From Candidatus Aenigmatarchaeota archaeon (lineage in GTDB: Archaea; Aenigmatarchaeota; Aenigmatarchaeia; GW2011-AR5): DNA of 64,000 bases. The notes beneath the pieces were generated by a model that did not search any database, was not told the DNA's origin, and saw only the letters and a list, made by a program, of their open reading frames with translations. The stretch is from contig JAPLUZ010000022.1 of assembly GCA_026397375.1 (NCBI GenBank), positions 24,234 to 88,233 on the forward strand. Reading direction: 5' to 3'. Below are positions 1 through 64,000 of the stretch, piece after piece. Each line of letters starts with the position of its first letter. The first letter of the stretch is position 1. The position numbers were made by a program, and so were the translations under genes.

Positions 1-157
1 AATTGCAGGAAAAATGTGTTGTCACAGAAAAGTGAATTGATATAGTTTGCAGTGAAGTAATGCTTATAAGAGCCTGATTCCATTTCTTTAGGATGGCAGA
101 GGAGCAGGACTGAACTTGCTACGCATTCAGCCTTGCTTCATTCTCCTTTTTTCACAG

Positions 158-181
158 ATTTTTGATATTATTTTTGATATT
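158..181 (+). repeat. Perfect 12-bp tandem duplication atttttgatatt x2 in the promoter region of the mevalonate-entry operon
   Basis: Read directly: 158-169 and 170-181 are identical; TATA-like tttataag at 213-220 lies ~28 bp upstream of the ATG at 248. Confidence 0.8.
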
Positions 182-247
182 TTTTAATCGTTGCTACCAA
201 ATTGCGACACCTTTATAAGAGTTTCTGTAATTAGGGTTTTGTTCATT

Positions 248-1297
248 ATGACACAAATAGGTATAACGGGCTACGGGTCCTACGTGCCGCGCTTCAGAAT
301 AAAAGTAGAGGAAATAGCAAAAGTCTGGGGTGCTGATGCAGAGGCAATAAAAGACGGCCTGCTTGTTGACGAGAAGAGTGTGCCTGGCAGTGATGAGGAC
401 ACTATTACTATTTCTGTAGAAGCGGGAAAAAATGCGCTGAAAAGAGCACAGATAGACAGAAAAAAAATAGGCGCCCTGTTCATAGGCAGCGAAAGTCACC
501 CGTATGCTGTAAAGCCTTCCGGCACTGTTGTTGCTGAAGCTCTTGGTTTGAGCACAAATTTGCTGGTGGCGGACATTGAATTTGCATGCAAGGCAGGAAC
601 AGCTGCAATGCAGTGCTGCTATGGGCTTGTAAAAGCAGGCGAGATAGAATACGGCCTTGCAATCGGGGCTGACACTTCACAGGGCAGGCCTGGAGATGCG
701 TTGGAATATACAGCAGGCGCCGGCGGGGCTGCATTTATAATTGGAAAAAATCCAATAGTTGAGATAGAAGGCATGACTTCTTTTACGACAGATACTCCAG
801 ATTTCTGGCGCAGGGAAGGCGAAGATTTTCCACGTCACGGATCACGCTTTACAGGCGAACCTGCTTATTTCAAGCATGTGATAAGCGCGAGTAAGATGAT
901 GATGGAAAAATTGGGATTAACTGCGAAAGATTTTGATTATGTTGTTTTACACACGCCTAACGGCAAGTTTCCAATGCGCGCTTCGAAAATTCTGGGCTTT
1001 GAAAAGGAGAAAATAATGCCGTCGATGATTGTAACAAAAATAGGCAATACGTATTCAGGCGCAAGCCCACTGGCGCTCTGCAATGTTCTGGATACAGTAG
1101 CAAAGCCTGGCGACCGCATACTTATGACGTCTTACGGGTCGGGCGCCGGCAGTGATTCGTTTTCCCTTGTTGTCACAGACAGGCTGTTGGCTGTAAGGGA
1201 TCTTGTTACAAAGACGAATGAGTACATCGAAAAGAAACAGTACATAAGCTATGGCCAGTATGCAAAACTGAGGAAAAAATTGAAGGGGATGGAATAA
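248..1297 (+). CDS. Hydroxymethylglutaryl-CoA synthase (archaeal type)
   Basis: ORF 191..1297, likely real start at ATG 248 ([15 protein letters not shown]...); thiolase-fold condensing enzyme of typical archaeal HMGCS length; co-operonic with thiolase and a DUF35 protein. Confidence 0.8.
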
Positions 1298-1575
1298 TGA
1301 GTGATGCAAGATACCATACAATTGTTTTATCAGAACCGACGGAAAAGCGAGTTGCACTTATACTTGGTTCTACGGTTCAGAATTCTAACAGGATCTTGCG
1401 GGACTGTCCTGATGCTGATGAATTCGGTATTTGCCCGGCTTGGGCGAGCCCCATGGAGATGTATAAAAATATGGGTTCTACCGTCGTGTACATAGACATG
1501 GCATTTCCGAATTATGAAAGTGTTGTCAGAAGATTTGAGGAGCTTGCAAGAAAAACAGAAGGTGCCAAATCATGA
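1297..1575 (+). CDS. Hypothetical 92-aa protein, translationally coupled between HMGCS and thiolase
   Basis: Start overlaps the HMGCS stop and its stop overlaps the thiolase start (ATGA); no recognisable motif. Confidence 0.45.
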   Translation: MSDARYHTIVLSEPTEKRVALILGSTVQNSNRILRDCPDADEFGICPAWASPMEMYKNMGSTVVYIDMAFPNYESVVRRFEELARKTEGAKS

Positions 1576-2738
1576 GAAACATAGCTGTTGTTGGAACGCA
1601 CCAGACAAAGTTCGGAGAGCTTTGGGACAAGTCGCTGCGAGATCTGGCTGTGGAAGCAGGCCTCGGAGCAATAAAGAATTCCGGCTTGGAGAAAAGCCAG
1701 ATACAGGCATTGTATGTTGGAAATATGTCAGCTGGCAGATTTGTCGGGCAGGAGCACCTTGGTGCTTTGATAGCTGATAATTTAGGATTGAAAGGTGTGC
1801 CTGCCACACGCTGCGAAGCTGCGTGTGCCTCAGGAAGCGTGGCTTTTCGTGATGCTTATTTTGCTGTTGCGTCTGGTGACATAGACGCTGCGCTTGTCGT
1901 TGGAGTGGAAAAAATGACTGACATCCACGGTAGTGGTGTACTCACTACGTTAGCGGCTGCTGGCGACCAGGAATGGGAAGCCTCAATGGGGCTAACATTT
2001 GCCGGACTCTATGCGCTGATGGCAAGAAAACATATGCACGACTTCCATACAACAAGAGAACAGATGGCCCAAGTAGCTGTTACTAATCATAAAAACGGAT
2101 TGAAGAACAAATTAGCGCAATTCCAGATGGCAATAACGCTGGAAGATGTGCTTACATCAACGATGATTGCTGACCCATTAAGGCTGCTGGATTGTTCACC
2201 TATAACTGACGGTGGCGCAGCTGTTGTTATTACCAGCGAAGATCTTGCCAAAAAGCTGGGTGGCCAGCCTATCTATGTATTGGGAACTGGCAAAGGGACA
2301 GATACGATAGCGCTGCACGACAGAAAGTCTTACACAGAACTGCTTTCTACGAAGCTGGCTGCTAGGCGGGCTTATGAGCAGGCAGGACTTCGGCCACAGG
2401 ATATAGATGTGACAGAGGTCCACGACTGCTTCACGATAAACGAGATAATAGCTATGGAGGACCTGGGATTTGTGGAGAAAGGCAAAGGCGGCAAATTCGT
2501 TGAGGATGGAGAGATAGATATTAATGGCTCTGTGCCTACCAATACGTGCGGCGGCCTGAAGGTCTGCGGTCATCCTGTCGGCGCAACTGGTGTAAGACAA
2601 ATTGCAGAAATTGTACAGCTGTTAAAAGGTGAATGTTTCAATCCGATAAACGGGGCTGAAATCGGACTGAACCTGAATATAGGCGGGTCTGGTGCGACTG
2701 CCGTTGTAAATATATTCGGGAAGGAGCCGAAGGTGTAA
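1572..2738 (+). CDS. Acetyl-CoA C-acetyltransferase (acetoacetyl-CoA thiolase)
   Basis: 388 aa; thiolase motifs (CEAACASGS active-site Cys region; C-terminal GHPVGATG... and NIGGSGAT). Confidence 0.85.
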   Translation: MRNIAVVGTHQTKFGELWDKSLRDLAVEAGLGAIKNSGLEKSQIQALYVGNMSAGRFVGQEHLGALIADNLGLKGVPATRCEAACASGSVAFRDAYFAVASGDIDAALVVGVEKMTDIHGSGVLTTLAAAGDQEWEASMGLTFAGLYALMARKHMHDFHTTREQMAQVAVTNHKNGLKNKLAQFQMAITLEDVLTSTMIADPLRLLDCSPITDGGAAVVITSEDLAKKLGGQPIYVLGTGKGTDTIALHDRKSYTELLSTKLAARRAYEQAGLRPQDIDVTEVHDCFTINEIIAMEDLGFVEKGKGGKFVEDGEIDINGSVPTNTCGGLKVCGHPVGATGVRQIAEIVQLLKGECFNPINGAEIGLNLNIGGSGATAVVNIFGKEPKV

Positions 2739-2740
2739 TT

Positions 2741-2992
2741 ATGCAAAGGGGGTTTTTGGTTGAGGGGGATGTTGTAGAAGTACAAGTAAAGGGCTTGGAA
2801 GATGGGCATACGGATCTTGTGAGGATTTATCATGTTATAGATGACGAGGTTTGCGCGTATCCTGAGAATATAAGTTTCCCGTGGATGAAGGATATTTGCA
2901 CCTACACGCTTGATGATGTTAAAAATGTCATTATTGGTCTTACTCCGCTGTTTCCCATGCAGTATCAGCCAATAACCAAGTATGTTAGGTAA
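2741..2992 (+). CDS. Hypothetical 83-aa protein in the mevalonate operon
   Basis: Starts 3 nt after the thiolase stop, same strand, unknown fold. Confidence 0.4.
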   Translation: MQRGFLVEGDVVEVQVKGLEDGHTDLVRIYHVIDDEVCAYPENISFPWMKDICTYTLDDVKNVIIGLTPLFPMQYQPITKYVR

Positions 2993-2997
2993 TAATT

Positions 2998-3225
2998 ATG
3001 ACATATAAACTTAGCTTTGACCCTGCGCAGCTGCCGCCCAGGAGTGAATGGAAAAGAACAACAGTATTGTTAAACGCTCCGTCCCGTGAACATATAGGGA
3101 TTTTGTCAGTTATGAAGGGCTGCGGTAAAAACGATGTTATACTTGATGCATTAACAAGATACATTAAAGAAGCTGGTTTTGATCCGTTCAAAAAACCAAA
3201 AAACATCATAGTAGAATATGAGTGA
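2998..3225 (+). CDS. Hypothetical 75-aa protein in the mevalonate operon
   Basis: Its stop overlaps the start of the DUF35 gene (ATGA). Confidence 0.4.
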   Translation: MTYKLSFDPAQLPPRSEWKRTTVLLNAPSREHIGILSVMKGCGKNDVILDALTRYIKEAGFDPFKKPKNIIVEYE

Positions 3226-3629
3226 TAATCATGCCGCATAGAGGATCTGTACCGATGTCGTGGAGACTGGCAAAGCACAGGTACGCTATGGTAGGCGTAA
3301 AATGTAGGAAGTGTGGAGCTGCGCATTTCCCGCCGCGCATGGTGTGCATGGATTGCGGCAGCCAGGACATGGACAAGTTCCAGTTTTCCGGCAACGGAGA
3401 GATATTATCCTACACGGTAATTCATACTGCACCAGAAGGGTTTGAAAAACAAACACCATATGCCATTGCCTTGGTCAAGCTGGAGGAAGGACCTGTGGTC
3501 AGTGGACATGTTATCAACAAAGAAAGCATAGAAATAGGAAAGCAGGTAAGTATGGTTTTCAGGAAGCTCTATGAGGATGGCAAAGCCGGAGTTATCAACT
3601 ACGGATTCAAGTTTGAGGTAGTTGAGTAG
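3222..3629 (+). CDS. DUF35-family Zn-ribbon/OB-fold protein (scaffold subunit of the archaeal thiolase/HMGCS complex)
   Basis: 135 aa; CRKCG...CMDCG zinc ribbon followed by an OB-like C-terminus; the three genes sit together in one operon here. Confidence 0.7.
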   Translation: MIIMPHRGSVPMSWRLAKHRYAMVGVKCRKCGAAHFPPRMVCMDCGSQDMDKFQFSGNGEILSYTVIHTAPEGFEKQTPYAIALVKLEEGPVVSGHVINKESIEIGKQVSMVFRKLYEDGKAGVINYGFKFEVVE

Positions 3630-3872
3630 TAGGTTAAGAAAGATTATTAGAAACTTCTCAAAATGTTGGCCATCTCAATTGTCATTAATAGTTGTTAACA
3701 GTTAAACTACATTTGCCAGAATTCTTAACAAAACAAGGAATTATTTGCAAAAACCAACACTGACCCTGTTGCTTCCTGTCAAAAGCAATAAATTAACCTC
3801 GATTTCTTATGCAAGATAGGATACCTCCTCTTCCTATAACAATGTTATATATAGTTAGTAGTATATGCGTGA

Positions 3873-3897
3873 GTGCACTGGAAATTATGGGGTGCTC
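3873..3897 (+). promoter_or_regulatory. ORB-like origin recognition box with downstream G-string (gtgCACTGGAAAttatGGGGtg)
   Basis: Resembles the archaeal ORB dyad core (TTCCAGTGGAAAC) followed by a GGGG string. Confidence 0.5.
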
Positions 3898-3930
3898 TAC
3901 TTTTTCTAACATAGACTTTGGAAAACATCT

Positions 3931-3943
3931 ATTTCCAGTGGAG
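3931..3943 (+). promoter_or_regulatory. Mini-ORB-like element aTTTCCAGTGGAG, inverted relative to the ORB at 3873-3897
   Basis: 11/13 match to the TTCCAGTGGAAAC mini-ORB core; forms an inverted pair with 3876-3884. Confidence 0.5.
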
Positions 3944-4040
3944 ATATTTTTATATACTCTCCATGAGAAATAGTGGTGTTAACGTGGATGGCTTTTTTGT
4001 TTACCAAAGGCTGGCTGTCCTTAACTAGTGGGGTGTTGGT

Positions 4041-5276
4041 GTGAAGTTAGAGACTACAATACAAAATAACATATTTTCGCAGTATCTTCAGAAAGAAAAC
4101 ATATTCAAGGATAAGAAATTTTTGACTTCTTCTTTTGTTCCAGACAAGATAACACACAGGGACGGTGAAATTAGGCAAATAGGCTCAATCCTGGCGCCTG
4201 TCCTGAAGGGCTACAGTGCCAATAACATATTCATCTACGGCACCTGCGGTACTGGCAAGACCATATGCGCCAAGTTCATTATCAACCAATTAAAGGAAAT
4301 TTCTGACAAAAATGGCCATAAAATAAAGGTCATCTACGTAAACTGCAAGATGAAGAGGGTAGCTGACACAGAATACAGGCTTTTTGCCCAGCTGCTCAAG
4401 GAATTAGGAGAGTATGTTCCAGATACAGGATTGCCAACAGACGTGCTTTACAGAAAGTTCTTTGAAAAAGTAGAAACAGCAAAGTGCACCCACATCCTTA
4501 TACTGGATGAAATAGACACCCTTGTAAAGAAGGTTGGCGACGAGTTTCTCTATAATTTCACAAGAATAAACCAGGAGCTAAAGCAGAGCCACCTCACAAT
4601 TGTAGGTATAACAAATGACCTGTCAATAAGAGACAACCTGGACCTCAGGGTAAAATCCTCGTTGTCTGAAGAGGAGATATTGTTCAAGCCGTACAATGCA
4701 AACCAGCTGAAGGACATATTAGAAGAAAGGGCGAACAGCGGCTTTATCTCAGGCGTTATAGAAGAACCGGTAATAGCAAAGTGCGCAGCCATAGCTGCAC
4801 AAGAACATGGGGACGCAAGAAGGGCGCTGGACCTGCTGCGTGTTGCCGGCGAGATAGCAGAGCGCTCTGGCGAAGACACGGTTACTGAAAAGCATGTTGA
4901 CATAGCAGAGCAAAAGATAGACCTGGACCGCGTAACAGAAACAGTAAAAGTGCAGCCAACCCAGTCACAGGCTGTGCTGTATTCAATAATTCTATTGAAA
5001 AACAAGATTAATGACCAGAAAAAATGGGTGGACAAAAGGCTTATGACAGGCGACGTTTTTGACCAATACTGCCAGATATGCGCTTCCAACGGCCTGAAGT
5101 CATTGACACAAAGAAGGGTTTCAGACCTGATAAGCGAATTGGACATGCTGGGCATAATAAATGCAAAGGTCATCAGCAACGGCCGCCATGGAAGGACAAG
5201 GGAGATAATACCAGCCATGAATGAAACAGTCCTTGGCAAAGTAACTACTTTCCTTTCTGAGAAGTTTTCGGTGTGA
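4041..5276 (+). CDS. cdc6: Orc1/Cdc6 replication initiator
   Basis: 411 aa; AAA+ Walker A GTCGTGKT, Walker B ILILDEID, C-terminal winged-helix region; GTG start; next to the candidate origin. Confidence 0.85.
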   Translation: MKLETTIQNNIFSQYLQKENIFKDKKFLTSSFVPDKITHRDGEIRQIGSILAPVLKGYSANNIFIYGTCGTGKTICAKFIINQLKEISDKNGHKIKVIYVNCKMKRVADTEYRLFAQLLKELGEYVPDTGLPTDVLYRKFFEKVETAKCTHILILDEIDTLVKKVGDEFLYNFTRINQELKQSHLTIVGITNDLSIRDNLDLRVKSSLSEEEILFKPYNANQLKDILEERANSGFISGVIEEPVIAKCAAIAAQEHGDARRALDLLRVAGEIAERSGEDTVTEKHVDIAEQKIDLDRVTETVKVQPTQSQAVLYSIILLKNKINDQKKWVDKRLMTGDVFDQYCQICASNGLKSLTQRRVSDLISELDMLGIINAKVISNGRHGRTREIIPAMNETVLGKVTTFLSEKFSV

Positions 5277-6364
5277 ATATGAAAGAAGAGGTAGTGAGGA
5301 AGTTTCTCCAGAAAGGGAGACTTCTTTCACCGGATATTTTAGAGAAGTTGGTCAGCGGACAGATAGACGAAACTATGGTACTCTATGATGATCTGGTTAT
5401 AACAAACGCCAGACAGAAAGACAAGGAAGAATTTACAATTTTAAAGAACATAACAAAAAAGAAGGAAGAAGCCAGCGCCGAGGATTTTGCCAAATTCTAC
5501 AGGTCAAAATACGAAAAGACCGTCAGTATTCTTGCAACACGCCTGCAGAAAGACTTCATCTCATTAAACAAAGTGGATAATTTTCGAAATGAAATATATG
5601 TAACAGGCATTGTCAAAGACGTGCAGAAAAAAGATGAAAAATTTATAATAGAGCTTGAAGATCTTACAGGCTCCGGAAAAATAGTTTTTGACGGCGAGCA
5701 GGACGTGGATTTGGACGATGTGGTGGCTGTCAGGTGCGTATCAGCCGGAAACATACTTTTTGGCAAGCAGATTATATATCCGGATGTTCCATTAAGACAG
5801 CCAAAGACCGGTTCTGGTAGTGCATGTTTTATCTCAGGTCTTAACCTACACGAAGCAGCAAAACAGGATGCTGAGAAATTCTTTAGATGGTTTTCAGAAC
5901 AGCACGCTGACCTGCTTTTTGTAGCTGGCGACATAGGCGACAAGGACGTTTTTGAGAAATATGTAAACATATACTGCTCTCAAAAAACTATCTTTGTTAT
6001 CCCTGGAAATAAAGATAAGGACGAGGAGTATCCGCAGACGCCTATAATTTTTGACAACAAAAACATCGTTTCAATAAGCAATCCAGGAATGGTGGAAGTG
6101 AATGGCCTGGTAATACTGCTTATTCATAACTTTAACACGGACATGCTGAAAAAGCGTTATCTCGGCCGATCAAAATGTATTATGGACGAGGACGAATTGG
6201 TATTAGATATAACGCCCGACATCGTTTGTCACAGCGCTGCGGACTCGCAGGTTACAAATTATAAGTCAATAACAATGGTTACTTCTGGGTCCCTGCTTGC
6301 CGACTTCAGGCCAGTTGTAATAGATTTTGGCACCAGAGAAGCACAGCAGAATAAAATAGAATAG
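5273..6364 (+). CDS. PolD small-subunit (DP1)-like protein with OB-fold and degenerate calcineurin-like phosphoesterase domain
   Basis: 363 aa; OB-like EDLTGSGKIVFDG; PDE motifs altered: SGLNLHE (motif I Asp/His lost), GDIGD kept, GNKD instead of GNHD, CHSA instead of GHVH; start overlaps the cdc6 stop (probable ATG at 5279). Confidence 0.55.
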   Translation: MNMKEEVVRKFLQKGRLLSPDILEKLVSGQIDETMVLYDDLVITNARQKDKEEFTILKNITKKKEEASAEDFAKFYRSKYEKTVSILATRLQKDFISLNKVDNFRNEIYVTGIVKDVQKKDEKFIIELEDLTGSGKIVFDGEQDVDLDDVVAVRCVSAGNILFGKQIIYPDVPLRQPKTGSGSACFISGLNLHEAAKQDAEKFFRWFSEQHADLLFVAGDIGDKDVFEKYVNIYCSQKTIFVIPGNKDKDEEYPQTPIIFDNKNIVSISNPGMVEVNGLVILLIHNFNTDMLKKRYLGRSKCIMDEDELVLDITPDIVCHSAADSQVTNYKSITMVTSGSLLADFRPVVIDFGTREAQQNKIE

Positions 6365-6385
6365 AAATAAAAGCACTGCAGACAT

Positions 6386-9088
6386 GTGATAAAAATGAAG
6401 TTTCAAATACTGGACATTGATTATTTTCTAAATAACAACAAGCCCGTTCTCAGAATATTCGGCAAACAGGAAGACGGGACATCGGTCTGCGGCATGTACG
6501 ACAAGCTGGAGCCATATTTTTATATAAGGCTTGGCGTATCATTTGACAAGGCACTGGATGAAATGGAGAAAATGAGGGAAATAAAGAATGTGGAGCAGGC
6601 AGAAAGGTTCGTGCCTCTCGGGTACCAAACAAGCAAGACAAAACTATTGAAGGTTACATTATGGAACCCGCAGGAAGTGCCAACCGTAAAATCAAAGCTA
6701 ATTGAATTGGGCATAGCAAAAGATATTTTCGAAGCGGACATACTTTTCAAGTATAGGTTTATGATTGATCACGGGTTCTATGGCATGCAATGGGTTGAAG
6801 CAGACGGAGAGTCGACAAAGACTGTAAAATCAAAGGTCAAAACCTATAAAATAAATTCCATAAAACCAATTGAAAAACAGGAGAACGCGCCAATAAGTTA
6901 CATGGCATTTGATATAGAATGCGTGCCGTCGGACCCAAAAAGACCGCTTGACGCCAGAAAAGATCCAATAGTGATGATATCCTTGTCTTTTGTGCCTGAA
7001 TACAGAAACAAAAAAGACATTGTACTTGTTGCAAAGCCTTTCACCGGCGAAGGGACAAAGGGATTTGCCAATGAGAAAGAGATGCTCGAAGAGTTTCTGA
7101 ATATTATAGAAACGTATGACCCGGATGTGCTCACAGGCTACAACATAAATTCCTTTGACTTTCCATACATTGTAGAAAGGCTGAAGCAGAACAAGCTCAA
7201 CGCATGCATAGGCAGGACAGACAAGGAGGCCTTCTCAAGAGAGTTTGGCATAACCAATGAATTTATTGTTACAGGCAGGGTCGTTGTCGACCCGTACCAG
7301 ATATTGAAAAGGGATCCGTGGGTAAAATTTCACAGGTACGACCTCAATACAGTGGCAAAGCAGCTGCTGAATGAAGAAAAACATGCAGTTGAATACGGAG
7401 AAATGGCAGGACTATGGAATGGAGGAAAAGAAGGCCTTTCCAGGCTTATAGAATACTGCAGAAGGGATGCTGATCTATCACTTAAACTGGTCTTGAACAG
7501 GGGAATGCTGGACAAATTCTTTGAACTGTCGAAGATATCAGGCCTGCTTTTACAGGACGTATTCGGCGGCCAGACAAGGCGCATAGAAGTAATGCTTTTG
7601 CATGAATTCAGGAAAAGGGATTTCGTAATGTCCGCCGCGCCGTCACGCAATGACATGAGCAGAAGAACAGGCGAAAGAAAGGACAACGAACTGAAAGGCG
7701 CAACTGTCCTGGAGCCGAAAAAGGGCCTGCACGCAGAAGGCTGTGTTCTGGTTTTGGATTTCAAAAGCCTGTACCCGTCTATAATGAGAACATTTAATGT
7801 ATCCCCTGACTCGGTATTGCTCGACAAAGAACTTATAGAAAAAGTGAAATCACACCAGTCACCTACAGGAACACATTTCGTTGATGGGGAAATTTACCAG
7901 GGAATATTTCCTTTTGTGCTTACAAAATTGCTCGATGCAAGAGGTGCAATAAAGAAGCAGATGAAGACAAGCGCAGGAGATGAGAAAAGGATATTGAATG
8001 CAAAACAGCTCGCGCTGAAAGATATATGCAATTCCTTTTACGGATACACAGGTTACATACGCGCCCGCCTGTACATGATAGACGTTGCCAATAGCATAAC
8101 AGGCTACGGCAGGGATAACATAGAAAAAACAAGAAAGCTGATTGAAGAAAACTTTGACGTGGAAGTTGTTTACGGAGACACGGATAGCATATTTTTGAAA
8201 ACAAAAACAACAAATCTTGAAGAAGCACAGGAACTTGGCACAAAAATATCCAAGTTCATTACAGAGAGGCTGCCGGGCTATCTGGAATTAGAATTCGAGA
8301 AAATATACAGGACATTCCTCATACTTTCAAAGAAGCGCTACGCAGGATGGAAATTTGAAAAGGTCGGAGACAAATGGAATGACGAAATGGAAATGCGCGG
8401 CATAGAAACCGTGCGCAGGGACTGGTGCATGCTTGTATCCGATGTGATGAACGAGGTCTTGAGAATTGTTCTGAAAGAAGGGGATCTGCAGGCGGCAATA
8501 ACATGCGTCAAGGATATTTTGGACAAGCTGCGCAAGGGAAAAATACCAATGGAAAAATTGACAATAATCAAAGGCATTACACAGAGCCTGGATGCATACA
8601 AAGGAACGCTGCCTCATATAGAACTTGCAAAAAAACTGGCTATAAGAAATCCACACGACCCGCCAAAGGTCGGGGACCGCCTGGAGTTTGTCATAATCAA
8701 GGGAAACCAGATGCTGTCAAAGAGGTCAGAAGACCCCAGATACGCAGAGCAGAATAACATACAGATAGATTCAGACTACTACATAAACAGCCAGCTATTC
8801 CCGCCAATAGAGAGAATATTTGCAGCCGTTGGCATTGATAAGAGCGAGATTTTCGGCAGCGGTCATCAGGCAAGCCTGGGTGACCTGCTTTCCGGAAAGA
8901 AGAGAACAATGAAACACGACATCGAAATAGAATACAAAAAACTGGAAGGAATAGAAGAGTTCATCTGCAAGAAATGCAACAAATCTTACAGGAGAATACC
9001 GCTTTCAGGCGTGTGTGAATGCGGCGGAGAATTGCTAATGAGCTACCACGGATCTGTAGGAGACAAAATAATTCTGGACAAAAAATAA
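6386..9088 (+). CDS. polB: Family B DNA polymerase (PolB), exonuclease and polymerase motifs intact
   Basis: 900 aa; Exo I FDIE, Exo II YNINSFDFPY, Exo III YCRRDA; Pol A DFKSLYPSI, Pol B KDICNSFYGYTGY, Pol C YGDTDS; C-terminal Cys4 zinc fingers; probable start ATG 6395. Confidence 0.9.
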   Translation: MIKMKFQILDIDYFLNNNKPVLRIFGKQEDGTSVCGMYDKLEPYFYIRLGVSFDKALDEMEKMREIKNVEQAERFVPLGYQTSKTKLLKVTLWNPQEVPTVKSKLIELGIAKDIFEADILFKYRFMIDHGFYGMQWVEADGESTKTVKSKVKTYKINSIKPIEKQENAPISYMAFDIECVPSDPKRPLDARKDPIVMISLSFVPEYRNKKDIVLVAKPFTGEGTKGFANEKEMLEEFLNIIETYDPDVLTGYNINSFDFPYIVERLKQNKLNACIGRTDKEAFSREFGITNEFIVTGRVVVDPYQILKRDPWVKFHRYDLNTVAKQLLNEEKHAVEYGEMAGLWNGGKEGLSRLIEYCRRDADLSLKLVLNRGMLDKFFELSKISGLLLQDVFGGQTRRIEVMLLHEFRKRDFVMSAAPSRNDMSRRTGERKDNELKGATVLEPKKGLHAEGCVLVLDFKSLYPSIMRTFNVSPDSVLLDKELIEKVKSHQSPTGTHFVDGEIYQGIFPFVLTKLLDARGAIKKQMKTSAGDEKRILNAKQLALKDICNSFYGYTGYIRARLYMIDVANSITGYGRDNIEKTRKLIEENFDVEVVYGDTDSIFLKTKTTNLEEAQELGTKISKFITERLPGYLELEFEKIYRTFLILSKKRYAGWKFEKVGDKWNDEMEMRGIETVRRDWCMLVSDVMNEVLRIVLKEGDLQAAITCVKDILDKLRKGKIPMEKLTIIKGITQSLDAYKGTLPHIELAKKLAIRNPHDPPKVGDRLEFVIIKGNQMLSKRSEDPRYAEQNNIQIDSDYYINSQLFPPIERIFAAVGIDKSEIFGSGHQASLGDLLSGKKRTMKHDIEIEYKKLEGIEEFICKKCNKSYRRIPLSGVCECGGELLMSYHGSVGDKIILDKK

Positions 9089-9128
9089 TCACTTAAATAA
9101 ATTTCAAAGAAATTATAAAGGGAAAGAT

Positions 9129-9377
9129 ATGGCACTTGAAATTGAGATGGCAACATACAACAAGGAACTACCGAGGCTACTATCACAAACAGGAAAACAC
9201 GTTCTTATTATTGAAGATCGTGTAATAGATACATATGTCGGCTATGACGCCGCTCTAAAAAGGGGCTATATGGAAGCTGGCATCGGCAAACCATTTTTGG
9301 TCAAAAAAATTGCCAAGGAAGATATACAATTTTTCACAAGAAATATTACTTCTGCTTCTGTTGTTTATACACAGTAG
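9129..9377 (+). CDS. Hypothetical small protein (82 aa)
   Basis: ORF only; K/E-rich, weak pattern GKHVLIIEDRVID. Confidence 0.3.
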   Translation: MALEIEMATYNKELPRLLSQTGKHVLIIEDRVIDTYVGYDAALKRGYMEAGIGKPFLVKKIAKEDIQFFTRNITSASVVYTQ

Positions 9378-9380
9378 AAA

Positions 9381-9662
9381 TCAGCCGATGTAATTTTCAT
9401 CGTCTTTTACAGGCTCTGCACTTTCTTCTGCCTGCTGTACAGGCTGCTCAACAACTTGCCCATCCAGTGCTGTTATTTTCTTCTTTCTTATGCGCTCTAC
9501 GGGACCTAGATATTTACTTGTGACCTTTTTGCCCATGCGGATTGATTCATAGTAGTACTTTCTTCCGTTTATTGTTTTCACGTGCCTGTTTGTCATAAGA
9601 ATCAAGTCAAATTTTCCAGTATTTAAGTATTTCTGGAGCGCAACTTCTAAATCAAAACCCAC
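9381..9662 (-). CDS. Hypothetical protein (93 aa) with acidic C-terminal tail
   Basis: ORF only. Confidence 0.25.
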   Translation of the reverse strand: MGFDLEVALQKYLNTGKFDLILMTNRHVKTINGRKYYYESIRMGKKVTSKYLGPVERIRKKKITALDGQVVEQPVQQAEESAEPVKDDENYIG

Positions 9663-9705
9663 AAATTACGACAAGAATTAGTAAAAAAATCAAAAAAAGA
9701 AGTTT

Positions 9706-9894
9706 TTAGATATCTCTTCCCTTAATTGTTGACCTTCTGTTTGCTTTTGATCTTTCAGCTGCGCGGTCAACCAACCTTAAAACTTCCTTGTGCAAGGCAT
9801 CTACGGCATCGCTACCAAGGTTCATTTTTTTCTTCTTTGCATATGCCCTTATCTTGCTTTTTACTACGAAAGAATCTGCCATTTTTATCACCAC
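9706..9894 (-). CDS. Small histone-fold-like DNA-binding protein (putative)
   Basis: 62 aa; LGSDAVDALHKEVLRLVDRAAERSKANRRSTIKGRDI aligns by eye with the alpha2-loop-alpha3 region of archaeal histones (...RKTIKAEDI). Confidence 0.3.
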   Translation of the reverse strand: MVIKMADSFVVKSKIRAYAKKKKMNLGSDAVDALHKEVLRLVDRAAERSKANRRSTIKGRDI

Positions 9895-10002
9895 TCAAAA
9901 TAAGAAAGCCGCTGTAAAATGTGTTTTACGCATTTTATTGCAACTTTCTGATGAGTATTTGAGAAATAAGGATTTAAGCCTTATTTTTGCATTTTACGGC
10001 GA

Positions 10003-11190
10003 TTACAGGAAAGCGTAGAACAATATTGCCGGCAGTATTAGCACACCCATTAGACAGCCACGCTTCACACCAATGAGATTAACAAATATGCCAAAAGCCG
10101 TGCATATGACAAGAATAATTAAACCAAGGGCGCCGGTAAAAACAAATGTCATTACACATATCAGCACTATAACAATTTTGCTTATCAGCGCGTAGTCTAT
10201 TCTCTGGGCAAAATTAAGAAAAGATTTTGTCAATTTTAACGTGAGCAGGGCTGCCACACCGATACAAATTACAAAGACAGACAAAATAAGCAAAAGCTCA
10301 TTGAAGCCTATTTCAGTTATCTGGCTGATTGCAACTGCAAGGCCACTTCTCGACTTACTAATCAGCCAAAGGCAGGCAATGGAGAAAATTGCATTTACCA
10401 TTGTTAGAGAACCAATTGTTATCAAAAAGGATTTTTCATTTTTAGTTATTGATGCCAAGGATGCAAGTTCACTGGACCCAACACCAGGCAGAAAGCCAGC
10501 TACAATGCCAGCCGCTGTGCCTGAAAATACAGACCGGACAACCGTCTTCTTTGATACAAAAAAAGTCCCCCTTTTCTGCTTAGGTATGGACGACCTCTGC
10601 TTCAGCTGCAGAAACATAATGCTAACACCAAAGAAACCGGAAAGAACAGGAAACAGGATTAGCGTCTCATTAACAGGTATTTTGCCAATCAAAAGTCCGA
10701 TCAGGCCAGCCGCAAGAAATACAAACAAGGCAATAAATTTTTTGCTGCCGTCTTCTGTCAAAATCATCAGCAAAGCAATAAAGATCAGAAAAAGATAAAT
10801 GAAGCCTTTTATGGCGGCAAAAACTACAGGAACAATTAATGCAAGAAATGGAAGCAGCAAAAGAAACAGCAAAGCCGATAAAACGCTGCCGGTAACGGCA
10901 AGTTTTACAGCCTCATAACCATGGCCAGACATCAGCATTTTATGCGCAGGCAAGACGGCCATTTCATTTCCCTCGTCTGGCGCACCAAGAAGAAAAGAAG
11001 GAATAAAATCAACAATAGTATTTGTAATGCCCATTGCCACTATGAAAACAATCAGATTTACCACAGGAATGTTAACAGCAAGCAGAAATGGCACAGCGAG
11101 AATTATCATGTTCGGATGAATGCCCGGCAGCAGGCCCATAATTATTCCTGCAAGTATGCCTAGAACCAGGAACAAAAGAATTTCGATCAT
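10003..11190 (-). CDS. TctA-family (DUF112) multi-pass membrane transporter subunit (putative)
   Basis: 395 aa, about 10-12 TM segments with repeated G-LPG-G motifs (GLLPGIHPN, GFLPGVGSSE). Confidence 0.35.
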   Translation of the reverse strand: MIEILLFLVLGILAGIIMGLLPGIHPNMIILAVPFLLAVNIPVVNLIVFIVAMGITNTIVDFIPSFLLGAPDEGNEMAVLPAHKMLMSGHGYEAVKLAVTGSVLSALLFLLLLPFLALIVPVVFAAIKGFIYLFLIFIALLMILTEDGSKKFIALFVFLAAGLIGLLIGKIPVNETLILFPVLSGFFGVSIMFLQLKQRSSIPKQKRGTFFVSKKTVVRSVFSGTAAGIVAGFLPGVGSSELASLASITKNEKSFLITIGSLTMVNAIFSIACLWLISKSRSGLAVAISQITEIGFNELLLILSVFVICIGVAALLTLKLTKSFLNFAQRIDYALISKIVIVLICVMTFVFTGALGLIILVICTAFGIFVNLIGVKRGCLMGVLILPAILFYAFL

Positions 11191-11335
11191 TGCATATTAC
11201 GATTGTGAAAGGATAAATTTTACGGATTCGTGACACAAATCAATTTTCTCAATACACCTTCTTGCATTAAATTTTCAAAATAGCAATTACAGAACCATTA
11301 CTAATCTTTAAATCGGCTGGAAAATAATTATTCCT

Positions 11336-11677
11336 ATGTTCGGAAACCCTGATCCTAAAAAGCTGGAAAAGATGATGAAGAAGCTAAACATGAATATACA
11401 ACAGATAGAAGCAGACGTAGTTGTGATAAAAACAAAAGCCAAAAACATCGTCATTTCCAAGCCGGAAGTAATGCTGACAAACATGATGGGCCGTGACGTG
11501 TACCAGATAACCGGCGAAGTTTCTGAATCCCAACAGGTTAATGAAGAGGACATAAGGATGGTTATGGAGAAAACAGGAAAAGACCGGGATGCGGTTGTAA
11601 GAAAATTAGAGGAATTAAATAACGACCTGGCAAGGGCAATTATCGAGCTAAGGGAAGCCGAAGGCGACAAAAAGTGA
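11336..11677 (+). CDS. nac: Nascent polypeptide-associated complex protein (archaeal NAC alpha)
   Basis: 113 aa; NAC domain plus C-terminal UBA-like segment DRDAVVRKLEELNNDLARAIIEL. Confidence 0.7.
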   Translation: MFGNPDPKKLEKMMKKLNMNIQQIEADVVVIKTKAKNIVISKPEVMLTNMMGRDVYQITGEVSESQQVNEEDIRMVMEKTGKDRDAVVRKLEELNNDLARAIIELREAEGDKK

Positions 11678-11889
11678 AAAAAGAAGATCATAAGGTACTG
11701 AGCGGTTATGCAATATTTCTTGTCGGCCTGGTGTTTTTAATAGAGTCTGTTGTCTTGGCGTATGTAGTGAGCCAGTTACCAGTACAAATAATAGGGCCTA
11801 CGGCCCCGGTAGCCTGGGGATACACTGCAGTAAAGTTTCTCGCTGGTGTAGTAGGCTTATACTACGGGCTGGAAACAATAAGGGCATAA
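11674..11889 (+). CDS. Small two-TM membrane protein, translationally coupled to nac
   Basis: 71 aa hydrophobic ORF; GTG start overlaps the nac stop. Confidence 0.35.
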   Translation: MKKEDHKVLSGYAIFLVGLVFLIESVVLAYVVSQLPVQIIGPTAPVAWGYTAVKFLAGVVGLYYGLETIRA

Positions 11890-11891
11890 TT

Positions 11892-13649
11892 TTATTTCTC
11901 TTTTCTTGTCATGTATTCGATTATTGTACCATAGGCAGGACGGGCTATGAGAACACCAACCAATACGCCCATTATGGTTATGATTGCGAAACCGCGCAGT
12001 GTCGGGAATCCAAACAAAAGGGGCAGCATGGCTGCAATGACGGTGCCGGCTGATCCGAAGACAACAAAGAAGGCGTTCTTTAGTTTCTCCCTCAGGGTCT
12101 CTATTCTTTCCTCTTCTTTTCTAAGGGTACGGTCAAGAATTATTATCTGGCTGTCAACACCGGTTCCGACTGATGCTATTATTCCTGCTATGGCTGCAAG
12201 GTCTATTGTCCAGCCTATAACAACGGAAAATCCAAGAACAATCAGGACTTCGCTCAACGATATGAATAGCATTGGTATTACCAGTTTTGGATGTCTATAG
12301 CGGGCAGAAACAACAATTATAATGCCAAGTATTGCGGCCAAGCCGGCCAGGGCGGCATTCTTCAGGAAACCTATACCAAGCGTAGGAGAAATTGTGTCCA
12401 GCTGCACAATCTGCACACTGGTTGGAAGAGCGCCTGATCTAAGTATAGATTGCAAGCTTGCCCTGGATTTTATTGCACTGTCTTTTGTCGGGGCAGATCC
12501 GCTTATCGATATTTCAGTCTCTGTCCTGCCCTGCAGGGAAGATGCAATGTTCAGGGCGTCTATGTATTTGTCATCCAGATAAAAATATATTAGCTGGTCA
12601 AGATAACCTGTTGCCAGTATTTTTGTATTAGCTGTGATCCAGGCAAATTTCTGCGCACCACCGCTGCTTAGCTGGACGCCGAAGGACCACTTGTAGGTAC
12701 CTCCGGTTACAGGTTCAAGTCGCGATCTCTGGGGGTCAAAAAAGACGGTTTTTATGTCGTCACCGCTGAAAACAGTTGATGTCATGTTCAAATTGTTTGA
12801 AATGGAATTAAGTGAGAAAGGTATGCCGGATAATATGAAATTATTGCCAACGTTAACGGTATTGCCGTCGTAAGATATGGAAGAATTTCCTACTACTATA
12901 TTGTATTTTTTGTCAAGGTTGATAACAGCTTTTCCGTTCTGTACTGGTATTAACAATGATATCTTGGCTTCAAACTTACCCTGCTTTTCTAACAGGTCTT
13001 TAAGTTCGTCTACGGTACCGCCGGCTATGCTTATTTCTACAAAGCCCTTATTTTGATAGTAAACAGGACGAAATATAGATTCCCTCAGGCCATAGACATT
13101 TATCCTCGTCTGTAAAGTGGATATTATCTGTTCTAGAGTAGAATTGCTTGTCGTATTCGGCTCCAGCGTGGCACGCACCCCACCTTTTATATCCAAACCA
13201 AATTTTAGATTATTGTAGGGCGATGGCTCGGCGGTGATGCCCAGCGTGCCATTTAATTTTACAAAGCGCATTCCTTTGCTGGTTTCTATCTTTGTCAGGT
13301 CATAATAGCTCTGCGACAAAACATTTTGGTCAGCATTTATGTCATTTATTTTGTAAATGATATCACCAGCCACTATTCCGGGTATGGTGGCATTCTTGCC
13401 GACTGATGTTACGATAAAGCCTGACGGATTGAGATTCGGTGCTATCAGAATAATTGCAATTAATATGAAAAATAGCCAGAGAAGAATTTTCCAGTTTTTT
13501 ATAAAGTCTCTTGGGAGCACAAGACCAAGAGAAATTACTATTATTATCAGCGAGGCCGTAATTGGGACTACGTTGCTGAAAGATACAGCTAACAAAATAA
13601 TTACGAGGGCTACCCAACCTATAAATTTTGCTTTAGAGCCTATTTTCAT
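11892..13649 (-). CDS. secD: Protein-export membrane protein SecD
   Basis: N-terminal TM, large extracytoplasmic domain, C-terminal TM bundle; follows secF on the same strand; start taken at MKIGSKAKF to avoid a long overlap. Confidence 0.55.
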   Translation of the reverse strand: MKIGSKAKFIGWVALVIILLAVSFSNVVPITASLIIIVISLGLVLPRDFIKNWKILLWLFFILIAIILIAPNLNPSGFIVTSVGKNATIPGIVAGDIIYKINDINADQNVLSQSYYDLTKIETSKGMRFVKLNGTLGITAEPSPYNNLKFGLDIKGGVRATLEPNTTSNSTLEQIISTLQTRINVYGLRESIFRPVYYQNKGFVEISIAGGTVDELKDLLEKQGKFEAKISLLIPVQNGKAVINLDKKYNIVVGNSSISYDGNTVNVGNNFILSGIPFSLNSISNNLNMTSTVFSGDDIKTVFFDPQRSRLEPVTGGTYKWSFGVQLSSGGAQKFAWITANTKILATGYLDQLIYFYLDDKYIDALNIASSLQGRTETEISISGSAPTKDSAIKSRASLQSILRSGALPTSVQIVQLDTISPTLGIGFLKNAALAGLAAILGIIIVVSARYRHPKLVIPMLFISLSEVLIVLGFSVVIGWTIDLAAIAGIIASVGTGVDSQIIILDRTLRKEEERIETLREKLKNAFFVVFGSAGTVIAAMLPLLFGFPTLRGFAIITIMGVLVGVLIARPAYGTIIEYMTRKEK

Positions 13650-14493
13650 TTTTATGCGCCTTTCTTTCCAGCCAAAATCTGAGAAAGCCGGAATTTGTGA
13701 ACCAGGTTGCAGGCATGTCAATGCACAACCCTATAATAAGAACCATGGCAATTTGCTCTATTACAAGAGAGCCAGAGACAAAGTACATTGCCAACAAAGC
13801 GGCCAGTGTGGTCATTGTCATAGTCAATCCGGTTTTCATGGCCTTCTTTACACTTTCACTGTAGTTGTGGCGACCACTTTTCAAAAGTTCGGATGTGAGC
13901 AGTATGTCGGTATCTACAGAGTAGCCTATCAACGTAAGAAGTGCTACAAAAACAGGCAGAGAAAGCGCCACACCAATTAAGCTGATTACGGCTATGGTAC
14001 CAATTATGTCAGTTATAGCCGCGAGCAGGACCGTTGATGCTGGCACAGGCGATCTGAATAAAATAAATACAGTTATTGCCATTAGCACAAAGGCGATTAT
14101 CAAATAGAGCTGGGTCTGCTGGAAGAATATGTTTCCCAAGGACGGGCCGACAATGCGAATGTTTGGCTGGCCCTTATACTGAACAATAGAGCCAAGCTGT
14201 GATATGACTTCTTTTTCATCTTTATCGAAGGGTATTTCTATGATCAGGGACTTTGTTAAACCAGAAGCAATCTTTACACTTGCATAGGGAAAAGCCGCCT
14301 GAACTTTATTCAGATCCACGTCGTTTACCTCGACTGTTATTACTCTTCCACCGCTGAGGTCTGCATCCCTCTTCATGAAGGAACCGGTAGTGACAATATT
14401 GTTTGCAATAACACCTATGGAAAACAGAAGGAATACTATCGTTATCAGCATCAAAAATTTCCAATGCTTATCGATAACATTAAAGATTGCCAT
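13633..14493 (-). CDS. secF: Protein-export membrane protein SecF
   Basis: 286 aa; periplasmic head then 5 TM with LIGYSVDTDILL region typical of SecF. Confidence 0.55.
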   Translation of the reverse strand: MAIFNVIDKHWKFLMLITIVFLLFSIGVIANNIVTTGSFMKRDADLSGGRVITVEVNDVDLNKVQAAFPYASVKIASGLTKSLIIEIPFDKDEKEVISQLGSIVQYKGQPNIRIVGPSLGNIFFQQTQLYLIIAFVLMAITVFILFRSPVPASTVLLAAITDIIGTIAVISLIGVALSLPVFVALLTLIGYSVDTDILLTSELLKSGRHNYSESVKKAMKTGLTMTMTTLAALLAMYFVSGSLVIEQIAMVLIIGLCIDMPATWFTNSGFLRFWLERKAHKNENRL

Positions 14494-14629
14494 ATGTCCA
14501 AAACATTAACACAAACAAACTTAAAATAGATTCCACCCAGAAAAATTACGTTTGTATTCTAATTGCATTACTTATTTTCATAATCCTACAATGAAACACT
14601 TTTTAATAAATTCCAGTGAAACGATAGAA

Positions 14630-15724
14630 ATGCACGATGTTATAATTGTAGGCAGCGGTGTAGCTGGTTCTTATCTGGCATCAAAGCTGCCAAGGAGCCT
14701 GGACACCGTTGTAATAGAAAAAAACAAGGATATAATACCGAAGGACAGTGGCATTGTATCAAAAAGAATAGAGCAGATTCTTGGCAGAGATGCCGAAAAT
14801 TTAGTGGAACATAAAATAGCAAAAATGGATTGCATTTCCCCACTGGGCAATACATTTTCTTTGCGATCGGAGGAGCCGTTTGCCTACATTCTGGAAAGGA
14901 AAAAGTTCGGACTATATTTAAGAAAAAATGCAAAGGAGCGCTGCACCTTTGTAACCGACGGCGTTACTGGCGTGGATTTCTTTGATGATCACGTAAGCGT
15001 AAAAACGGTTTCAGGAGTTTATGACGGAAAAATGGTCATTGGCTGTGATGGAGCGCAATCAACAGTAAGAAAATGCATGGGCATAGAAGGACCAAAAATT
15101 TCGCTGGGAATGATGGTTAAAACAAAGCAGAAATTGCAGGGCGACATAAGCGTTTATTTTAACAAATACTTCTCGCCGGACTTTTTTTCATGGGTAATAC
15201 CACAAACAAATGAGTACGGGCTTATGACTGCTATAAGACCGAGGGAATATTTTCAGTATTTTGTAAGCCGTATGTACCTGCCTAGGGGAGATTTCTACGC
15301 GTACACGATACCTTATACATATACAAAAAGTTACGCTAACCGCGCGTTGCTCATAGGAGATTCCTGCGGCCAGAACAAACCATTAACCGGCGGCGGCATA
15401 ATTTTCTCAATGATGGCAGCAGACCATGCAGCAAAAATAATTGCCGACGCATTTGAAGAAAAAAGGTTTGATCAGCACTTTCTAAGCTTCTACGAAAAAT
15501 ACTGGAAAAAAGATCTGGCGTGGGAAATAGAAAAACAATACCTACTGAGGATGATATACAAGAAACTGACAAATGTGGAGCTGGATGAGATGATCGGTGA
15601 ATTCGGGCCCATTTTATCTTCTTTGAGCGTTTTTGATTATGATAAATTGAGTAAAATGTGGAAGGACCTGCCAAAACTAAAGTTGCTGAAATTTATTTTA
15701 CCAAAAATTTGCAGGGCATTTTAA
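14630..15724 (+). CDS. FAD-dependent geranylgeranyl reductase (digeranylgeranylglycerophospholipid reductase family)
   Basis: MHDVIIVGSGVAGSYLASKL dinucleotide-binding motif at the N-terminus; ORF frame opens at 14552, ATG at 14630 chosen. Confidence 0.65.
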   Translation: MHDVIIVGSGVAGSYLASKLPRSLDTVVIEKNKDIIPKDSGIVSKRIEQILGRDAENLVEHKIAKMDCISPLGNTFSLRSEEPFAYILERKKFGLYLRKNAKERCTFVTDGVTGVDFFDDHVSVKTVSGVYDGKMVIGCDGAQSTVRKCMGIEGPKISLGMMVKTKQKLQGDISVYFNKYFSPDFFSWVIPQTNEYGLMTAIRPREYFQYFVSRMYLPRGDFYAYTIPYTYTKSYANRALLIGDSCGQNKPLTGGGIIFSMMAADHAAKIIADAFEEKRFDQHFLSFYEKYWKKDLAWEIEKQYLLRMIYKKLTNVELDEMIGEFGPILSSLSVFDYDKLSKMWKDLPKLKLLKFILPKICRAF

Positions 15725-15770
15725 TTTTTTGCGATTTTTGAATGTTTAAAAAAGCTATTATCAATCAATA

Positions 15771-17003
15771 ATGAGTCGATTGGCAATGAAGCAAAGGACG
15801 ATAAAATTTTTACAGAAGTATTGGGCATTTTTTGCAATAATTCTAATAGTTGCTTTAGGTACACAAATCAGGCTTTTAGACTACCAATGGTCTTATCTGA
15901 GAAATATAGACTCCTACAATTTTGCAAGGCAGATGGAAGAAATATCGGCAAATGGAGGGCTGCCGGATGTAGATACTTTATCCCTTGCACCTTATGGAGC
16001 TGCAAGAGCAGGGGGCAGCATTGATTTTTACGTATACCTCGGCGCTTACACCTATAATTTTACCAGGCTGTTTATACCAAATTTGTCATGGTTTAATTTT
16101 CTCTTGTGGTTCCCCGCGATCCTTGCTTCGTTAAGCGCAGTGCCAATATATTTCATAGGAAAAACATTTTTTGACAGAAAAGCTGGTGTACTTGCAGCAT
16201 TTTTTCTGATATTTGATCCTTCCATAATATCTCGTACACTCGGCGGGGACCCGGACAGCGATGGCATAGTTCTGATAATGCCACTTATCGCTATGGCAAT
16301 TTTCCTCATCGCTTACAAGTATGCAAATAGCACAAAGAAGTTTGATACAAAATATATTTTGTATACGATATTATCTGGTATAGCAATGGGATTATGGGGG
16401 CTGACCTGGATAGGCTACTGGTATGTGCTCTGGCTTATAACGGGATTCTTGCTGGTGCCTATTATAGCTGAGATAATAAAAAAGAGGAAATTGAGTGCCA
16501 TTGGCAATTTTAAGCATGGCATCATTGTATTTTTTGTAACAATAATAATATTCTTCCTGATAACAATACCAGTTATTGGAACATTTGTTGTTACACAGAC
16601 ATTCTACGGGCCATTCTCCTTTGGCGAGATAAAAAGTGAAGAAAATAACCAGTTCCCCAACGTGTACGTATCTGTCGCCGAGTTACAATCATCAGGTGAT
16701 GTAAAAGATGTAATACAGCGTGCAATCGGAATGAATTTTAGTCAAAATGCGCTGGCAATTATTATTTCGCCGTTCTTTTTGATGATTTATGGTCTTATTT
16801 ACCTCATTTATTCCTACGCCAAAAAGAGGCAGCATTTTGACACGCTGGTATTGCTGCTAATATGGTTTGTCGGGCCTTTCATAGCAACAATCGCTGCTGT
16901 AAGATTTTCCGTTTTGTTTTCGGCACCAATAGCCATAGGAGCTGGAATTTTCCTGGCAAAGCTGCTGAGGATGATAACCGAGGGAGAAAAAATAGAGGAC
17001 TGA
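15771..17003 (+). CDS. aglB: Oligosaccharyltransferase AglB/STT3, N-terminal 12-TM part (split gene)
   Basis: 410 aa polytopic membrane protein; acidic loop motifs (GGDPDSDG, SVAE resembling the SVSE/TIXE motif); ends at TGA 4 nt before the next ORF, which is in a different frame. Confidence 0.55.
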   Translation: MSRLAMKQRTIKFLQKYWAFFAIILIVALGTQIRLLDYQWSYLRNIDSYNFARQMEEISANGGLPDVDTLSLAPYGAARAGGSIDFYVYLGAYTYNFTRLFIPNLSWFNFLLWFPAILASLSAVPIYFIGKTFFDRKAGVLAAFFLIFDPSIISRTLGGDPDSDGIVLIMPLIAMAIFLIAYKYANSTKKFDTKYILYTILSGIAMGLWGLTWIGYWYVLWLITGFLLVPIIAEIIKKRKLSAIGNFKHGIIVFFVTIIIFFLITIPVIGTFVVTQTFYGPFSFGEIKSEENNQFPNVYVSVAELQSSGDVKDVIQRAIGMNFSQNALAIIISPFFLMIYGLIYLIYSYAKKRQHFDTLVLLLIWFVGPFIATIAAVRFSVLFSAPIAIGAGIFLAKLLRMITEGEKIED

Positions 17004-17007
17004 TGAA

Positions 17008-17976
17008 ATGAAATACAAATATATTTATCTTGCAATAGTTTTCATATTCATAGGTTTTTTAATAAATAGTTTCTACATAGCCCCGTCAATAGATATAGTA
17101 AAAGGTGCGGGTCCCGTATTCTCTGAAAACTGGGTAAACTCCATGAACTGGATAAAAAACAATACAGCAGAATGTACAGTAATTGCTACTTATTGGGATC
17201 CAGGCCACTTTATAGCGGAAGTAGCCAGAAGGGCCACGGTTTTTGACGGCGCCCACCAAAATGATCTGTTTACAATAACAAGAGAGGGTAACCTCACGGA
17301 CAGTGAAATATTACAGCTTGCGCCAACAGGAAAATATTCAGTGCAGAAAAAAGAAGTAAATGGCACACTTTACACATTTGTAGCAACCGCCAGGATCCAG
17401 GATATAGGAACGTCACTCTCCACAAGCAACGAGACATTAGCATACGATATTCTAAAACGCTATAACAAACCAGGATGCAAAGAGATGTACTTTTTAGCAA
17501 CTGCGGACCTCATAGGAAAAGCCCACTGGTGGACATATTTTGCATCGTGGAATCCTGTGGACAAGGGAAAGGCTTCTGATTATCTTATGCTTGGACTTAG
17601 CCAGGCAAGACCCGTTGTGCAGCAGAATGCCATAGCCTATACTTTTGCATTTGGCCAGCAGCAGGCCTTTGTTATATACGATAGAAATGACACGCTTTCA
17701 GCGTATTTACAGCAGGGCAATCAGTTTGCCGACATAGAAAAACTGTTTTATTTCAGCAGAAACGGCCAGCCAACCCTTATTCAGAATCAAAATTCTCAGG
17801 TAAAGGGTATGATATGGCTAGATCCTAGCAGGCAAACAATGGTATTTATACCGCCCGAGTTGGAAGACGCAATATTCACACGCATGTTTTTCTTCAACGG
17901 CGCGGGGCTGCAAAAATTTGAATACGTAAACGCGTGGGGCGGAGAAGTTAAGCTATTCAGGATCCAGCTCAGCTGA
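17008..17976 (+). CDS. aglB: Oligosaccharyltransferase AglB/STT3, C-terminal part (TM13 plus soluble domain with WWDYG-like motif)
   Basis: One N-terminal TM helix then ATYWDPGHF (divergent WWDYG) and AYDILKRY (DxxK-like). Confidence 0.55.
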   Translation: MKYKYIYLAIVFIFIGFLINSFYIAPSIDIVKGAGPVFSENWVNSMNWIKNNTAECTVIATYWDPGHFIAEVARRATVFDGAHQNDLFTITREGNLTDSEILQLAPTGKYSVQKKEVNGTLYTFVATARIQDIGTSLSTSNETLAYDILKRYNKPGCKEMYFLATADLIGKAHWWTYFASWNPVDKGKASDYLMLGLSQARPVVQQNAIAYTFAFGQQQAFVIYDRNDTLSAYLQQGNQFADIEKLFYFSRNGQPTLIQNQNSQVKGMIWLDPSRQTMVFIPPELEDAIFTRMFFFNGAGLQKFEYVNAWGGEVKLFRIQLS

Positions 17977-18931
17977 GGAGGGAATTATAGCTGATTCTGA
18001 GTTTCTTTGTGATGTATACAAGCGAGATACCACCCAGAAGATTGAAGTACCATATGGACAGGAATCTGTAGAGCAGCACGCCTGCTATGGCAGTTGAGTA
18101 GTCTATGCCGACGGCGCCCAGGAACAAAGTCATGACAATTTCAGTTGAGCCTATCCCGCCGGGCAGCGCCGTGATGACGCCTATTACCGTGGCAAGAGCA
18201 AAGATGCTTGCGAGGAACAACGGCGACAGGCTTATTCCAAGGGCGAGAAAAACGAGCCAGAGCAGCACGCCTTCTATAAGCCAGGCGGCCAGCGTGACCA
18301 CGAAAGAATAAAACAACCTTTTTCTGGGTATTTTTATTTTTGCAAAGTTTTTCATGAAACCCTCGGATATATTCTTCAGCACAGGCAATTTTTTTACTAT
18401 GCGCAATACCCAGTTCCTTATGCGACGGCTGTAGAGAAAGCCGACGGCAACGATTATTATCAAGATGAATATGAAAGTGCCTGCTAGGCTTATCAGAAAC
18501 AGGGAGGTGTCAATGGTTGTGAAGAAAAACATTGCCACAAAGGACAGGAAAATAAGTGAAATAAGATCAAGAATCCTTTCCCATATAACGGACGGCAAAG
18601 AGGACGACACGGGCTTGCCGGAGTGAAGCTTCAGTATTACGGATTTTATGGGCTCAGCTATCTTGCCAGGCGAGAGGTTGCTTATGGTCACGCCAAGCAG
18701 CTGCACAGGCACGACGGTTGCGAAGGATTCTTTTTCCAGCAGAAGCTGCCACTTCAAGATTCTCAGAACCAGTATGTTAAAGCTTGAGAGCAAAACAGCG
18801 GCTAAAACAAACCGATAGTCACTTTTTGCGAGGAGCTGCGCAAATTTCCCTGGGTCTGCGTACACTATGAGAAGGGCTATGATGAGAACGCTAACGGCCA
18901 ACATTGCCATTTTTATGCGATTTCGCGCCAT
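17969..18931 (-). CDS. Polytopic membrane protein (UPF0104 / lysyl-PG-synthase-TM-like flippase family, putative)
   Basis: About 8 TM, 320-356 aa; start chosen at an internal Met to avoid overlap with the divergent GT2 gene. Confidence 0.3.
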   Translation of the reverse strand: MARNRIKMAMLAVSVLIIALLIVYADPGKFAQLLAKSDYRFVLAAVLLSSFNILVLRILKWQLLLEKESFATVVPVQLLGVTISNLSPGKIAEPIKSVILKLHSGKPVSSSLPSVIWERILDLISLIFLSFVAMFFFTTIDTSLFLISLAGTFIFILIIIVAVGFLYSRRIRNWVLRIVKKLPVLKNISEGFMKNFAKIKIPRKRLFYSFVVTLAAWLIEGVLLWLVFLALGISLSPLFLASIFALATVIGVITALPGGIGSTEIVMTLFLGAVGIDYSTAIAGVLLYRFLSIWYFNLLGGISLVYITKKLRISYNSLLS

Positions 18932-18983
18932 AGTACCTAGATAATAAAGTATCAATAAAAAGCCATCGTTCAATAGTGATAAA

Positions 18984-19928
18984 ATGAGCCAGCCAGCAGT
19001 TTCCGTCATCATATCCGTGTTCAATCGCAAGGAGCACATGGAAAAATGCCTAGCTGCAATGCTAAAATCCAGCTATAAAAATTACGATCTCATAGTTGTC
19101 GACGGCGGCTCCAGAGACGGAACTTTGGAGATGCTGAGGGAAGCAGAAAAGAAAAACAAAAAACTGAAGGTTTTTGTCGACAAAACTCCAGGAAGAAATC
19201 CAGCCAGGAACACGGGCATAAAAAAGGCAACTGGGGAACTGCTGATTTTTGTTGATTCCGACTGCATTGTGGACAAAAATTGGATGAAGGAAATCGTCAG
19301 ACCATTTGACGATCCGACTGTCGGCGGCGTTATAGGAAGGACAATTGCAGATAAAAAAGGCCTTTTTTGGTACCACATGGAGAACGATTACCTCCAATTC
19401 ATAGGGCATAACAGCGCCTATAGAAAATCCATCATCAAAAAAATAGGTTGTTTCGACCTAAGATTTAAAACAGCCAGGGAAGACACCGACCTTGCATGGA
19501 CTGTTATTGACCTTGGATACAAAATGGTTCATTGCAATAATGCGGTAATGACGCATTTGTCAAGGAGGGTCTCCGCAAGATACAGAATAAAGAATCAGAG
19601 GGCATTCATTTATGACGGGTTACTGTATAGAAAACACAAAAATCTGTACAAAAAGTATTTCTACGTAAAAGGCATGCCAGCAACCCTCTGGCCCAGCATA
19701 TTTTCGCCTGTTGTATTTTTGTTCTTCGTGTATTCACTAATTTTCTACAGAACAATTGCAGATGTCATGATTTTTGTTTACATCATTATTGTCGTGAAAA
19801 AACTCATAGGCAACAAAAATGGAACGTTAAGAGAAAACGCGGAGTTCTTTCTGTTGATATGGATCCTCCCTTTATCAAGGGTTTATTACTTTATGAAGGG
19901 ATGGATATTTGTGAGGGATAAAATATGA
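18984..19928 (+). CDS. GT2-family glycosyltransferase with C-terminal TM anchor (dolichyl-phosphate sugar transferase-like)
   Basis: VSVIISVFNRKEHM...DLIVVDGGSRDGT...FVDSDC (DxD region), C-terminal hydrophobic segments. Confidence 0.7.
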   Translation: MSQPAVSVIISVFNRKEHMEKCLAAMLKSSYKNYDLIVVDGGSRDGTLEMLREAEKKNKKLKVFVDKTPGRNPARNTGIKKATGELLIFVDSDCIVDKNWMKEIVRPFDDPTVGGVIGRTIADKKGLFWYHMENDYLQFIGHNSAYRKSIIKKIGCFDLRFKTAREDTDLAWTVIDLGYKMVHCNNAVMTHLSRRVSARYRIKNQRAFIYDGLLYRKHKNLYKKYFYVKGMPATLWPSIFSPVVFLFFVYSLIFYRTIADVMIFVYIIIVVKKLIGNKNGTLRENAEFFLLIWILPLSRVYYFMKGWIFVRDKI

Positions 19929-20677
19929 TATTCCTTCTTGGTCACAGAGGATTTGTTGGTAGCGCCATAGCAAAATATCTGGGAAAAAATAATGTAGATT
20001 TCACGGGCATAGACAGAGAGAACTATAATAGCTTTGCCGGCAAGAAGTGCGACATTTTTATAAATGCCGGCGGGTCTTCAAAGAAAAGGCTTGCTGATCA
20101 GGACCCAAAGAAAGATTTTGAGCTTAATGTTTTGTCGACGCTTAACACGGTCTTGGACTTCAAGTTCAAAAAATATATACTTGTATCTTCTGTGGAAGTC
20201 TACAACGACGTTTTCAATCCTATAAACAACAAAGAAGACAAAGAAATAGATCCAAACAAACTTAGCAACTATGGCTTCAGCAAGTGGCTGTGCGAGCAGA
20301 TTGTTAAGAAGAACTGCAAAAACTGGCTAATCTTCCGCCTGGGTGGCATGGTTGGCTCCGGCATTAAGAAGAATGCCATATTTGATCTTATGAATTCAGG
20401 ATCTTTGTTTGTTAGCCCCAAGTCAGAATACCAGTACATAAATACGGATGATGTGGCACGTTTTATTTATCTGCTGAGAAACAGAAAAAATGAAATATTT
20501 AACCTGTGCGGTTCAGGAACGATAACGCTGGAAGATGTGGCAAAACACATGGGAAAAAATCTTAACAGGAATCTGTACAAGCTTAGAAAAGAAATTTACA
20601 ACATAAATATAATGAAAATTAAAAAAATAGGAAAAATACCTGAAACAAAAGAAACTATATTCAAATTTGTTGATTGA
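19925..20677 (+). CDS. NAD(P)-dependent sugar reductase/epimerase (RmlD-like short form)
   Basis: N-terminal LLGHRGFVGSAI Rossmann motif, YxxxK in YGFSKWL. Confidence 0.45.
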   Translation: MIFLLGHRGFVGSAIAKYLGKNNVDFTGIDRENYNSFAGKKCDIFINAGGSSKKRLADQDPKKDFELNVLSTLNTVLDFKFKKYILVSSVEVYNDVFNPINNKEDKEIDPNKLSNYGFSKWLCEQIVKKNCKNWLIFRLGGMVGSGIKKNAIFDLMNSGSLFVSPKSEYQYINTDDVARFIYLLRNRKNEIFNLCGSGTITLEDVAKHMGKNLNRNLYKLRKEIYNINIMKIKKIGKIPETKETIFKFVD

Positions 20678-21189
20678 TAAATATGACTCTAAAACTGCAT
20701 GTGGGCTGCGGAACTAAAAAACTTGAGGGCTATGTAAATTGCGATATAGCAAAAGATGTCAATCCCGATGTGGTAGTAGATATATGCGCCCTTTCTAAAA
20801 AATTCAAGAAGAAAAGCGTGGACGAAATATTAACAGAGCACATGCTGGAACATGTAGATGATTTTGTAAAGGCTATGAAGGAGATACACGCCGTATTGAA
20901 GAAAGGCGGAAAAGCCCACATAGTTGTCCCCTACGCGACAATACCGAGTGCTTTTCACCCTCATCATAAGTGGTATTTCACAAAAGAGAGCTTTTCACCG
21001 TTTCACAAGGATAATTCCCTGCGATACTACTATGATTTTCATTTTTCATCGGTAAAAACAAAGATAGTTTTTAGCAGACAGATGTTCTTCATGACAAAAC
21101 TTGCAAACAAGATGACCTGGCTTTATGAAAACTCCGGATTGGCCTGGTTGTTTCCGGCAAAAGAATTGCACGTAGAACTTACAAAATAA
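20674..21189 (+). CDS. Class I SAM-dependent methyltransferase
   Basis: LHVGCGTKKLEGYVNCDI motif I. Confidence 0.5.
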   Translation: MINMTLKLHVGCGTKKLEGYVNCDIAKDVNPDVVVDICALSKKFKKKSVDEILTEHMLEHVDDFVKAMKEIHAVLKKGGKAHIVVPYATIPSAFHPHHKWYFTKESFSPFHKDNSLRYYYDFHFSSVKTKIVFSRQMFFMTKLANKMTWLYENSGLAWLFPAKELHVELTK

Positions 21190-21191
21190 GA

Positions 21192-22136
21192 CTATAGTCT
21201 TATTCCATTGGGATAGTTATTTTCGAACCATCTTATTGTTTTTTCCAAACCATCTTTCAGAAAAGTTGAACATTCAAAATTTAGCAGACTCTTCATTCTT
21301 CCGGTATCAAATATTTTTCTCATCTGGCCATCAGGCTTGGTCGTATCCCACACTATTTTTCCCCCATAGCCTATCAGATTCGATATAGTCTCTACCAGTT
21401 CTCTTATCGATGTCTCTGTACCAGATGATATATTTATCAATTCGTTTCCATCGTAGGTCTCCGTTGCTTTTATTATGGCTTCAGCAACATCTTCGACATA
21501 AACAAAGTCTCTTGTTGGAGTTCCTGACCCCCATACAACAACCTCTGGCAGGTCATTCATTTTAGCCTCGTAAAACCTTCTTATTAGCCCTGGTATGACA
21601 TGAGAATAATTGGGATGAAAGTTGTCGTGAGGGCCGTACATGTTGCCGGGCACAAGGGTTATGGCGTTAAGATTATACTGATTTCTATAGGCATTGGCCT
21701 GCACAAAGCCCATAGCCTTCGCCAGTGAGTAGGGTGCACTTTCATTTTGCGGATAGCCCTCAAACAGACTGTTTTCTGCTATCGGGCTTTTGGCTTTTGC
21801 AGGATAGCTGCAGCCACCTATGCAGGTTACAAATTTTTTTACACCATGTTTCGAGGCTTCATGAATAGTAGACGTGTTTATTACAAGGTTTCTATAGGAA
21901 AAATCAGCCGGATACATTTTATTTGCAAGTATTCCTCCAACGTAGGCTGCCAGATGAATAACTATGTTTGGCTCGATATCTGAAAACATTTTTCTTACTT
22001 CTTTTTGTTCTGTCAGGTCATAGTCTTTTGACGAAACAGCCACTATATTTTTGTAGCCAGATGATTCCATATGTTTTACAAGGTTTGTACCAAGGAAGCC
22101 AGTCGACCCGGTTACAAGAATTTTATCATTTTTCAT
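21192..22136 (-). CDS. fcl: GDP-L-fucose synthase (GDP-4-keto-6-deoxy-D-mannose 3,5-epimerase/4-reductase, Fcl/WcaG)
   Basis: Long stretches nearly identical in pattern to E. coli Fcl: AAYVGGILANKMYPADF, PGNMYGPHDNFHPNYSHVIPGLIRRF, VVWGSGTPTRDF. Confidence 0.8.
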   Translation of the reverse strand: MKNDKILVTGSTGFLGTNLVKHMESSGYKNIVAVSSKDYDLTEQKEVRKMFSDIEPNIVIHLAAYVGGILANKMYPADFSYRNLVINTSTIHEASKHGVKKFVTCIGGCSYPAKAKSPIAENSLFEGYPQNESAPYSLAKAMGFVQANAYRNQYNLNAITLVPGNMYGPHDNFHPNYSHVIPGLIRRFYEAKMNDLPEVVVWGSGTPTRDFVYVEDVAEAIIKATETYDGNELINISSGTETSIRELVETISNLIGYGGKIVWDTTKPDGQMRKIFDTGRMKSLLNFECSTFLKDGLEKTIRWFENNYPNGIRL

Positions 22137-22141
22137 AACAA

Positions 22142-23089
22142 TCAGAAATTTGTGTAATGCCTATCATACAGCATTGCATAACCTTTTATGAGTTCTTCTA
22201 TTCCATCCTCAAGGGAATACTGGCAGCGGAACCCCTTGGCCATTATTTTTTTGTTGGAAACTATGTAATTTCTTTTGTCAGGATCTTTGCCAATCTCGGA
22301 TTCCTGTATGTGGAAGTCTTTTCCATGCTTTTTGAGAATTTCCTTGATTTTCCACGACAGTTCTTCCTTTGAAAGATTGGCGTCTTCCAGACCAACATTA
22401 TATGGTTCATTTTTCATGGCATCAAAGTTTTCTATGCAAAATTCAAAGCATCGGGCAGCGTCCCTTACATGTAAATAATTTCTTTTGAAATGCTTCTCAA
22501 ACAAAACAATATAGCCATCTCTTATGGCCTTATAAACAAAGTTATTCACGAGGAGGTCGAGGCGCATTCTTGGAGAGAAACCGAAGCAGGTGGCAAATCT
22601 CAAGGTTATTACATTGTTACTTTTCAAAAGCTCCCTTTCTGCCTCAACCTTTGTTACGCCATAGACTGATATGGGTTCCAGAGGTGTCTCTTCGGTACAA
22701 AATACGTCACCGGTTTTTGTTCCGTAGCCGCTGTTGGTCGTAGGAAAAATTATTTTTTGATTTTCCTCTCGAAGCCGATTTATCAAAGCTATTGCCTGGT
22801 AATTTATCGCATTAGTTGTTTCAGGATGTTTCTCCGATGCGCCGGCACCGACAATAGCCGCAAGGGGTATAATGAAATCAAATTTTGGCAGTATAGACCT
22901 CAGAAGCTTTTCTTCCCTTACATCGCCATAGATGAAATGAAAGTTCTTTTTATGAAATAGATGCAGTAACGAGTTCTGGTTATACATTAGATTATCAAGA
23001 ACAGTTACATCATGACCCTCGTTAACTAACAGCTCGGATAGCACTGAACCTAAATAGCCCGCGCCGCCGGTTATTAATATGTTTTTCAT
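22142..23089 (-). CDS. NAD-dependent nucleotide-sugar epimerase/dehydratase (candidate 4,6-dehydratase partner of Fcl)
   Basis: ITGGAGYLGSVL Rossmann, YGVTK catalytic YxxxK; adjacent to and co-oriented with fcl. Confidence 0.5.
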   Translation of the reverse strand: MKNILITGGAGYLGSVLSELLVNEGHDVTVLDNLMYNQNSLLHLFHKKNFHFIYGDVREEKLLRSILPKFDFIIPLAAIVGAGASEKHPETTNAINYQAIALINRLREENQKIIFPTTNSGYGTKTGDVFCTEETPLEPISVYGVTKVEAERELLKSNNVITLRFATCFGFSPRMRLDLLVNNFVYKAIRDGYIVLFEKHFKRNYLHVRDAARCFEFCIENFDAMKNEPYNVGLEDANLSKEELSWKIKEILKKHGKDFHIQESEIGKDPDKRNYIVSNKKIMAKGFRCQYSLEDGIEELIKGYAMLYDRHYTNF

Positions 23090-23247
23090 GAGCTAACTGT
23101 AAAGATAAAAAATATTAAAGCCTTGATTAGGGCATTATTTTAAGCAATTTTGCTGCTTTTTTGACGTTATTCACAATGATATCCTGACCATAAAAAAGGT
23201 TTTATTTGTTTATCTTTCTATCTTAGATGTAATTATGAGACGATGAG

Positions 23248-24765
23248 ATGAAATACGCAGAAAGAATCGCTAAAAATACCTTTGCGGTCTTAATACTTGG
23301 ATTGCTCGGCACGCTTCTCGGATACGGTTTAAGGGTGTACCTAGCCCATAATCTGAGCATTGTCGAATTTGGAATGATATATTCAGTTCTTGGCTTTCTT
23401 TATTTCCTAAGTACATTCAAAGATCTCGGATTAGGTCAAACAGTGACAAAATTTGCCGCAGAGTTCAGAATTAAAAATGAAAAAACCAACTTAAAATCAC
23501 TAATATCTTTCTCGTTCCTAATACAACTGGTTGCAGGGATTATTATATTTTGTATTTTGTACACATTTTCCGACTTTATGGCAATGAATTTTTTTCACAA
23601 CCCATCAGCGGGCATCCTTGTAAAAATACTGAGCATAGATTTCCTGATAGGATTTACCGTATTCCGAGCTGTTCTGCAAGGATTCCAAAAGATGAAAATT
23701 TATGCGCTTCTGGAACCTGTAAGAATAGTACTGATTTTCCTGATTTTCTTCTATATCACCATATTTACAACCCTGGGTGCCAAAGAAGTTGCACTGAGCT
23801 ATCTTTTGTCAGCAGCTGTCATAGATACAGCGCTGTTTATTTACATTTTCAAGATTTACAGGTCTTATAAAACAGAAAAAATAACAACAAACATAGTTAC
23901 AAGGCTGGTCAGATTTAGTGCCACTCTTTTTACAGGGTCCATAGCAAGCATTACAGTATCGTCCATAGACGTAATCATGATAACTTTCTTCCTGTCGTTA
24001 AAGGATGTGGCTCTCTATCAGGCAGCCATGCCCACGGCCTACCTGCTTTCCATATTTTCCACGGCATTGGGAATATCCCTTTTGCCATCGGTTTCAGAAA
24101 TATGGAATTCAAGAAAAAAGAATATGCTTGGCAAGGGTATATCCCTTGTGCTCAGGGCACTTTTCATTTTCATAATACCCTTTGTAATAATTTTTGTAAC
24201 GTTTCCAGAGCTCATTTTGAATATTATTTTCGGCGGCGCCTATACGGCTGCTGCAAGTCTTCTGCAGATTTTTGCAATATCTCTGATATTTTATAGTATG
24301 TATGGTACAATGTCTACTGTTCTGGTAAGCATTGGACGCGCAGGCACGGCAACAAAAATAATAATAGTAACAGCGGTGATTAGTGCCCTGCTTAATGTCA
24401 TTTTAATCAATACAATCGGAGTAATTGGTGCTGCCCTGTCTTCGCTAATTTCATATTTGGCGGCTTCTATCATGGCCTATAGATCGCTGAATAAATATGT
24501 AAACCTTAAGTTTGATTTTAAGTCCCTGCTAAAGGCGTTCATTGGCGGAACAATAGCCGTAGCGATAATTTTTATAATAAAAAATATCCTGATAATGAGC
24601 CCGGTCCTGGAAGCTGTAATCAGCCTTGTTTTCGGGATTGCGTTCTACGCAGCATTTATAATTATATTTAAGGTTGTCAAGAAATCTGATATAAGAATAC
24701 TTAAGGAGATTGACATGAAGATACCTTCATTCATCCTGAGGATTTTGAAAAGGGTTGTAGAATGA
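23248..24765 (+). CDS. Wzx-like oligosaccharide flippase (MOP/polysaccharide biosynthesis protein family)
   Basis: 505 aa, about 12-14 TM helices, typical size and topology. Confidence 0.6.
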   Translation: MKYAERIAKNTFAVLILGLLGTLLGYGLRVYLAHNLSIVEFGMIYSVLGFLYFLSTFKDLGLGQTVTKFAAEFRIKNEKTNLKSLISFSFLIQLVAGIIIFCILYTFSDFMAMNFFHNPSAGILVKILSIDFLIGFTVFRAVLQGFQKMKIYALLEPVRIVLIFLIFFYITIFTTLGAKEVALSYLLSAAVIDTALFIYIFKIYRSYKTEKITTNIVTRLVRFSATLFTGSIASITVSSIDVIMITFFLSLKDVALYQAAMPTAYLLSIFSTALGISLLPSVSEIWNSRKKNMLGKGISLVLRALFIFIIPFVIIFVTFPELILNIIFGGAYTAAASLLQIFAISLIFYSMYGTMSTVLVSIGRAGTATKIIIVTAVISALLNVILINTIGVIGAALSSLISYLAASIMAYRSLNKYVNLKFDFKSLLKAFIGGTIAVAIIFIIKNILIMSPVLEAVISLVFGIAFYAAFIIIFKVVKKSDIRILKEIDMKIPSFILRILKRVVE

Positions 24766-25742
24766 AAAAAGCATTGATAACAGGTGCAGACGGTTTTATA
24801 GGATCGCATCTTGCAGACATACTTCTATCGAAAGGGCTGGAGGTAATATGCCTTGTACATAAAAAAGGCCTAATTAAAAATATAGCCCACATAAAAAATA
24901 AAGTAAAAATTATCGATTGCGATGTTACAAACAAAAAAAGGATTGAAGATATTATAAAAAACACAAAGCCTGACTACATATTCCACTTAGCAGCGCAGAG
25001 TTTTGTTATGCCATCATGGAAAGACCCAGAATTAACGTTCAAAACAAACATATTCGGAACATTTTATCTTCTTGAAGCTGTTAGAAAAGCTGGAATAGCC
25101 CCAATTATTGTGGTTGCCTGCTCTTCTGCGGAATACGGACTTAACTATGAACATGAAATACCTATAAAGGAAACAAAAGAGTTCCGACCGTCTTCTCCAT
25201 ATGCCGTAAGCAAGATAGGCACCGACATGATTTCCTACCTCTATTGGCAAACTTACAAAATGAAGATAATAAGAATGCGCTTCTTCAACATAACAGGACC
25301 CAGAAAAACTAACGACGCGTGCTCTGATTTTGCTAAAATGATAGCAAAAGTAGAAAAAAGCGATAAAAGTATAATAGAGGTTGGATACCTTGGCGGCATA
25401 CGTGACTATACAGATGTAAGGGATGCTGTTAATGCCGTATGGCTTCTTGCGGCAAAAGGCAAGTATGGCGAGGCTTATAACATATGCACAGGCAATAGAT
25501 ACAAAGTAGAAGACCTGCTTAAAAAACTTCTTTCCATCTCAAACAAGAAAATAGAAATAAAGAAGGACCCAAAAAAATACAGACCACTGGAAGATCCGAT
25601 TTTTGTCGGCGATAATACAAAAATTAGAAGCCTTGGCTGGATCCCAATGATACCTATAGAGAAGACACTCGGAGATATGCTTGCATACTGGAGAGAGAGA
25701 ATGTATAGGTTTAAACGTAGTTATAGTGCTACAAGGAAATGA
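24762..25742 (+). CDS. GDP-mannose 4,6-dehydratase / GDP-4-keto-6-deoxymannose reductase family enzyme (Gmd/Rmd-like)
   Basis: ITGADGFIGSHL, YAVSK, FFNITGPRKT (compare Gmd FNHESPRRG). Confidence 0.55.
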   Translation: MKKALITGADGFIGSHLADILLSKGLEVICLVHKKGLIKNIAHIKNKVKIIDCDVTNKKRIEDIIKNTKPDYIFHLAAQSFVMPSWKDPELTFKTNIFGTFYLLEAVRKAGIAPIIVVACSSAEYGLNYEHEIPIKETKEFRPSSPYAVSKIGTDMISYLYWQTYKMKIIRMRFFNITGPRKTNDACSDFAKMIAKVEKSDKSIIEVGYLGGIRDYTDVRDAVNAVWLLAAKGKYGEAYNICTGNRYKVEDLLKKLLSISNKKIEIKKDPKKYRPLEDPIFVGDNTKIRSLGWIPMIPIEKTLGDMLAYWRERMYRFKRSYSATRK

Positions 25743-25850
25743 ACAGGATATAATTTACTTGTGCACTATATGCGAAACCATAAAGCATGATTACGACTTT
25801 ATGGATTCACTATAAATACATTTCTATTTTTATTGTTCTAGGCGAAACTT

Positions 25851-26795
25851 ATGAGGGCAATGGTTACCGGCGGGGCAGGATGTATCGGATCCGAGCTAGT
25901 TGAAAGACTGCTGAAAGAAGGACACGAGGTAGTAGTCTATGACAATTTCTCTACAGGCAAAGAGGAGCATATTGAGGCCTTTAGCAGCAATAAAAAATTA
26001 CATATAATTAATGGAGACATTCTTGATCTTGAAAAACTTACTGCATCCATGAACAACATAGATGTTATTTTTCATCTTGCAGCATACTCTACAACAAAAT
26101 TTCAGGAAGGCGATCCTACAGACACAGCATTGAAAAACAACATAATAGGCACATATAACGTACTGGAAGCTATGCGTATCAACGAAGTAAAAAACATAAT
26201 TTTTACGTCGTCACAGGCAGTATACGGAGAGGGCAAGAAAGCCTTTTCGGAGGAATCCCAGCTAAACCCAATATCGTTTTACGGGGCCTCGAAAGCGGCA
26301 GGGGAACAATTCATAAGAGGGTTCTGCAGCTCTTACGGCATGAGGTCATGGATATTTCGCTTTGCGAACGTTGTCGGCGGCAAAAGCAGAAAGTCCGGCG
26401 GAAACGTCATAACAGACTTCGTCGCAAAATTAAGAAAGAACCCTGCGGAGCTGGAGGTACTTGGAGACGGCACACAGGAAAAGTCCTATCTTACTATTGA
26501 CGATTGCGTAGACGCAATACTTTTCTGCTTTGCAAAATCAAAGGAGAATGTAAACGTTTTCAACATAGCCAGCACGGACACGATAAAAGTCGCGGATATA
26601 GCAAGCATAGTGATTGCGGAGATGAAACTCAAAGCCGCGATAAGATACACCGGCGGCGACCGCGGGTGGAAGGGCGACGTGCCGTACACGAGACTGGATA
26701 CGTCAAAGATAACAAAGCTAGGATGGAAGGCGAGATTCAGCTCTGGCGATTCTATTAGGCTAGCTGCAAGGGCTTCCGCTAAAAACGTTTTTTAA
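25851..26795 (+). CDS. NAD-dependent epimerase/dehydratase (UDP-sugar 4-epimerase-like)
   Basis: VTGGAGCIGSEL, YGASK. Confidence 0.55.
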   Translation: MRAMVTGGAGCIGSELVERLLKEGHEVVVYDNFSTGKEEHIEAFSSNKKLHIINGDILDLEKLTASMNNIDVIFHLAAYSTTKFQEGDPTDTALKNNIIGTYNVLEAMRINEVKNIIFTSSQAVYGEGKKAFSEESQLNPISFYGASKAAGEQFIRGFCSSYGMRSWIFRFANVVGGKSRKSGGNVITDFVAKLRKNPAELEVLGDGTQEKSYLTIDDCVDAILFCFAKSKENVNVFNIASTDTIKVADIASIVIAEMKLKAAIRYTGGDRGWKGDVPYTRLDTSKITKLGWKARFSSGDSIRLAARASAKNVF

Positions 26796-26823
26796 CCTTT
26801 TTTCTCGCTAGAACATAGAATAT

Positions 26824-27819
26824 TTAAAAAACTTTTAATTTTTTTATCATTTTAGGAAGAACAGGTAGTATTTTTCTTGGTATAAAGAACAAAGGAAAAA
26901 TGTAAAACCAGAAATTCGGATATTTCCAATGAAGTTTGAAAAGAAATAACATTCTTCTTAAATTTAATCTTCCTTTAAGTTTTGTATCGTATACCTCACA
27001 TTTCATGGAATATGAAATATAGTTGTTTACAAATTTGTATATCGCAATTGATCCATAATAATGTTTTACATCTAATAAAATTTTATGGAACCATATAATA
27101 TTTATGTCAAAAGAATCTAAATTATCAACTTCTTTATCAGCCCCTTTTTTATTTTCGTTGTATCTAGTTGTGTTAAAATATTGTGTTACAAGTATTTTAT
27201 CAGATGACAGAGCAGATTTGTTAATTCCGCACGCAGAAAGAACAATAAAATAATGAACTATTCCACTACCAATATAATTTTTTGTTTTGATAAATATTTT
27301 TTTTATAAGGTCCCTTCTAATTATGTTTATAGATACAAAGACAAGATAATGAGCTACTTTACCTAAAAATTCATTTGACGTAAGCTTTTCGGTACTGTTT
27401 ATATCTATTATTTTTTTATTAAAAACTTTACCGGTTTTGAAATTCTTTATTTTATAATTGACAGTGATGATACCGACTTTATTATTATTTTCTATCAATT
27501 TCTTTACATAATCTATAGCATCGTTATTCATTACATCATCATCACCAAAAAGCCATATGTACTTGCCTTTAGCCTTTTTAATGCCTGATAAAATATTTTT
27601 ATCAAATTCCAAATTTTTCCCATTTCTGAAATATCTAACGAAAGGATATTTTTTTGCGTATCCCTTACAGAGCAACATTGTATTGTCTTTTGAGGCGTTA
27701 TCAGAAATTAATATTTCTATACCTTTCGGATTTTGTGATACTATGCTATCTAAAGCCATTTTAAGATGATAGGATCTGTTATAAGTTGGTATAACAATAG
27801 AAATTTCTGGAGCTCTCAT
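26824..27819 (-). CDS. GT2-family glycosyltransferase
   Basis: ISIVIPTYNRSYHL...ILISDNASKDNT...FGDDD; very AT-rich gene. Confidence 0.65.
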   Translation of the reverse strand: MRAPEISIVIPTYNRSYHLKMALDSIVSQNPKGIEILISDNASKDNTMLLCKGYAKKYPFVRYFRNGKNLEFDKNILSGIKKAKGKYIWLFGDDDVMNNDAIDYVKKLIENNNKVGIITVNYKIKNFKTGKVFNKKIIDINSTEKLTSNEFLGKVAHYLVFVSINIIRRDLIKKIFIKTKNYIGSGIVHYFIVLSACGINKSALSSDKILVTQYFNTTRYNENKKGADKEVDNLDSFDINIIWFHKILLDVKHYYGSIAIYKFVNNYISYSMKCEVYDTKLKGRLNLRRMLFLFKLHWKYPNFWFYIFPLFFIPRKILPVLPKMIKKLKVF

Positions 27820-28030
27820 TAAGATGCACTTTAACGATATCTGTAACTTAACCGCTAGATCGCGTTCTTTATTACAATTGATAGAAATGTTTTTTAAGGT
27901 TATAAAATATGAAAATGAGTAAAATATAATCCAATAAAAAAGTGTCTTTTAGTACGAATAAAATATCGAGAAATTTCTCAGAAAAAAGAAATTTAAGAGT
28001 ATTTAAAAATTATATAGTAAAGTCAATAGA

Positions 28031-29023
28031 ATGAAGCATCCACTGGTTAGTTTTGTGATAATAGCTCTGAATGAAGAGAAAAACATAGGAAAATTAATCA
28101 AATCTATAAAAAACAACACTTACAAGGAAGTAGAAATAGTAGTCGTCGACGGCGGGTCGAAGGACAAAACAGTACAAATAGCAAGAAAGATGGGGGCAAG
28201 AATAATAAAAGAGATTGGAAATAAGGGGCCCGGAAATGCAAAAAACCAAGGGGTTTCTGCGGCAAAGGGTAAAATAGTAATACGAATAGATGCCGACTTA
28301 AAAGGCATAAACAAAAAGTTTATCGAAAATATAGTAAAAAGATTTAGTGAAAATGGAGTTATTGCTGTAGCACCAAGAAAACATGAAGCGCTATCGACAT
28401 TTTGGGAAAAAAGTATATACGAAAACCGGCAACTTACCCATTTTATATTTAATGCTATTAGAGGCAGATTTCAAACAATAGATAAGAAAACAGAATCATG
28501 GTACTTGTACCCGATTGCTATGTTAAGAAAAACATTTTTTGAGGTAGGTGGATATGATAATGTGGGGTTCGAAGATCGTTTATTTCTCAAAAAATTTGAC
28601 AAATACTGTAAAGAAAATAGCGTAAAATGTGTTCACGAATCTAAAAGTATAATGTATATGTCTCATCCTCAAACTCTTGACGAAATACTTAAACAATACG
28701 AGTGGTATTCCAGGGGTGCTATACAATACTTTCAACTGACTGGCGACAAGAAGGAATTTTTGCTTTTCTTGATTCTGCTTTCCCAGCCATTATTGATAGC
28801 AAGTGTATTTATGATTAATTTTCATATTTTATTCAAAGTTTTATCTGCTTTATATCTGATAAAAATTATTTTTCTGACTTTGTATTTTGTTATTTACAGA
28901 AAATTCCACGTTGTTGTCACACCTATACTTGATTTTTTTGGTGGGGTGTGGAAGTACTATGGCTTAATAAGGCTCGCAAAGATGAAAATTAAAAAATCCG
29001 ACAGAATATACTCTAGAGGCTGA
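28031..29023 (+). CDS. GT2-family glycosyltransferase with C-terminal TM helices
   Basis: VSFVIIALNEEKNI...EIVVVDGGSKDKT...IDAD. Confidence 0.65.
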   Translation: MKHPLVSFVIIALNEEKNIGKLIKSIKNNTYKEVEIVVVDGGSKDKTVQIARKMGARIIKEIGNKGPGNAKNQGVSAAKGKIVIRIDADLKGINKKFIENIVKRFSENGVIAVAPRKHEALSTFWEKSIYENRQLTHFIFNAIRGRFQTIDKKTESWYLYPIAMLRKTFFEVGGYDNVGFEDRLFLKKFDKYCKENSVKCVHESKSIMYMSHPQTLDEILKQYEWYSRGAIQYFQLTGDKKEFLLFLILLSQPLLIASVFMINFHILFKVLSALYLIKIIFLTLYFVIYRKFHVVVTPILDFFGGVWKYYGLIRLAKMKIKKSDRIYSRG

Positions 29024-29044
29024 CTGTATGACTGTATGACTGTA
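29021..29044 (+). repeat. 3 x 8-bp tandem repeat tgactgta at the stop codon of the GT2 gene
   Basis: Read directly: tgactgtatgactgtatgactgta. Confidence 0.8.
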
Positions 29045-29077
29045 ATATGGTAGATCAAAATTTTATAGGGGGATATA

Positions 29078-29785
29078 GTGGACCAAAAAAAATATTACAA
29101 CGACCTGTCGAAGGGAAAGATAAAGGTAAGAGACATAGACATAAAATTCACCTCAAAATGGCTTGAAAAAAGCGTGATAAACTTCGCAGACCTTGGTAAG
29201 GACCTAAAAGTTCTGGACGCAGGGTGCGGAAGGGGGAGGCTTGAGGACAAGCTGGTTGGAAAATGCGACATAATAGGAGTAGATATATCAGCAGGGGAGA
29301 TAACTAGGGCTAAAACTGGTAAATTCCTTGTTTCGGATGTGACACAGCTGCCATTCGATTCAAACGTATTCGACAGAATAATATCCATGGAGGTTGTAGA
29401 GCACCTTCCATCCAAAGATAAAGTCAGGCATTTTTTTGAAGAATCGTACAGGATACTAAAGCCTGGCGGCGTGCTGAGCTTGTCTACCCCAAACGTGAAT
29501 AACCTCGTGTTCTTTTTTACACATATTGTAAAGGGAAAAAGAAATCCCAACCCAGTATTGCACCCTACCATGCTTACAAAGAAATATTTAGTAAAGACGG
29601 CGAAAGAGGCAGGATTTAACATAAAAATATTCAAAACGTACCTTTTCCCTATACCCGTTCCAAGATACGAGTATATATTTCCGACATATTTGATGAAGAT
29701 TCTAAATAAAATTGGTGAACTGCCAGGATTTGGTAGTGTATCTTTCGGATTTGTAATGAAAGCGGAAAAGCGCAATGAGCCTTGA
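29078..29785 (+). CDS. Class I SAM-dependent methyltransferase
   Basis: VLDAGCGRGRL motif I, ISMEVVEHL motif. Confidence 0.6.
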   Translation: MDQKKYYNDLSKGKIKVRDIDIKFTSKWLEKSVINFADLGKDLKVLDAGCGRGRLEDKLVGKCDIIGVDISAGEITRAKTGKFLVSDVTQLPFDSNVFDRIISMEVVEHLPSKDKVRHFFEESYRILKPGGVLSLSTPNVNNLVFFFTHIVKGKRNPNPVLHPTMLTKKYLVKTAKEAGFNIKIFKTYLFPIPVPRYEYIFPTYLMKILNKIGELPGFGSVSFGFVMKAEKRNEP

Positions 29786-29837
29786 CGAAAGTCTTGTTCT
29801 CAAGGCACGCAAAATATAATGCTTTTTAAACGCATGC

Positions 29838-31031
29838 ATGACTACTAAGGTTATGAAAATACTTCTGACTACTGCCGGCGGTGTTGTAAGAGGGATTGAG
29901 AGCTGGCCCGAGTATGGCATAGCGAGGGAGCTAGTAAAAAAAGGGCATGAAGTCACTGTTTACTCCTCGATATCTGTGAAAAAAGTCTTCAAGAACGCAA
30001 AGAAAAAAGAAAATATAGACGGCATAGACGTGGAGCGATTCAATCCAGTATCACCGGCATCATTTTTCAAAACAGTAAGAAACGACTTTGACGTCATACA
30101 CATGCACCATTTGGGCTACTTGTCTCCAATATCAAGCTATGCGTGTCTTGCAAGCAAAATAAAAAAGACGCCGACTGTTTTTACGGTCCACGGAATATAT
30201 CACGATCCTTTTGTTGTGAAAGATACGCAGGACCCATTTTCGCAAAAAATAAACTATAATGTAACAAAAAGTTTACGGTCACGCCCGTGGAGATTTCCTA
30301 ACTGGTTCGTTCATTTGCCTCTTTTCTCATCAAACAGGATAACGGCACTTACAGAATGGGAGAAAAAAGAACTGTCAAAATTTGATGTTGATGGTAGAAA
30401 GATAGATGTAGTGCCAAACGGTATCTACACAAAAAAAATTCAAAAAGTAAGAAATGGAAAGGCCTTCAGGGAAAAGCATAACCTGGACGGTCCTTTTGTT
30501 CTTTTTCTTGGACAGCCGATAAGAAGAAAAGGCCCTGAGTATCTGATTAAGGCACTCCCAAGCATTTTAAAGAAGATACCAGATCTGACCTGCGTTTTTG
30601 CAGGCTACAAATCGGACAAACACCTTGAAGACTTGTGCAAACGGCTAGGGCTTGAAAATAACATAAAATTCTTGGGATTTCTAGAAGAGGAGGAAAAAAT
30701 ACAGGCTATGAAGGCTGCAGAAACGTTCGTTTTTCCCACTCTTTACGAAGGATTTGGCATACCTTTGATAGAAGCCATGGCTGCCGGCTGCCCTATCGTC
30801 ACAACAAATGTTGCAGGCGTGCCAGAGATAGTTGAAAACAACAAGAATGGCCTGCTTACGAGGCCTAAGGACGAAAAAGACCTGGCAAGAAACATAATAA
30901 AGATGTTGTCCAGCAGTAAAATGAGGAAAAAAATGTCGGCAAATAATGTAAAAAAATCCAAGAAGTATGACTGGAAAAATGTCATAAGCCTTTACGAAAA
31001 ATGCTTCGAAAGAGCTATTTCTCAGCCATGA
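29838..31031 (+). CDS. GT4-family (GT-B) glycosyltransferase
   Basis: C-terminal EGFGIPLIEAMAAGCPIVTT signature. Confidence 0.7.
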   Translation: MTTKVMKILLTTAGGVVRGIESWPEYGIARELVKKGHEVTVYSSISVKKVFKNAKKKENIDGIDVERFNPVSPASFFKTVRNDFDVIHMHHLGYLSPISSYACLASKIKKTPTVFTVHGIYHDPFVVKDTQDPFSQKINYNVTKSLRSRPWRFPNWFVHLPLFSSNRITALTEWEKKELSKFDVDGRKIDVVPNGIYTKKIQKVRNGKAFREKHNLDGPFVLFLGQPIRRKGPEYLIKALPSILKKIPDLTCVFAGYKSDKHLEDLCKRLGLENNIKFLGFLEEEEKIQAMKAAETFVFPTLYEGFGIPLIEAMAAGCPIVTTNVAGVPEIVENNKNGLLTRPKDEKDLARNIIKMLSSSKMRKKMSANNVKKSKKYDWKNVISLYEKCFERAISQP

Positions 31032-31093
31032 TATTGTATATATCGTCCTGAAGAGATACTATGTTTTTTGCCGAAGTTTCTGTAACGCTTTTC

Positions 31094-31908
31094 TCAGTTA
31101 TAAGATAAAAATTTTTTGAAGCCCATGGACTTTATCATTTCAATAAATTCTTTTGGCGTGGTTCCAGCCTTCCTAACATAACTAGGCACGAACTCCGCTA
31201 TGAGGCGTATGTTTTTGTTGCGACGGATGATATTTTTCATGCCTCTGAAAGCTTCGTATTCTCCGCCTTTCACGTCTATTTTTATTAGGTCTATTTTTTT
31301 CACACGATTTTTATTGCAGAAATCGTCCAGTCTAAAGCATTTTACACGCATCTTTTTGCTGGATTTGAATTTTGTGCTGTGTGTGCCGCTATCGCCTGAC
31401 AGGAAAAAATCTGTGCTTCCTGTTTTGCTGGTTATGCAAGCCTTCTCAATCATGACGTTTTTGTAGTTGTTTATCTTGACATTCTTTTGCAGCAATTCGT
31501 GATTTTGAGGAGCAGGCTCAAATGCGTACACACGCCCGCTTGGGCCGACAAGTTTGGCAGCCCGCAAGGTAAAGTAGCCTACGTGTGCGCCTATGTCCAC
31601 AAAAACCGACCCGAGTTTCAAGTATTTTTCTAGTAGCGTGATTATAGGCTTGTCAGCCTGAACATGTACATGCGCATAGATGACGTGTCCCCAAGGTCTA
31701 GAAACATCTTGTGTTCACCGACAGCTTCCAAGCTAACAGCTTTCGGCTTCAGAGAATAAAATATTTTCGTATAAATGTGCCCTATGGGCTTGAATCGTGT
31801 CAGATAGGTTCCTTCCAGTTTTCTGCACACGGCCATGAATAGAGTTATTAGAATTTTTTTCATTAGTATTTTAATATGACTGGTGTTTAAGACTTTACTT
31901 GATCCCAA
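31094..31908 (-). pseudogene. FkbM-family methyltransferase interrupted by a frameshift (88-aa N-part plus 175-aa C-part)
   Basis: C-part contains VFVDIGAHVGYFTLRAA (FkbM motif I); its frame remains open upstream (..HVIYAHVHVQADKPIITLLEKYLKLGS..) until it meets the end of the 88-aa ORF in another frame; no ATG at the start of the C-part. Confidence 0.4.
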
Positions 31909-33068
31909 TTATGAGTATGAAAATAATGCTTTTAGCATCAAGCCAGGTATCTATACCGCCGGATAAGGGCGGAGCAATAGAAGCAATAGTATACGAGCTT
32001 GCGAATTTTCTTAGTTCTGAGAATGAAGTATACGTAATTTCCAGAAGGTCCTTTACGGGCAGCAAGGCCAGCTACATTGTAGTTAACTCTGAAATCAGAA
32101 AAAACAAACTGGCGGCCATTGTAGAGGATTTTCTTTACGGAATAAAGTGCATAAAAGAAGTCAGAAAAATAAAGCCTGACATACTACACATGCACACAAC
32201 CTTCACGTCATTTCCAATAGCGCTTTTCAAGAAATTTCTCCCTGCAGGAACAAGGATTGTCTACACTTCCCACAGTCCTGCCTGGACAGTGCCGGACAAT
32301 GAAATAGGAATAATAAATAAGATTTTCAACTGTCTGGAGGCGTTTATTGTCAGAAGGTCGGATATGGCTACGGCAGTTTCAGAGTCTTTGCGAGACGGCA
32401 TGATAAAAAGAAACGTCTCCGATAAAAGCAAAATAGTTACAATAGAGAATTTTACAAGGCCAGACGTTTTTTCTAATAAATATGGGAAAAAATGGAAAGA
32501 CGAGAGAAAAATAAAAGGGCCTGTTGTACTTTTTGTCGGCAAACTGACAAAAACAAAGGGAATTCCTTATTTGCTCAGGTCTGTCAAAGAAGTAAAGGAA
32601 AAAATACCTGATGTGATGTATGTGTTGGTTGGATCATTAGAACATGAGCAAAAACTTGGTTATAACCCATGGATGAAAATAGTAGAAGAGGACAAAATCA
32701 AAAATAACGTATATTTTGCCGGAAGCGTGCCTGTGGCAGAGATCCCTAGAATCTATTCATCTGCCGACCTGTTTGTTCTGCCTTCTCTCAGGGAAGGGAT
32801 GCCACTGGTCGTAATGGAAGCGCTATCTACGGAACTGCCAATAGTAACAACGAAAGTGTCCGGCACAAAGGAAGTTGTAAACAGCAGATGCGCCATATTT
32901 GTCAGAAGAAAAGATAGCAAAGATATTGCAAAGGCTGTTATTAGAATACTTTCAGACAAGAAGCTTGCAAAAAGAATGTCTCTGGAATCAAAAAAAATAT
33001 CTAAAAAATTTGAGAAGAACAATGTGCTTAAAAAATATCTTGACCTTTATTATGCAATCAAGAAGTGA
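31899..33068 (+). CDS. GT4-family glycosyltransferase
   Basis: EGMPLVVMEALSTELPIVTTKVSG signature. Confidence 0.7.
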   Translation: MIPIMSMKIMLLASSQVSIPPDKGGAIEAIVYELANFLSSENEVYVISRRSFTGSKASYIVVNSEIRKNKLAAIVEDFLYGIKCIKEVRKIKPDILHMHTTFTSFPIALFKKFLPAGTRIVYTSHSPAWTVPDNEIGIINKIFNCLEAFIVRRSDMATAVSESLRDGMIKRNVSDKSKIVTIENFTRPDVFSNKYGKKWKDERKIKGPVVLFVGKLTKTKGIPYLLRSVKEVKEKIPDVMYVLVGSLEHEQKLGYNPWMKIVEEDKIKNNVYFAGSVPVAEIPRIYSSADLFVLPSLREGMPLVVMEALSTELPIVTTKVSGTKEVVNSRCAIFVRRKDSKDIAKAVIRILSDKKLAKRMSLESKKISKKFEKNNVLKKYLDLYYAIKK

Positions 33069-33129
33069 TTCTAAGATTTAAACTAGTTCGAAATAAAGCC
33101 ATTTAATTCTTTCCCATTAACAAATAGCT

Positions 33130-34059
33130 ATGAAAATATCTGTCATAATTCCTACAAAGGACTACGATGAAGGACTTAGGAGATGCCTGACGAGCATTAG
33201 CAAGCAGGACTACAAAAATAAGGAAATTATAGTTGTCGGTACAAAAGAGGAGACAAGTAAAATAGCAAAAGAATTCGGCGCCAAATTTTTCCTTGACAAG
33301 GCAAAAACTATAGGCAATTCTTATTCGGTCGGCGCCAAAAATGCCAAAGGCGGCGTAGTAGCCTTTTTAGACGACGACTGCATTGCGCTAAAAAACTGGC
33401 TGACCAAGATAAACAAGGAATTCGAAAATGACAAGGATTTGATGGCATTTGGCGGGGAAGATATTATAGATGAGAAAAGATCTTCCTATTTTCAGACGGC
33501 CCTATTTCAGCTGGATATTCCAAGAATTTACAAGTCAATAGTTTATGGCAAAAGGGCCCGCGACAAATTACGCGCATGTAACATAGCTTACAGGAGAAGC
33601 GTTTTCAGCAAATTTGATTTTAACAAGGACCTTATAAGTTTACAGGAACCGGAGCTGCACCACCGCCTTTACGAGAGCGGGGCAAAGATGAAATTCGATC
33701 CCAGTATAATTGTATATCACGAAAGGCGAAAAAATATAAAATCCGTCTTCAAACAAATGTATAGAAACGGCAAAGCAAAAATAGCTGTTATAGGAATGCA
33801 CAAGAAAATGATAGCTCCATACGATATTTTGATGTTTCTTTCTATCGTGATAAGCTTGATATCCGTCATTTCACTTACGTTTACTTCAAGAATGTTGACA
33901 TACTGGGTAGCGCTTCTTTTGCTATATTTTATCCTGAAGCCAGTGATAATACTGATGAAGACAAGAAATATGAGGTTTTATTTTACTCTTTTTAAGATAG
34001 TATTTGTAAGAGAATTGGCTTATGCGCTTGGATTAATTTCCGGTATTTTCGGAAAATAG
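33130..34059 (+). CDS. GT2-family glycosyltransferase with C-terminal TM segments
   Basis: ISVIIPTKDYDEGL...AFLDDDC. Confidence 0.65.
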   Translation: MKISVIIPTKDYDEGLRRCLTSISKQDYKNKEIIVVGTKEETSKIAKEFGAKFFLDKAKTIGNSYSVGAKNAKGGVVAFLDDDCIALKNWLTKINKEFENDKDLMAFGGEDIIDEKRSSYFQTALFQLDIPRIYKSIVYGKRARDKLRACNIAYRRSVFSKFDFNKDLISLQEPELHHRLYESGAKMKFDPSIIVYHERRKNIKSVFKQMYRNGKAKIAVIGMHKKMIAPYDILMFLSIVISLISVISLTFTSRMLTYWVALLLLYFILKPVIILMKTRNMRFYFTLFKIVFVRELAYALGLISGIFGK

Positions 34060-34081
34060 ATATTTTGGAAGGGGCTGTAAA

Positions 34082-35179
34082 ATGAAAATAGCTTTTGTAA
34101 TACCTGCTTACTATCCCGCTGTGATAGGCGAGTCTCTATACGCGCAGGAGCTGGCAAAATACTTGATTAAGAAAGGACATGAAGTGAATGTATATACACA
34201 TATTAGCGGCAACCTAAAAGAAAGCGAAATAGCAGACAATGTTAAAATAACTAGAGTTAAAATAAAGGAAATTTTTGATGGCAGCTTTTATTTTTCATCG
34301 GACTACATCAAATCCATACTTAAAGAAAAATTTGATATAATCCACTCGCATCACTATGGATATTTTCCAGCAACAGCCGGATTTATTGCGGCTAAATTAA
34401 CAAAAACCCCACATGTTTTTGGGACCTACTATCATCCCCCGGTTTATGGAAGACTGAGATGGCTACAATTCATGGCGTATCATTTTACCCAGGGGCTTCC
34501 CATACTTAGATTTTCTGACAGTGTATTGCCGCATACGCTGTATGAAAAGAAAATGCTTCTCAAAATAGGCGGCAAAGAGGATAATATGAAAATCCTGCCA
34601 AACATTGTAGATACGAATACATTTATGCCTGGCCATGATAAAACCAAAACAATCCTTTTTGTCGGCAACTTCATTTATGAAAAAGGCGCACATATAGCAT
34701 TTGATATAGCAAGCCAACTGCTGGAACAGAGAAAAGATATTAGATTTGTTTTTATTGGTAACGCCTACGAGCCAAAACTAATGCCTAAGATAAATCAATT
34801 GAGCAAAAGCAAGAATGTTTTGTTTCTGAAAAATCTCAGGAAGTCGGAGTTGGTAAGGTGGTACCAGAAAGCTTCCGTATTTCTTTTGCCATCTAAATAT
34901 GAAGCATTTTCAAGGGGCATTGCCGAGGCAGAATCTTGTAGTATTCCTGTTGTCTCAACCAGAGTCGGCGCCATACCGGAAGTTGTTAAGGACGGGAAAA
35001 GCGGCTTTCTTGTTGACTATGGCGAGTGGGATGAAATGAGGCAACACATAGAGTACCTGCTTGATAACCTATCTGAGGCGAAGAAAATGGGAAAGAGAGG
35101 AAGAGAACACATAGTGAAAAATTTTGACACAGAAATAGTTGCAGAAAAACTCGAAAAAATATACAAGGATTTGGTGTGA
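34082..35179 (+). CDS. GT4-family glycosyltransferase
   Basis: EAFSRGIAEAESCSIPVVSTRVGAIPE signature. Confidence 0.65.
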   Translation: MKIAFVIPAYYPAVIGESLYAQELAKYLIKKGHEVNVYTHISGNLKESEIADNVKITRVKIKEIFDGSFYFSSDYIKSILKEKFDIIHSHHYGYFPATAGFIAAKLTKTPHVFGTYYHPPVYGRLRWLQFMAYHFTQGLPILRFSDSVLPHTLYEKKMLLKIGGKEDNMKILPNIVDTNTFMPGHDKTKTILFVGNFIYEKGAHIAFDIASQLLEQRKDIRFVFIGNAYEPKLMPKINQLSKSKNVLFLKNLRKSELVRWYQKASVFLLPSKYEAFSRGIAEAESCSIPVVSTRVGAIPEVVKDGKSGFLVDYGEWDEMRQHIEYLLDNLSEAKKMGKRGREHIVKNFDTEIVAEKLEKIYKDLV

Positions 35180-35247
35180 GTTTTACTTAACGCATTTTAT
35201 CATTTTATAATAGGTTTGAAATCCAACGGGCATTTCAGCAATTATGG

Positions 35248-37020
35248 CTATTTTTTCCAATTATCCTGCGGCACGTATTTTAGCGCCTCTTTTAGTTCTT
35301 GCTCTGAAAGGAACGGCTTCATATCGTACACAGGTCGTGCATAGCTTGCCTTTGGAAGCGTCCAATATGTGACAGGGACCTTGATATCAAGGAGTGCCGG
35401 GCCGTTGTTTCCCGAAAGCCATTTGATTGCCTCCTCAAGCTCGCTTGATTTTTCAACCATCCTTGCCGGAATGCCATAGGCATTTGCAACTTTCACAAAG
35501 TCAGGGGCGTCATAGCCGTCCACGCTGCCGATGAGTCTACCCTCAAAATTCTCTGTCTGGAACTGCGTGAGCATGCCAAGCGAATTGTTGTTGATGATGA
35601 TTATCTTCATCGGGATTTTATTCCGCACAATTGTTTGCAATTCCTGGATGTTGATCTGAAAACCACCATCGCCGCAAACCGCCCACACACGTCGCGAAGT
35701 GTCTGAAAGCCATGCCCCGATTGCGGTTGGAACTGCGCATCCCATCGGGCCCATACCTCCGTTTGTGAGCACAATCTGGCCTTTTTTCACCTTCCAGGAT
35801 TGGGCAAACCACATCTGGTGCGAACCCACATCCACACTGACTATGTCGCGCTCGCCCGCCACGGCGGAAACAACTTCTATCGCCTTGTTAGGGCTTATTT
35901 TCAAATGCCCGATTTTTTGCTCGTGGTGCTCGTATTTTTCCTTAAGCACGTTCAAGTGGCTTATCCATTCAGTTTTTACTTCCATCTTTGGCAGCGCATC
36001 CATCGTCTGTTTGAGGAAATTTTTGATGTCGACATTTATGGAAAGTTCTTCGCGCACCGAAGCCCCAAGCTCGTACTCGTCTATGTCCACATGCACGATT
36101 TTTGCGGCAGGGGCGAATTTTGCTGCTTGTACTCCCACTTGCCGGGAATCCAGCCTTGCTCCCAGGACGATTATCAGGTCAGCATTCGCAAGCGCAAGAT
36201 TGGAATACCGCTGCCCATATGTGCCGATAAACCCGTAATATAAAGGATTGTAATTCTCAACCGCATCCGTTCCCATGAGGCTTGCTACAAACGGGATTTT
36301 GGTTTTTGTGATAAATAATTCTACCTCATAAGTTGCCCCGGATAGCCTTACCCCATGCCCTAAAAGTAGCATCGGTCTTTTTGCCTCTGCCAGAAGGGAG
36401 GTGAACTTGGAAATCTGACTTGTGGTCGCATTCCTAGGCTTATTCATAGCGGCATGCTCTGCAGAGCCAAGAAATCCTGCCTGCGCATCAGGGGTTATTT
36501 CGGCCTTTTGCACGTCAAATGGAAAATCTAGCAGTACTGGGCCGTTCCGCCCGTGGGTTGCGATAAAAAAGGCTTTCTCAATCTCGTAGCGTGTTTTGGC
36601 AGGGTCAGATATCCGCACCGCGTACTTGGTTATCGGCCTTACTATGGACACTATGTCGGTCTCCTGAAAGCCAACCTGCCTGCGTTTGCCAGTTACATTG
36701 GACTCAAACGTGTTCACCTGTCCAGTTATGAAGATTACCGGCAATGACGCATAAAAGGCGCTCCCGATTCCAGTTATCAGGTTGGTCGCCCCGGGTCCGC
36801 TGGTTGCCATGGCAAGACCAGGCTTTTTGCTCACCACTGCCTGCCCTTCGGCTGCAAATGAGGTAGACTGCTCATGGTGCATGGTGTATAGCTTGAAATT
36901 CTTGCACGCACAGGAATCCGCCAAATAGCCAAGGGCGCCGCCGATTATGAAAAACCCATGGCTTATGCCGTTTGCTGTCAGGCACTCTACAACATAGTCT
37001 GAAACCTTCATTAAAAACAC
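35248..37020 (-). CDS. Thiamine-diphosphate-dependent acetolactate-synthase-like enzyme (YerE-like candidate branched-chain sugar synthase)
   Basis: 590 aa, ThDP enzyme architecture (N-terminal Pyr domain, central domain, C-terminal ThDP-binding GDGxF..N motif: CGDGGFQINIQEL); sits inside the CDP-sugar gene cluster. Confidence 0.6.
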   Translation of the reverse strand: MFLMKVSDYVVECLTANGISHGFFIIGGALGYLADSCACKNFKLYTMHHEQSTSFAAEGQAVVSKKPGLAMATSGPGATNLITGIGSAFYASLPVIFITGQVNTFESNVTGKRRQVGFQETDIVSIVRPITKYAVRISDPAKTRYEIEKAFFIATHGRNGPVLLDFPFDVQKAEITPDAQAGFLGSAEHAAMNKPRNATTSQISKFTSLLAEAKRPMLLLGHGVRLSGATYEVELFITKTKIPFVASLMGTDAVENYNPLYYGFIGTYGQRYSNLALANADLIIVLGARLDSRQVGVQAAKFAPAAKIVHVDIDEYELGASVREELSINVDIKNFLKQTMDALPKMEVKTEWISHLNVLKEKYEHHEQKIGHLKISPNKAIEVVSAVAGERDIVSVDVGSHQMWFAQSWKVKKGQIVLTNGGMGPMGCAVPTAIGAWLSDTSRRVWAVCGDGGFQINIQELQTIVRNKIPMKIIIINNNSLGMLTQFQTENFEGRLIGSVDGYDAPDFVKVANAYGIPARMVEKSSELEEAIKWLSGNNGPALLDIKVPVTYWTLPKASYARPVYDMKPFLSEQELKEALKYVPQDNWKK

Positions 37021-37063
37021 CGCTCATCTTATTTTTAAGGCTTTGCTTTCCAGTTCTTCATAA

Positions 37064-38005
37064 TCATTCCTTATAGAAATCCATATTCTTTTTAAACCAC
37101 TTAACAGTCTTCTTTAATCCCTCTTCTATCGTGTTCTCCGTCCTCCAGCCAAGCATTTTTTTCGCTTTTGAAGTGTCAGCTACCCAACACGAAGGCTCGT
37201 GGTCCCATCTTTTCTCCTTTTTTATCAACGGTTTCAACGCAGAGCCGGAAATTCTTATTATTTTGTTTGTCACGTCAAGGACGTTGTGCTGCCTGCCGGA
37301 GCCAAGATTTATGATTTCACCCCTTGATTTTCCAAGCTTTTTGGCAGCAGTTCTGTAGGCCCTGGTTACGTCCTCCACAAAAATAAAGTCCCTTACAGCC
37401 TTGGGAGTGTTCACAACAGGCCTTTTTTTGGCCATGCAGGAAAATATCGTCTGCGGTATCAGCCTTGTCGAACCTTCAAAATATCCGTAAATAGAGAAGG
37501 GTCTGAATGTGACAAGAGGTACATCCTCTTCTTTGGACCATGTCTGGCAAAGGAGCGTTGCAGCAGCCTTAGAGGACGCGTAAAAGCTCACTGGTTCCAG
37601 AGAATCTGTCTCCTTGATGGGATGGTTTTTTATTCCGTATTCCGACGAGCTGCCTGTATTGACAAACATATCCAAGGATTTTGGACACACTTTTAGAAGA
37701 TTAAGGATTCCCGTCAGGTTGGTCTTTATTATGTTTTCCCTGTCTTTCTGAAAATGATAACCGCCGTAGGTGGCCATGTGATATATAACGTCAGGTTTGT
37801 CGCTCTTTACTGCAGATTCCAGTGATGTTATGTCTAAGATATCGCCGGTGTGAACGTTCAAATCAGGAAAAATGTCCTTTATTCGCCACAAGTTAGAGGT
37901 TTTTCTCGTCATAACATGAACTTCATCACCATGACTGATAAGTTCCCTGGAAAGGCAGGCGCCCACAAAGCCCGTTGCGCCCGTTATCAAAACCCTGTCT
38001 GACAT
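37064..38005 (-). CDS. NAD(P)-dependent CDP-sugar 4-reductase/epimerase-like SDR (RfbJ/RfbS/YerF-like)
   Basis: ITGATGFVGACL, YASSK; divergent from rfbF. Confidence 0.5.
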   Translation of the reverse strand: MSDRVLITGATGFVGACLSRELISHGDEVHVMTRKTSNLWRIKDIFPDLNVHTGDILDITSLESAVKSDKPDVIYHMATYGGYHFQKDRENIIKTNLTGILNLLKVCPKSLDMFVNTGSSSEYGIKNHPIKETDSLEPVSFYASSKAAATLLCQTWSKEEDVPLVTFRPFSIYGYFEGSTRLIPQTIFSCMAKKRPVVNTPKAVRDFIFVEDVTRAYRTAAKKLGKSRGEIINLGSGRQHNVLDVTNKIIRISGSALKPLIKKEKRWDHEPSCWVADTSKAKKMLGWRTENTIEEGLKKTVKWFKKNMDFYKE

Positions 38006-38118
38006 AAGTAGGTTGACTTATCATTAAATTATTTAAAACGACCAAGGACGCGGGTTCTAAAGTGAGATTATAGGCTGTATAATAAGGGTATAAAAACTTT
38101 TCTCTGTTTAACTTTCAT

Positions 38119-38895
38119 ATGAAAGTTGCAATACTGTGTGGAGGCCTTGGTACAAGACTTAAGGAAGAGACAGAATTCCGGCCAAAACCCCTAGTGGAAA
38201 TAGGTGGTAAGCCTATATTGTGGCATATCATGAAAATTTACTCGTATGCAGGATTCAAAGATTTCGTTTTATGCCTGGGCTATAAGGGCGATATGATAAA
38301 GAATTATTTCTTGAATTATGAAACTACAGAAAATGACTTTACAATAGACTTTTCTAATAAAAAATCAATAACACTGCATAATAATTCAAATAAAACCGAA
38401 GATTGGAGAATAACATTTGCCGATACGGGATTAAATTCCATGACAGGCGCCAGGGTTAAAAGAATTGAAAAATTTATAGATGGAAATGAGTTCATGTTAA
38501 CCTATGGAGACGGTGTTGCCAATGTGAATGTTAATGATATTATTAAATTTCACAGAAACCACGATAAAATAGGAACTGTTCTCGGCGTGAGGCCACCGTC
38601 AAAATTTGGCGAGATGGCTTTGGATACCAACAGAGTTATATCTTTTGTAGAAAAACCAAATTCGACCCAGGGCTTTGTAAATGGCGGGTTTTTTGTATTC
38701 AAAAATGGGATTTTTGATTACTTGAATGAAAATGAAGACTGTATTTTAGAGAAAGAACCGCTGGAAAATCTTGCCACTAATGGACAACTCATGATGTATC
38801 CTCATGAAGGATTTTGGCAATGTATGGACACTTATAGAGACTTCTTGTATTTGAACCAGCTCTGGCCAAATGCCCCATGGAAACGGTTGCTATGA
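38119..38895 (+). CDS. rfbF: Glucose-1-phosphate cytidylyltransferase
   Basis: MKVAILCGGLGTRLKEETEFRPKPLVEIGGKPILWHIMKIYS closely matches the RfbF/DdhA N-terminus. Confidence 0.85.
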   Translation: MKVAILCGGLGTRLKEETEFRPKPLVEIGGKPILWHIMKIYSYAGFKDFVLCLGYKGDMIKNYFLNYETTENDFTIDFSNKKSITLHNNSNKTEDWRITFADTGLNSMTGARVKRIEKFIDGNEFMLTYGDGVANVNVNDIIKFHRNHDKIGTVLGVRPPSKFGEMALDTNRVISFVEKPNSTQGFVNGGFFVFKNGIFDYLNENEDCILEKEPLENLATNGQLMMYPHEGFWQCMDTYRDFLYLNQLWPNAPWKRLL

Positions 38896-39869
38896 ATGAA
38901 AACACATGGTCAGGAAAGAATGTTTTTGTAACGGGTAGCAGCGGCTTTCTAGGAGCTTGGGTTACAGAAAAATTGATAGGACAGGGTGCAAATGTTGTCA
39001 CTCTTTTGCGCGACGATGTGGCAAGATCGTACTTCCATTTAGAAGGACTAGACAAAAAAGTTACCACAGTAAGAGGTTCGCTGGAAGATTACTTACTGGT
39101 CGAAAGAATACTAAATGAGTATGAGATTGAGACTTGTTTTCATCTTGCCGCACAGACAATAGTTGGCACTGCTAATAGATCGCCTCTTTCGACATTTGAG
39201 TCAAACATAAGAGGTACTTGGAATGTTCTTGAGGCGGCAAGAAACAGCGAGGTTATGAAGGCAATGGTTGTGGCGTCTACGGATAAGGTTTATGGGGAAT
39301 CGACCAGTCTTCCATACAGGGAGACGGATCGGCTGGGTGCAAAACACCCCTACGACGTTTCTAAAGCGTGTGTGGATATGTTGTGCTCTTCCTATTTTCA
39401 TACCTATGGATTGTCGGTGGCAATAACCAGGTGCGGAAATATATTTGGCGGGGGGGACCTGAATTTTAACAGAATAGTTCCCGGTACAATACGTTCGGCA
39501 TTAATTAAAGAAAGACCCGTCATAAGGAGCGACGGCAAACTAGTTCGTGACTATGTATATGTGGAAGATATTGCCGATGCAAATATCCTTCTAGCTGATA
39601 CACTTCTTAGGGGAAGAGAAAAAGGCGAAGCATTTAATTTTAGTTTGGAACAGCCGCAAAGCGTAATTGAAGTAACCCAGAAGATATTAAGCGCTATGAA
39701 TTCTGATCTACAACCAATAATTTTGAATCAAGATTTGAAAGAAATCAATAAACAATATCTTTCTTCCGAAAAAGCAAGGGCGAGATTAGGCTGGAAACCA
39801 AAGTGGACTTTTGATTCGGGTATAAGAAAAACAATAGATTGGTATAAGAAATTTATCAATTCCTATTAG
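38877..39869 (+). CDS. rfbG: CDP-glucose 4,6-dehydratase
   Basis: WSGKNVFVTGSSGFLGAW..., YDVSK, GNIFGGGD; typical RfbG/DdhB pattern and position. Confidence 0.8.
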   Translation: METVAMNENTWSGKNVFVTGSSGFLGAWVTEKLIGQGANVVTLLRDDVARSYFHLEGLDKKVTTVRGSLEDYLLVERILNEYEIETCFHLAAQTIVGTANRSPLSTFESNIRGTWNVLEAARNSEVMKAMVVASTDKVYGESTSLPYRETDRLGAKHPYDVSKACVDMLCSSYFHTYGLSVAITRCGNIFGGGDLNFNRIVPGTIRSALIKERPVIRSDGKLVRDYVYVEDIADANILLADTLLRGREKGEAFNFSLEQPQSVIEVTQKILSAMNSDLQPIILNQDLKEINKQYLSSEKARARLGWKPKWTFDSGIRKTIDWYKKFINSY

Positions 39870-39875
39870 AATAGG

Positions 39876-41213
39876 ATGATTTTTATGTCGGATAAATTAG
39901 AAAGCCTTAAGGCTGAAATACTAAAAAAAGTAAGGGAGTATCAGAATACTCGTGAAGCTGAATCAAAAGGATTTGACAGAAAAAATCCAAAGGTTCCTGT
40001 ATCAGGAAAAGTTTTTGACGAAGAAGACGTAGCGACTCTTATAGATTCTTCTCTTGATTTTTGGTTAACCGCAGGTAAGTTTACTGATATGTTTGAAAGC
40101 GAACTTGCCAAACTCTTCGGTTTAAGGTACGCTTTAATGACCAATTCTGGGTCATCTGCCAATTTAATTGCGCTTTCGGCGCTGACAAGTAAATTTCTTG
40201 GTGATTCAAAATTAAATGACGGTGACGAGGTTATAACAGCAGCTGCGTCTTTTCCCACTACGGTGAATCCCATATTTCAATGCGGATTAGCACCGGTATT
40301 TTTAGACGTCGAACTTGATACGTACAATATAGATACTTCGAAAATAGAGGAGACGATAACAAATAAAACAAAAGCAATAATGATTGCGCATACGCTTGGA
40401 AATCCTTTTGATGTTAAAAAGATTACAAAAATATGTCAGGACTATAATCTATTTTTGATAGAGGACTGCTGCGACGCTCTTGGATCGAAATTTAATGGAA
40501 AAATGGTCGGAACATTTGGAGACGTTTCTACAATGAGTTTCTATCCGGCCCATCATATTACAACTGGCGAGGGCGGCGCGGTTTTTACCGACAACCCCAT
40601 GATCAAACGTGCAGCAGAATCAATCAGAGACTGGGGGCGTGATTGCTGGTGTAAAACCGGGTGCGACGGTACGTGCGGCAAAAGATTTGACTGGAAGCTG
40701 GGAAATTTGCCACACGGCTACGATCATAAGTATATCTACGCAAACGTAGGCTATAACCTCAAGGCTACAGATATGCAGGCCGCAATCGGGTGCTCACAAC
40801 TGAAGAAATTATCAAATTTTATAAAAATACGTAAAGATAATTTTGAATTTTACCTGAAATTCTTCAGAAAATACAATAATTTTTTCATTTTACCTAAAAT
40901 CTATGATGGTGCTGATATGAGTCCGTTTGGATATTTGATTAACATACATTCCGATGCACCATTCAAACGCCAAGAGTTGGTTAGATATTTAGAATCAAAG
41001 GGCATTGCCACAAGAATGCTCTTCGGCGGAAATTTAACAAAACAACCCGCATACATGGACAAAAAATACAGGGTTATTGGCGGTCTTGAAAATACAGACA
41101 GTCTCATGAACAATGCATTCTGGATTGGTGTTTATCCCGGCATAAATAACGAAATGCGAGAATATGTTGTGGAAATTTTTGCTGATTTTTTGGAAAATTT
41201 AGATAGTAATTAA
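39876..41213 (+). CDS. rfbH: CDP-6-deoxy-D-xylo-4-hexulose 3-dehydrase (E1, PMP-dependent, RfbH/DdhC)
   Basis: Long near-colinear match to Salmonella RfbH; SFYPAHHIT with His replacing the PLP-Lys, and four Cys of the 2Fe-2S motif WGRDCWCKTGCDGTCGKRF. Confidence 0.85.
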   Translation: MIFMSDKLESLKAEILKKVREYQNTREAESKGFDRKNPKVPVSGKVFDEEDVATLIDSSLDFWLTAGKFTDMFESELAKLFGLRYALMTNSGSSANLIALSALTSKFLGDSKLNDGDEVITAAASFPTTVNPIFQCGLAPVFLDVELDTYNIDTSKIEETITNKTKAIMIAHTLGNPFDVKKITKICQDYNLFLIEDCCDALGSKFNGKMVGTFGDVSTMSFYPAHHITTGEGGAVFTDNPMIKRAAESIRDWGRDCWCKTGCDGTCGKRFDWKLGNLPHGYDHKYIYANVGYNLKATDMQAAIGCSQLKKLSNFIKIRKDNFEFYLKFFRKYNNFFILPKIYDGADMSPFGYLINIHSDAPFKRQELVRYLESKGIATRMLFGGNLTKQPAYMDKKYRVIGGLENTDSLMNNAFWIGVYPGINNEMREYVVEIFADFLENLDSN

Positions 41214-41219
41214 TTTTTA

Positions 41220-41927
41220 TTAGTTATCAAATTTTTTGGTTAGTTTAAACAAAATTATATTTTTTATAAACTCAAGTACGATATAGAACTTTACATTTGA
41301 CTTTCCTTTTTTTCTTTTTGAGTATATCGATTGTACTTCACCTACTTTGAAATTTTTCTTTCTAGCTTTTACCAATAGTTCCGTGTCTATGAAAGAATCC
41401 AGTGCCCTTAATTTCAGTGACTCGTAGCAGCCCCTTTTCATGAGTTTTGGATAGCCGTTGATATCCCTGCTAATACCACCAAAAATTAGCGGACAAACAA
41501 AATAATTATAAGAAGCTGAAACGAATTTTCTGTAAAAATTATACTCCCTTGCCGTTCTTGTAACTTTGCATATATCCAGGTTTTCTTTTATTAATTTTTT
41601 GTAAACACTTAGTAATGCAGTGGCCGGAATTTCGTTATCGCCACCAGTCCAGCCAACAACTTCGCCTTTTGCGTGCTTCAGACCTTGCAGCAGCCCATTG
41701 CCGTACCCTATATTTTTATGTACGGTAACGACTTTTACCCTATCATTTCTTAATTTATCAAGTATTTCCCCTGTTTTGTCGCGAGAACCGTTATTAATGG
41801 CTATTATTTCATAGTTTATTTTATGTTTTTTCAGAAGATTGGAATGAAGTAGAATAACATCTTTTACATTATCTTCTTCGTTGTAGAAAGGTATGACAAC
41901 CGATAAATCATATTTCATATATCTCAT
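41220..41927 (-). CDS. GT2-family polyprenyl-phosphate sugar synthase (DPM1/GtrB-like)
   Basis: LSVVIPFYNEEDNV...; 235 aa. Confidence 0.6.
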   Translation of the reverse strand: MRYMKYDLSVVIPFYNEEDNVKDVILLHSNLLKKHKINYEIIAINNGSRDKTGEILDKLRNDRVKVVTVHKNIGYGNGLLQGLKHAKGEVVGWTGGDNEIPATALLSVYKKLIKENLDICKVTRTAREYNFYRKFVSASYNYFVCPLIFGGISRDINGYPKLMKRGCYESLKLRALDSFIDTELLVKARKKNFKVGEVQSIYSKRKKGKSNVKFYIVLEFIKNIILFKLTKKFDN

Positions 41928-41958
41928 CTTAGATTAGAACACGATCGTATTTAAAATA

Positions 41959-43614
41959 TTAAATATTGATGTCTGTGACATTGTAAACGAAGGTCGAATA
42001 GCCTAGAATAGCGTCTGGCGTTCTTTCTCTTAACCAGGAATAGCAATCCCTTCTAATCATGTTTAACATATCGATGGAAATTGCGTAGATCCCATTAGCA
42101 GGTTGGCAGCTGGCGTAAGAGAAATTACCATAATAATTCCAGAAAGATTTTGGAATTGGCGTGGATATGTACAGACTGGTTAAGTTATGCTGCTTTGCGT
42201 ACTTGCCTACTTCATTTATTCCCTGACCAATGTCTATGTTGGCGTCACTAAGCCACAAATAACCATTTTCAGGCTTTCCTATGAACTGGTTGAAATATGA
42301 CATATTGTAAGGCAGGAATGTCACTGCTTCAAACACGTACCATATGAGAAGTGCAATTATAAATAAATTCAGAATTCTTTTTTGATGTTTTTTTAGGTTC
42401 GCGGTTACTATGCTGCTTAAAATAACAAAAATAAACGGGTAGGCTATCATCAAATGTCTTAGACCTATGTCGAATCCGATAAAGAAAGATAAGAAGATAA
42501 AAGTAGCAATTATTGGAAGTACAATAAACAGCCAGTCTTTTTTCATCTTAATTTTCTTCGAAGCCAAAAATATTGTGAACATAAACAAGAATAAAAGGAT
42601 AGAAATGGGCGTTTTTATCAAGTAAGCAATTATGTAAAAATACCACCAGCCGTGTACCGACGTCTCACCCATTAGGAAGCTTATATGGCCTTCGGTAGAA
42701 TGCCATATGTTATATCCTAGGGCAGCATTCAGATACGCCGGAACAGGAACAGGAACATTCATTAAATTTGTTACTAAAGATTTCATGCCTTCGCTGTGAA
42801 ATGTCTGATTTATAAAATCCGTCGCCTTTTCATTTGAATGAACGACATTTATCATGCTGTCGAACTGGAATCCATAAAAAGCCCATATAACAAGAAAAGC
42901 AATTATGTAATAAATGACAGCCCTTTTAGCGGTTTTTAACGATATTTTTCCGAAATAAAAGAATAACACAAGTGTTATAGGTATTAACAGCAGAGCAGTG
43001 AATTTACTTAGCAGTGCAAGACCCAGGGCAAATCCTGCTATAATTAAAGATGATTTACTTGAATTTTTGAGAAGACACCAAAAGTAATAGACCGCTATAA
43101 ATATAAAAGTGGTTGCCACCAAATCACTGGTGACTATGGAAGAATTACCCAGTATAGTAGGCTCGAAGGAAAATAGAATCAGCGCGATAAGTGCTGCCTT
43201 GTTTCCATATAGTTTTCTTGACCATCTGAAAATAAAGAACCCCAAAAGCACTCCGGTAAGTGCTATGGGAAGCCTTGTTAGGAACAACAGATTATCCAGC
43301 CCATAGGCCTGTGCATTTGCTGACATGTCAAACGGCTTGTGGGACCAAACAGGATTTTTATCGAATATCAAAAAAATACTGTTTATGTAGTACGACAGAA
43401 CAGGATGAGACCTTAAAACGAAAGGACTGCCAGGGCCAAAGTCTTTTGTTTCTATAAGGTATTTTCCAACACCCGGATAAAACTGCTCATCACCGATCAT
43501 GCCGATATTCAGGATTATGTAAACGGATTGAATAAAATATATAAGTAGGAGAAGTGCGGCAAAGATCTCTACTCTATTTTTATAAATAAACTTGTAAATA
43601 TTTTTTGGAATCAT
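41959..43614 (-). CDS. GT-C fold membrane glycosyltransferase (ArnT/PMT-like, GT39/83-type)
   Basis: 551 aa, more than 10 TM, polytopic architecture typical of lipid-linked-sugar-dependent transferases; very AT-rich. Confidence 0.5.
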   Translation of the reverse strand: MIPKNIYKFIYKNRVEIFAALLLLIYFIQSVYIILNIGMIGDEQFYPGVGKYLIETKDFGPGSPFVLRSHPVLSYYINSIFLIFDKNPVWSHKPFDMSANAQAYGLDNLLFLTRLPIALTGVLLGFFIFRWSRKLYGNKAALIALILFSFEPTILGNSSIVTSDLVATTFIFIAVYYFWCLLKNSSKSSLIIAGFALGLALLSKFTALLLIPITLVLFFYFGKISLKTAKRAVIYYIIAFLVIWAFYGFQFDSMINVVHSNEKATDFINQTFHSEGMKSLVTNLMNVPVPVPAYLNAALGYNIWHSTEGHISFLMGETSVHGWWYFYIIAYLIKTPISILLFLFMFTIFLASKKIKMKKDWLFIVLPIIATFIFLSFFIGFDIGLRHLMIAYPFIFVILSSIVTANLKKHQKRILNLFIIALLIWYVFEAVTFLPYNMSYFNQFIGKPENGYLWLSDANIDIGQGINEVGKYAKQHNLTSLYISTPIPKSFWNYYGNFSYASCQPANGIYAISIDMLNMIRRDCYSWLRERTPDAILGYSTFVYNVTDINI

Positions 43615-43626
43615 TTAACTCACGCA

Positions 43627-45183
43627 CTAAATTTTTTTATAGATAAGAATATAACCGTTCTGCTCCGGACTAAACCTATGGTGAACCGGGTCTGGAAATT
43701 CTGACCATTGCTCGCCGGTATTATGAACAGTAAAAATCTCATATTTTGCTGTATTGATGTAAAGATCTAGGTTAGCATTCGGCGATGTTGTGGCATTATC
43801 TATAATAATCCATCTGTAAGATTCGTTAAGTTCGGATAAGTTGTTTCTAGATATTATATTTTCTTGGGATGCATTAAGATACATTACAAAGGCTTGTGGT
43901 GGCACATAATTCGACATCAGAAATATTTTATCCCCCTTAACATAGGTCTGCGAAACGACTTTTATTACGGATTCGCTGGAATATTCATAATGATGGGTTG
44001 CCTCGTACAAATAATCGAAAAAATAATACCTGGGCTGTAAGCTTCTTGATAAAAATCTGTCAGTAACTTCCTGCGTGGCATACGAGCCCAGATCAACATT
44101 TCTAATGAAATTTAATGGAATAATATTGATAAAGTTTGTGAAAACTAAAATAATCAGAATGATAAATCCTAGAAACTTCATTGCATTATTCTTTCTTGCA
44201 AAGAACATTTGAGAAATAACATATGCAATAAGAATAGATGCAAGCGGAAGTAAAACAATAAGTTTTCTTATGGAAATAGGTCCTGTAACACTGATAAGAG
44301 AGGACAGCACCAGGATGGTGATTATTATTGTCAAGAAGAGACGATGCTCGGTACTTAATTTTCTCCAGTTAATTTTGTTCTTTTTTACAAGATACAGACC
44401 AAGCACAACAATAGCAGGCGGCAGGAAGAACACCAGCAGATAGAAAACACCAGATGCAATATTCAGCAGGAGAAACCCCGTGTTGAAAACCGATGAAAGA
44501 GGGCTAAGGGTCTGCCTAGAGTACAGCCACAAGATAATTAGCGGCAGTGAAAATATCCCAATCAAAATGAATGGGCTGAAAATATTTTTGATGTTGTTCC
44601 TTCTTTCAATAATAGAAAATAAAAATAAGCCGGCTATTAGATAAATGCCCACCTCTGCATGCGTGTAAAATAGAATTACAGAAGAAATTATGAATGGCAG
44701 CATGGAATTCTTCCTGTTTTTCATGAATCTGATAAAGAAGAAAATTGTCAACAGGGAAAAGAACATCAGCATGGAATAGTACCGTCCGTGGCGGGCATGA
44801 AGATAAAACAACGTGGAAAATATCACAAGCAGGAAGGCTATTATTCTTGTCTTCCTATCCTTTACGTTTTCTTTCAAAAAGACGAAGTAGAGTACTAGAA
44901 ATAATATGCCAAATACGGCGGATACAAACCTAATGGAAAATTGGTTAAGACCAAAAACCAGTACTGACAAAGAAGTTAGATAAAGGTGTGGAAGCGTGAC
45001 AAGAGAGACCTGAAGATCACCAGGATACCCGATTTTTATTATTTCCTGAGACCTTTCCACGACGTAGGCTTCGTCGGTGGGGCCAATAAACCTGTCGCCT
45101 AAATTATAAAATAAAAGAAGTGCGGCCAGAACTAAACATATAATAAAAAAACATTTCTCATAATTTTTAGATGTGAAATGCAT
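43627..45183 (-). CDS. GT-C fold membrane glycosyltransferase (ArnT/PMT-like), paralog of the preceding gene
   Basis: 518 aa, more than 10 TM. Confidence 0.5.
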   Translation of the reverse strand: MHFTSKNYEKCFFIICLVLAALLLFYNLGDRFIGPTDEAYVVERSQEIIKIGYPGDLQVSLVTLPHLYLTSLSVLVFGLNQFSIRFVSAVFGILFLVLYFVFLKENVKDRKTRIIAFLLVIFSTLFYLHARHGRYYSMLMFFSLLTIFFFIRFMKNRKNSMLPFIISSVILFYTHAEVGIYLIAGLFLFSIIERRNNIKNIFSPFILIGIFSLPLIILWLYSRQTLSPLSSVFNTGFLLLNIASGVFYLLVFFLPPAIVVLGLYLVKKNKINWRKLSTEHRLFLTIIITILVLSSLISVTGPISIRKLIVLLPLASILIAYVISQMFFARKNNAMKFLGFIILIILVFTNFINIIPLNFIRNVDLGSYATQEVTDRFLSRSLQPRYYFFDYLYEATHHYEYSSESVIKVVSQTYVKGDKIFLMSNYVPPQAFVMYLNASQENIISRNNLSELNESYRWIIIDNATTSPNANLDLYINTAKYEIFTVHNTGEQWSEFPDPVHHRFSPEQNGYILIYKKI

Positions 45184-45236
45184 ATGATTTTCATTGAATT
45201 AAACTTATAAAAAACAGTAAACTCTATAAAAGTCGA

Positions 45237-46169
45237 TTACATAGCAATGATTTCTTCTAATCCCCTCTTAATAGAGTATTCAGGTTTATAGCCCAAAGAT
45301 TTCGTTATCTTGCTTACATCAGCTTTCTGGAAATCTATGTAATTTTTTACAGTGTTCTTGACGTACTTAGGCTGTATTTTTTTGTTCAAAACACTGTTGA
45401 GCATTTTCACAAGGTCATTAAGGCTGGTAGCTTTTCCTGTTCCAACATTGAAGATCTCGCCTATCATCTTCTTTTTTGTTGCTGCTGCAAGGATATTCGC
45501 CTGACAAATATCTTTGACGTAGATGAAGTCTCTTGTCTGCTCGCCTGTACCATAAATTACAGGCCGCTCGTCTTTTTTCATGGCCCAGAGAAATTGCGTT
45601 ACAAGGTTTGCAAATTTTGTTTTTCCCTCTTCGTGGGGACCGTATACACTCATGTAGCGCAGCCCAACAGTTTCCAGACCGTATTCTATGCCATAGAGAG
45701 CTGCGAGATGCTCGTTCATGAGCTTGGAGGATGCGTAAAAATTAACAGGAACAACTTTCATATCTTCCCTCAGCAGAGCCTTAGTATTTCCATAGATGGA
45801 AGACGTGGACGCATACACAACCCGTTTCACATTATTTATTCTGGCCGCATTGAGAATATGAATAAAACCGTCTATGTTCACAGATAGGGCTTCTTTCAGA
45901 TTTTCCCTAAACATGGGCGAGGACGAGGCGGCAGCTTGGTTAAAAATAACATCAACACCTTTTGTTATTTTTAACAGAAGATCTAGATCGCGTATATCGC
46001 CATCTACCAGTTCTATTTTATCTCTGATCCTTTCAAGGTTTTTTTCAATGCCAAGGAAGAAATTATCAAGAACAACAACTTTGTGACCTTTCTTAATCAG
46101 TTCTTCCACTAGGTTTGAGCCGATAAACCCCGCTCCGCCGGTTACAAGACATTTCATAATTATCAACAC
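45237..46169 (-). CDS. NAD-dependent nucleotide-heptose/hexose epimerase (HldD-like)
   Basis: VTGGAGFIGSNLV, YASSK, and RYMSVYGPHEEGKTKFANLV resembling the HldD FNVYGPREGHKGSMASV segment; adjacent to heptose genes. Confidence 0.4.
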   Translation of the reverse strand: MLIIMKCLVTGGAGFIGSNLVEELIKKGHKVVVLDNFFLGIEKNLERIRDKIELVDGDIRDLDLLLKITKGVDVIFNQAAASSSPMFRENLKEALSVNIDGFIHILNAARINNVKRVVYASTSSIYGNTKALLREDMKVVPVNFYASSKLMNEHLAALYGIEYGLETVGLRYMSVYGPHEEGKTKFANLVTQFLWAMKKDERPVIYGTGEQTRDFIYVKDICQANILAAATKKKMIGEIFNVGTGKATSLNDLVKMLNSVLNKKIQPKYVKNTVKNYIDFQKADVSKITKSLGYKPEYSIKRGLEEIIAM

Positions 46170-46179
46170 ATCAAAAAGT

Positions 46180-47472
46180 TTAAGAAATCAACGGAAATTC
46201 TCTCCTGACTTTTTTAAGTCTTTCAGGCGTCCCTATATCTTTTATGTAAGCATCGGATAAATATCCGTATATTTTTTCCTTGTTAAGCAACTTGAACAAA
46301 ACATCTTTTTCTATATTTGAAATACCGTTTGGTATACGATCTAAAATTTTAGTCCTTAGTACCATTATTCCCACGTTGGCAGTTTTGTGAATATCTTGGC
46401 CACGGCCTATATATTTTGTCACCTCATTTTTTTCATTAATTTTTATAATATCGCTATCTATAGGGTGGTCGGTCTTACGCAGAACAACAGTTGCAATTCC
46501 GCTATGAGAAAAATGAAACCTCAAAAGAGAACCGATATTCATGTTTGTTATTACATCACCATTCAGCACAATAATATTTTCAGCATTAACAAGGTACTGT
46601 GCAGCATTTTTTATTGCGCCGCCTGTGCCCAAAGGCTCTTTTTCCCCTGGATAGTCTATGTGAACGCGGAATTTTCTGCCGTCACCGAAATAGGCCTTTA
46701 TTTTGTCAACGAGATAAGAACCGCAAATAACTATTTCATTTACTCCATATTTCTTCAGGAGATTTATGTGATATTCTAATACAGGTTTGCCGTTAATGGG
46801 GATCATGGGCTTTGGCAGGTCTTTTGTAAGTGGCAGAAGCCTTTCGCCTTTACCGCCGGCAAGAATAATTGCCTTTGTTTTTATCAAATTCCTAATTAGC
46901 GTGGCCGCATTTAACAATGTGTCACATTCGTAATCTGCTTTTATGTCATGTTTTTTGTCTTTCCCTGCGACACCGGTCTTTACAAGTATTGTCCTTGTTC
47001 CGGCGTTTTTACCTGCTAATATATCAACCGTACGATCGCCGACAGTGAAGGATCCAGTAAGGTCTACGTTATATTTTTTAGCGGCTTCCAGTATCATACC
47101 AGGATTTGGCTTTCTGCAACTACATTCTACCCTGTATTTTTTTGCATGCTCTGGAACATCACTGTATTGCTCTGGGTGATGGGGACAGAAATAAAAATCG
47201 TCTATGTGGGCGCCCCTTTTCATCAAATCTTTTTGAACTTTATCGTTTATTTTTTTCACGCCGTCTTCAGATATCAGGCCTCTTGCGACCTGTGGTTGGT
47301 TTGTCACAACGATGACCTTTACGCCACTTTTATTCAACATCTTTATGCCTTCTGCTGCGCCGTCTTCAAGTTCTATTTCTTCTGGCTTTACAACAAGGGA
47401 AGTCTTCTTCGTCACTGTTCCATCCCTGTCAAGAAAGACGGCTCGCATAAAATCACATGGCATCGTAGCCAA
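46180..47472 (-). CDS. Bifunctional D,D-heptose 1,7-bisphosphate phosphatase (GmhB, HAD) / D,D-heptose-1-phosphate nucleotidyltransferase (HddC-like) fusion
   Basis: N-term VFLDRDGTV...CSCRKPNPGM (GmhB signature); C-term KAIILAGGKGERLLPLTKDLPKPMIPINGKPVL nucleotidyltransferase. Confidence 0.75.
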   Translation of the reverse strand: MATMPCDFMRAVFLDRDGTVTKKTSLVVKPEEIELEDGAAEGIKMLNKSGVKVIVVTNQPQVARGLISEDGVKKINDKVQKDLMKRGAHIDDFYFCPHHPEQYSDVPEHAKKYRVECSCRKPNPGMILEAAKKYNVDLTGSFTVGDRTVDILAGKNAGTRTILVKTGVAGKDKKHDIKADYECDTLLNAATLIRNLIKTKAIILAGGKGERLLPLTKDLPKPMIPINGKPVLEYHINLLKKYGVNEIVICGSYLVDKIKAYFGDGRKFRVHIDYPGEKEPLGTGGAIKNAAQYLVNAENIIVLNGDVITNMNIGSLLRFHFSHSGIATVVLRKTDHPIDSDIIKINEKNEVTKYIGRGQDIHKTANVGIMVLRTKILDRIPNGISNIEKDVLFKLLNKEKIYGYLSDAYIKDIGTPERLKKVRREFPLIS

Positions 47473-48037
47473 ACAAGTTCTTTATGACAAGAGCACATAC
47501 CCTGTGGTAAGCAATTATATGGCCTTCCTGTATTATTGATACATTGGAAGCAGGTATGTTTAGAAGAAAATCAGCAATTTCTTTTATTTTGCCTCCAGAT
47601 TCTCCTGTAAAACCAATTGTTGTAGCACCTATTTTCTTTGCTTCTTCCATAGCATTTATTACATTCATGGAATTGCCGCTGGTGCTTATGCCTATTATTA
47701 CGTCACCTTTTTTTGCATTGGCTTGGACAAAGCGTACGAAACACATGTCGTAGTTGAAGTCATTGCTTATTGCTGTCAGGGCCGACATGTTAGAAGGCGT
47801 TAAAGCAGACAGGGCTTTCCTACCTTTATCTATGGACGACAGCTGACCTTCGAACTCGGCAGCAAAGTGATTGGCGTCGGCCGCAGAGCCGCCGTTGCCG
47901 AAGATAAGTAATTTACCGTCATTCTGGTAGCATTTTGTTATAACTTCGGCCACATCTTCTATGGATTTCAAATCTAAGGAATCAACCATTTTTTTGTGCA
48001 TATCTATTTTGTCTTTGAGGTAATTCATTTTTATCAC
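47453..48037 (-). CDS. gmhA: Sedoheptulose-7-phosphate isomerase (phosphoheptose isomerase, SIS domain)
   Basis: LLIFGNGGSAADANHFAAEF SIS motif, 194 aa. Confidence 0.75.
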   Translation of the reverse strand: MIKMNYLKDKIDMHKKMVDSLDLKSIEDVAEVITKCYQNDGKLLIFGNGGSAADANHFAAEFEGQLSSIDKGRKALSALTPSNMSALTAISNDFNYDMCFVRFVQANAKKGDVIIGISTSGNSMNVINAMEEAKKIGATTIGFTGESGGKIKEIADFLLNIPASNVSIIQEGHIIAYHRVCALVIKNLFGYDAM

Positions 48038-49032
48038 CCTACAAAAGAGAAGTTTATACGCTTCGCACCAAAGGGCGCAATGGCATCCATTATTTTTTCC
48101 TGATTTTTTGAAAAGAAAACAGCGCAGCCACCACCACCTGCTCCAAGGAATCGCCCACCAAGGGCACCAGCGTCCATGGCAGCTGAGTATACGTCTTCTA
48201 CACGTGCATTTGATATGGAGGTTGCCAGATTTTTCTTTAGTATCCAGTCCTTGTGCATGAGGCGGCCGAAATCTTCAAACCTTCCCTCCTCAAGGGAGGC
48301 CCTTATTTTCTCCACGTTGCCCCTTCTATCAATTAGAACATCAATAACTTCTGATTTTTTCTCTTTCTGCTCCTTGTGAATATCCTTGCCTTTTGTTTCA
48401 CGCTTGATATAAACAAGAAGCAATTTGTCTTCAAGGGATTTCAGATCTGCCTGGGACAAATTTAATCTCTTTGTCTCGACACGCCGGTTGGCGAATTTCA
48501 TATAATTTAATCCACCAATGGCAGATGCCCATTGGTCCTGGTAACCGCCGGCAACACCACAGACATTTCTTTCCAGATGGTAAGCCAACCGAGCCACCTG
48601 TGTTGGCGGCATTATTATATCATTGAATTTGTTGAAAGCCTTTATTACAGCTATGGCATGGGCTGCACTACCGCCAAGACCGCTTTCCAGCGGAGCGTCG
48701 GTCCATGTTTTGACTTCTATGCCTGTGTTGCCGTAGTGTTTAATTATAACTTTGGTCAGATTCAGTTCTCTGACATCAAAATTCATATCTTCCAGCGCAT
48801 CGAATGCAATTTCATCGCCGGTTTCCATGGATTTTATAACTATTTTGCCGTCGGTACGCTCATCTATTGAACAATAGGAGAACATGTTAACCGCGGCATT
48901 TACAGTGTTACCCCAGCCTATCAGGTTCATGTAATAATCCGTATCGCCGCAGCTGCCAAAGGTTATCCTCACAGGAGATTTTTCCGCTATCATAAAATCC
49001 ACTCTACTTGTCGTAACCAAGGTCCCTTGCAT
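48034..49032 (-). CDS. GHMP-family D-glycero-alpha-D-manno-heptose 7-phosphate kinase (HddA-like)
   Basis: GHMP motif ESGLGGSAAHAIAV; 332 aa; operonic with gmhA and gmhB-hddC. Confidence 0.6.
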   Translation of the reverse strand: MQGTLVTTSRVDFMIAEKSPVRITFGSCGDTDYYMNLIGWGNTVNAAVNMFSYCSIDERTDGKIVIKSMETGDEIAFDALEDMNFDVRELNLTKVIIKHYGNTGIEVKTWTDAPLESGLGGSAAHAIAVIKAFNKFNDIIMPPTQVARLAYHLERNVCGVAGGYQDQWASAIGGLNYMKFANRRVETKRLNLSQADLKSLEDKLLLVYIKRETKGKDIHKEQKEKKSEVIDVLIDRRGNVEKIRASLEEGRFEDFGRLMHKDWILKKNLATSISNARVEDVYSAAMDAGALGGRFLGAGGGGCAVFFSKNQEKIMDAIAPFGAKRINFSFVG

Positions 49033-49247
49033 TCCTCAGGGTTTCTATAGTCTCTAGCATGGGGGCTGGCAGGCCTGTAAGTTCTTTGTCTGAAATAGCC
49101 GCTTCATCCTTATAAACAACGCCCGTAACTTGGTCTATAGAATAATTATGACCACCGCTTTCGTCTATTGGAATAAGATAAAACACATCTTTCGTATGCA
49201 ACACCTTCTAATTGATGCTGGAATTGGTTTTAAATAGGTTAAATGTT

Positions 49248-49267
49248 CATACTTTTTCATACTTTTT
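49248..49267 (+). repeat. 10-bp tandem repeat catacttttt x2 immediately upstream of the RHH-nucleotidyltransferase gene (candidate operator)
   Basis: Read directly; ends 11 bp before ATG 49279. Confidence 0.7.
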
Positions 49268-49278
49268 CGACAGAAGGT

Positions 49279-50115
49279 ATGAATATGATAAAAAGAGTAA
49301 CAATAACTGTAAAGCAGGACCTGTTAAGAAAACTGGACAGGATGATAGATAGGCAACATGTAAAAAACAGGTCCCATGCAGTGGAGCAATTAATAATAAG
49401 GGGCTTATCGAAGACGGATTTGGATACGGCTATTATAATGGCGGGCGGCGATGGGGCAAGATTAAGGCCAATAACCTATGAAATACCCAAGCCGCTTATA
49501 CCTGTTAAGGGAAGGCCGGTTCTTGAACACCAATTAAACATGCTAAAAAACTATGACATAAGAAATGTCACTCTGGCTGTTGGCGAAAACTATGAAAAAA
49601 TAAAAGAGTATTTTGGAAATGGCAACAAGTTCGGAATTAACATAGAGTATCTGGTTGAGCAGAGGTCTATGGGAAATGTAGGTGCCCTGAGTCTGATAAA
49701 AAATAAAATAAAAAACACATTTATCGTTCTGAATGTGGATGCATTAATAAATCCTGACATTTCTGAGATGTACACCTTCCATAAAAAAGAAGGCAGGCTG
49801 GCTACGGTTCTGCTGGCGCAGGTTGACGATCCAAGTGACTACGGCGTGGCAAAAATGCGCGGCAGTCAGATAATAGATTTTGAAGACAGGCCAAGCCGCA
49901 CAGAATCAAACCTGGTTGATGCCAGCTTCTACATATTCGAGCCAGAGGTTCTAAAATTTATGAAAAAAGGAAAAATGATGATGAAGGACCTGCTTAAAAT
50001 TCTGGTGCAGGAAAACCAACTGTCTGGTTTCTTATATGATGGCTTCCTCTTCGACGTAGCAACGCATGAAGGCTATGAAAGGGCTATTAAAAACTGGAAA
50101 CCAGCCTTTGCTTGA
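49279..50115 (+). CDS. Ribbon-helix-helix (NikR/CopG-like) DNA-binding domain fused to a sugar-phosphate nucleotidyltransferase domain
   Basis: N-term KRVTITVKQDLLRKLDRMIDRQHVKNRSHAVEQLIIRGL (compare NikR RVTITLDDDLLETLDSL...NRSEAIRDIL); C-term IMAGGDGARLRPITYEIPKPLIPVKGRPVLEH NTP-transferase. Confidence 0.6.
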   Translation: MNMIKRVTITVKQDLLRKLDRMIDRQHVKNRSHAVEQLIIRGLSKTDLDTAIIMAGGDGARLRPITYEIPKPLIPVKGRPVLEHQLNMLKNYDIRNVTLAVGENYEKIKEYFGNGNKFGINIEYLVEQRSMGNVGALSLIKNKIKNTFIVLNVDALINPDISEMYTFHKKEGRLATVLLAQVDDPSDYGVAKMRGSQIIDFEDRPSRTESNLVDASFYIFEPEVLKFMKKGKMMMKDLLKILVQENQLSGFLYDGFLFDVATHEGYERAIKNWKPAFA

Positions 50116-50145
50116 TCTTTTAAGATTAAATATTCAAAATTTAGC

Positions 50146-51993
50146 ATGCGGTTGCTAAACTGCATTCTAATCCTATTTTTCCTTGCTTACCCGTCACACG
50201 CTATAATCATAAATGAAGTAATGTACAATCCTATCGGTTCTGATAGCGGAAACGAATGGCTAGAAATCTACAATAATGATACAGAAACATACAATCTAAC
50301 AGGATGGAAAATAAATATTGATGACACAGACCATACGCTTAATGTCCCGCCAAGCAACGGCGGGATAGGATCAATGATAGTTGACCCTGGTAATTATGTC
50401 ATAATAGCGCAGGATGCAATAAAATTTTTGAGTAATTATCCAAGCTACAATGGAACGGCCATCGACAGCTCTTGGGATAATCTAGTAAATTCTGTAAACA
50501 AAACCATATGGATAAGAAATTCCACAAATGTATTTCATAACATAACAACCTTTGCTAATTTAACAGAAGGAAAAACGTTTTGCCTGATTAACAGCATCTT
50601 TATGGGATGCGACCCAACACCAGGATATGTCAATGGTCTTGTACAAAATACTACAGGTCAGACTGACGAACAAAACAATATAACCGGTTCGTGTGATTTA
50701 GGGCTATGGATAGAAACAAGTTCGGATGTTTATAACGTTTCCACAATTTATTTTGACATCAAAGTAAATGATACAAACTGCACTGAAAAAGATACCACGA
50801 TAAATTATTATATTCAAGATTTGTTCGGTAACATTGTAAAAGCGCCTGTCGATTCGGTCATCAATTTAGCATGTACGGCGTCTTTGCAGCACCAGTGGAC
50901 GCCCGATGACATGCAGGGTTCAGAAGCGTACTATATAATTGGGAATATTGTGAACGCAGACTGTAATGACACAAACATGAATAACAATGTCGCCTCAAGA
51001 CTAATAGTTGTCAAAGGAAACAACATTCAGACAGGTTCTTCTATAGATATAATTTCTGTTGATATGGGTTCTGACAATTCTGTAAAATATGGAGAAGCGG
51101 CTAACATAAAAATAAGGGCATATCGGGGCGATACATCAAAATATGCAATAGATGTTTGGATAGAGAATTCAGGCAAAAAACTCAGCAGTATAAGCACAAT
51201 GCATGCAAAGAACAAGTTCACCGAATACGAATTTCAGGTTCCTGTCCAATTGAAATCAAATTGCGACAACGCTTTCAATGATGGCGAATACGACGTTATC
51301 GCTGACGGCTTGGACATAACAAAAACAGCAAAGATAAATATTTCAGGCATCTCAACAACAAACTGCAAGACAATAACTATAAGCACAAGCGGTGGCGGAA
51401 GCAACTCGTATAGCTACACACCAAGCGAATTGTTTTCCCACGAAATAACAAAATATGAAAGTACCGCGGAAACAGGCGAAGAAATAGAAACTATTGTAAA
51501 CATAGTCAATAATTTCACAACACAGAAAAACTTCACGGTATATTCCTATGTTTACAAAGGCAACAATCCTGTTTCTTCCGGCCTTAATGAGAAGAATGAA
51601 TGGAAGGGCGGTTATACGGCAAACTCAATATCGTTTCTGCTTAATCCAAAGGAATCAAAGAACATTGTTCTAAAGAATAAGATAGATGAAGACACAGAGC
51701 AAGGCATGTATAATTTTAGAGTAAGAATAAAAGTTGACGGCAAGGACAATGATATAACAAAGGATATTTACGTCATAAAATCAAACACGACAAATATCAT
51801 TTCTTCTGCAGGATCGGGAATAGATTCTGGCGCAAAATCAAACAATATAATCGCAACCAACAGAACAATAGAAAAAGTTTCTAAAATGACGGGATTGATT
51901 ACAGACAAACCCAAGATAAACTCGAACTTGAATATATTTCAGCCGCCTTTGATTGTTCTGTTTAATTTTATAATGGCACTTTTCTGGGCATAA
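50146..51993 (+). CDS. Secreted/anchored lamin-tail-domain (LTD) surface protein, Asn/Thr-rich with many N-X-S/T sequons (candidate S-layer or surface glycoprotein)
   Basis: Signal peptide, LTD signature IINEVMYNP...NEWLEIYNNDTETYNLTGW, more than 25 N-X-S/T sequons, C-terminal hydrophobic anchor. Confidence 0.6.
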   Translation: MRLLNCILILFFLAYPSHAIIINEVMYNPIGSDSGNEWLEIYNNDTETYNLTGWKINIDDTDHTLNVPPSNGGIGSMIVDPGNYVIIAQDAIKFLSNYPSYNGTAIDSSWDNLVNSVNKTIWIRNSTNVFHNITTFANLTEGKTFCLINSIFMGCDPTPGYVNGLVQNTTGQTDEQNNITGSCDLGLWIETSSDVYNVSTIYFDIKVNDTNCTEKDTTINYYIQDLFGNIVKAPVDSVINLACTASLQHQWTPDDMQGSEAYYIIGNIVNADCNDTNMNNNVASRLIVVKGNNIQTGSSIDIISVDMGSDNSVKYGEAANIKIRAYRGDTSKYAIDVWIENSGKKLSSISTMHAKNKFTEYEFQVPVQLKSNCDNAFNDGEYDVIADGLDITKTAKINISGISTTNCKTITISTSGGGSNSYSYTPSELFSHEITKYESTAETGEEIETIVNIVNNFTTQKNFTVYSYVYKGNNPVSSGLNEKNEWKGGYTANSISFLLNPKESKNIVLKNKIDEDTEQGMYNFRVRIKVDGKDNDITKDIYVIKSNTTNIISSAGSGIDSGAKSNNIIATNRTIEKVSKMTGLITDKPKINSNLNIFQPPLIVLFNFIMALFWA

Positions 51994-52025
51994 GAACTTT
52001 TCGCTATATTGTAACACTGATTGGC

Positions 52026-52715
52026 ATGTTTCTAAAAAATTACCCTGCAATGAAGGTAGAAAATTGCCTTGTCATAACAGACCTGCATATAGGAATAACA
52101 AAGGATATTTACGACAGGGGCATAACCATACCTAACCAGGCAGAAAAATTGGCTGTTAAAATAAACAAGTTAAAGGCCCTGACTCATACAAGGAGATTAG
52201 TTCTTCTGGGAGATATCAAGCATAAGGTTTCAGGATTCTCAGTTCTGGAGAAATACGAGCTGGAAAGGTTCTTCTCAAAACTGAAGTTCAAAGATATCAT
52301 AATTGTAAAGGGCAACCATGACGGCAACATAGAAAAAATGCTGCCAAAGGGCAAAATAAGCGTAAGAAAGACCTTCGGTCTGGGCGAATATTTTTTCACG
52401 CACGGCCACAGAAAAATAAAGACGACAAAGAAAATAATAGTCATAGGACACAACCAGCCTCATATAAAATTCCGCGATGAGATGAGAGCTGTTTATGTGG
52501 AGCCTGTGTGGGTCAGGGGCAGGTTAAAGGGAAAGCTTAAGGGTAAGAAACTCATAATTGTTCCGGCCTTCAATGATCTCTGCGGCGCGACAATTGTGAA
52601 TAAGGACAAGCTCCTGGGACCGATAGCAAAGCAATTAAACAAGAGGGCTACACACATATTTCTGTTGGATGGAACGGATTTAGGCAGCCTGATGGATTTG
52701 AAAATAAAAGAGTGA
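52026..52715 (+). CDS. Binuclear metallophosphoesterase (MPE-like nuclease partner of Lhr)
   Basis: DLHIG, GDIKHK, GNHDG motifs; 229 aa; immediately upstream of lhr. Confidence 0.6.
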   Translation: MFLKNYPAMKVENCLVITDLHIGITKDIYDRGITIPNQAEKLAVKINKLKALTHTRRLVLLGDIKHKVSGFSVLEKYELERFFSKLKFKDIIIVKGNHDGNIEKMLPKGKISVRKTFGLGEYFFTHGHRKIKTTKKIIVIGHNQPHIKFRDEMRAVYVEPVWVRGRLKGKLKGKKLIIVPAFNDLCGATIVNKDKLLGPIAKQLNKRATHIFLLDGTDLGSLMDLKIKE

Positions 52716-52719
52716 TACC

Positions 52720-55491
52720 ATGACATTTACACTGTTTTCAGAAAAGATGCAAAAATTGATAAGAGAAAGGGGATTTCTGGAGCCCACGCTGGCCCAGCAG
52801 ATGGGTATGCCCGAGATTTTGAAGGGCACCAATGTGCTTATCATAGCTCCAACGGGCATAGGCAAGACCGAGGCGGCTATGCTGCCATTAATAGACATGG
52901 TTGCCAAGCAGGAGAGCAAACCTATATCCGTGCTCTATATAACACCGCTGCGCTCTCTGAACCGAGACCTGCTGGACAGGCTTTTTTGGTGGGCTGACAA
53001 GATGGGAATAGAAATAGGTGTCAGGCATGGCGACACTTCTGCAGCGGAGCGAACAGCACAGCGGGAAGCGCCGCCTCACATCCTGATAACAACGCCGGAG
53101 ACTTTACAGGCTGTGCTTACGGGAAAACTAATACGCGAACATTTTAGAAATGTAAAATATGTTGTTGTAGACGAGATACACGAGCTTATAGAAAGCAAAA
53201 GAGGAACCCAGCTTTCCGTTGTTTTAGAACGCCTAGAAGAATTGTCAAAAGATTTTCAGAGAATAGGATTGTCAGCTACAGTAGGTTCACCGCAGCTTGT
53301 CGCAGATTTCCTTGGCAAAAATGTAAAAATAATTCATGCTGATGCTACAAAGAAATATAACATAAGAGTAGAAGCGCCGGTGCCTGGACTGAAGGATAAG
53401 CAGATGGCTGACGATCTGGTTATCGGGGAAAATACGACAGCCCGGCTTCGCCGACTGTATGAACTGATAAAGGAACACACTTCTGTGCTGGCATTCACCA
53501 ATACAAGGGAGACCGCCGAAGTTCTATCGTCTCGTTTGCGAAGCTTGGACAGGGAATTGAAACAAGCAGTGCACCACGGTTCGCTGTCAAAAGAAAGAAG
53601 AATAAGAAATGAGCAGTCTTTCAAGAAGCAGGAGCTGAAGTCACTAATTGCAACAAGTTCCCTGGAGCTTGGCATAGATATCGGATCGATAGACCTGGTT
53701 ATACAATACATGTCGCCAAGGCAAGTCTCTAAACTGATACAGCGTGTCGGAAGGTCAGGTCATGGCATTGGAAGGACAAGCAAGGGCATAATAATTTCAG
53801 GTGACGAAGACCTGTTCGAGTCGGCTGTAATAGCGAAGCACGCCATGGAGAAAAGGCTTGAAGAATTAACAATGCACGAAAAGGCATACGACGTTCTTGC
53901 AAACCAGATAGTTGGGAATGTGATGGAAAATTATTCCATGCCCAGCGATAAAATATATGAAATAATAAAGAGGGCTTATCCTTACAGGGATTTGAAGAAA
54001 AAAGAATTCCTGGAAGTTCTGCAATTTTTGGAAACACTTCATTTAGTATGGCTAGACAAAACAAAGGACGGATACGAAGTAAAAAGAAGGAAGAAGGCGT
54101 TCACCTATTATTTTGAGAACCTGTCAACAATACCGGACAAGAGGCAGTACAAGATTGTATCTGTTATAGAAAATGAGCCGATAGGCAGTCTGGACGAAGA
54201 ATTTGTCGCGGAACACGGCCAGGCAGGCAACAAGTTCGTATGCGCCGGGCGTGCGTGGAAAATAATCCAGGTCTACCCCGACAAGGTGATGGTAGAACCA
54301 ATAGAAGACATAGAGTCGGCTATACCGGCGTGGGAAGGCGAGCTCATACCAGTGCCCTTTGCCGTTGCCCAGGACGTCGGAAGACTCAGGAAAATGATTA
54401 TTTCCAACGAAGAAAAGGCAAAAGAATTCCCCATGGATTCCACTTCATTCAAAGAAATGAAGAAAACCATAGAGAAGCACGCAGAAAAACACCAGATACC
54501 GGATGACAAAACCATGCTTATAGAGAATTACAAGGACTTTGTAATAATCCATTCCTGCTGCGGATCGCTTGTGAATGGTACATTGGGGAAATACATTTCA
54601 GCTATCCTCACAGCAGAGACTGGCGTGGCTGTGAACATAAAGAGCGATCCATACAGGATAATGCTGCAGACAGTAGCGAAGTCACAGGACGTCAAAAGAA
54701 TAATCGAAGAAGCAGCTAACATGGAAAATGTGCTTAAAGCGTCCATGGAAAGATCGTCGCTGTTCAAGTGGCGCTTCCTTCAGGTCGCAAGAAGGTTCGG
54801 AATAATATCCCGGAGTGTGAAATACGACAAATTAAACGTGAACAAGATAGTCACAGCATACATGAATTCGCCTGTCTATGAGGCGACGATGAATGAAGTC
54901 TTCATGGATAAAATGGACGTGGAAAATACGGAAAACATAATAAAGAAAATAAAGGACGGATCAATAAAAATGCACATCCAGGAAGGACTGAGTTATCTGG
55001 GCGAGCTGGGACTGGTGCAGCAATTTTCAGAGGTAATGAAACCGAGGCTGCCGCAAAAAGAGATTTATCTTGCATTCAAAAAGAGGCTGCTCACCACAAG
55101 GGTGAGACTTCTGTGCGTGAACTGCGGCGAGTATAATCTTGTTATGACTGTAAGAAACGTGGATCAGGAGCCGGACTGCCCGCACTGTGGATCTCGTCTT
55201 ATAGCCGTTCTAAGAAGAGGTCAAATAAATGCGCAGGGTATTGTAAGAAAGAAAATAAAGAAGAAAGAACTTACAAAGGAAGAACAGGAAGAATTCCAGT
55301 CTGTCAGACGGTCAGCAGACCTTGTCATAGTTTACGGAAGAAAGGCTGTTGAATGCCTGGCAGGTCATGGCGTCGGGCCGCAGACGGCCGCGCGAATCCT
55401 GTCGATGCTGCAGCCAAATAAGGAACTTTTCTATAAAAGCATACTAGAGGCGGAGAAGCAGTTTGCCCGCACGAAGATATACTGGAAATAG
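52720..55491 (+). CDS. lhr: Lhr-type (Lhr-core) superfamily-2 DNA helicase with C-terminal Zn-finger
   Basis: 923 aa; Walker A APTGIGKT, DEIHE box, SAT, QRVGRSGH motif VI, C-terminal CxxC...CPHC. Confidence 0.75.
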   Translation: MTFTLFSEKMQKLIRERGFLEPTLAQQMGMPEILKGTNVLIIAPTGIGKTEAAMLPLIDMVAKQESKPISVLYITPLRSLNRDLLDRLFWWADKMGIEIGVRHGDTSAAERTAQREAPPHILITTPETLQAVLTGKLIREHFRNVKYVVVDEIHELIESKRGTQLSVVLERLEELSKDFQRIGLSATVGSPQLVADFLGKNVKIIHADATKKYNIRVEAPVPGLKDKQMADDLVIGENTTARLRRLYELIKEHTSVLAFTNTRETAEVLSSRLRSLDRELKQAVHHGSLSKERRIRNEQSFKKQELKSLIATSSLELGIDIGSIDLVIQYMSPRQVSKLIQRVGRSGHGIGRTSKGIIISGDEDLFESAVIAKHAMEKRLEELTMHEKAYDVLANQIVGNVMENYSMPSDKIYEIIKRAYPYRDLKKKEFLEVLQFLETLHLVWLDKTKDGYEVKRRKKAFTYYFENLSTIPDKRQYKIVSVIENEPIGSLDEEFVAEHGQAGNKFVCAGRAWKIIQVYPDKVMVEPIEDIESAIPAWEGELIPVPFAVAQDVGRLRKMIISNEEKAKEFPMDSTSFKEMKKTIEKHAEKHQIPDDKTMLIENYKDFVIIHSCCGSLVNGTLGKYISAILTAETGVAVNIKSDPYRIMLQTVAKSQDVKRIIEEAANMENVLKASMERSSLFKWRFLQVARRFGIISRSVKYDKLNVNKIVTAYMNSPVYEATMNEVFMDKMDVENTENIIKKIKDGSIKMHIQEGLSYLGELGLVQQFSEVMKPRLPQKEIYLAFKKRLLTTRVRLLCVNCGEYNLVMTVRNVDQEPDCPHCGSRLIAVLRRGQINAQGIVRKKIKKKELTKEEQEEFQSVRRSADLVIVYGRKAVECLAGHGVGPQTAARILSMLQPNKELFYKSILEAEKQFARTKIYWK

Positions 55492-55521
55492 AACTGTAAT
55501 TTCTTTGTACCATTTTTGTAA

Positions 55522-56481
55522 TTGCAAGAAATTATGTTCCACGCTTTTATACATATATTACAAATTAGGCTGATGTCACATCCAATAATATCTAAGCTTC
55601 TTGTCGAGACTGGTGCGTACAGGGACCTTGATACGCCGGTCATACTGACTTCAGGACGCATAGGCATATACTACGTAAACACAGAAAAACTTCTTCAGGA
55701 CGGCGGCAAGTTCAATGATTATGGCGATAATTCACAACAGATGATAGCACATGCAATGCTAGTCATGAATGACAATCCATCCTTTGGAAAAGTAATAGAT
55801 ATAATGTCTGCAGAAATTGACAGTATGTTTCTATCAGACGACAGCAAAAATGCAAGGGCCATTTCAGGCGGGCAGAGAAGGGACTGGCTGTTCTCAGGGC
55901 CGGTCGCTGCAATGCTAGGTTATCCACACATTTCTTTATACAAGGATGGAAGATTCTACGCTCTTTCACACGACTTCTCCAAAGACGTATCAATAGGTGG
56001 CTATAGTGCTGTACACGTTTCGGACCTCATGACAAGCGGTTCAAGTTCCTATGATTCAAGGGAAACTCCGCCGACAGGATGGATACCAATGATAAGAACC
56101 GGCAATGCAAGAATCCATAAACTTGCAACAGTCGTTTCAAGACTCGAGGGTGGCGAGCAGGCACTGAAGAAGGCAGACGTTGACGTTTTTTCATTTGTTC
56201 AGATAGACGAGGACTTTGTCAGGGCGCAGTCAAAAAACACGAAAGCGTTGGAATATGTAAAAGACCCAGACGGCTGGAGCGAAAGGTTTTTGAGGGAGCA
56301 GGGCGTTGAAGCTTTCGTGAATGCATTCGGCCCGGATGCCATGAAGAAGGATGCAAGGGCATTGAAGTTTCTCAAGGTTTATAAGAACATACTGGACGAA
56401 GACGGCGGAAAGAAATACAATGAGTTAAGTTCTAAAGTAAAAGAAAAATTCGGTACAGACATAACACAGATGGGTGCTTGA
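55522..56481 (+). CDS. Orotate phosphoribosyltransferase-like protein with about 100-aa C-terminal extension
   Basis: PRTase-like segments (ILTSGRIGIYYVN; VHVSDLMTSGSS PRPP-binding-like), adjacent and overlapping pyrF; longer than a canonical PyrE. Confidence 0.4.
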   Translation: MQEIMFHAFIHILQIRLMSHPIISKLLVETGAYRDLDTPVILTSGRIGIYYVNTEKLLQDGGKFNDYGDNSQQMIAHAMLVMNDNPSFGKVIDIMSAEIDSMFLSDDSKNARAISGGQRRDWLFSGPVAAMLGYPHISLYKDGRFYALSHDFSKDVSIGGYSAVHVSDLMTSGSSSYDSRETPPTGWIPMIRTGNARIHKLATVVSRLEGGEQALKKADVDVFSFVQIDEDFVRAQSKNTKALEYVKDPDGWSERFLREQGVEAFVNAFGPDAMKKDARALKFLKVYKNILDEDGGKKYNELSSKVKEKFGTDITQMGA

Positions 56482-57382
56482 TATGATGTTCAAAAAACTT
56501 TGGCTAGAAACGGTAGAAAGAAAAAACTCAATTCTATGCGCAGGTCTGGACCCTGCTGATACCGAGATGAAAAGAGGACCTGAGAGCCTTCCGGCTGGAG
56601 TCAAAAAATATGACTGGACGATGAAATACATAGAAATGGTCGCTCCTTATTGTGCAGGGCTGAAATTTAATATCAATTACTGGAAAGGATTGACTGATAT
56701 CGAGCATTACGGAGAACAAGAAGGAAAGAGCGACCCGGAAATATTAAAAAAAGCATTGAATCTTGCCAGAGATCGTGAGTTAGTTATAATCGAAGACAGC
56801 AAACTGCCGGACATAGGAGCAACAAATGATGCTGGCATGTATTATGCTGAAAGGGCCGATGCAGTAACAGTTGCACCATTTGCAGGAAACCTGGGAGAAA
56901 TGTCAGAGCAAGCGAAGAAAAGGAACTTAGGCATCATAACAATGTGCATAATGAGCAACCCAGAGTACGAAATAGAAAAGAATAAACTGGTTCCGATACC
57001 AGAGTCTGAAAGAGTAGGTATTTATCCTGAAATTGATGTGATCTCAATAAATGGCCAGAACTATGTCAAGCAATATCTATGGCTGGCTTATAAAACAAAG
57101 CAGTTTGATGTTCCTGGTGCTGTCATAGGTGCTCCAAGTGCCAAGAATCATGTAAAGGAAGAAGAAGTACAAAAGGCAAGCATATACTTGAAGAATAAAG
57201 GAATTCTGATACCAGGAATAGGAAAGCAGGGCGGAGAAGCAAACATACTATTCAAATATTTCCCATCAGAAGACTGCATTGCCAACGTCGGAAGGGCGTT
57301 GATGTTTCCTGAAAACGGAGATCAGGAAGCGGCTGCAAAATACTACTTTGGAATGTTGAATGATCTGAGAGCAAAGAAGTAA
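56474..57382 (+). CDS. pyrF: Orotidine-5-phosphate decarboxylase, type 2 (long form)
   Basis: ILCAGLDP N-terminal motif, EDSKLPDIGATN (DxKxxDIG), PGIGKQGG. Confidence 0.65.
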   Translation: MLDMMFKKLWLETVERKNSILCAGLDPADTEMKRGPESLPAGVKKYDWTMKYIEMVAPYCAGLKFNINYWKGLTDIEHYGEQEGKSDPEILKKALNLARDRELVIIEDSKLPDIGATNDAGMYYAERADAVTVAPFAGNLGEMSEQAKKRNLGIITMCIMSNPEYEIEKNKLVPIPESERVGIYPEIDVISINGQNYVKQYLWLAYKTKQFDVPGAVIGAPSAKNHVKEEEVQKASIYLKNKGILIPGIGKQGGEANILFKYFPSEDCIANVGRALMFPENGDQEAAAKYYFGMLNDLRAKK

Positions 57383-57409
57383 TTTAAGCCTTGTTCTAAA
57401 ACTAATTGA

Positions 57410-58047
57410 ATGGAAAAAGAAATAGAAGACAATTACATAAAAGCAGGCAAGATAGCGGTGGAAGGAAAGGAAGAGGCAAGAAGGATAGTAAAGCCGGGTG
57501 TAAAATTTCTTGATATTGCCGAAGGGTTGGAACAATTCATACGCCAGGCAGGCGGACAGCCGGCTTTTCCCATAAACATTTCTATAAACGACATAGCTGC
57601 GCACCACACGCCGACAAAAAACGATATGGCTGTGATAAATGACAGTGATATTGTGAAGATAGACCTAGGTGTTCACATAGACGGCTATGTGGCTGATACG
57701 GCTGTGACGATAAATTTCAACCCAGATTACGACGATCTTGTAAAAGCTGCGGAGGCTGCTCTGCAGGAAGCGGTAAAAGAAGTAAGACCAGATGCCCTGC
57801 TGTCGGATATATCAACGACGATAGAAAATACAATAAAGGGATTTGGCTACAAGCCGATAGAAAACCTTACAGGGCACGGATTGGCGCAGTATGATTTGCA
57901 TACGGAGCCTACTGTAATTGCGCGAACGCGGCGCAATCCACGACTTTTTCGTGCTGAAGGAATCAAAGAAGGGCATGGTTTCCCAGGCTGAACACACGTT
58001 AATAGTCAAGGACAAGCCGATCGTGATAACAAAATAAAACGTGGAAT
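57410..58047 (+). pseudogene. map: Methionine aminopeptidase (type 2/archaeal) remnant with internal deletion of about 95 codons plus frame change
   Basis: N-terminal 2/3 aligns colinearly with archaeal MetAP (GGQPAFPINISINDIAAHHTP, VHIDGYVADTAVT) then stops after IKEGHGFPG; the C-terminal tail AEHTLIVKDKPIVITK appears in frame +1 at 57990-58047. Confidence 0.5.
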
Positions 58048-58619
58048 ATATATACTTTCGTTTGACTAATAGAATTAGTGATTCTATGATAGCTATAGTC
58101 GACAACGGCAAAGGCGCAGATGATATAGAAAGATTTATTCGCGGGGCAAAAGAAGTCGTGACACCAAATGAGGCGTTGAAGTCAAAGGCATCTGCTTTTA
58201 TCCTGACAGATGGCGACATGAAACACCAGAAAGCCAATGTGGAACTCATTAAAAAAACAAACAAGCCATTGCTTGGAATAGGTATTGGTTATATATTTCT
58301 AGGTGTAGCATATGGCGCGAAAACAAAGGAAACGAAATTCGATAAAACAGATCACGCAAAAATAGAACATGCATGTCCATTAACACTGGACCTGAAGAAA
58401 ATGTTCACGGTCATGCAGAACTGCCGTCACGCATTTATAGAGCTGCCGGAGAACTTTCAAGTTGTTGCCTCTTCTCCAAAATATGAGTACAAAATAATAT
58501 CTGAGAACAACAAACCATTCTTCGGCGTACACTTCAACCCGGAGATGGGCGGTGACGGATTAAAAATAATAGACAACTTTGTGAAGTTTGTGGACATCTG
58601 GGGAAAGTACCACAGTTGA
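58041..58619 (+). CDS. Class I glutamine amidotransferase-like protein (GuaA-subunit-A-like) lacking catalytic Cys and His
   Basis: Colinear with archaeal GMP synthase subunit A, but GICLGHQ is GIGIGYI and GVQFHPE is GVHFNPE. Confidence 0.5.
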   Translation: MEYIYFRLTNRISDSMIAIVDNGKGADDIERFIRGAKEVVTPNEALKSKASAFILTDGDMKHQKANVELIKKTNKPLLGIGIGYIFLGVAYGAKTKETKFDKTDHAKIEHACPLTLDLKKMFTVMQNCRHAFIELPENFQVVASSPKYEYKIISENNKPFFGVHFNPEMGGDGLKIIDNFVKFVDIWGKYHS

Positions 58620-58666
58620 AAGTAAAAACAATTTCTTAGAGGTTTTTATAGATTGATCTCAAATAT

Positions 58667-59095
58667 ATGACTATGAACTGGAAAAAGTTCAGCAGGGGAG
58701 TATTTCTTGTAAATGTTCTTGGTATCATATATAACAAAAACACTGGAAAGATACTGATCGGAAGAAGACAAAACGATCCTCATATAAAAAAACTTTCTTG
58801 GTGTTTCCCTGGTGGTCGGCCCTCTTATGGAAAGGATCTGGAATTCTATCTCAAAAAGGAAATAAAAACAAAGACCGGGCTGTCCGTAAATGTTAAGGAA
58901 GCTGTTTTTGCAAAGACATACCCTGAAAACCGCAAATTTCTTTCTATTTATTATTATTGCGAACCTGTAGGCAAAAAAGAAAAGCCCGGCGAGAAGTTTG
59001 TCGAGCTCAAATGGATAAAGCCAGACGCTGCAAAGAAATATTTTACCACGTCCCTGCATCCAAAACTGTGGAAGTATCTTAGAGAATTAAAATGA
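58667..59095 (+). CDS. Nudix-fold protein with degenerate Nudix box
   Basis: PGGRPSYGKDLEFYLKKEIKTKTGL: spacing of the Nudix box conserved but REuxEE catalytic residues replaced (KEIKTK). Confidence 0.45.
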   Translation: MTMNWKKFSRGVFLVNVLGIIYNKNTGKILIGRRQNDPHIKKLSWCFPGGRPSYGKDLEFYLKKEIKTKTGLSVNVKEAVFAKTYPENRKFLSIYYYCEPVGKKEKPGEKFVELKWIKPDAAKKYFTTSLHPKLWKYLRELK

Positions 59096-59250
59096 TCAGG
59101 CTTCTTACAAGTTTATCATTATTCTGATAAGTAATGGCTTTCTTGCTACATTTTCTTCTGGCAGATGAAACGGACAGAATGCCGCTTCCATGCCCTTTAT
59201 CTTGTAGGTAAACATCGTAGGTAGTTCACAAACCATGCATTTCATTTTCA

Positions 59251-61548
59251 TCAACCCATGTAGTTTGTTTCTTCTTCCATTGCATGCTGCTTTTTCTTCT
59301 TCAGGACGGATTCGTAGTACTGGTTCATTTCCTGCGTAAGCGAAGGTTTTATTTCTTTCAAAGCATTCTCAAAGTCGTGCTTCGTCACTTCAGCCGCTTC
59401 TAAATTTCTTCTCATGGCAAATATGCCAGCTTCACGGCATACTGCTTCCAGGTCAGCGCCGGAGTAGCCATTGGTTTCTTCTGCGATATGTTTTATATCT
59501 ACATCCTTCTCAATGGGCATGTTCTTTGTGTGGACCCTTAATATTTCTAATCTTGCTGTTTCATCTGGCGTATGCACAAGTATTTGCCTGTCAATGCGGC
59601 CCGGCCTCAGCAATGCGGAATCGAGCATGTCCGGCCTGTTTGTTGCAGCGACAACAATGACTCCCTGAAGATCTTCAAGACCAGAGATTTCTGACAATAG
59701 CTGGGATACGACACGCTCGGTGACTTGACTATCAGCTGATCCGCCCCTTTTTGGCACCAATGAGTCTACTTCGTCAAAAAATATTATACATGGAGATACC
59801 TGGCGTGCTCTTCGGAATATATCACGCACGTGCTTTTCACTTTCACCAACCCACATGGACAAAAGTTCCGGTCCTTTAACGGAAATAAAGTTGGCGCCGC
59901 TTTCGTTGGCAATAGCCTTTGCCAGCAGGGTCTTTCCAGTGCCTGGAGGTCCATACAACAGCACGCCGGTTGGTGATTTTATGCCCAGTCTCTTGAAAGA
60001 ATCAGGATATTTCAGCGGCCATTCTATTGTCTCTTGCAGCAGCTTCTTCACGTCTTCTAGGCCGCCTATGTCTGTCCATTTGACCTGTGGAATTTCTATG
60101 AGGACTTCCCGCATGGCAGATGGCTCAACCATTCTCAAAGCCTGTTCAAAGTCCTCTTTCGTCACGATGAGCTTCTTCAATATATCCTGCGGTATCGGCG
60201 TGTTGTCTTTTATCATGTTTATGTCCGGAAGAACCCTACGCACCGCGTACATGGCTGCTTCTTTGCACAGGGCAGCTATGTCAGCACCTACGTAGCCGTA
60301 AGTTATTTCAGCTGTTTTTGTGAGGTCAACATTCTTGGCAAGAGGCATTCCTCTTGTGTGAATCTGCAGAATTTCTTTCCTGCCGTCCTTGTTAGGCACG
60401 CCAAGCTCTATTTCCCTGTCAAATCTGCCTGGTCGACGTAATGCAGGGTCTATAGAATTGGGTATATTTGTTGCCCCTATTATGATAATCTTGCCTCTGC
60501 TCTTTAGTCCGTCGAGAAGTGTGAGCAACTGTGACACGACACGCTTTTCCACTTCACCTTTTACCTCTTCTCTTTTTGGAGCAATTGCATCCAGTTCATC
60601 AATAAATATTATGCTTGGCGCATTTTTCTCAGCCTGGTCAAAAACCTTGCGGAGATTTTCTTCAGACTCGCCGTAGAACTTGCTCATGATTTCCGGGCCG
60701 TTGATTACAAAGAAACGTGCGCCGCTTTCGTTGGCAACGGCCTTTGCCAGAAGCGTTTTACCTGTTCCAGGAGGGCCATGAAGCAGAATACCGCGTGGCG
60801 GCTCTATGCCTAAGCGCTCAAAAAGCTCCGGGTGCTTTAGTGGCAACTCTATCATTTCCCTAACTTTTTTCACTTCTTCATGCAGACCGCCCAAGTCTTC
60901 GTAAGTAACTTCTGGTATTTTTTCCTCTTCCAACGGCTTTGTTGCCTGCGGCAGAAGTTCTATATCTGTTGCCCTTGTTATACGAACAGTACCTTTTGGT
61001 TCTGTATTTACAACAACGAATTTTTCTTCACCAAAAGGCGTGAACATAAAATCATTAATATCAACGCCGAAAAATTGCTCAAACAATGTTGCCTGACTTC
61101 GTCTATCTTGAACAATAGGATTAGGAATTATTATGTCGCCTGTTACTACAGGGCGCATTAAGAGATTTTGCTTAAGCAGGTTTCCGCCCATGTGAATAAT
61201 TATTCCCTTGCGGGCGGGCGCTATGGTAACGGATTTGGCTTCTTTCACGTCGGATTTCTTTATCTTTATGGCCTCGCCAATACCGGCGCCGCAATTTCTT
61301 CTCTCAAGGCCGTCCATCCTTATTACGTCCAGGCCCACGTCAACTGGATAGGCCCTAACGGCTATTGCTGCTGTCTTCCTCTTACCTTCTATTTCGATAA
61401 CGTCGCCTTCGCTGACGTTTATGCCCTTCATGTCCTTGGCAGAAATGCGGACGATACCTCTACCAAAATCCCCTCTTTCGGTAAGCTCGCCGACCTTGAG
61501 CTTCAAACCATTGCCGTTTTTATCACCATTTTCTTTTTCTTCTGGCAT
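59251..61548 (-). CDS. cdc48: CDC48/VCP-like AAA+ ATPase (VAT homolog), two AAA domains
   Basis: 765 aa; two Walker A (GPPGTGKT x2), two Walker B ([16 protein letters not shown]), N-terminal double-psi barrel region similar to Thermoplasma VAT. Confidence 0.9.
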
Positions 61549-61593
61549 AGCTAATCACTATTTATTTTGTATATCATTTATTTATGTTAAACC

Positions 61594-61941
61594 TTACTGT
61601 TCATGAAACAACTGTTCTATTTTTCCCCTGTCTTTTATCATTGCCTCCATCATTTCGCACTCCACTTTGTCAGACCATTCCTGAAAGTAACTCATGACGC
61701 GGTCCATGTTTTCCATGGCTATCATAAAGGCTGAGTCGGCTATCTTCACGTGTGGTATTTCGTCGAGCAATCCCGGCCTTCTGTATTCGTACTTCTTGCC
61801 GTTTTTCGGGACTGTCTGGTTCCATCCGTGCAGCTCTTTGAAAAACTTTATTCTTTCGTAGTCGGAATCAAACTTTTCCGGATTCGTATGAAACGTAATT
61901 ATCGCGACTGGCACACCATTGTTTCTAATCTCTACTCTCAT
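61594..61941 (-). CDS. Hypothetical protein (115 aa)
   Basis: ORF only, no overlap, plausible promoter spacing. Confidence 0.3.
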   Translation of the reverse strand: MRVEIRNNGVPVAIITFHTNPEKFDSDYERIKFFKELHGWNQTVPKNGKKYEYRRPGLLDEIPHVKIADSAFMIAMENMDRVMSYFQEWSDKVECEMMEAMIKDRGKIEQLFHEQ

Positions 61942-62087
61942 TACGACACCTCAGACAAATAACTATTTGCTGAGTTAGAGTAATGTAGTATACTAAAAGT
62001 ATTTAAGTTTTACGGTTGGACGTTCTGTCGAGGTAGCGGTTGGGTGATTTGTGACATGTTTATATTTAGTCTAAACAATGTAGTAAA

Positions 62088-62855
62088 ATGAGAATTGGCG
62101 GCATACCAAACTTTTTAAGAAGTGTTTTTTTGGTCGGCGGCATTATTAATCTTATTGTAGACCTTATAATCTTTGTTGTCATTCTAATATTTTTGATCAA
62201 ATTTAATGCCCCCTGGGAGATTTTTTTAATAGTCATTCTGGGCTTTGCCATTGCGATTTCTTTCAGCATACTACGCATCTACAGACTAAAGTCTCTGGAT
62301 TTGTCAGTAAGGGAAATTCCAAAGCGAGTAGACGCAATGCAACCAACAGATAAATCAGAAGCAGCGTTCGAGCCTCAAAGTAACGTCGGCGGCGAAAAAA
62401 TAATTGGTGCTATATATGGCATTTTATACGGCGGATGGAAAACCAATGTTCAAGTAATGGGCGTTGGCGGCATGTCACACCCTGAAAATTCTATGTTTAT
62501 TACAAACAAAAGAGTAATTTTTGTGTGCGTGCCTGTCCCCGGCGGAGGGCGTTCGTTAGGTAGAATGGATTTTACTAAGATGAATGTCGCAATAAACAAC
62601 GAATATATTGAAGAAGAGGGCAAAAGAATGATCGAGAATATGACGCCACAGCAAATTCTCGAATTCGATAAAAACAATTATGATATACCGCTGAATAAAA
62701 TAAAAGAAATAAATTCTGGACTTTTCAAAGCCGGAATAAATTTTGTTACAACAGACGGCAAAAAATTCAGATTTTTGGTAAGGAAAAAAGAACAGATGAC
62801 GGAACTTAAATTGATATTTGCCAAGTATCTACCACAAATACTAGTGAAAATATAA
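62088..62855 (+). CDS. Membrane-anchored hypothetical protein (two N-terminal TM helices plus soluble domain)
   Basis: 255 aa ORF; hydrophobic N-terminus. Confidence 0.35.
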   Translation: MRIGGIPNFLRSVFLVGGIINLIVDLIIFVVILIFLIKFNAPWEIFLIVILGFAIAISFSILRIYRLKSLDLSVREIPKRVDAMQPTDKSEAAFEPQSNVGGEKIIGAIYGILYGGWKTNVQVMGVGGMSHPENSMFITNKRVIFVCVPVPGGGRSLGRMDFTKMNVAINNEYIEEEGKRMIENMTPQQILEFDKNNYDIPLNKIKEINSGLFKAGINFVTTDGKKFRFLVRKKEQMTELKLIFAKYLPQILVKI

Positions 62856-63175
62856 CTGTATTTATGTTTAATTCTCTTTTGTTTTGCTGCTATTGAAAGA
62901 ATGATATTATATATTCGGTGTATCAGTCGTATATAGGACAGCATCTGCGGAATGGCACTACCTTAATTGACAGTATTTACTTTCTCATGTGCTTGAAGAA
63001 CTGGATCTGCCTCTCCCTTTTCAGCGCCTTTTCGTAGGAGCTGAAGATCCCGAGCTTCTTTTTGCCGTCGTGAGAGAACAGAACATACTTTTTGCCGACC
63101 TTTTTGATAACCATGCAATCACATTCTGATTATATATTTGAGCGATTTAAATCCTCTCTCGTTTTTAGTGTAAAC

Positions 63176-63853
63176 ATGAAGATGCTGACAAACAGCCCTA
63201 TTGATAAACTATTGGACGGCGGGCTGGAAAAGGACGCAATAACCAATATTTACGGGCCGCCGGGCACAGGAAAAACAAACATAGCACTGTCAGCAACACT
63301 GGCGTGTTTGAAGGACAAAAAAGTTGCCTACGTGGATACAGAAGGCTCGTTTTCTCTGGAAAGATTCAAGCAGATGGGCGGAACTGAGAAGGATCTGAAA
63401 AACATAATTATGGTTCACGTGCATGACTGGAAGGAGCAGCACAAGAAGATAATGGAACTGGAAAAAATAATAGAGAAGGAAAAAGACGTAGGCCTGGTTG
63501 TTGTCGACTCGCTTGTGGCACTGTACAGGCTGGAAATGGATGAAAAGAACTTTTCTCTTGTGAACAAACAGCTGGCAACGCAGTATTCCATATTCTCAAA
63601 AATTACCAGGACAAAAAATATTCCCATACTCGTTACAAACCAAGTATACAGCAAAGGCGATGAAATAGAGATAACCAGCAGGCAGGTGGCAAGGTACTGG
63701 AGCAAGACGCTTGTGGAATTAAGGAGACTGGAAAAAGACAACCAGCGCATAGCTATCCTGAGAAAGCATCGCAGCCTGGCCGAAGGCAGAAGTATAGAGT
63801 TTGAAATAACAGAAAAAGGATTGAAGGAAACAAAGGTTTTTGGCGTTTTCTAG
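63176..63853 (+). CDS. radB: DNA repair and recombination protein RadB (RecA/RadA paralog)
   Basis: [30 protein letters not shown] (Walker A), VVVDS Walker B; about 225 aa, typical RadB size; frame opens at 63092. Confidence 0.75.
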   Translation: MKMLTNSPIDKLLDGGLEKDAITNIYGPPGTGKTNIALSATLACLKDKKVAYVDTEGSFSLERFKQMGGTEKDLKNIIMVHVHDWKEQHKKIMELEKIIEKEKDVGLVVVDSLVALYRLEMDEKNFSLVNKQLATQYSIFSKITRTKNIPILVTNQVYSKGDEIEITSRQVARYWSKTLVELRRLEKDNQRIAILRKHRSLAEGRSIEFEITEKGLKETKVFGVF

Positions 63854-64000
63854 ATCAGGCTCAGCGAGCCTTTGTAGATAAGGATTATAACGAGCAGAAC
63901 TTTCAGCGGCCACAGGCCTGTCACGGCAAAGAAGATGAACAATGCGCAGATTATGTCGACCATGCCGAAAATGACGCCCACGGAGTCGGCGACACTGGCT
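63850..64000 (-). CDS. C-terminal fragment of a membrane protein running off the window end
   Basis: Minus-strand frame reads ...ASVADSVGVIFGMVDIICALFIFFAVTGLWPLKVLLVIILIYKGSLSLI* with its stop at 63850-63852. Confidence 0.3.
   Translation of the reverse strand, partial: ASVADSVGVIFGMVDIICALFIFFAVTGLWPLKVLLVIILIYKGSLSLI

What the first reader, a model, noticed from the sequence alone, without database searches (positions are those of the whole stretch)
35248..41213. CDP-3,6-dideoxyhexose pathway (RfbF-RfbG-RfbH) paired with a YerE-like ThDP enzyme: candidate branched-chain deoxysugar synthesis in an archaeon
RfbF (Glc-1-P cytidylyltransferase), RfbG (CDP-glucose 4,6-dehydratase) and RfbH/E1 are present. 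RfbH shows the diagnostic His-for-Lys substitution in SFYPAHHIT and the four-Cys 2Fe-2S motif of the PMP-dependent 3-dehydrase. Divergently encoded next to them are an SDR reductase and a 590-aa acetolactate-synthase-like ThDP enzyme. In Yersinia pseudotuberculosis the same combination (ddhABC plus the ThDP-dependent YerE and reductase YerF) makes the two-carbon-branched 3,6-dideoxysugar yersiniose. 3,6-Dideoxyhexoses are classically bacterial O-antigen sugars. An archaeal N-glycan or S-layer glycan carrying such a sugar, possibly C-branched, would be unusual. No E3 (RfbI-type Fe-S flavoprotein reductase) is encoded in the cluster.
Basis: partly seen in the sequence, partly recalled or inferred. 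Interest (0 to 1): 0.7.

Follow-up and report, generated by a model that had tools for sequence, protein, structure and literature searches.

The report
Archaeal branched dideoxy-sugar gene cassette
A small-genome (DPANN) archaeon carries five adjacent genes that most likely make a rare carbon-branched 3,6-dideoxy sugar for its surface glycans, a sugar type described so far only in bacteria; this version lacks the usual partner reductase and uses a different final reductase.

Summary
Five ORFs sit exactly at 35248-41213: a ThDP enzyme and an SDR on the minus strand, and RfbF, a short CDP-glucose 4,6-dehydratase-like SDR and RfbH/E1 on the plus strand. RfbH has the His-for-Lys change and all four [2Fe-2S] cysteines.

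The ThDP enzyme is not an acetolactate synthase. It scores below the curated AHAS cut-off. It groups with Yersinia/Pseudomonas YerE against AHAS in 100% of NJ bootstraps and shares YerE-specific indels. In 46 of 55 well-flanked loci from Bacteria and Archaea, its relatives lie next to rfbF, rfbG and rfbH.

- The neighbouring SDR is not a YerF orthologue. It is one of three mutually exclusive SDR partner types and looks like an NADPH-dependent reductase.
- Missing E3 is not a local gap. E3 is absent from all 55 well-flanked related loci, although the E1 iron-sulfur ligands are invariant, so an unlinked electron donor is implied.

The host is an Aenigmarchaeota MAG. The cassette lies in a 34-kb glycosylation island that begins with AglB, and in related DPANN genomes it directly abuts AglB.

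Likely product: a CDP-activated 4-C-branched 3,6-dideoxyhexose of the yersiniose type. No biochemistry exists for this clade.

The parts
35248..37020 (-). YerE-like ThDP/FAD-type carboligase (590-aa ORF from GTG; probable ATG start at 37011, 587 aa)
   Evidence: Has the TPP_enzyme_N, _M and _C domains. TIGR00118 scores 443.6 bits, below the cut-off of 538. Best PDB hit is 5AHK, a member of the YerE orthogroup, at 336.6 bits. Groups with YerE against AHAS at 100% bootstrap. Shares with YerE a 6-aa insertion, HHEQ, GDGG and Phe at the AHAS Trp574 position.
37064..38005 (-). Type-A extended SDR, putative NADPH-dependent ketoreductase partner of the ThDP enzyme; not a YerF orthologue
   Evidence: Epimerase family by Pfam. 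Reaches no NCBIfam equivalog cut-off. Motifs are TGATGFVG, 'HVMTRKT' (Arg/Lys and no Asp after beta2), GSSSEYG and YASSK. 40-48% identical orthologues lie immediately upstream of the ThDP gene in 30 loci. No hit to YerF.
38006..38118 (.). Divergent intergenic region of 113 bp, with A/T-rich TATA-like elements facing each way
   Evidence: Read directly from the sequence: TATAAAAA upstream of rfbF, and TTTAAATAATTTAA upstream of the SDR on the other strand. Promoter function was not tested.
38119..38895 (+). RfbF, glucose-1-phosphate cytidylyltransferase
   Evidence: TIGR02623 scores 338 bits, above the cut-off of 300. 47-53% identical to the RfbF of Yersinia, Geobacter and Methanococcoides cassettes.
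38877..39869 (+). Short-type CDP-glucose 4,6-dehydratase (RfbG-like). An alternative ATG at 38892 would give an ATGA overlap with the rfbF stop.
   Evidence: TIGR02622 is the best NCBIfam hit at 229.7 bits, below the cut-off of 278. Has the Asp-Lys pair (STDKVYG) and YDVSK, as in CDP-glucose dehydratases 1RKX and 1WVG. The S/T-D-K motif is conserved in all 20 short-type and 23 Yersinia-type RfbG sequences. The short and Yersinia types replace each other in cassettes, 14 versus 34 loci.
39876..41213 (+). RfbH/E1, PMP- and [2Fe-2S]-dependent CDP-4-keto-6-deoxyglucose 3-dehydrase
   Evidence: NF011936 scores 680 bits, above the cut-off of 423. Scores 520 bits against 3BCX. H220, C193, C251, C253 and C261 are present here and invariant in 70 of 70 cassette homologues.
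41220..41927 (-). GT2 glycosyltransferase of the polyprenyl-phosphate type; a candidate transferase for the sugar, by position only
   Evidence: Glycos_transf_2 by Pfam. Weak NCBIfam hits to ArnC, PgfS and Dol-P hexose transferase. Not conserved next to cassettes elsewhere.
41959..45183 (-). Two tandem PMT_2/Agl23-like GT-C membrane proteins; possible outside-face transferases, by position only
   Evidence: PMT_2 and PMT hits by Pfam; TIGR03663 hit is weak. Not conserved in other loci.
15771..17976 (+). AglB oligosaccharyltransferase, apparently split into two ORFs; marks the start of the roughly 34-kb glycosylation island that holds the cassette
   Evidence: STT3 Pfam hit for 15771-17003. The second ORF, 17008-17976, carries YWDPG. 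AglB directly abuts the cassette in related DPANN loci L002/L003, and lies about 2-4.5 kb away in L010 and L001/L012.

Best explanation
The five genes form a biosynthetic cassette for a CDP-activated, C-4 carbon-branched 3,6-dideoxyhexose of the yersiniose type, destined for the archaeon's cell-surface glycans.

Proposed steps:
1. RfbF makes CDP-D-glucose from glucose-1-phosphate and CTP.
2. The short RfbG-type SDR converts it to CDP-4-keto-6-deoxy-D-glucose.
3. RfbH/E1 removes the 3-OH, using PMP, His in place of Lys, and a [2Fe-2S] cluster. The two electrons come from a donor encoded elsewhere, most plausibly a general ferredoxin or flavodoxin system, because no dedicated E3 exists. The product is CDP-4-keto-3,6-dideoxy-D-glucose.
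4. The ThDP enzyme decarboxylates a 2-oxo acid. Pyruvate is the default, since no genes for a special donor are nearby. It adds the acyl carbanion to the C-4 ketone, giving a tertiary alcohol with an acetyl branch.
5. The adjacent NADPH-type SDR reduces the side-chain ketone. It acts as an analogue of YerF, not an orthologue.
6. Glycosyltransferases of the island, and finally AglB, place the sugar on a dolichol-linked or protein-linked glycan.

Steps 1 and 3 rest on curated-threshold family membership plus diagnostic residues. Steps 2 and 4 rest on motifs, phylogeny and conserved gene neighbourhood. Steps 5 and 6, the electron donor and the donor 2-oxo acid are inferences.
For: Family assignments:
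- RfbF and RfbH pass curated equivalog cut-offs.
- RfbH keeps H220 and the C-X57-C-X1-C-X7-C ligands.
- RfbG has the Asp-Lys pair typical of CDP-glucose 4,6-dehydratases, conserved in all short-type homologues.

The ThDP enzyme is YerE-like:
- Its best solved relative is 5AHK.
- Close homologues of 5AHK in Pseudomonas protegens and Yersinia sit in the canonical cassette E3-RfbF-RfbG-RfbH-YerE-YerF.
- The NJ split of the sugar-cluster ThDP enzymes from AHAS/Gcl/PoxB has 100% support in 500 bootstraps.
- It shares YerE-specific signatures.

Gene neighbourhood: of 55 species-representative loci with at least 4 kb on both flanks, 51 have RfbH, 51 have RfbF, 48 have RfbG and 46 have all three. The same five genes recur in DPANN (L002), Methanotrichaceae (L043) and Geobacter (L005).

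The SDR:
- Three SDR types sit directly beside the ThDP gene and never co-occur: type A 19 loci, type B (YerF-like) 6, type C 14. This argues for equivalent roles.
- Type A has an intact Ser-Tyr-Lys triad, Arg after beta2 and no dehydratase acid/base pair.

E3-independent 3-dehydrases have a precedent: SpnQ works with ferredoxin or flavodoxin reductase pairs (review PMC8987622).

N-glycosylation link: AglB is in the same island and directly adjacent to the cassette in L002/L003.

YerE chemistry is taken from PMC12247030 and PMC9306805.
Against: - No enzyme of this clade has been characterised. The window protein is only about 35% identical to PpYerE and about 36% to plant AHAS. Its placement depends on intermediate sequences and on an NJ tree with only three AHAS sequences, none of them archaeal.
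- The review states that two YerE-like candidates, RhopE and SpirE, did not accept ketones when expressed heterologously.
- RfbG is below its equivalog cut-off.
- The SDR's nearest characterised relatives are 4,6-dehydratases and epimerases, not known side-chain reductases. In L060, L023 and L039 a type-A SDR is present without any RfbG within 10 kb, which is unexplained.
- No electron donor for E1 is identified.
- The transferases next to the cassette are not conserved elsewhere, so attachment to an N-glycan rests on position only.
- No archaeal glycan with a 3,6-dideoxy or C-branched sugar appears in the 2024 review.
Confidence: 0.65

Rival explanations
1. The ThDP enzyme is an ordinary acetolactate/acetohydroxyacid synthase for branched-chain amino acid or acetoin metabolism, and lies beside sugar genes by chance.
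For: All its top NCBIfam hits are AHAS large-subunit models. Databases annotate relatives as acetolactate synthase. Its raw identity to plant AHAS (36%) equals its identity to PpYerE (35%).
Against: It scores below every AHAS cut-off, as does a Yersinia orthologue of YerE. DPANN+AHAS has 0% bootstrap support, against 100% for grouping with YerE. It carries YerE-type indels and has Phe in place of the AHAS Trp574 equivalent. No ilvN or ilvC lies in the window. Linkage to rfbF, rfbG and rfbH is conserved in 46 of 55 loci across two domains.
Confidence: 0.03
2. The cassette makes an unbranched 3,6-dideoxyhexose of the paratose, abequose or ascarylose type. The 313-aa SDR is the C-4 ketoreductase, and the ThDP enzyme has some other, non-branching role.
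For: The SDR belongs to the extended NDP-sugar SDR family, which includes 4-ketoreductases, and is not a YerF orthologue. RfbF/G/H loci without any ThDP gene are common, about 13 of 29, so plain dideoxyhexose pathways exist in the same gene pool.
Against: Type-A SDRs sit immediately upstream of the ThDP gene and often overlap it. They are mutually exclusive with YerF-like SDRs. Only one of the 13 ThDP-less RfbH loci has a type-A-like hit at or above 190 bits (L128, 207 bits). A conserved 590-aa ThDP enzyme with an intact catalytic Glu and ThDP motif would have no role.
Confidence: 0.1
3. The same cassette logic applies, but the ThDP enzyme uses a donor other than pyruvate, such as a longer or functionalised 2-oxo acid as ErwE and MMAR_2332 do. 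Together with the non-YerF reductase, this would give a branched sugar different from yersiniose.
For: Characterised YerE-like enzymes differ widely in donor preference (PMC12247030). The window clade is a separate deep branch from Yersinia YerE. Three different reductase types occur.
Against: No aldolase or dehydrogenase genes for a special donor lie near the cassette, unlike the erw cluster described in PMC9306805. The neighbours are glycosyltransferases and methyltransferases.
Confidence: 0.2
4. In this E3-less clade the ThDP/FAD enzyme also supplies the electrons for E1, by oxidising pyruvate through its flavin. It would thus replace E3 as well as branch the sugar, or replace E3 instead of branching.
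For: E3 is absent from all 55 well-flanked ThDP-linked loci, while the E1 Fe-S ligands are invariant. The enzyme keeps the central FAD-type domain. Electron transfer from hydroxyethyl-ThDP to FAD is a known side reaction in AHAS (my own recollection, not checked here).
Against: In an RfbH-selected sample, about 13 of 29 loci have neither E3 nor a ThDP gene within 10 kb. E3-less E1 enzymes therefore do not generally depend on a ThDP neighbour. In Yersinia and Pseudomonas, YerE coexists with E3.
Confidence: 0.04

Closest known systems
Yersiniose A pathway of Yersinia pseudotuberculosis (ddhD/E3, ddhA, ddhB, ddhC/E1, yerE, yerF), seen here as the identical cassette in Yersinia canariae (L007) and Pseudomonas protegens (L008)
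   Same: RfbF is 47-48% identical and RfbH/E1 51-52% identical, with the same His and Cys residues. A ThDP enzyme of the same clade is encoded next to them, with an SDR next to the ThDP gene.
   Different: There is no E3. RfbG is a short, 330-aa, divergent type only 29% identical. The ThDP enzyme is only 36-37% identical by BLAST. The SDR has no detectable similarity to YerF. The host is archaeal, and the context is AglB and dolichol-type glycosylation rather than an O-antigen/Gtr context.
PpYerE from Pseudomonas protegens. I recall that PDB 5AHK is this enzyme, deposited as 'acetolactate synthase II large subunit'. The review confirms that a PpYerE structure exists but does not give the code.
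   Same: It is the best solved-structure match, at 336.6 bits over the full length. It shares the 6-residue insertion after TGQVN, HHEQ, GDGG and Phe at the AHAS Trp574 position.
   Different: Identity is about 35%. The window enzyme belongs to a distinct DPANN sub-clade with 100% bootstrap support. That sub-clade sits within a large uncharacterised group from anaerobic bacteria and methanogens.
ErwE (erwiniose), MMAR_2332 (caryophyllose) and JanthE (PDB 8RPH): YerE-like enzymes with longer-chain donors
   Same: They carry out the same type of ThDP carboligation onto a keto sugar or ketone (PMC12247030, PMC9306805). JanthE is a detectable homologue at 254.6 bits.
   Different: Genes supplying the donor (aldolase, dehydrogenase) accompany erwE but are absent here. 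JanthE is more distant from the window enzyme than PpYerE or even plant AHAS.
SpnQ, the TDP-sugar 3-dehydrase of spinosyn biosynthesis
   Same: It is an E1-type 3-dehydrase that works without a dedicated E3, using general ferredoxin or flavodoxin reductase pairs (PMC8987622). It is the precedent for the electron supply proposed here.
   Different: SpnQ acts on a dTDP-2,6-dideoxy substrate in an actinomycete secondary-metabolite pathway. The window protein is a close relative of CDP-specific E1, at 520 bits to 3BCX.
Biosynthetic acetohydroxyacid synthase large subunit (IlvB, IlvI, IlvG; plant AHAS)
   Same: Same three-domain fold family, 29-36% identity, and conserved catalytic Glu and ThDP motif.
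   Different: The window enzyme is below the TIGR00118 cut-off. It lacks the Trp574-equivalent and has RLDSRQ in place of the RFDDR context. It has the YerE insertion, no small-subunit gene nearby, and is separated from AHAS at 100% bootstrap.

Membership tests
YerE-like ThDP-dependent carboligases (decarboxylase superfamily) | Three-domain ThDP enzyme with a catalytic Glu and a GDG...NN ThDP-binding motif | tested here: met
   TPP_enzyme_N, _M and _C are present. HHEQ and GDGG...NN are present.
YerE-like ThDP-dependent carboligases (decarboxylase superfamily) | Groups phylogenetically with YerE-orthogroup sequences (PDB 5AHK and the Yersinia/Pseudomonas cassette ThDP enzymes) and not with AHAS, Gcl or PoxB | tested here: met
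   NJ tree of 28 sequences and 562 columns with 500 bootstraps: 100% for the split, 0% for DPANN+AHAS. Caveat: only three AHAS sequences, none archaeal, and a distance method.
YerE-like ThDP-dependent carboligases (decarboxylase superfamily) | Encoded in a cluster with the genes that make the CDP-4-keto-3,6-dideoxyglucose acceptor (ddhA, ddhB, ddhC) | tested here: met
   The window itself. In 46 of 55 well-flanked related loci all three genes are present.
YerE-like ThDP-dependent carboligases (decarboxylase superfamily) | Catalyses transfer of an acyl anion equivalent from a 2-oxo acid to the C-4 ketone of the CDP sugar | not testable with these tools
   Needs an enzyme assay. Chemistry is known for YpYerE (PMC12247030, PMC9306805).
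E1 / RfbH / DdhC (CDP-4-keto-6-deoxyglucose 3-dehydrase) | Curated equivalog score, His in place of the PLP-binding Lys, and the C-X57-C-X1-C-X7-C [2Fe-2S] motif | tested here: met
   NF011936 scores 680 bits, above 423. Alignment to 3BCX shows AHH and CC...CxCxxxCxxxC. The columns are invariant in 70 of 70 homologues.
E1 / RfbH / DdhC (CDP-4-keto-6-deoxyglucose 3-dehydrase) | A dedicated E3 reductase partner (DdhD/AscD/RfbI: Fer2 + FAD_binding_6 + NAD_binding_1) encoded alongside | tested here: not met
   None in the 64-kb window. None in 55 of 55 related loci. Present in the Yersinia and Pseudomonas cassettes. The rest of the genome could not be searched.
RfbF / DdhA glucose-1-phosphate cytidylyltransferase | Equivalog HMM above its trusted cut-off | tested here: met
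   TIGR02623 scores 338 bits, above 300.25, over the full length.
RfbG / DdhB CDP-glucose 4,6-dehydratase | Equivalog HMM above its trusted cut-off | tested here: not met
   TIGR02622 scores 229.7 bits, below 278.45, although it is the best hit. PDB scores to 2HUN, annotated as a hypothetical dTDP-glucose 4,6-dehydratase (148.8), and to 1RKX, CDP-type (143.6), are about equal.
RfbG / DdhB CDP-glucose 4,6-dehydratase | Catalytic Tyr-xxx-Lys plus the Asp-Lys acid/base pair that replaces the Asp-Glu of dTDP-glucose dehydratases | tested here: met
   STDKVYG and YDVSK are present. S/T-D-K is conserved in 20 short-type and 23 Yersinia-type sequences. That the Asp-Lys pair is diagnostic is my recollection of the 1RKX and 1WVG literature.
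YerF (side-chain ketoreductase of yersiniose synthesis) | Sequence homology to YerF | tested here: not met
   No BLAST hit at E<1e-5 to Yersinia or Pseudomonas YerF. The direct comparison gives E=1.1. YerF-like SDRs (type B) exist in other cassettes, e.g. Methanococcoides L004.
YerF (side-chain ketoreductase of yersiniose synthesis) | An NAD(P)H-dependent SDR encoded directly beside the ThDP gene, one per cassette | tested here: met
   It lies 52 nt upstream of the ThDP gene's probable ATG start (37011) on the same strand. It has an intact Ser/Tyr/Lys triad and Arg after beta2. It is mutually exclusive with type B and type C SDRs.
Biosynthetic acetohydroxyacid synthase large subunit | Equivalog score above cut-off, an adjacent regulatory small subunit (ilvN/ilvH), and the Trp that selects 2-ketobutyrate | tested here: not met
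   TIGR00118 scores 443.6 bits, below 538.35, and all other AHAS models are far below their cut-offs. No ACT-type small subunit is in the window. Phe replaces the Trp574 equivalent.
Archaeal N-glycosylation (Agl) gene island | Physical linkage to the oligosaccharyltransferase AglB | tested here: met
   AglB at 15771-17976 lies about 17 kb upstream in the same island. It directly abuts the cassette on the same strand in L002/L003, and lies about 2-4.5 kb away in L010 and L001/L012. Transfer of this sugar to a glycan was not tested.

The most novel reading that the evidence does not exclude
DPANN archaea (Aenigmarchaeota, Micrarchaeota) and several methanogen lineages decorate their AglB-dependent surface glycans with a carbon-branched 3,6-dideoxyhexose. 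This would be the first such sugar in Archaea. It would be made by a streamlined pathway in which the iron-sulfur dehydrase E1 runs on a general low-potential electron carrier instead of its dedicated E3. A reductase unrelated to YerF would finish the branch, possibly giving a stereoisomer or sugar not yet described.
Probability: 0.4. Interest if true: 0.65.

Novelty: new variant of a known kind. Interest (0 to 1): 0.5.

Why it matters
Carbon-branched 3,6-dideoxyhexoses such as yersiniose, erwiniose and caryophyllose are known only from bacterial lipopolysaccharides and related glycolipids. The 2024 review of archaeal N-glycans lists no CDP-derived, 3,6-dideoxy or C-branched sugar. A conserved five-gene cassette next to AglB in genome-reduced, host-dependent DPANN archaea suggests that this costly sugar matters for their cell surface, and perhaps for contact with their hosts.

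The survey also gives three general results:
- A large uncharacterised sister group of YerE exists in anaerobes of both domains.
- Its members never carry E3, yet keep every Fe-S ligand of E1.
- They have recruited three unrelated SDRs as the neighbour of the ThDP enzyme.

This gives enzymologists concrete candidates for E3-independent C-3 deoxygenation. It also provides new ketone-accepting ThDP carboligases, which are sought as biocatalysts for chiral tertiary alcohols (PMC12247030).

Tried and rejected
- Exact-sequence lookup of the 590-aa ORF found nothing, because the public record starts at the downstream ATG. The homology search then found the 100%-identical 587-aa protein.
- The in-silico survey of more than 200 YerE-like clusters (Krug et al. 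2024, Angew. Chem. e202403535) is not held in the library. I could not check whether archaeal clusters are already listed there.
- A paper search for '5AHK' gave only an unrelated paper. The identity 5AHK = PpYerE rests on my memory plus the cassette context of its close homologues.
- The first tree script timed out and the second failed on a truncated ORF. They were redone.
- I first treated the SDR as YerF-like. BLAST rejected this.
- I asked whether the type-A SDR could be the 4,6-dehydratase, because L060, L023 and L039 lack RfbG. Its motifs reject this: GSSSEYG, no Asp-Lys or Asp-Glu pair, and Arg after beta2. The missing RfbG in those loci remains unexplained.
- I asked whether the ThDP flavoenzyme could replace E3. 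This is made unlikely by RfbH loci that have neither E3 nor a ThDP gene.
- I asked whether the adjacent GT2 and GT-C genes are the dedicated transferases. They are not conserved in other loci, so this is kept only as a positional suggestion.
- A motif scan for ferredoxins in the window gave only spurious antisense ORFs.

Full report
**Observation.**
- The minus strand carries a 590-aa ThDP enzyme (35248-37020) with all three ThDP-enzyme domains. Fifty-two nucleotides upstream of its probable ATG start (37011) lies a 313-aa extended SDR (37064-38005).
- After a 113-bp A/T-rich intergenic region, the plus strand carries rfbF (38119-38895), a 330-aa SDR (38877-39869) and rfbH (39876-41213). These three are tightly packed: a 19-nt ORF overlap (only ATGA if rfbG starts at 38892), then a 6-nt spacer.
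- RfbF and RfbH pass NCBI's curated equivalog cut-offs, at 338 > 300 and 680 > 423 bits.
- RfbH aligns over its full length with Yersinia pseudotuberculosis E1 (3BCX, 520 bits). It shows SFYPAHHIT and the cysteines equivalent to C193, C251, C253 and C261.
- The 330-aa SDR has CDP-glucose 4,6-dehydratase as its best family hit but falls below the cut-off, at 229.7 < 278 bits. It does carry the Asp-Lys pair (STDKVYG) and YDVSK seen in the solved CDP-glucose dehydratases.
- No E3-type reductase and no credible ferredoxin is encoded anywhere in the 64-kb window.

**Organism.** A protein 100% identical to the ThDP enzyme, starting at the ATG three codons downstream, is recorded from a Candidatus Aenigmarchaeota MAG on a 103-kb contig. 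The window itself is plainly archaeal. It encodes Cdc6/Orc1, family-B DNA polymerase, HMG-CoA synthase with thiolase, AglB/STT3, CDC48, an Lhr-type helicase and a RadA/B-like protein, on both sides of the cassette. The nearest homologues of the cassette genes are from other DPANN archaea; the ThDP enzyme is 59-78% identical to them. Contamination is therefore unlikely.

**Is the ThDP enzyme YerE-like or an acetolactate synthase?** Five lines of evidence point to YerE.
1. It scores below the cut-off of every AHAS model, with TIGR00118 at 443.6 < 538 bits. A Yersinia orthologue of YerE behaves the same way, at 405.6 bits.
2. Its best solved relative is 5AHK at 336.6 bits, ahead of plant AHAS at about 309 and E. 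coli IlvB at 277. I recall 5AHK as PpYerE. Independently of the name, its 83% and 68% identical homologues in Pseudomonas protegens and Yersinia sit in the canonical cassette E3-RfbF-RfbG-RfbH-ThDP-SDR. That is the yersiniose arrangement described in the literature (PMC12247030, PMC9306805).
3. In an NJ tree of 28 sequences and 562 columns, the split between all sugar-cluster ThDP enzymes and {IlvB, IlvI, Arabidopsis AHAS, Gcl, PoxB} has 100% support in 500 bootstraps. DPANN+AHAS is recovered in 0%. Raw identity alone would not decide this: the window enzyme is 35% identical to PpYerE and 36% to plant AHAS. Its 44-46% identical relatives in Geobacter and Methanococcoides are clearly closer to YerE (41-44%) than to IlvI (32-34%).
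4. The window clade and YerE share features absent from AHAS, Gcl and PoxB:
   - a six-residue insertion, TGQVNT[FYH]E....RQxGFQE;
   - HHEQ in place of RHEQ;
   - an extra residue in R(L/M)DxRQTG;
   - GDGG in place of the GDGS of AHAS;
   - Phe where AHAS has the substrate-selecting Trp574.
5. Gene neighbourhood. A scan of one genome per GTDB species found 538 relatives. Of the best 80 loci, 55 have at least 4 kb on both sides. Among those 55, 51 have RfbH, 51 have RfbF, 48 have RfbG and 46 have all three. The hosts include Micrarchaeota, Methanotrichaceae, Methanoregula and other Methanomicrobia. They also include many mostly anaerobic bacteria: Geobacter, Elusimicrobiota, Clostridia, Paenibacillus, Omnitrophota, Campylobacterales and CPR.

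The archaeal sequences fall in at least three separate places in the tree, which suggests repeated transfer between domains.

**The SDR next to the ThDP gene.** The 313-aa SDR has no detectable similarity to YerF of Yersinia or Pseudomonas. Across the surveyed loci, three unrelated SDR types sit directly beside the ThDP gene:
- type A, as in the window, 40-48% identical and immediately upstream: 19 of 55 loci;
- type B, YerF-like and immediately downstream, e.g. in Methanococcoides: 6 of 55;
- type C, as in the closest Micrarchaeota relative: 14 of 55.

No locus has two types. This pattern of mutual exclusion at a fixed position suggests that they do the same job by non-orthologous displacement.

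Type-A proteins have an intact Ser/Tyr/Lys triad (GSSSEYG, YxxSK) and a near-invariant Arg with no Asp after beta-strand 2, which points to NADP(H). They have no dehydratase acid/base pair. Both RfbG types always have S/T-D-K.

I therefore infer an NADPH-dependent ketoreductase acting on the acyl branch. This is an inference. In three loci (L060, L023, L039) a type-A SDR occurs without any RfbG within 10 kb, which I cannot explain.

**The missing E3.** E3 is absent from the window and also from all 55 well-flanked related loci. Yet in 70 of 70 RfbH homologues from these cassettes, H220 and the four Fe-S cysteines are invariant. Electron input is therefore still required and must come from an unlinked donor.

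I tested one attractive alternative, that the ThDP flavoenzyme itself replaces E3. In a sample of metagenomic loci selected through RfbH, 29 have at least 5 kb on both sides. None of them has E3, 16 have a ThDP-like gene, and about 13 have neither. E3-less E1 enzymes thus do not depend on a ThDP neighbour.

The precedent is SpnQ, which uses general ferredoxin or flavodoxin reductase pairs (PMC8987622). Many of the named hosts are anaerobes, which fits a low-potential ferredoxin as donor. This is inference.

**Proposed mechanism.**
1. RfbF makes CDP-glucose.
2. The short RfbG makes CDP-4-keto-6-deoxyglucose.
3. E1, with an external two-electron donor, makes CDP-4-keto-3,6-dideoxyglucose.
4. The ThDP enzyme decarboxylates pyruvate and adds the hydroxyethyl carbanion to C-4. 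Pyruvate is the default donor because no genes for a special donor are nearby, unlike the erw cluster.
5. The type-A SDR reduces the acetyl branch.

The product would be a CDP-4-C-(1-hydroxyethyl)-3,6-dideoxyhexose, of the yersiniose type. Its stereochemistry cannot be predicted, and a different donor is possible.

**Destination of the sugar.** The cassette lies in a glycosylation island of about 34 kb (15771-50115). The island starts with AglB and contains a flippase-like protein, eleven glycosyltransferase-family genes (GT2, GT4, and two PMT_2/GT-C proteins), methyltransferases and a heptose-nucleotide pathway. In a related DPANN genome (L002/L003), AglB, the type-A SDR, the ThDP enzyme, RfbF, RfbG, RfbH and a GT2 lie head to tail on one strand. 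AglB is also about 2-4.5 kb from the cassette in L001/L012 and L010. This supports use in AglB-dependent glycans, but it is positional evidence. The GT2 and two GT-C genes flanking the window cassette are not conserved elsewhere.

**Comparison with what is known, and novelty.** The pathway logic is that of yersiniose synthesis. YerE-like clusters have been catalogued in more than 200 cases, as the review reports (PMC12247030). I could not read that survey, so I do not know whether archaeal clusters are listed.

Compared with the canonical cassette, this one differs in five ways:
- it has no E3;
- it has a divergent short RfbG;
- its reductase is unrelated to YerF;
- its ThDP enzyme belongs to an uncharacterised deep branch;
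- it sits in an archaeal AglB context.

The 2024 review of archaeal N-glycans mentions no CDP-derived, 3,6-dideoxy or C-branched sugar. I class the finding as a new variant of a known kind. It is computationally well supported, has no biochemical support, and is not unique to this genome.

**Limits.**
- The tree is distance-based, with three AHAS sequences and none from Archaea.
- Only 64 kb of the genome could be searched for E3, ferredoxins or an ilv operon.
- Two YerE-like candidates, RhopE and SpirE, reportedly failed to accept ketones in vitro, so membership of the clade does not guarantee the activity.
- The identities of the electron donor, the 2-oxo acid donor, the SDR substrate and the glycan acceptor are all inferred.

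Noticed in passing
window 45237-49032 (minus strand): A nucleotide-heptose pathway lies next to the cassette. It comprises an HddA-like GHMP kinase (48034-49032), GmhA (47453-48037), a GmhB::HddC fusion protein (46180-47472) and a heptose-epimerase-like SDR (45237-46169). All score below the equivalog cut-offs. A heptose is known in the Thermoplasma N-glycan (PMC11407970).
   Followed up: partly
window 15771-17003 and 17008-17976 (+): AglB appears split into two ORFs. The first is the STT3 membrane domain (410 aa). The second (322 aa) carries YWDPG in place of the WWDYG motif. A TGA stop is followed 4 nt later by an ATG. This is either a real split gene or a sequencing error. L001 shows a similar two-gene AglB.
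   Followed up: partly
window 14552-15724 (+); L002 4675-5730: A geranylgeranyl-reductase-family FAD protein lies directly upstream of AglB. An FAD oxidoreductase occupies the same position next to AglB in the related DPANN locus L002. It is a candidate polyprenol/dolichol reductase.
   Followed up: no
L009-L088 (genome scan), summarised: Three unrelated SDR families (type A as in the window, type B YerF-like, type C as in L001:7620-8513) occupy the position next to YerE-like genes and never co-occur. Sixteen of 55 loci have none of the three.
   Followed up: yes
L060 7816-13062; L023 and L039: These cassettes have RfbF, a type-A SDR, the ThDP enzyme and RfbH, but no recognisable CDP-glucose 4,6-dehydratase within 10 kb. 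The type-A SDR lacks dehydratase motifs, so the source of the 4-keto-6-deoxy intermediate there is unexplained.
   Followed up: partly
L094-L173 (metagenome scan by RfbH): None of the 29 well-flanked RfbH loci has an E3 gene, and about 13 also lack any ThDP gene. E3-less E1 systems therefore appear common in environmental genomes. The sample is biased towards relatives of the query alignment.
   Followed up: partly
window 31094-31621 (-); L005 11773-12510 and 12 other loci: An FkbM-family methyltransferase recurs near YerE-like cassettes, and lies immediately after the ThDP gene in Geobacter. It may O-methylate the sugar or the glycan.
   Followed up: no
window 41220-45183 (-); L007 12632-16267: A polyprenyl-phosphate-type GT2 and two tandem PMT_2/Agl23-like GT-C proteins follow rfbH. 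Yersinia has GtrA, a GtrB-like GT2 and a large membrane protein after yerF. Both suggest delivery through a lipid-phosphate-linked single sugar, but the proteins are not orthologous.
   Followed up: partly
window 21192-22136 (-), 24762-26795 (+), 49243-50115 (+): The same island holds further nucleotide-sugar genes: a GDP-fucose-synthase-like SDR (309 bits, below cut-off), two more 4,6-dehydratase/epimerase-like SDRs and a second sugar-1-phosphate nucleotidylyltransferase. The glycan probably contains several deoxy sugars.
   Followed up: no
window 36001-38000 versus 26001-34000 and 38001-46000: The ThDP/SDR segment has higher G+C (0.467) than the surrounding island (0.335-0.40). It is close to, and slightly above, the housekeeping regions (0.42-0.455).
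   Followed up: no
window 50146-51993 (+): A 615-aa protein with an N-terminal lamin-tail domain lies at the edge of the glycosylation island. It is a possible secreted or surface glycoprotein substrate.
   Followed up: no

Follow-up and report, generated by a model that had tools for sequence, protein, structure and literature searches.

A predicted heptose-nucleotide cassette with a GmhB::nucleotidyltransferase fusion and an adjoining epimerase in an Aenigmarchaeota genome

Does a DPANN archaeon encode its own route to a nucleotide-activated heptose, and which sugar nucleotide would leave that route? The question is raised by four adjacent genes in a Candidatus Aenigmarchaeota MAG; a 100%-identical protein (P0001) belongs to an NCBI MAG of this group. 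We analysed the 64-kb stretch of DNA in which they lie (64,000 nucleotides, hereafter the window); the same stretch also encodes Cdc6, PolB, Cdc48, Lhr and STT3.

The cassette and its predicted route

An initial annotation had read positions 45237-49032 as a single minus-strand operon for GDP-D-glycero-D-manno-heptose synthesis. The four open reading frames are indeed read from the sequence there: gmhA, a GHMP kinase, a phosphatase-nucleotidyltransferase fusion and an SDR stand in one operon. Together these genes code for each of the four activities of the alpha heptose-nucleotide route, which uses a GHMP kinase.

48034-49032, minus strand: GHMP kinase gene (332 aa; alternative start at 48993, Met14)
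47453-48037, minus strand: GmhA (SIS isomerase) gene, pathway step 1 (194 aa)
46180-47472, minus strand: HAD::nucleotidyltransferase fusion gene (430 aa from TTG; 422 aa from the ATG at 47448)
46882-47448, minus strand: GmhB-type HAD-IIIA phosphatase domain (step 3; fusion residues 9-197)
46180-46881, minus strand: sugar-1-phosphate nucleotidyltransferase domain (step 4; probable guanylyltransferase; fusion residues 198-430)
45237-46169, minus strand: extended SDR gene, predicted NAD(P)-dependent nucleotide-sugar epimerase (310 aa; 306 aa if, as is probable, it starts at 46157)

The spacing between successive genes is -4, 4 and 22 nt. For the fusion the ATG start is favoured over the TTG, both by the NCBI model and by homologue alignments.

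We consider it likely that the cassette converts sedoheptulose-7-phosphate (S7P) into an alpha NDP-heptose, in all likelihood GDP-linked, which is then epimerised by the SDR and used for a glycan island. GmhA would isomerise S7P to D-glycero-D-manno-heptose-7-P, the GHMP kinase would phosphorylate it at C1 to the alpha-1,7-bisphosphate, and the 7-phosphate would be taken off by the fusion's N-terminal GmhB domain. The C-terminal nucleotidyltransferase domain would then condense an NTP, GTP being the likeliest, with heptose-1-P. Finally the SDR would transiently oxidise the NDP-heptose and reduce it again, epimerising it at C6 (HldD-like) or at C4, and the product would feed the glycosylation island of about 35 kb that surrounds the cassette and contains STT3/AglB, GT2, GT4 and GT-C genes.

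The four proteins match their Pfam families far beyond chance (GHMP_N/C; SIS_2; Hydrolase_like with NTP_transferase; Epimerase), and the top NCBIfam models are HddA for the kinase, gmhA for the SIS protein, GmhB for the fusion and heptose_epim for the SDR. These are the domains that had been proposed, but the scores of the equivalog models all fall below the curated cut-offs, so the assignments are at the level of families and not of exact orthologues.

For the kinase the best model is HddA NF049969 (170.3 bits, below its cut-off of 600), followed by mevalonate kinase at 95.6. The four best PDB matches are the heptose-7-P kinases 3k85, 4n3o and 4usk/4usm (WcbL), with E-values from 8e-41 to 1.8e-37, against 4.6e-15 for the next family, mevalonate kinase. 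The protein groups cleanly with the HddA/WcbL-type heptose kinases and not with other GHMP kinases, in agreement with the earlier reading. A kinase of the GHMP type implies the alpha-anomer route; its product would be the alpha-1,7-bisphosphate, as described for GHMP heptose kinases by Kneidinger 2001 and Huddleston and Raushel 2019 in so far as these are cited in PMC10680097.

The presence of gmhA is also borne out by closer alignment. Its best model is TIGR00441 gmhA (165.4 bits, missing the cut-off of 209.45), and every PDB match at E 1e-41 to 1e-26 is a phosphoheptose isomerase, with DiaA next. It shares GNGGSAADAxHxAxEF and IQEGHxxxxHxxC with the GmhA of B. pseudomallei (2xbl): in the alignment ADANHFAAEF and IQEGHIIAYH pair with ADAQHIAGEF and IQEGHLVLGH, and the active-site His/Glu and Gln/His positions are kept. 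We take the roles of these positions to be those of Harmer 2010 and Taylor 2008.

The cassette is conserved. In L001, a 50%-identical relative, both its order and its neighbours are the same, and the order is also kept in L006. Further, its steps are joined in several ways: kinase::SIS fusions occur in L006 (530 aa) and L089 (524 aa), an NT::kinase fusion in L046 and a SIS::HAD fusion in L073, while HAD and NT follow each other as separate adjoining genes in L089, L008 and L042. The clusters of relatives are also linked to pentose-phosphate genes. L005 carries a HAD::NT::transketolase-N triple fusion beside RpiB::Rpe, transketolase-C and transaldolase; L087 has RpiB, Rpe, transketolase and transaldolase inside the cluster, L089 has TIM, RpiB and Rpe, and L003 a split transketolase. 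As relatives embed or fuse transketolase, transaldolase, RpiB and Rpe, the precursor is pinned to S7P; within the 64-kb window no S7P-forming enzyme was found.

Heptose in archaeal glycans had been described as rarely documented. This does not hold for its activation: a heptose-nucleotide route of the beta/HldE type is already known in archaea (PMC11573728, summarising Tang et al. 2024). The HldE and other multi-domain NDP-beta-heptose synthetases reported across kingdoms in that summary likewise fuse heptose-nucleotide steps. However, they use a ribokinase-type kinase and a transferase of cytidylyltransferase fold, make the beta-anomer and join steps 2+4 or 1+2+4, whereas the cassette here uses other fold families, joins steps 3+4 and would make the alpha-anomer. 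For heptose in a DPANN glycan we found no report in the literature searched.

The adjoining SDR

The SDR is a predicted nucleotide-sugar epimerase, but its sequence is ambiguous as to whether it acts at C6, like HldD, or at C4. One of its segments had been likened to the heptose 6-epimerase HldD, and the likeness holds for the HldD lysine and for the best-scoring model; it does not extend to the nearest sequences and structures, which are UDP-HexNAc 4-epimerases.

Pfam Epimerase is matched at E 1e-54. Among NCBIfam models TIGR02197 heptose_epim is best (182.2 bits, missing the cut-off of 274.6), and NF008360 gives 104 (cut-off 452). The segment YGPHEEGKTKFANLV aligns without gaps with YGPREFYKEKTASMV of H. 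pylori HldD and YGPREGHKGSMASV of E. coli HldD. Lys183 of the SDR falls at the position of HldD Lys178, which we take to be the second base of HldD (Morrison and Tanner 2007; Kowatz 2010). This lysine is found in all 120 of 120 homologues, as is a Glu equivalent to HldD E175. With T122, Y145, K149 and K183 the protein has both the HldD triad and the residue in the second-base position. In general it resembles HldD as an extended SDR in which Lys178 and Glu175 (PxE..K) accompany the Ser/Thr-Tyr-Lys triad, in its AASSS stretch (ACSST/AVSDT in HldD) and in a C-terminal Y..F.QAD segment. It differs in being only 28-35% identical, in having Ser for Asn169 and in being closer overall to 4-epimerases. 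A dehydratase was considered as well and rejected: the sequence is STSS, without the TxE dehydratase motif.

The SDR might instead be a UDP-hexose/UDP-HexNAc 4-epimerase of the ordinary kind (WbpP/WbgU/6dnt type) that merely lies in a glycan island, the heptose being used unmodified; we regard this as possible, at rather less than even chances. Its closest solved relatives by sequence and fold are of this type: WbgU, WbpP and 10ke are matched at E 4e-50 and 37-38% identity, against 3e-37 for H. pylori HldD and 1e-23 for E. coli HldD, and Foldseek gives TM 0.91-0.93 to 4-epimerases and 0.87 to HldD. With the family HMM, 6dnt (232) and WbgU (223) score above H. pylori HldD (183) and E. coli HldD (125). 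By phmmer, family HMM, identity and Foldseek alike the nearest characterised relatives are 4-epimerases. Members of the family are also found without an adjoining heptose cassette, in L090 and L091. However, the invariant Lys stands where WbgU and 6dnt have Asn and 10ke has Asp, and the sugar-binding Asn169, common to all six references (4-epimerases and HldD), is Ser in 120 of 120 homologues. The C-terminal NYIxFQxAD resembles RYQAFTQAD of HldD and not SGDVRHSQAD of WbgU, and the TviC model NF011728 reaches only 175 bits against a cut-off of 760. Further, an orthologous SDR (399-431 bits) is embedded in the heptose/pentose-phosphate clusters of five relatives (L001, L005, L006, L087 and L089). 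The diagnostic columns are divided: five are of HldD type, four of epimerase type and five of neither.

It should be noted that the true substrate of HldD is ADP-beta-heptose, which is not the product of a GHMP-kinase route; the substrate expected for the SDR is an alpha-linked, probably GDP-linked, heptose. A 2023 review by Raushel states that no C6 epimerase for alpha-linked (GDP) heptoses is known and that there is no explanation of how C. jejuni HS:3/HS:4 comes by its L-glycero-D-ido-heptose. That the SDR family is this missing C6 epimerase is a tentative proposal. The family comprises at least 120 clusters, 59-73% identical, and is restricted to DPANN among the named matches; 29 contigs are apparently common to the best-120 lists of the SDR and of the fusion, and in L003, L086 and L088 the SDR is absent or other SDR types are found instead. 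If the C6 reading is true, genome-reduced DPANN archaea keep a self-contained module from the pentose phosphate pathway to L,D-heptose for surface glycans.

The fused phosphatase and nucleotidyltransferase

The motifs earlier quoted for the fusion are present. DRDGT lies at residue 15 and the CPH...CSCRKP zinc loop at residues 96-122, and the transferase signature GGKGERL is found at 206; DRDGT with the CxH...CxC zinc loop is kept in 120 of 120 fusion homologues. The phosphatase domain passes TIGR01656 (135 > 84) and TIGR01662 (115 > 45) and misses NF006506 GmhB (153.3 bits, cut-off 178) and TIGR00213 (125.9, cut-off 149.6); its best solved relative is E. coli GmhB (3l8e/2gmw) at E 2.5e-28, versus 3e-9 for HisB-N. 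The AF2 model of the fusion has a pTM of 0.85, a pLDDT above 90 at the junction and no low-confidence linker. In this predicted structure the nucleotidyltransferase domain appears rigidly attached to the GmhB domain, and intermediates may be channelled between steps 3 and 4.

The fusion is real and kept in relatives: of the best 120 clusters of homologues, 116 have it. For the same reason it is not the unusual arrangement that it had been taken for. The order GmhB::nucleotidyltransferase is found in at least 116 clusters of DPANN archaea, and the opposite order is widespread, and far more diverse, in bacteria (123 of 147 representatives at 50% identity, versus 9 in the window's order). These NT::GmhB proteins occur in Bacteroidales, Flavobacteriales, Clostridia (e.g. 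Holdemanella biformis DSM 3989), Treponema, Verrucomicrobiota and Roseateles; a characterised member was not found in the literature searched. They share both domains, a transferase subfamily with the DHPxDSD motif, GHMP kinase and SIS neighbours and, often, an adjoining SDR. However, the domain order is reversed, about half have a third, C-terminal PRK-family (PRK/uridine-kinase-like) domain, and their SDR is of a different subfamily (FPNVVGER type, only 98 bits to heptose_epim).

The fused heptose cassette is real and is a variant, found fairly widely, of a pathway known from bacteria, in a host group, DPANN, for which the pathway is undescribed. With the bacterial HddA/HddC pathway it shares the four chemical steps, the GmhA, GHMP kinase and GmhB families and an RmlA-like transferase fold with the guanine motif EXEPLGTGGA. 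In contrast to that pathway, steps 3 and 4 lie on one polypeptide, pentose-phosphate genes are embedded in the clusters of relatives, and the transferase falls in a clade of its own (116 bits with the HddC model, cut-off 300) in which DHPxDSD replaces YG(V/L)V.

The transferase domain (Pfam NTP_transferase, E 3e-33) scores 165-168 bits with man1P_GTase_Rv, 145-147 with MurU and 116-118 with HddC NF049965, missing the HddC cut-off of 300. This cut-off is narrow, as the standalone transferases of bacterial kinase+SIS cassettes also miss it (154-176 bits). The domain is a distinct clade and not a canonical HddC. The description as HddC-like survives for the guanine motif and not for the model score, the best model being a mannose-1-P guanylyltransferase; in this the transferase comes close to the mannose families. 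At fusion residues 277-286 the domain has EKEPLGTGGA, in agreement with the guanine-binding motif of HddC, and the Glu of this motif is kept in 97 of 117 homologues. In HddC the corresponding Glu80 hydrogen-bonds guanine N1/N2 (PMC6981941). The L4-loop residue is Cys, where MurU has Asn and UDP-sugar enzymes have Val, and the canonical sugar-binding stretch xxYG(V/L)V is replaced by TDHPIDSDII.

Given the guanine motif, GTP is the likely nucleotide; as the domain is not a canonical HddC, the assignment of GDP comes from the Glu80-type motif. Since man1P_GTase_Rv and MurU outscore HddC and the sugar-binding stretch is altered, both the sugar and the nucleotide are to be read as predicted. Use of UTP, CTP or ATP, giving UDP-, CDP- or ADP-alpha-heptose, seems unlikely to us. 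The model of MurU, a uridylyltransferase, scores above that of HddC, the DHPxDSD stretch is, judged by eye, nearer to the MurU region, and GGKGERL matches what we take to be the signature of MurU/ST0452-type enzymes. Beta-heptose transferases are documented to use NTPs promiscuously (PMC11573728), and MurU carries the same Glu, unused for UTP (PMC6981941). However, the top HMM is that of a guanylyltransferase, the guanine-binding Glu is present within its motif, and in place of the UTP-binding Asn52 of MurU or the Val/Gln of UDP-glucose pyrophosphorylase the domain has Cys and Glu.

Highly improbable is that the cassette makes a hexose nucleotide (e.g. GDP-mannose), with SIS, kinase and HAD acting on hexose phosphates: the mannose-1-P guanylyltransferase model is best for the transferase and HddC accepts alpha-mannose-1-P in assays (PMC6981941), but among solved structures the SIS protein matches only GmhA at E 1e-41 and the kinase only heptose kinases at the level of about 1e-41, the HAD domain is GmhB-type with a zinc loop, and relatives fuse or interleave these genes with S7P-making transketolase, transaldolase, RpiB and Rpe.

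Flanking genes

On both sides of the cassette lie features that may belong to its use or control.

43627-45183, minus strand: GT-C/PMT_2-like membrane glycosyltransferase (Pfam, NCBIfam)
41959-43614, minus strand: second GT-C/PMT_2-like membrane glycosyltransferase (Pfam, NCBIfam)
41220-41927, minus strand: 235-aa GT2 resembling polyprenyl-phosphate sugar synthases (Pfam, NCBIfam)
49033-49284, no strand: shared divergent intergenic region with TATA-like TTTATAA and TTTAAATA elements
49285-50115, plus strand: RHH(CopG)::nucleotidyltransferase gene, divergent from the cassette (Pfam RHH_1 and NTP_transferase)

The glycosyltransferases at 41220-45183 are candidate users of the heptose product. 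They are not kept beside the cassette in relatives, and their place in the same operon is only inferred, as 53 nt, with a T-run and a TATA-like element, lie between them and the SDR. Upstream, promoters are presumably located in the intergenic region. The RHH::nucleotidyltransferase is possibly a regulator or a second transferase, often linked to the cassette, and if the SDR does act at C6 it could control the module as a sugar-nucleotide-sensing regulator. Its family comprises at least 120 clusters, and L006 (55% identity), L086, L087 and L089 each have an orthologue that is placed divergently in the same way.

Cassette enzymes and the evidence for a heptose substrate

The heptose operon consists of four minus-strand genes, separated in order by gaps of -4, 4 and 22 nt:

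48034-49032, minus strand: ORF for a GHMP kinase, 332 aa
47453-48037, minus strand: ORF for a SIS-domain protein, 194 aa
46180-47472, minus strand: ORF for a HAD::nucleotidyltransferase fusion, 430 aa; translation likely begins at the ATG at 47448, for a length of 422 aa, in agreement with the NCBI model (P0001)
45237-46169, minus strand: ORF for an extended SDR, 310 aa; probably 306 aa from 46157

Between the SDR gene and the following genes on this strand lie 53 nt that contain a T-run and a TATA-like element; the operon is therefore most safely defined as the four-gene core.

The top Pfam and NCBIfam models are GHMP_N/C and HddA for the kinase, and SIS_2 and gmhA for the SIS protein. The fusion matches Hydrolase_like and NTP_transferase in Pfam, and its top phosphatase model in NCBIfam is GmhB. 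All the equivalog scores of the cassette proteins are below the NCBI curated cut-offs, indicating that these are divergent family members and not close orthologues.

Solved structures agree with these assignments. The four structures nearest to the kinase are all heptose-7-phosphate kinases (3k85, 4n3o and WcbL among them, E 1e-41 to 1e-37), while the next family, mevalonate kinase, follows far behind at 5e-15; the kinase is thus of the heptose type, as initially annotated. At E 1e-41 the SIS protein matches phosphoheptose isomerases only, and it retains the His/Glu and Gln/His stretches of the B. pseudomallei GmhA active site, so gmhA is indeed present. The phosphatase domain is closer to E. 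coli GmhB (E 2.5e-28) than to HisB-N (3e-9), and its DRDGT motif and CxH...CxC zinc loop are kept in all of the 120 closest homologues. From this ranking and the gene context, a reading of the HAD domain as a histidinol phosphatase was rejected.

In the HddA/WcbL/Cj1425 family it is established that GHMP-type kinases lead to the alpha-anomer (PMC10680097). Since the cassette kinase belongs to this type and not to the ribokinase type of HldE, its product would be expected to be the alpha-anomer.

The strongest new evidence for a heptose substrate comes from gene-context links. A 50%-identical relative (locus L001) has the same order of kinase, SIS, fusion and SDR, with the same flanking LTD, metallophosphatase and Lhr genes. 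In other relatives further steps are fused to each other: kinase and GmhA (530 aa in L006, 524 aa in L089), nucleotidyltransferase (NT) and kinase (L046), and GmhA and GmhB (L073). In addition, non-oxidative pentose-phosphate genes (split transketolase, transaldolase, RpiB, Rpe and TIM) lie inside the heptose clusters of three Aenigmarchaeota relatives, L087, L005 and L089 (3361-8927). The metagenomic locus L005 (70-5972) encodes a triple fusion of GmhB, NT and transketolase-N beside an RpiB::Rpe fusion, transketolase-C and transaldolase. In L087 (3488-13020, an Aenigmarchaeota MAG) SIS, NT, kinase, fusion, transketolase-N, RpiB, Rpe, transketolase-C, transaldolase and an orthologous SDR form a single run. 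Transketolase, transaldolase, RpiB and Rpe are the pentose-phosphate enzymes that make sedoheptulose-7-phosphate, so that the cluster covers by itself the way from pentose phosphates to activated heptose. Together with the family assignments, these links bear out the initial reading of a heptose-nucleotide pathway.

Other genes also lie within such clusters. In L087 a toxin-antitoxin-like pair (RHH_8/UPF0175 and DUF3368) is inserted mid-cluster. In L086, where the cassette locus lacks this SDR, GmhA and the fusion gene are parted by a 304-aa protein without a Pfam match (4220-5134, plus strand) and, after it, a ROK-family protein.

The genomes of DPANN archaea are very small, and for most metabolites these organisms are thought to rely on hosts. 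Even so, the route that leads from a pentose-phosphate intermediate to activated heptose is complete and compact in many of them, sometimes condensed into two polypeptides, which suggests that heptose-bearing surface glycans matter in their biology, possibly in host attachment. A literature search for heptose in DPANN had as its sole match an irrelevant KEGG term in one paper. To our knowledge, descriptions of the alpha-route to heptose nucleotides have so far been confined to bacteria. For archaea, the heptose-nucleotide synthesis on record is that of the beta, HldE-type route alone (as summarised in PMC11573728). Known chemistry is not overturned here; a known pathway, in variant form, is extended to a host group without prior description and to a new protein architecture. 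The leads are the SDR, for enzymology, and on the side a divergent gene that joins a ribbon-helix-helix (RHH) domain to an NT.

The phosphatase-nucleotidyltransferase fusion

The fusion protein shares 100% identity with a protein from a Candidatus Aenigmarchaeota MAG. The fusion is real and conserved in relatives: the order seen in the window, GmhB and then NT, is found in 116 of the 120 best 90%-identity clusters, and the sources that have names belong to Aenigmarchaeota, Woesearchaeota and Nanoarchaeia. When GTDB species genomes were scanned, about 40 bacterial loci showed the reverse order, NT::GmhB, usually with kinase and GmhA after it. These loci belong to Bacteroidales, Flavobacteriales, Clostridia (including Holdemanella biformis DSM 3989), Treponema, Verrucomicrobiota and Roseateles. 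Of 147 representatives taken at 50% identity, 123 have NT::GmhB and 9 GmhB::NT. To call the arrangement unusual was therefore an overstatement; this form of the enzyme is very widespread, in one domain order as in the other. A literature search found no description of either order, and a paper on GmhB evolution does not mention transferase fusions.

A third, PRK/uridine-kinase-like domain (PF00485) is present at the C-terminus in roughly half of the NT::GmhB proteins (about 63 of the 123 representatives, from the set P0361-P0507). These three-domain proteins are about 630 aa long, for instance at L014 9968-11899 and L078 9680-11890, and the cassette already has a GHMP kinase.

In CPR bacteria and one Aenigmarchaeota genome (L008, L042, L089) GmhB and NT are adjacent but unfused, with GmhB first, a plausible precursor state of the fusion. 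In the AF2 model of the fusion (pTM 0.85) pLDDT is above 90 across the junction and helix 186-197 runs directly into strand 199-204, so the two domains are probably held in a fixed orientation.

The specificity of the NT domain was initially given as HddC-like, with GDP-heptose as the product; of the initial assignments this is the least secure. Its NCBIfam scores are highest for the mycobacterial mannose-1-phosphate guanylyltransferase (165-168), followed by MurU (145-147), while HddC reaches 116-118, far below the model's cut-off of 300 bits. Against the PDB, plant and Leishmania GDP-mannose pyrophosphorylases, MurU and Yersinia HddC all match at E 1e-30 to 1e-24. The domain has (T/N)DHPxDSD in place of the xxYG(V/L)V of canonical HddC and GMPP enzymes. 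The DHPxDSD-type motif occurs in 106 of 120 close homologues and 86 of the 123 reverse-order fusions, and by this mark the domain is a member of a recognisable subfamily.

In the other direction, the segment EKEPLGTGGA fits the motif EXEPLGTGGA exactly; the first Glu of this motif, which is Glu80 in Yersinia HddC, hydrogen-bonds guanine N1 and N2 (PMC6981941). The L4-loop residue is Cys, while MurU has a UTP-binding Asn and UDP-glucose enzymes have Val. Judged by these residues the domain is likely a guanylyltransferase; we infer heptose-1-phosphate as its sugar substrate from gene context, not from sequence.

The SDR: features of HldD and of 4-epimerases

The SDR had been described as resembling HldD, the ADP-heptose 6-epimerase, on the basis of one segment. 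This match stands: in a MAFFT alignment of sequences verified against the PDB, Lys183 and Glu180 of the SDR align with Lys178 and Glu175 of HldD, and both are invariant in 120 of 120 homologues. At the Lys178 position the UDP-HexNAc 4-epimerases have other residues, Asn in WbgU and the M. ruminantium enzyme and Asp in that of B. pertussis. Two more parts of the SDR look HldD-like, AASSS and, at the C-terminus, NYIxFQxAD, and the top NCBIfam model is the heptose 6-epimerase TIGR02197, with a score of 182 bits (cut-off 275).

However, the HldD description is right only in part, and measures over the whole protein favour the 4-epimerases: identity is 37-38% against 28-35% for HldDs, family-HMM scores are 223-232 against 114-183, and Foldseek TM values of the AF2 model are 0.91-0.93 against 0.87. 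Group-diagnostic alignment columns are divided, with five as in HldD, four as in the epimerases and five as in neither, and the sugar-contacting Asn169 of HldD and the 4-epimerase references is replaced by Ser in the SDR family. A 4,6-dehydratase reading was rejected, as in the active-site stretch ASTSSIYG the Thr is not followed by Asp/Glu, and the scores with dehydratase models are lower. Because the Thr-Asp/Ser-Glu dehydratase motif is missing, a 6-deoxyheptose route via the SDR appears unlikely.

An orthologous SDR lies within the heptose cluster in five relatives (L001, L005, L006, L087, L089). The family also occurs apart from it (L090, L091), and in L003, L086 and L088 it is absent or swapped for another SDR type. 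In our reading the SDR represents a distinct epimerase family that most likely acts on NDP-heptose, at C6 or C4. According to the review by Raushel, no enzyme epimerising C6 of GDP-heptoses has been identified (PMC10680097), which makes this family worth testing: it is a clonable candidate for an activity that heptose biochemists call missing.

Seven bacterial NT::GmhB cassettes (L015, L020, L022, L027, L028, L041, L062) have an SDR of a different conserved subfamily immediately upstream. It has the motif FPNVVGER and no Lys178 equivalent, it scores best, with about 160 bits, on the dTDP-glucose dehydratase and GalE models, and it is probably another heptose-nucleotide-modifying enzyme.

Surroundings of the operon

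Upstream of the operon, and divergent from it, lies the RHH::NT gene, which is found at the same position in four relatives:

49285-50115, plus strand: RHH(CopG)::nucleotidyltransferase in the window
L006 4878-5702, minus strand: RHH::NT
L086 1706-2506, minus strand: RHH::NT
L087 2570-3352, minus strand: RHH::NT
L089 2428-3273, minus strand: RHH::NT

The protein combines an RHH DNA-binding domain with a sugar-1-phosphate NT whose catalytic motifs (GGDGARL, PKP) are kept. Its family, of about 275 aa, comprises at least 120 clusters from DPANN archaea. The protein could act as a regulator that senses sugar nucleotides, or it could be a moonlighting enzyme.

Next to it are three further plus-strand genes:

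50146-51993, plus strand: LTD (lamin-tail-domain) protein, 615 aa, with a signal/anchor-like N-terminus and Asn/Thr/Ser-rich repeats
52026-52715, plus strand: metallophosphatase, directly after the LTD gene
52720-55491, plus strand: Lhr helicase, after the metallophosphatase

The trio flanks the cassette in L001 too, and in L090 an LTD protein adjoins the SDR. The LTD protein in the window is a candidate glycosylated surface protein.

The other genes mark the window clearly as archaeal, among them those for Cdc6/Orc1, family-B DNA polymerase, Cdc48, Lhr and STT3/AglB; scanning it for tRNAs and Rfam families gave no matches. The operon lies at the end of a glycosylation island of about 35 kb with STT3, a flippase, several GT2 and GT4 enzymes, methyltransferases and several SDRs. 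Two GT-C/PMT_2-like proteins and a 235-aa GT2 that resembles polyprenyl-phosphate sugar synthases are encoded downstream in the same direction (Pfam, NCBIfam). In the relatives compared these genes are not kept with the cassette, where no more than weak GT2 similarity was seen, so use of the product through Dol-P-heptose and GT-C enzymes is speculation for this genome only.

A CDP-sugar module (35248-41213) adjoins the heptose genes. Its glucose-1-phosphate cytidylyltransferase (TIGR02623, 338 against a cut-off of 300) and RfbH/E1 3-dehydrase (680 against 423) score above the cut-offs, while the CDP-glucose 4,6-dehydratase-like SDR (230 against 278) and a ThDP acetolactate-synthase-like enzyme (444 against 538) remain below; one further SDR is present. 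The module resembles those for 3,6-dideoxyhexose or branched-chain (yersiniose/YerE-like) sugar synthesis, here in a DPANN archaeon.

Follow-up and report, generated by a model that had tools for sequence, protein, structure and literature searches.

A candidate enzyme-repressor of DPANN archaea and CPR bacteria: a NikR-like ribbon-helix-helix domain fused to a sugar nucleotidyltransferase, with a predicted operator at its promoter

A gene in the 64-kb stretch of DNA analysed here (the window) joins a ribbon-helix-helix (RHH) domain at the N-terminus to a sugar-1-phosphate nucleotidyltransferase (NTase), and a conserved pair of TCATAC half-sites lies at its promoter. We consider that the gene probably encodes a bifunctional enzyme which represses its own transcription (probability about 0.7). 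This "moonlighting enzyme-repressor" was one option of the original prediction, and it best explains the two domains, the catalytic residues and the conserved predicted operator. The polypeptide combines a predicted DNA-binding domain with an intact enzyme domain and has a predicted operator at its own promoter, the combination that marks the enzyme-repressors or "trigger enzymes" (PutA, BirA, NadR), which form a functional class and not a homologous family. The features of the locus, all obtained by computation, are collected in Table 1.

Table 1. Features of the fusion locus, with positions counted along the window
Feature	Position	Strand	Basis
Archaeal TATA-box-like element TTTAAATA	49229..49236	+	Consensus and position; TTAAATA invariant upstream of seven orthologues
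Perfect 10-bp tandem repeat, TTCATACTTT x2.3, proposed operator with two direct half-sites	49246..49268	+	
Half-site 1, TCATAC	49247..49252	+	Sequence; equals E. coli NikR half-site GTATGA/TCATAC (PMC7055735)
Half-site 2, TCATAC	49257..49262	+	Sequence; overlaps predicted transcription start ~49259-49261
Half-site 3, GTATGA, inverted	49277..49282	+	14 nt downstream of half-site 2; inverted repeats I1/I2
RHH-nucleotidyltransferase gene (predicted start)	49285..50115	+	276 aa, stop included; ORF and identity to NCBI protein P0001
NikR/CopG-type RHH DNA-binding domain (predicted), aa 1-46	49285..49422	+	Pfam RHH_1, NikR profile match, AlphaFold2
Sugar-1-phosphate nucleotidyltransferase domain, aa 49-269	49429..50091	+	PF00483 E=9e-42
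Divergent heptose-activation operon, possible co-regulated target	46180..49032	-	Pfam
GHMP kinase (heptose operon)	48034-49032	-	Pfam
SIS isomerase (heptose operon)	47453-48037	-	Pfam
HAD phosphatase fused to NTase (heptose operon)	46180-47472	-	Pfam

The fusion protein and its RHH domain

The gene most likely starts at ATG 49285 (MIKRVTITV...), the start kept among homologues, and the resulting protein is 100% identical to P0001 of a Candidatus Aenigmarchaeota MAG. In the public databases this protein is annotated as "sugar phosphate nucleotidyltransferase" only. The mechanical ORF (49243-50115, + strand) opens further upstream, at the position that had originally been taken as the start. This is rejected, as codons 1-14 of that ORF are translated promoter and operator and the homologues point to 49285 instead; the peptide "FILFHTF" is conserved in P0010 and P0017 because the underlying DNA is conserved. 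An in-frame ATG at 49279 was also rejected, since its in-frame position is not kept and the equivalent ATG of locus L001 is out of frame. A start beyond the RHH segment, which had been named as one way in which the prediction might fail, is at odds with a segment that is translated and conserved family-wide: it is present in 120 of the best 120 homologues listed, proteins of about 275 aa with a query coverage of 91-99% (97-99% for all but one).

Profile matching confirms that the N-terminal segment is a true RHH of the NikR/CopG type, as had been proposed from its resemblance to such repressors. RHH_1 (PF01402) matches aa 4-39 above its threshold, scoring 25.4 bits where the gathering cut-off is 20.5 (E=1.3e-5), and the RHH profile finds E. 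coli NikR (1q5v/2hzv, E=1.5e-7) as well as P. horikoshii NikR (E=4.6e-4). The AlphaFold2 model (pLDDT 90.9 overall, 83-93 in the RHH region) has the strand-helix-helix topology of the superfamily, with residues 1-10 extended, helices at 11-20 and 29-42, and then the nucleotidyltransferase fold; DSSP leaves the N-terminal strand unassigned because the model is a monomer. Among 60 family members tested RHH_1 was matched in 39 (E<=0.01) and NTP_transferase in all. Conserved RHH residues are R4, T6, T8, N28, R29, S30 and A32; the first three, which make up an R-x-T-x-T strand, are kept in 53-55 of the 60, and the N-cap motif of helix 2, N-R-S-H-A, is nearly invariant.

Among solved structures the profile search places NikR, a nickel-responsive repressor, nearest to this RHH (1q5v/2hzv from E. 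coli and 2bj1 from P. horikoshii), and the two proteins have in common the reading strand R-V-T-I-T and the helix cap N-R-S-x-A. The alignment pairs NikR "QRVTITL" with "ERVTITI" of the family, and we take R3, T5 and T7 of NikR to be the residues that read bases in the 2HZV structure. An N-terminal RHH followed by a C-terminal oligomerising, ligand-binding domain is the same logic that we propose for the fusion, and the NikR tetramer carries two RHH dimers. The C-termini differ, however: that of NikR is an ACT-like tetrameric nickel-binding domain, whereas the C-terminal 230 aa of the fusion are a PF00483 NTP_transferase and PDB matches past residue 46 are to nucleotidyltransferases only. The contexts differ likewise, being nickel uptake for NikR and sugar metabolism for the fusion.

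The fusion was found at more than 570 loci in species-representative genomes and at more than 560 metagenome loci, the hosts being DPANN archaea and CPR/Patescibacteria. It is thus a large unnamed family, widespread in both groups. Searches of the literature on RHH and nucleotidyltransferase together with DPANN, CPR or NikR-like returned no publication on the fusion, in agreement with the earlier remark that no characterised member was known; the architecture itself is not rare. Neither a sequence profile search nor Foldseek found a PDB structure with both domains, and when the 46-aa RHH was used as a profile to look for other architectures, it brought up only 23 proteins, all short or partial.

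The nucleotidyltransferase domain, enzyme or sensor

The C-terminal part had been called a typical sugar-1-phosphate nucleotidyltransferase, and the Pfam match and the catalytic residues bear this out. We looked for the loop GGxGxR(L)xP...PK, a pair of Mg-binding Asp and E-K-P; G54, G55, G57, R59, R61, K69, D152, R202 and D257 are present, and E-K-P reads D-R-P, at a position that is K in 51 and R in 7 of 60 members. The closest solved relatives are tlr0611/UGPase 8x7s (profile search, 2.6e-55), GMPPB 7d72 (3.7e-54), VTC1 7x8j and RmlA-like 3hl3, with Foldseek TM-scores, normalised to the query, of 0.71-0.77 to the four structures. GMPPB, VTC1, tlr0611 (a CugP-type UGPase) and the short RmlA-like NTases have the motifs GGxGxRLRPxT...PK, D and D in common with the fusion; none of them carries an RHH, and the fusion family has no counterpart of the left-handed beta-helix with which GMPPB and GlmU end. 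The scores of the NCBIfam equivalog models were all far below cut-off for the fusion protein, and no sugar is therefore assigned. Two specific assignments were rejected: HddC, of GDP-D-glycero-alpha-D-manno-heptose synthesis (NF049965, 102.7 bits where the cut-off is 300), and the archaeal GlmU or bifunctional sugar-1-P NTase-acetyltransferase (TIGR03992, 141.4 bits against 292.1), to which the match covers only profile positions 2-215 of 393, the protein stopping after the NTase domain. The neighbouring heptose operon has an HAD+NTase gene of its own. We think it most likely that the domain works as a hexose-1-phosphate nucleotidyltransferase of the GMPP/CugP group, and GDP-mannose or UDP-glucose would be its most plausible product.

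It could be argued instead that the protein is purely a transcription factor, in which the NTase domain is a catalytically silent ligand sensor like the metal-binding domain of NikR and makes no NDP-sugar. We regard this as unlikely. Such a reading would fit the Arg in place of the E-K-P lysine in the protein encoded at 49285-50115 and the presence in the window of two other NTase genes, both lacking an RHH. It would also fit some eight members with a degenerate glycine-rich loop in which the RHH is nevertheless retained along with operator pairs that are strong and for the most part perfect (among them L076, L086, L116, L146, L148, L152 and L158); because they retain both, the predicted DNA-binding role appears to have been selected on its own, which also speaks for the enzyme-repressor. 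The replaced lysine, and the lack of Arg at the G-x-G-x-R position in about a quarter of the family, count against the enzyme-repressor. Against the pure transcription factor, the full catalytic set (G54, G55, G57, R59/R61, K69, D152, D257) is kept here and in most members, and a PGM/PMM gene stands directly downstream on the same strand in 34 of 132 loci, as would be expected of a working pathway enzyme.

The promoter and its recurrent half-sites

The original prediction placed a perfect tandem repeat (catacttttt x2) at 49248-49267. The register is correct; a repeat search gives TTCATACTTT twice, and TRF extends the array to the wider interval of Table 1 (period 10, 2.3 copies, 100% match). 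By itself the repeat would say little, since the window contains three arrays of comparable score; it stands far above chance because it is conserved in orthologues and its hexamer pair recurs family-wide. In seven orthologues of 53-76% protein identity the putative TATA box, TTCATACTTTTTCATACT and G-T-(A/G)-T-G are invariant and the flanks have diverged, the TATA box and TTCATACTTTTTCATACT being the only invariant blocks of the otherwise diverged upstream regions. In the Aenigmarchaeota clade 9-11 nt separate the putative TATA box from the repeats downstream. The usual distance from an archaeal TATA box to the start of transcription is about 26 nt, hence the predicted start given in Table 1. 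The TATA-like core is palindromic and could therefore serve both divergent transcripts. Half-site 3 overlaps a Shine-Dalgarno-like GAAGGT (49273-49278) and the non-conserved ATG 49279; of 13 loci in the Aenigmarchaeota clade, 8 have it in the form GTATGA or GTGTGA, and it is retained in L081, whose downstream gene is a ROK kinase.

The hexamer is that of NikR, whose operator in E. coli is GTATGA-N16-TCATAC (PMC7055735). The geometry differs, the NikR half-sites being inverted and about two turns apart and those of the fusion repeating directly every 10 bp, with TCATAC-N14-GTATGA in addition. Upstream regions of RHH-bearing genes were scored for the pair (out of 12) against other genes, shuffles and close homologues without an RHH. 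A TCATAC pair with a 10-11 bp period and a score of at least 11/12 precedes 48 of 147 RHH-bearing genes (33%), compared with 10 of 1442 other genes (0.7%), 7 of 2640 shuffles (0.3%) and 0 of 11 close homologues without an RHH; these enrichment counts are of loci that are not phylogenetically independent. The strict form TCATAY-N4-5-TCATAY is found in 33 of 119 upstream regions, where the rest of the loci predict 0.0016 per region. Sites with a pair score of at least 11 number 78 in 1.3 Mb; about 58 are directly upstream of a family gene, and most of the others stand at the head of an operon with a family gene or before the next gene. The pair also tracks the R-T-T strand, occurring in 46 of 113 cases with the strand and in 0 of 20 when its Arg is replaced. 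At a score of at least 10 within 150 nt only about half of the RHH-bearing genes have a pair, and in the remainder the operator would be elsewhere, diverged or absent. The footprint in orthologues, the enrichment upstream of RHH-bearing genes only, the co-occurrence with a NikR-like strand and the core identical to a NikR half-site all favour the earlier proposal that the repeat is an operator for the RHH.

Position within the promoter varies with the host. In CPR bacteria the pairs lie between or over the -35 TTGACx and the -10 region, and in archaea they fall downstream of the TATA box, across the predicted start site. Loci of the Woesearchaeota and Nanoarchaeota type have the pair upstream of the gene-proximal TATA box, where it could activate or belong to a second promoter.

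Control at the level of RNA was also considered, in which TTCATAC-N14-GTATGAA would form a leader hairpin that hides the Shine-Dalgarno sequence and the start region, either replacing DNA binding or adding to it. The segment 49255-49300 folds to -10.3 kcal/mol (z=-3.4), and a stem of 6-9 bp is possible in 8 orthologues, the pairing in L002 being retained through a G-U wobble. However, the arms show so little variation that covariation contributes practically nothing (-0.05 kcal/mol), the predicted transcription start would leave most of the 5' arm untranscribed, and 48800-50300 has no match among the known RNA families of Rfam. Most of the family could not form the hairpin at all, since its members have direct repeats only, in many cases upstream of the TATA box nearest the gene or in bacterial core promoters, and we hold this explanation to be quite improbable. 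More improbable still is an ordinary enzyme, with an RHH-like tail that oligomerises or does nothing and TCATAC repeats that belong to the promoter or are bound by some other factor: the enzyme-only annotation, the likeness of GTATGAT in CPR loci to a -10 hexamer and 10-bp repeats that are not rare in the window would suit it, but the hexamer pair occurs in opposite orientations at archaeal TATA and bacterial -35/-10 promoters and so is not a basal promoter element, it precedes no close homologue without an RHH, it follows the R-T-T strand and is identical to the half-site of NikR, the nearest of the solved RHH domains, and the helix 2 N-cap is nearly invariant.

Proposed mechanism and wider meaning

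RHH proteins are obligate dimers that present a two-stranded antiparallel sheet to repeated DNA sub-sites. For an autorepressing enzyme we envisage that two N-terminal segments pair into a NikR-like dimer, whose sheet (R4, T6, T8) would read one TCATAC hexamer in the major groove, and that the NTase domains link at least two of these dimers. The oligomer would then occupy the direct half-sites 1 and 2, one helical turn apart, and probably also the inverted half-site 3, two turns further on. These sites, just downstream of the putative TATA box, span the predicted start and the ribosome-binding site, and their occupancy would block recruitment of RNA polymerase and so repress, rather than activate, the gene's own transcription. 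The affinity for DNA may be set by what fills the active site, be it product, substrate or nucleotide, and this would give feedback control.

Occupancy of the half-sites could also affect the divergent heptose operon through a common control region. The divergent arrangement is retained in relatives with 53-76% identity; a 66-aa ORF at 49004-49204 (- strand) was rejected as a conserved divergent gene, as it is not conserved with the ORFs that stand there in L161, L162 and L164. The original prediction went further and suggested control of the whole glycosylation island. Perfect TCATACTTTT copies in the window are limited to the two within the repeat, one-mismatch matches number 18 where 10 are expected, and no second pair or palindromic site was found in promoter position within the 64 kb. 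Island-wide control is not supported because the repeat is the only good site in the window, and a control region common to at most the fusion gene and the divergent heptose operon is what these data allow.

Among trigger enzymes the nearest likeness is to PutA, which, according to PMC5293562, joins an N-terminal RHH to a metabolic enzyme and is an autogenous transcriptional repressor, as is only proposed for the fusion. The PRODH/P5CDH flavoenzyme domains of PutA are unrelated to the NTase, PutA switches by associating with the membrane on reduction, and its hosts are proteobacteria and not DPANN or CPR. BirA and NadR are enzyme-repressors that use adenylate chemistry, each being a pathway enzyme and the repressor of the same pathway, and the corepressor of BirA is its own reaction intermediate, which is the model we propose for ligand control of the fusion. 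Their DNA-binding domains are helix-turn-helix and not RHH, and their catalytic folds and substrates also differ.

DPANN archaea and CPR bacteria are ultra-small episymbionts, mostly unculturable, which have very few transcription factors and attach to their hosts through the cell surface. To our knowledge almost nothing is known of gene regulation in these organisms. The same pairing of fusion gene and predicted operator recurs across both groups, from archaeal TATA to bacterial sigma-70 promoters, and so offers a protein matched with a predicted operator of defined sequence. Some CPR lineages have gap-pgk-RHH-NTase operons with the predicted operator at the head, hence a possible link to lower glycolysis. 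We suggest, tentatively and by analogy, that the family may be a cross-domain, one-component regulator of sugar activation, exchanged between the two radiations together with its operator, which would sense through catalysis, with the NDP-sugar product or an intermediate as a BirA-like corepressor, and so couple the supply of cell-surface glycans, and in some CPR lower glycolysis, to the nucleotide-sugar pool. If the enzyme-repressor reading is true, a nucleotide-sugar enzyme would join the short list of PutA, BirA and NadR, and the DNA-reading head of NikR would have been reused with another sensor domain and another half-site geometry. TCATAC-N4-5-TCATAC provides a search motif with which the regulon could be mapped in thousands of MAGs.

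The fusion protein and its family

The pairing of a NikR/CopG-like ribbon-helix-helix (RHH) segment with a sugar nucleotidyltransferase (NTase), as read from the DNA alone, is borne out by Pfam, where RHH_1 covers residues 4–39 (25.4 bits, cut-off 20.5) and NTP_transferase residues 49–269 (E = 9e-42). An AlphaFold2 model built from 60 homologues (mean pLDDT 90.9) has an extended N-terminus, helices at 11–20 and 29–42 and the nucleotidyltransferase fold thereafter. A profile of 47 N-terminal columns from 33 family members matched, among solved structures, E. coli NikR (E = 1.5e-7), P. horikoshii NikR (4.6e-4) and CopG (0.03) and no others; the family's 'ERVTITIKKDLLKKVD...RNRSHAI' aligns with 'QRVTITLDDDLLETLD...NNRSEAI' of NikR. 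The nucleotidyltransferase part matched tlr0611/UGPase (8x7s), GMPPB (7d72), VTC1 (7x8j), MurU and RmlA-type enzymes. Sequence-profile and Foldseek structure matches begin at residue 44–49 or later, and these searches found no solved structure spanning both domains.

The start codon requires correction. The original prediction placed it at 49243, whereas homologues share the start at 49285, which puts the repeat 17 nt upstream of the gene. The 276-residue product is 100% identical to P0001 at NCBI, which derives from a Candidatus Aenigmarchaeota MAG. The in-frame ATG at 49279 loses its frame in relatives, and its counterpart in locus L001 is out of frame (L numbers denote family loci from other genomes).

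A first protein search returned 775 relatives, of which the best 120 are 269–295 aa long, cover 91–99% of the query (97–99% with a single exception); the N-terminal segment is found in every one of them. A scan with one genome for each GTDB species confirmed at least 571 loci, and 567 further loci were present in JGI metagenomes, a much wider distribution than had been assumed. Among the best 80 of the former, 78 match from query residue 1–7, the other two lying near contig ends; archaeal labels are Aenigmatarchaeota, Altiarchaeota, Woesearchaeota, Nanoarchaeota, Parvarchaeota (including ARMAN-4), Diapherotrites and Iainarchaeum, and some 27 records are labelled CPR/Patescibacteria (Gottesman-, Roizman-, Berkel-, Andersen-, Kerfeld- and Buchananbacteria, Microgenomates, Saccharibacteria). 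A few labels on third-party bins, Methanosarcinales and Gammaproteobacteria among them, probably reflect mis-binning. The only database names are 'sugar phosphate nucleotidyltransferase' and 'NTP transferase domain-containing protein', and full-text literature searches found no paper on the architecture, just as the first reading had been aware of no characterised member. The fusion is thus a large unnamed family.

Operator-like repeats upstream of the gene

The perfect 10-bp tandem repeat was recovered by TRF, and a repeat search finds TTCATACTTT twice within it. In orthologues at 53–76% protein identity the upstream DNA has diverged outside three blocks, namely TTAAATA, TTCATACTT-TTCATACT, and G-T-(A/G)-T-G directly before the start. 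Family-wide, the repeat core is the hexamer TCATAC with a period of 10–11 bp. The strict pair TCATAY-N4-5-TCATAY occurs within 120 nt upstream in 33 of 119 RHH-bearing regions, against an expectation of 0.0016 per region calculated from the other 1.29 Mb of these loci. Pair scores of at least 11 of 12 were reached by 48 of 147 RHH-bearing genes (33%; 15 of the 147 classed by hand), 10 of 1442 other genes (0.7%), 7 of 2640 shuffles (0.3%) and none of 11 close homologues lacking RHH; at 10 or more the counts are 75 (51%), 48, 83 and again none, these operator counts being phylogenetically non-independent yet drawn from both archaea and bacteria and from two kinds of promoter. Such conservation and enrichment mark the repeat as an operator-like element, as originally proposed.

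The match to NikR extends to the presumed contacts. Residues R3, T5 and T7 of the NikR sheet, which we take to be base-reading in the NikR-operator structure 2HZV, have family counterparts in R4 (53/60), T6 (53/60) and T8 (55/60). Pairs scoring at least 11 track this strand, occurring in 46 of 113 genes with R-T-T vs 0 of 20 in which the Arg is K, Q, P, E or H. No other computational evidence argues as strongly for binding of the protein to its own upstream repeats. E. coli NikR is a tetramer with one RHH dimer at each end. The family repeats share their hexamer with its operator, GTATGA-N16-TCATAC (PMC7055735).

Roughly 58 of the 78 sites scoring at least 11 in all the DNA analysed lie directly upstream of a family gene, and several others head operons containing one. 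These include a ROK kinase-RHH-NTase operon in L081 and, in CPR, GAPDH-PGK-RHH-NTase operons in L097 (operator at 3704–3719), L134 (3805–3820) and L157 (3739–3754), which suggests that lower glycolysis genes may also come under the regulator in these loci. Within the 64-kb window no second good operator was found, so that regulation of the whole glycosylation island, as first envisaged, is not supported.

Three more of these sites, in CPR loci (L121 2868–2893, L123 6941–6966, L145 1944–1959), are double or triple GTATGA operators, each having a TTGACx -35 box of its own, in front of the gene that comes next after RHH-NTase. Its product is an uncharacterised protein of 334–389 aa that has no more than a weak, sub-threshold DUF6206 match. 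Long short-tandem-repeat arrays, able to form a large hairpin, lie directly upstream of the CPR start codon in L058 (~7903–7985, between operator and start codon) and L122 (~20–118), with units GGTAGGTT... then CCTACC.../CTACCAAT..., or AGGTTGT... then CCTACAAC.... Only two other arrays in the window score at least 40 (Table); other regulators might bind there.

Features of the window around the RHH-NTase gene, with other tandem arrays and nucleotidyltransferase genes
Feature	Position	Strand	Remarks
Tandem array	158–185		ATTTTTGATATT x2.4
Tandem array	29021–29044		TGACTGTA x3, perfect; starts at last three bases of crudely called ORF 28031–29023, extends into gap before 29078–29785
NTase without RHH	38119–38895	+	adjoins dehydratase and DegT aminotransferase
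HAD phosphatase fused to NTase, without RHH	46180–47472	-	heptose-activation operon
SIS isomerase	47453–48037		heptose-activation operon
GHMP kinase	48034–49032		heptose-activation operon, divergent from RHH-NTase gene
Small ORF, 66 aa	49004–49204	-	GTG at 49204; between operator and GHMP kinase gene
TATA-like TTTAAATA	49229–49236		repeat begins 9 nt downstream
Mechanical ORF	49243–50115	+	first codons contain perfect repeat
Tandem repeat	49246–49268		TRF; period 10, 2.3 copies, 100% match
Shine-Dalgarno-like GAAGGT	49273–49278		
Half-site 3, GTATGA	49277–49282		inverted
RHH-NTase gene, 276 aa	49285–50115	+	conserved ATG 49285 (MIKRVTITV...)
LTD (lamin-tail-domain) protein, secreted, 615 aa	50146–51993	+	18 N-x-S/T sequons

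Promoter position and gene neighbourhood

The Aenigmarchaeota clade has the layout TATA - N9-11 - TCATAC - TTTT - TCATAC - N14-15 - GTATGA - 0-4 nt - ATG. Given the usual archaeal spacing of ~26 nt from TATA box to start, transcription would begin in the window at ~49259–49261, inside half-site 2, so bound protein would be expected to occlude polymerase recruitment. The inverted third half-site, found in 8 of the clade's 13 members and 14 nt from half-site 2, overlaps both the Shine-Dalgarno-like motif and an ATG that is not conserved; its retention in L081, where another gene follows, argues for a regulatory rather than coding role. The CPR pair has the opposite orientation (GTATGAT-N3-GTATGAT) and in most listed loci follows a TTGACx -35 box at a distance of 2–12 nt, across spacer and -10 region, by its placement a putative repressor position. 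In Woesearchaeota and Nanoarchaeota-type loci two TATA-like boxes flank the pair, the gene-proximal one lying downstream of it, and the pair could there serve activation as well as repression.

Relatives keep the divergent arrangement, and a GHMP kinase gene shares the operator-bearing intergenic region in ~11 loci; judged by relatives, the window's GHMP kinase probably starts at an internal ATG (MIAEKSPVRITFG). A shared bidirectional promoter is possible, since the TATA core reads as a palindrome and the small ORF has its GTG ~25 nt away. That ORF showed no conservation, the 105–117-aa ORFs at the same place in L161, L162 and L164 having no detectable similarity to it. Beyond the heptose-activation operon come an epimerase and a PMT-like glycosyltransferase, and further upstream a large glycosylation island with GT2 and GT4 transferases, dehydratases, epimerases, a DegT aminotransferase and a plain NTase. 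Counting the RHH-bearing one, the window encodes at least three predicted NDP-sugar-forming enzymes. The LTD protein has 29 sequons per 1000 aa (0–15.5 in the window's remaining proteins of 150 aa or more); LTD proteins also follow the RHH-NTase gene in L161 and L162, and an LTD-like one, by N-terminal sequence, in L081. Among family neighbours a phosphoglucomutase/phosphomannomutase is the most frequent, immediately downstream and co-oriented in 34/132 loci, and PGI/PMI, ROK kinase, GAPDH, PGK, PFK, FBP aldolase/phosphatase and UDP-glucose dehydrogenase recur. By these neighbours, the enzyme stands where hexose phosphates feed into nucleotide sugars.

Proposed autoregulation and its alternatives

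We propose that RHH segments pair into dimers, each reading one TCATAC, and that RHH dimers would be brought together by the nucleotidyltransferase domains, whose relatives form dimers or tetramers. The oligomer would bind two sites one helical turn apart, with a third two turns further in the window's clade, and so repress the RHH-NTase gene and possibly the divergent operon. A ligand in the active site would probably tune affinity, giving feedback on the nucleotide-sugar pool. In BirA the reaction intermediate is the corepressor, a parallel to such feedback; PutA likewise fuses an RHH domain to an enzyme, and in NikR the C-terminal domain senses ligand.

Might the NTase domain be a pure sensor without catalysis? 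Around eight members have a degenerate or deleted glycine-rich loop with intact RHH and strong, mostly perfect operator pairs. Members of this kind include the genes of L076, L086, L116, L146, L148, L152 and L158 and the proteins P0050, P0084 and P0086, with pair scores of 12/12 in four of the seven loci and 9–10 in the other three. They are likely regulator-only derivatives, and hence regulation could persist without catalysis. A pure sensor is therefore possible in some lineages but less likely for the window protein because its catalytic residues are intact: G54, G55, G57, R59, R61, K69, D152 and D257 are all present and nearly invariant family-wide. The E-K-P lysine position is Arg here (K in 51 and R in 7 of 60 members). 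All NCBIfam equivalog models scored far below cut-off (Arch_glmU 141 vs 292; HddC 103 vs 300), so no sugar can be assigned.

An RNA hairpin, TTCATAC...GTATGAA, in which half-site 3 would pair with a TTCATAC, might instead explain the conserved palindrome and does fold to -10.3 kcal/mol (z = -3.4), but it appears improbable, with no covariation, no Rfam match and little of it transcribed from the predicted start, and it leaves the direct repeats of other lineages unexplained. A plain enzyme with a functionless RHH tail is contradicted by operator conservation, the protein-DNA link and promoter position.

The original finding is real and its interpretation essentially right, though it needs four amendments, to start codon, distribution, a third half-site and regulatory scope. 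The RHH-NTase belongs with RHH one-component regulators and enzyme-repressors, among which it is apparently uncharacterised, and its proposed role as a regulator is directly testable.
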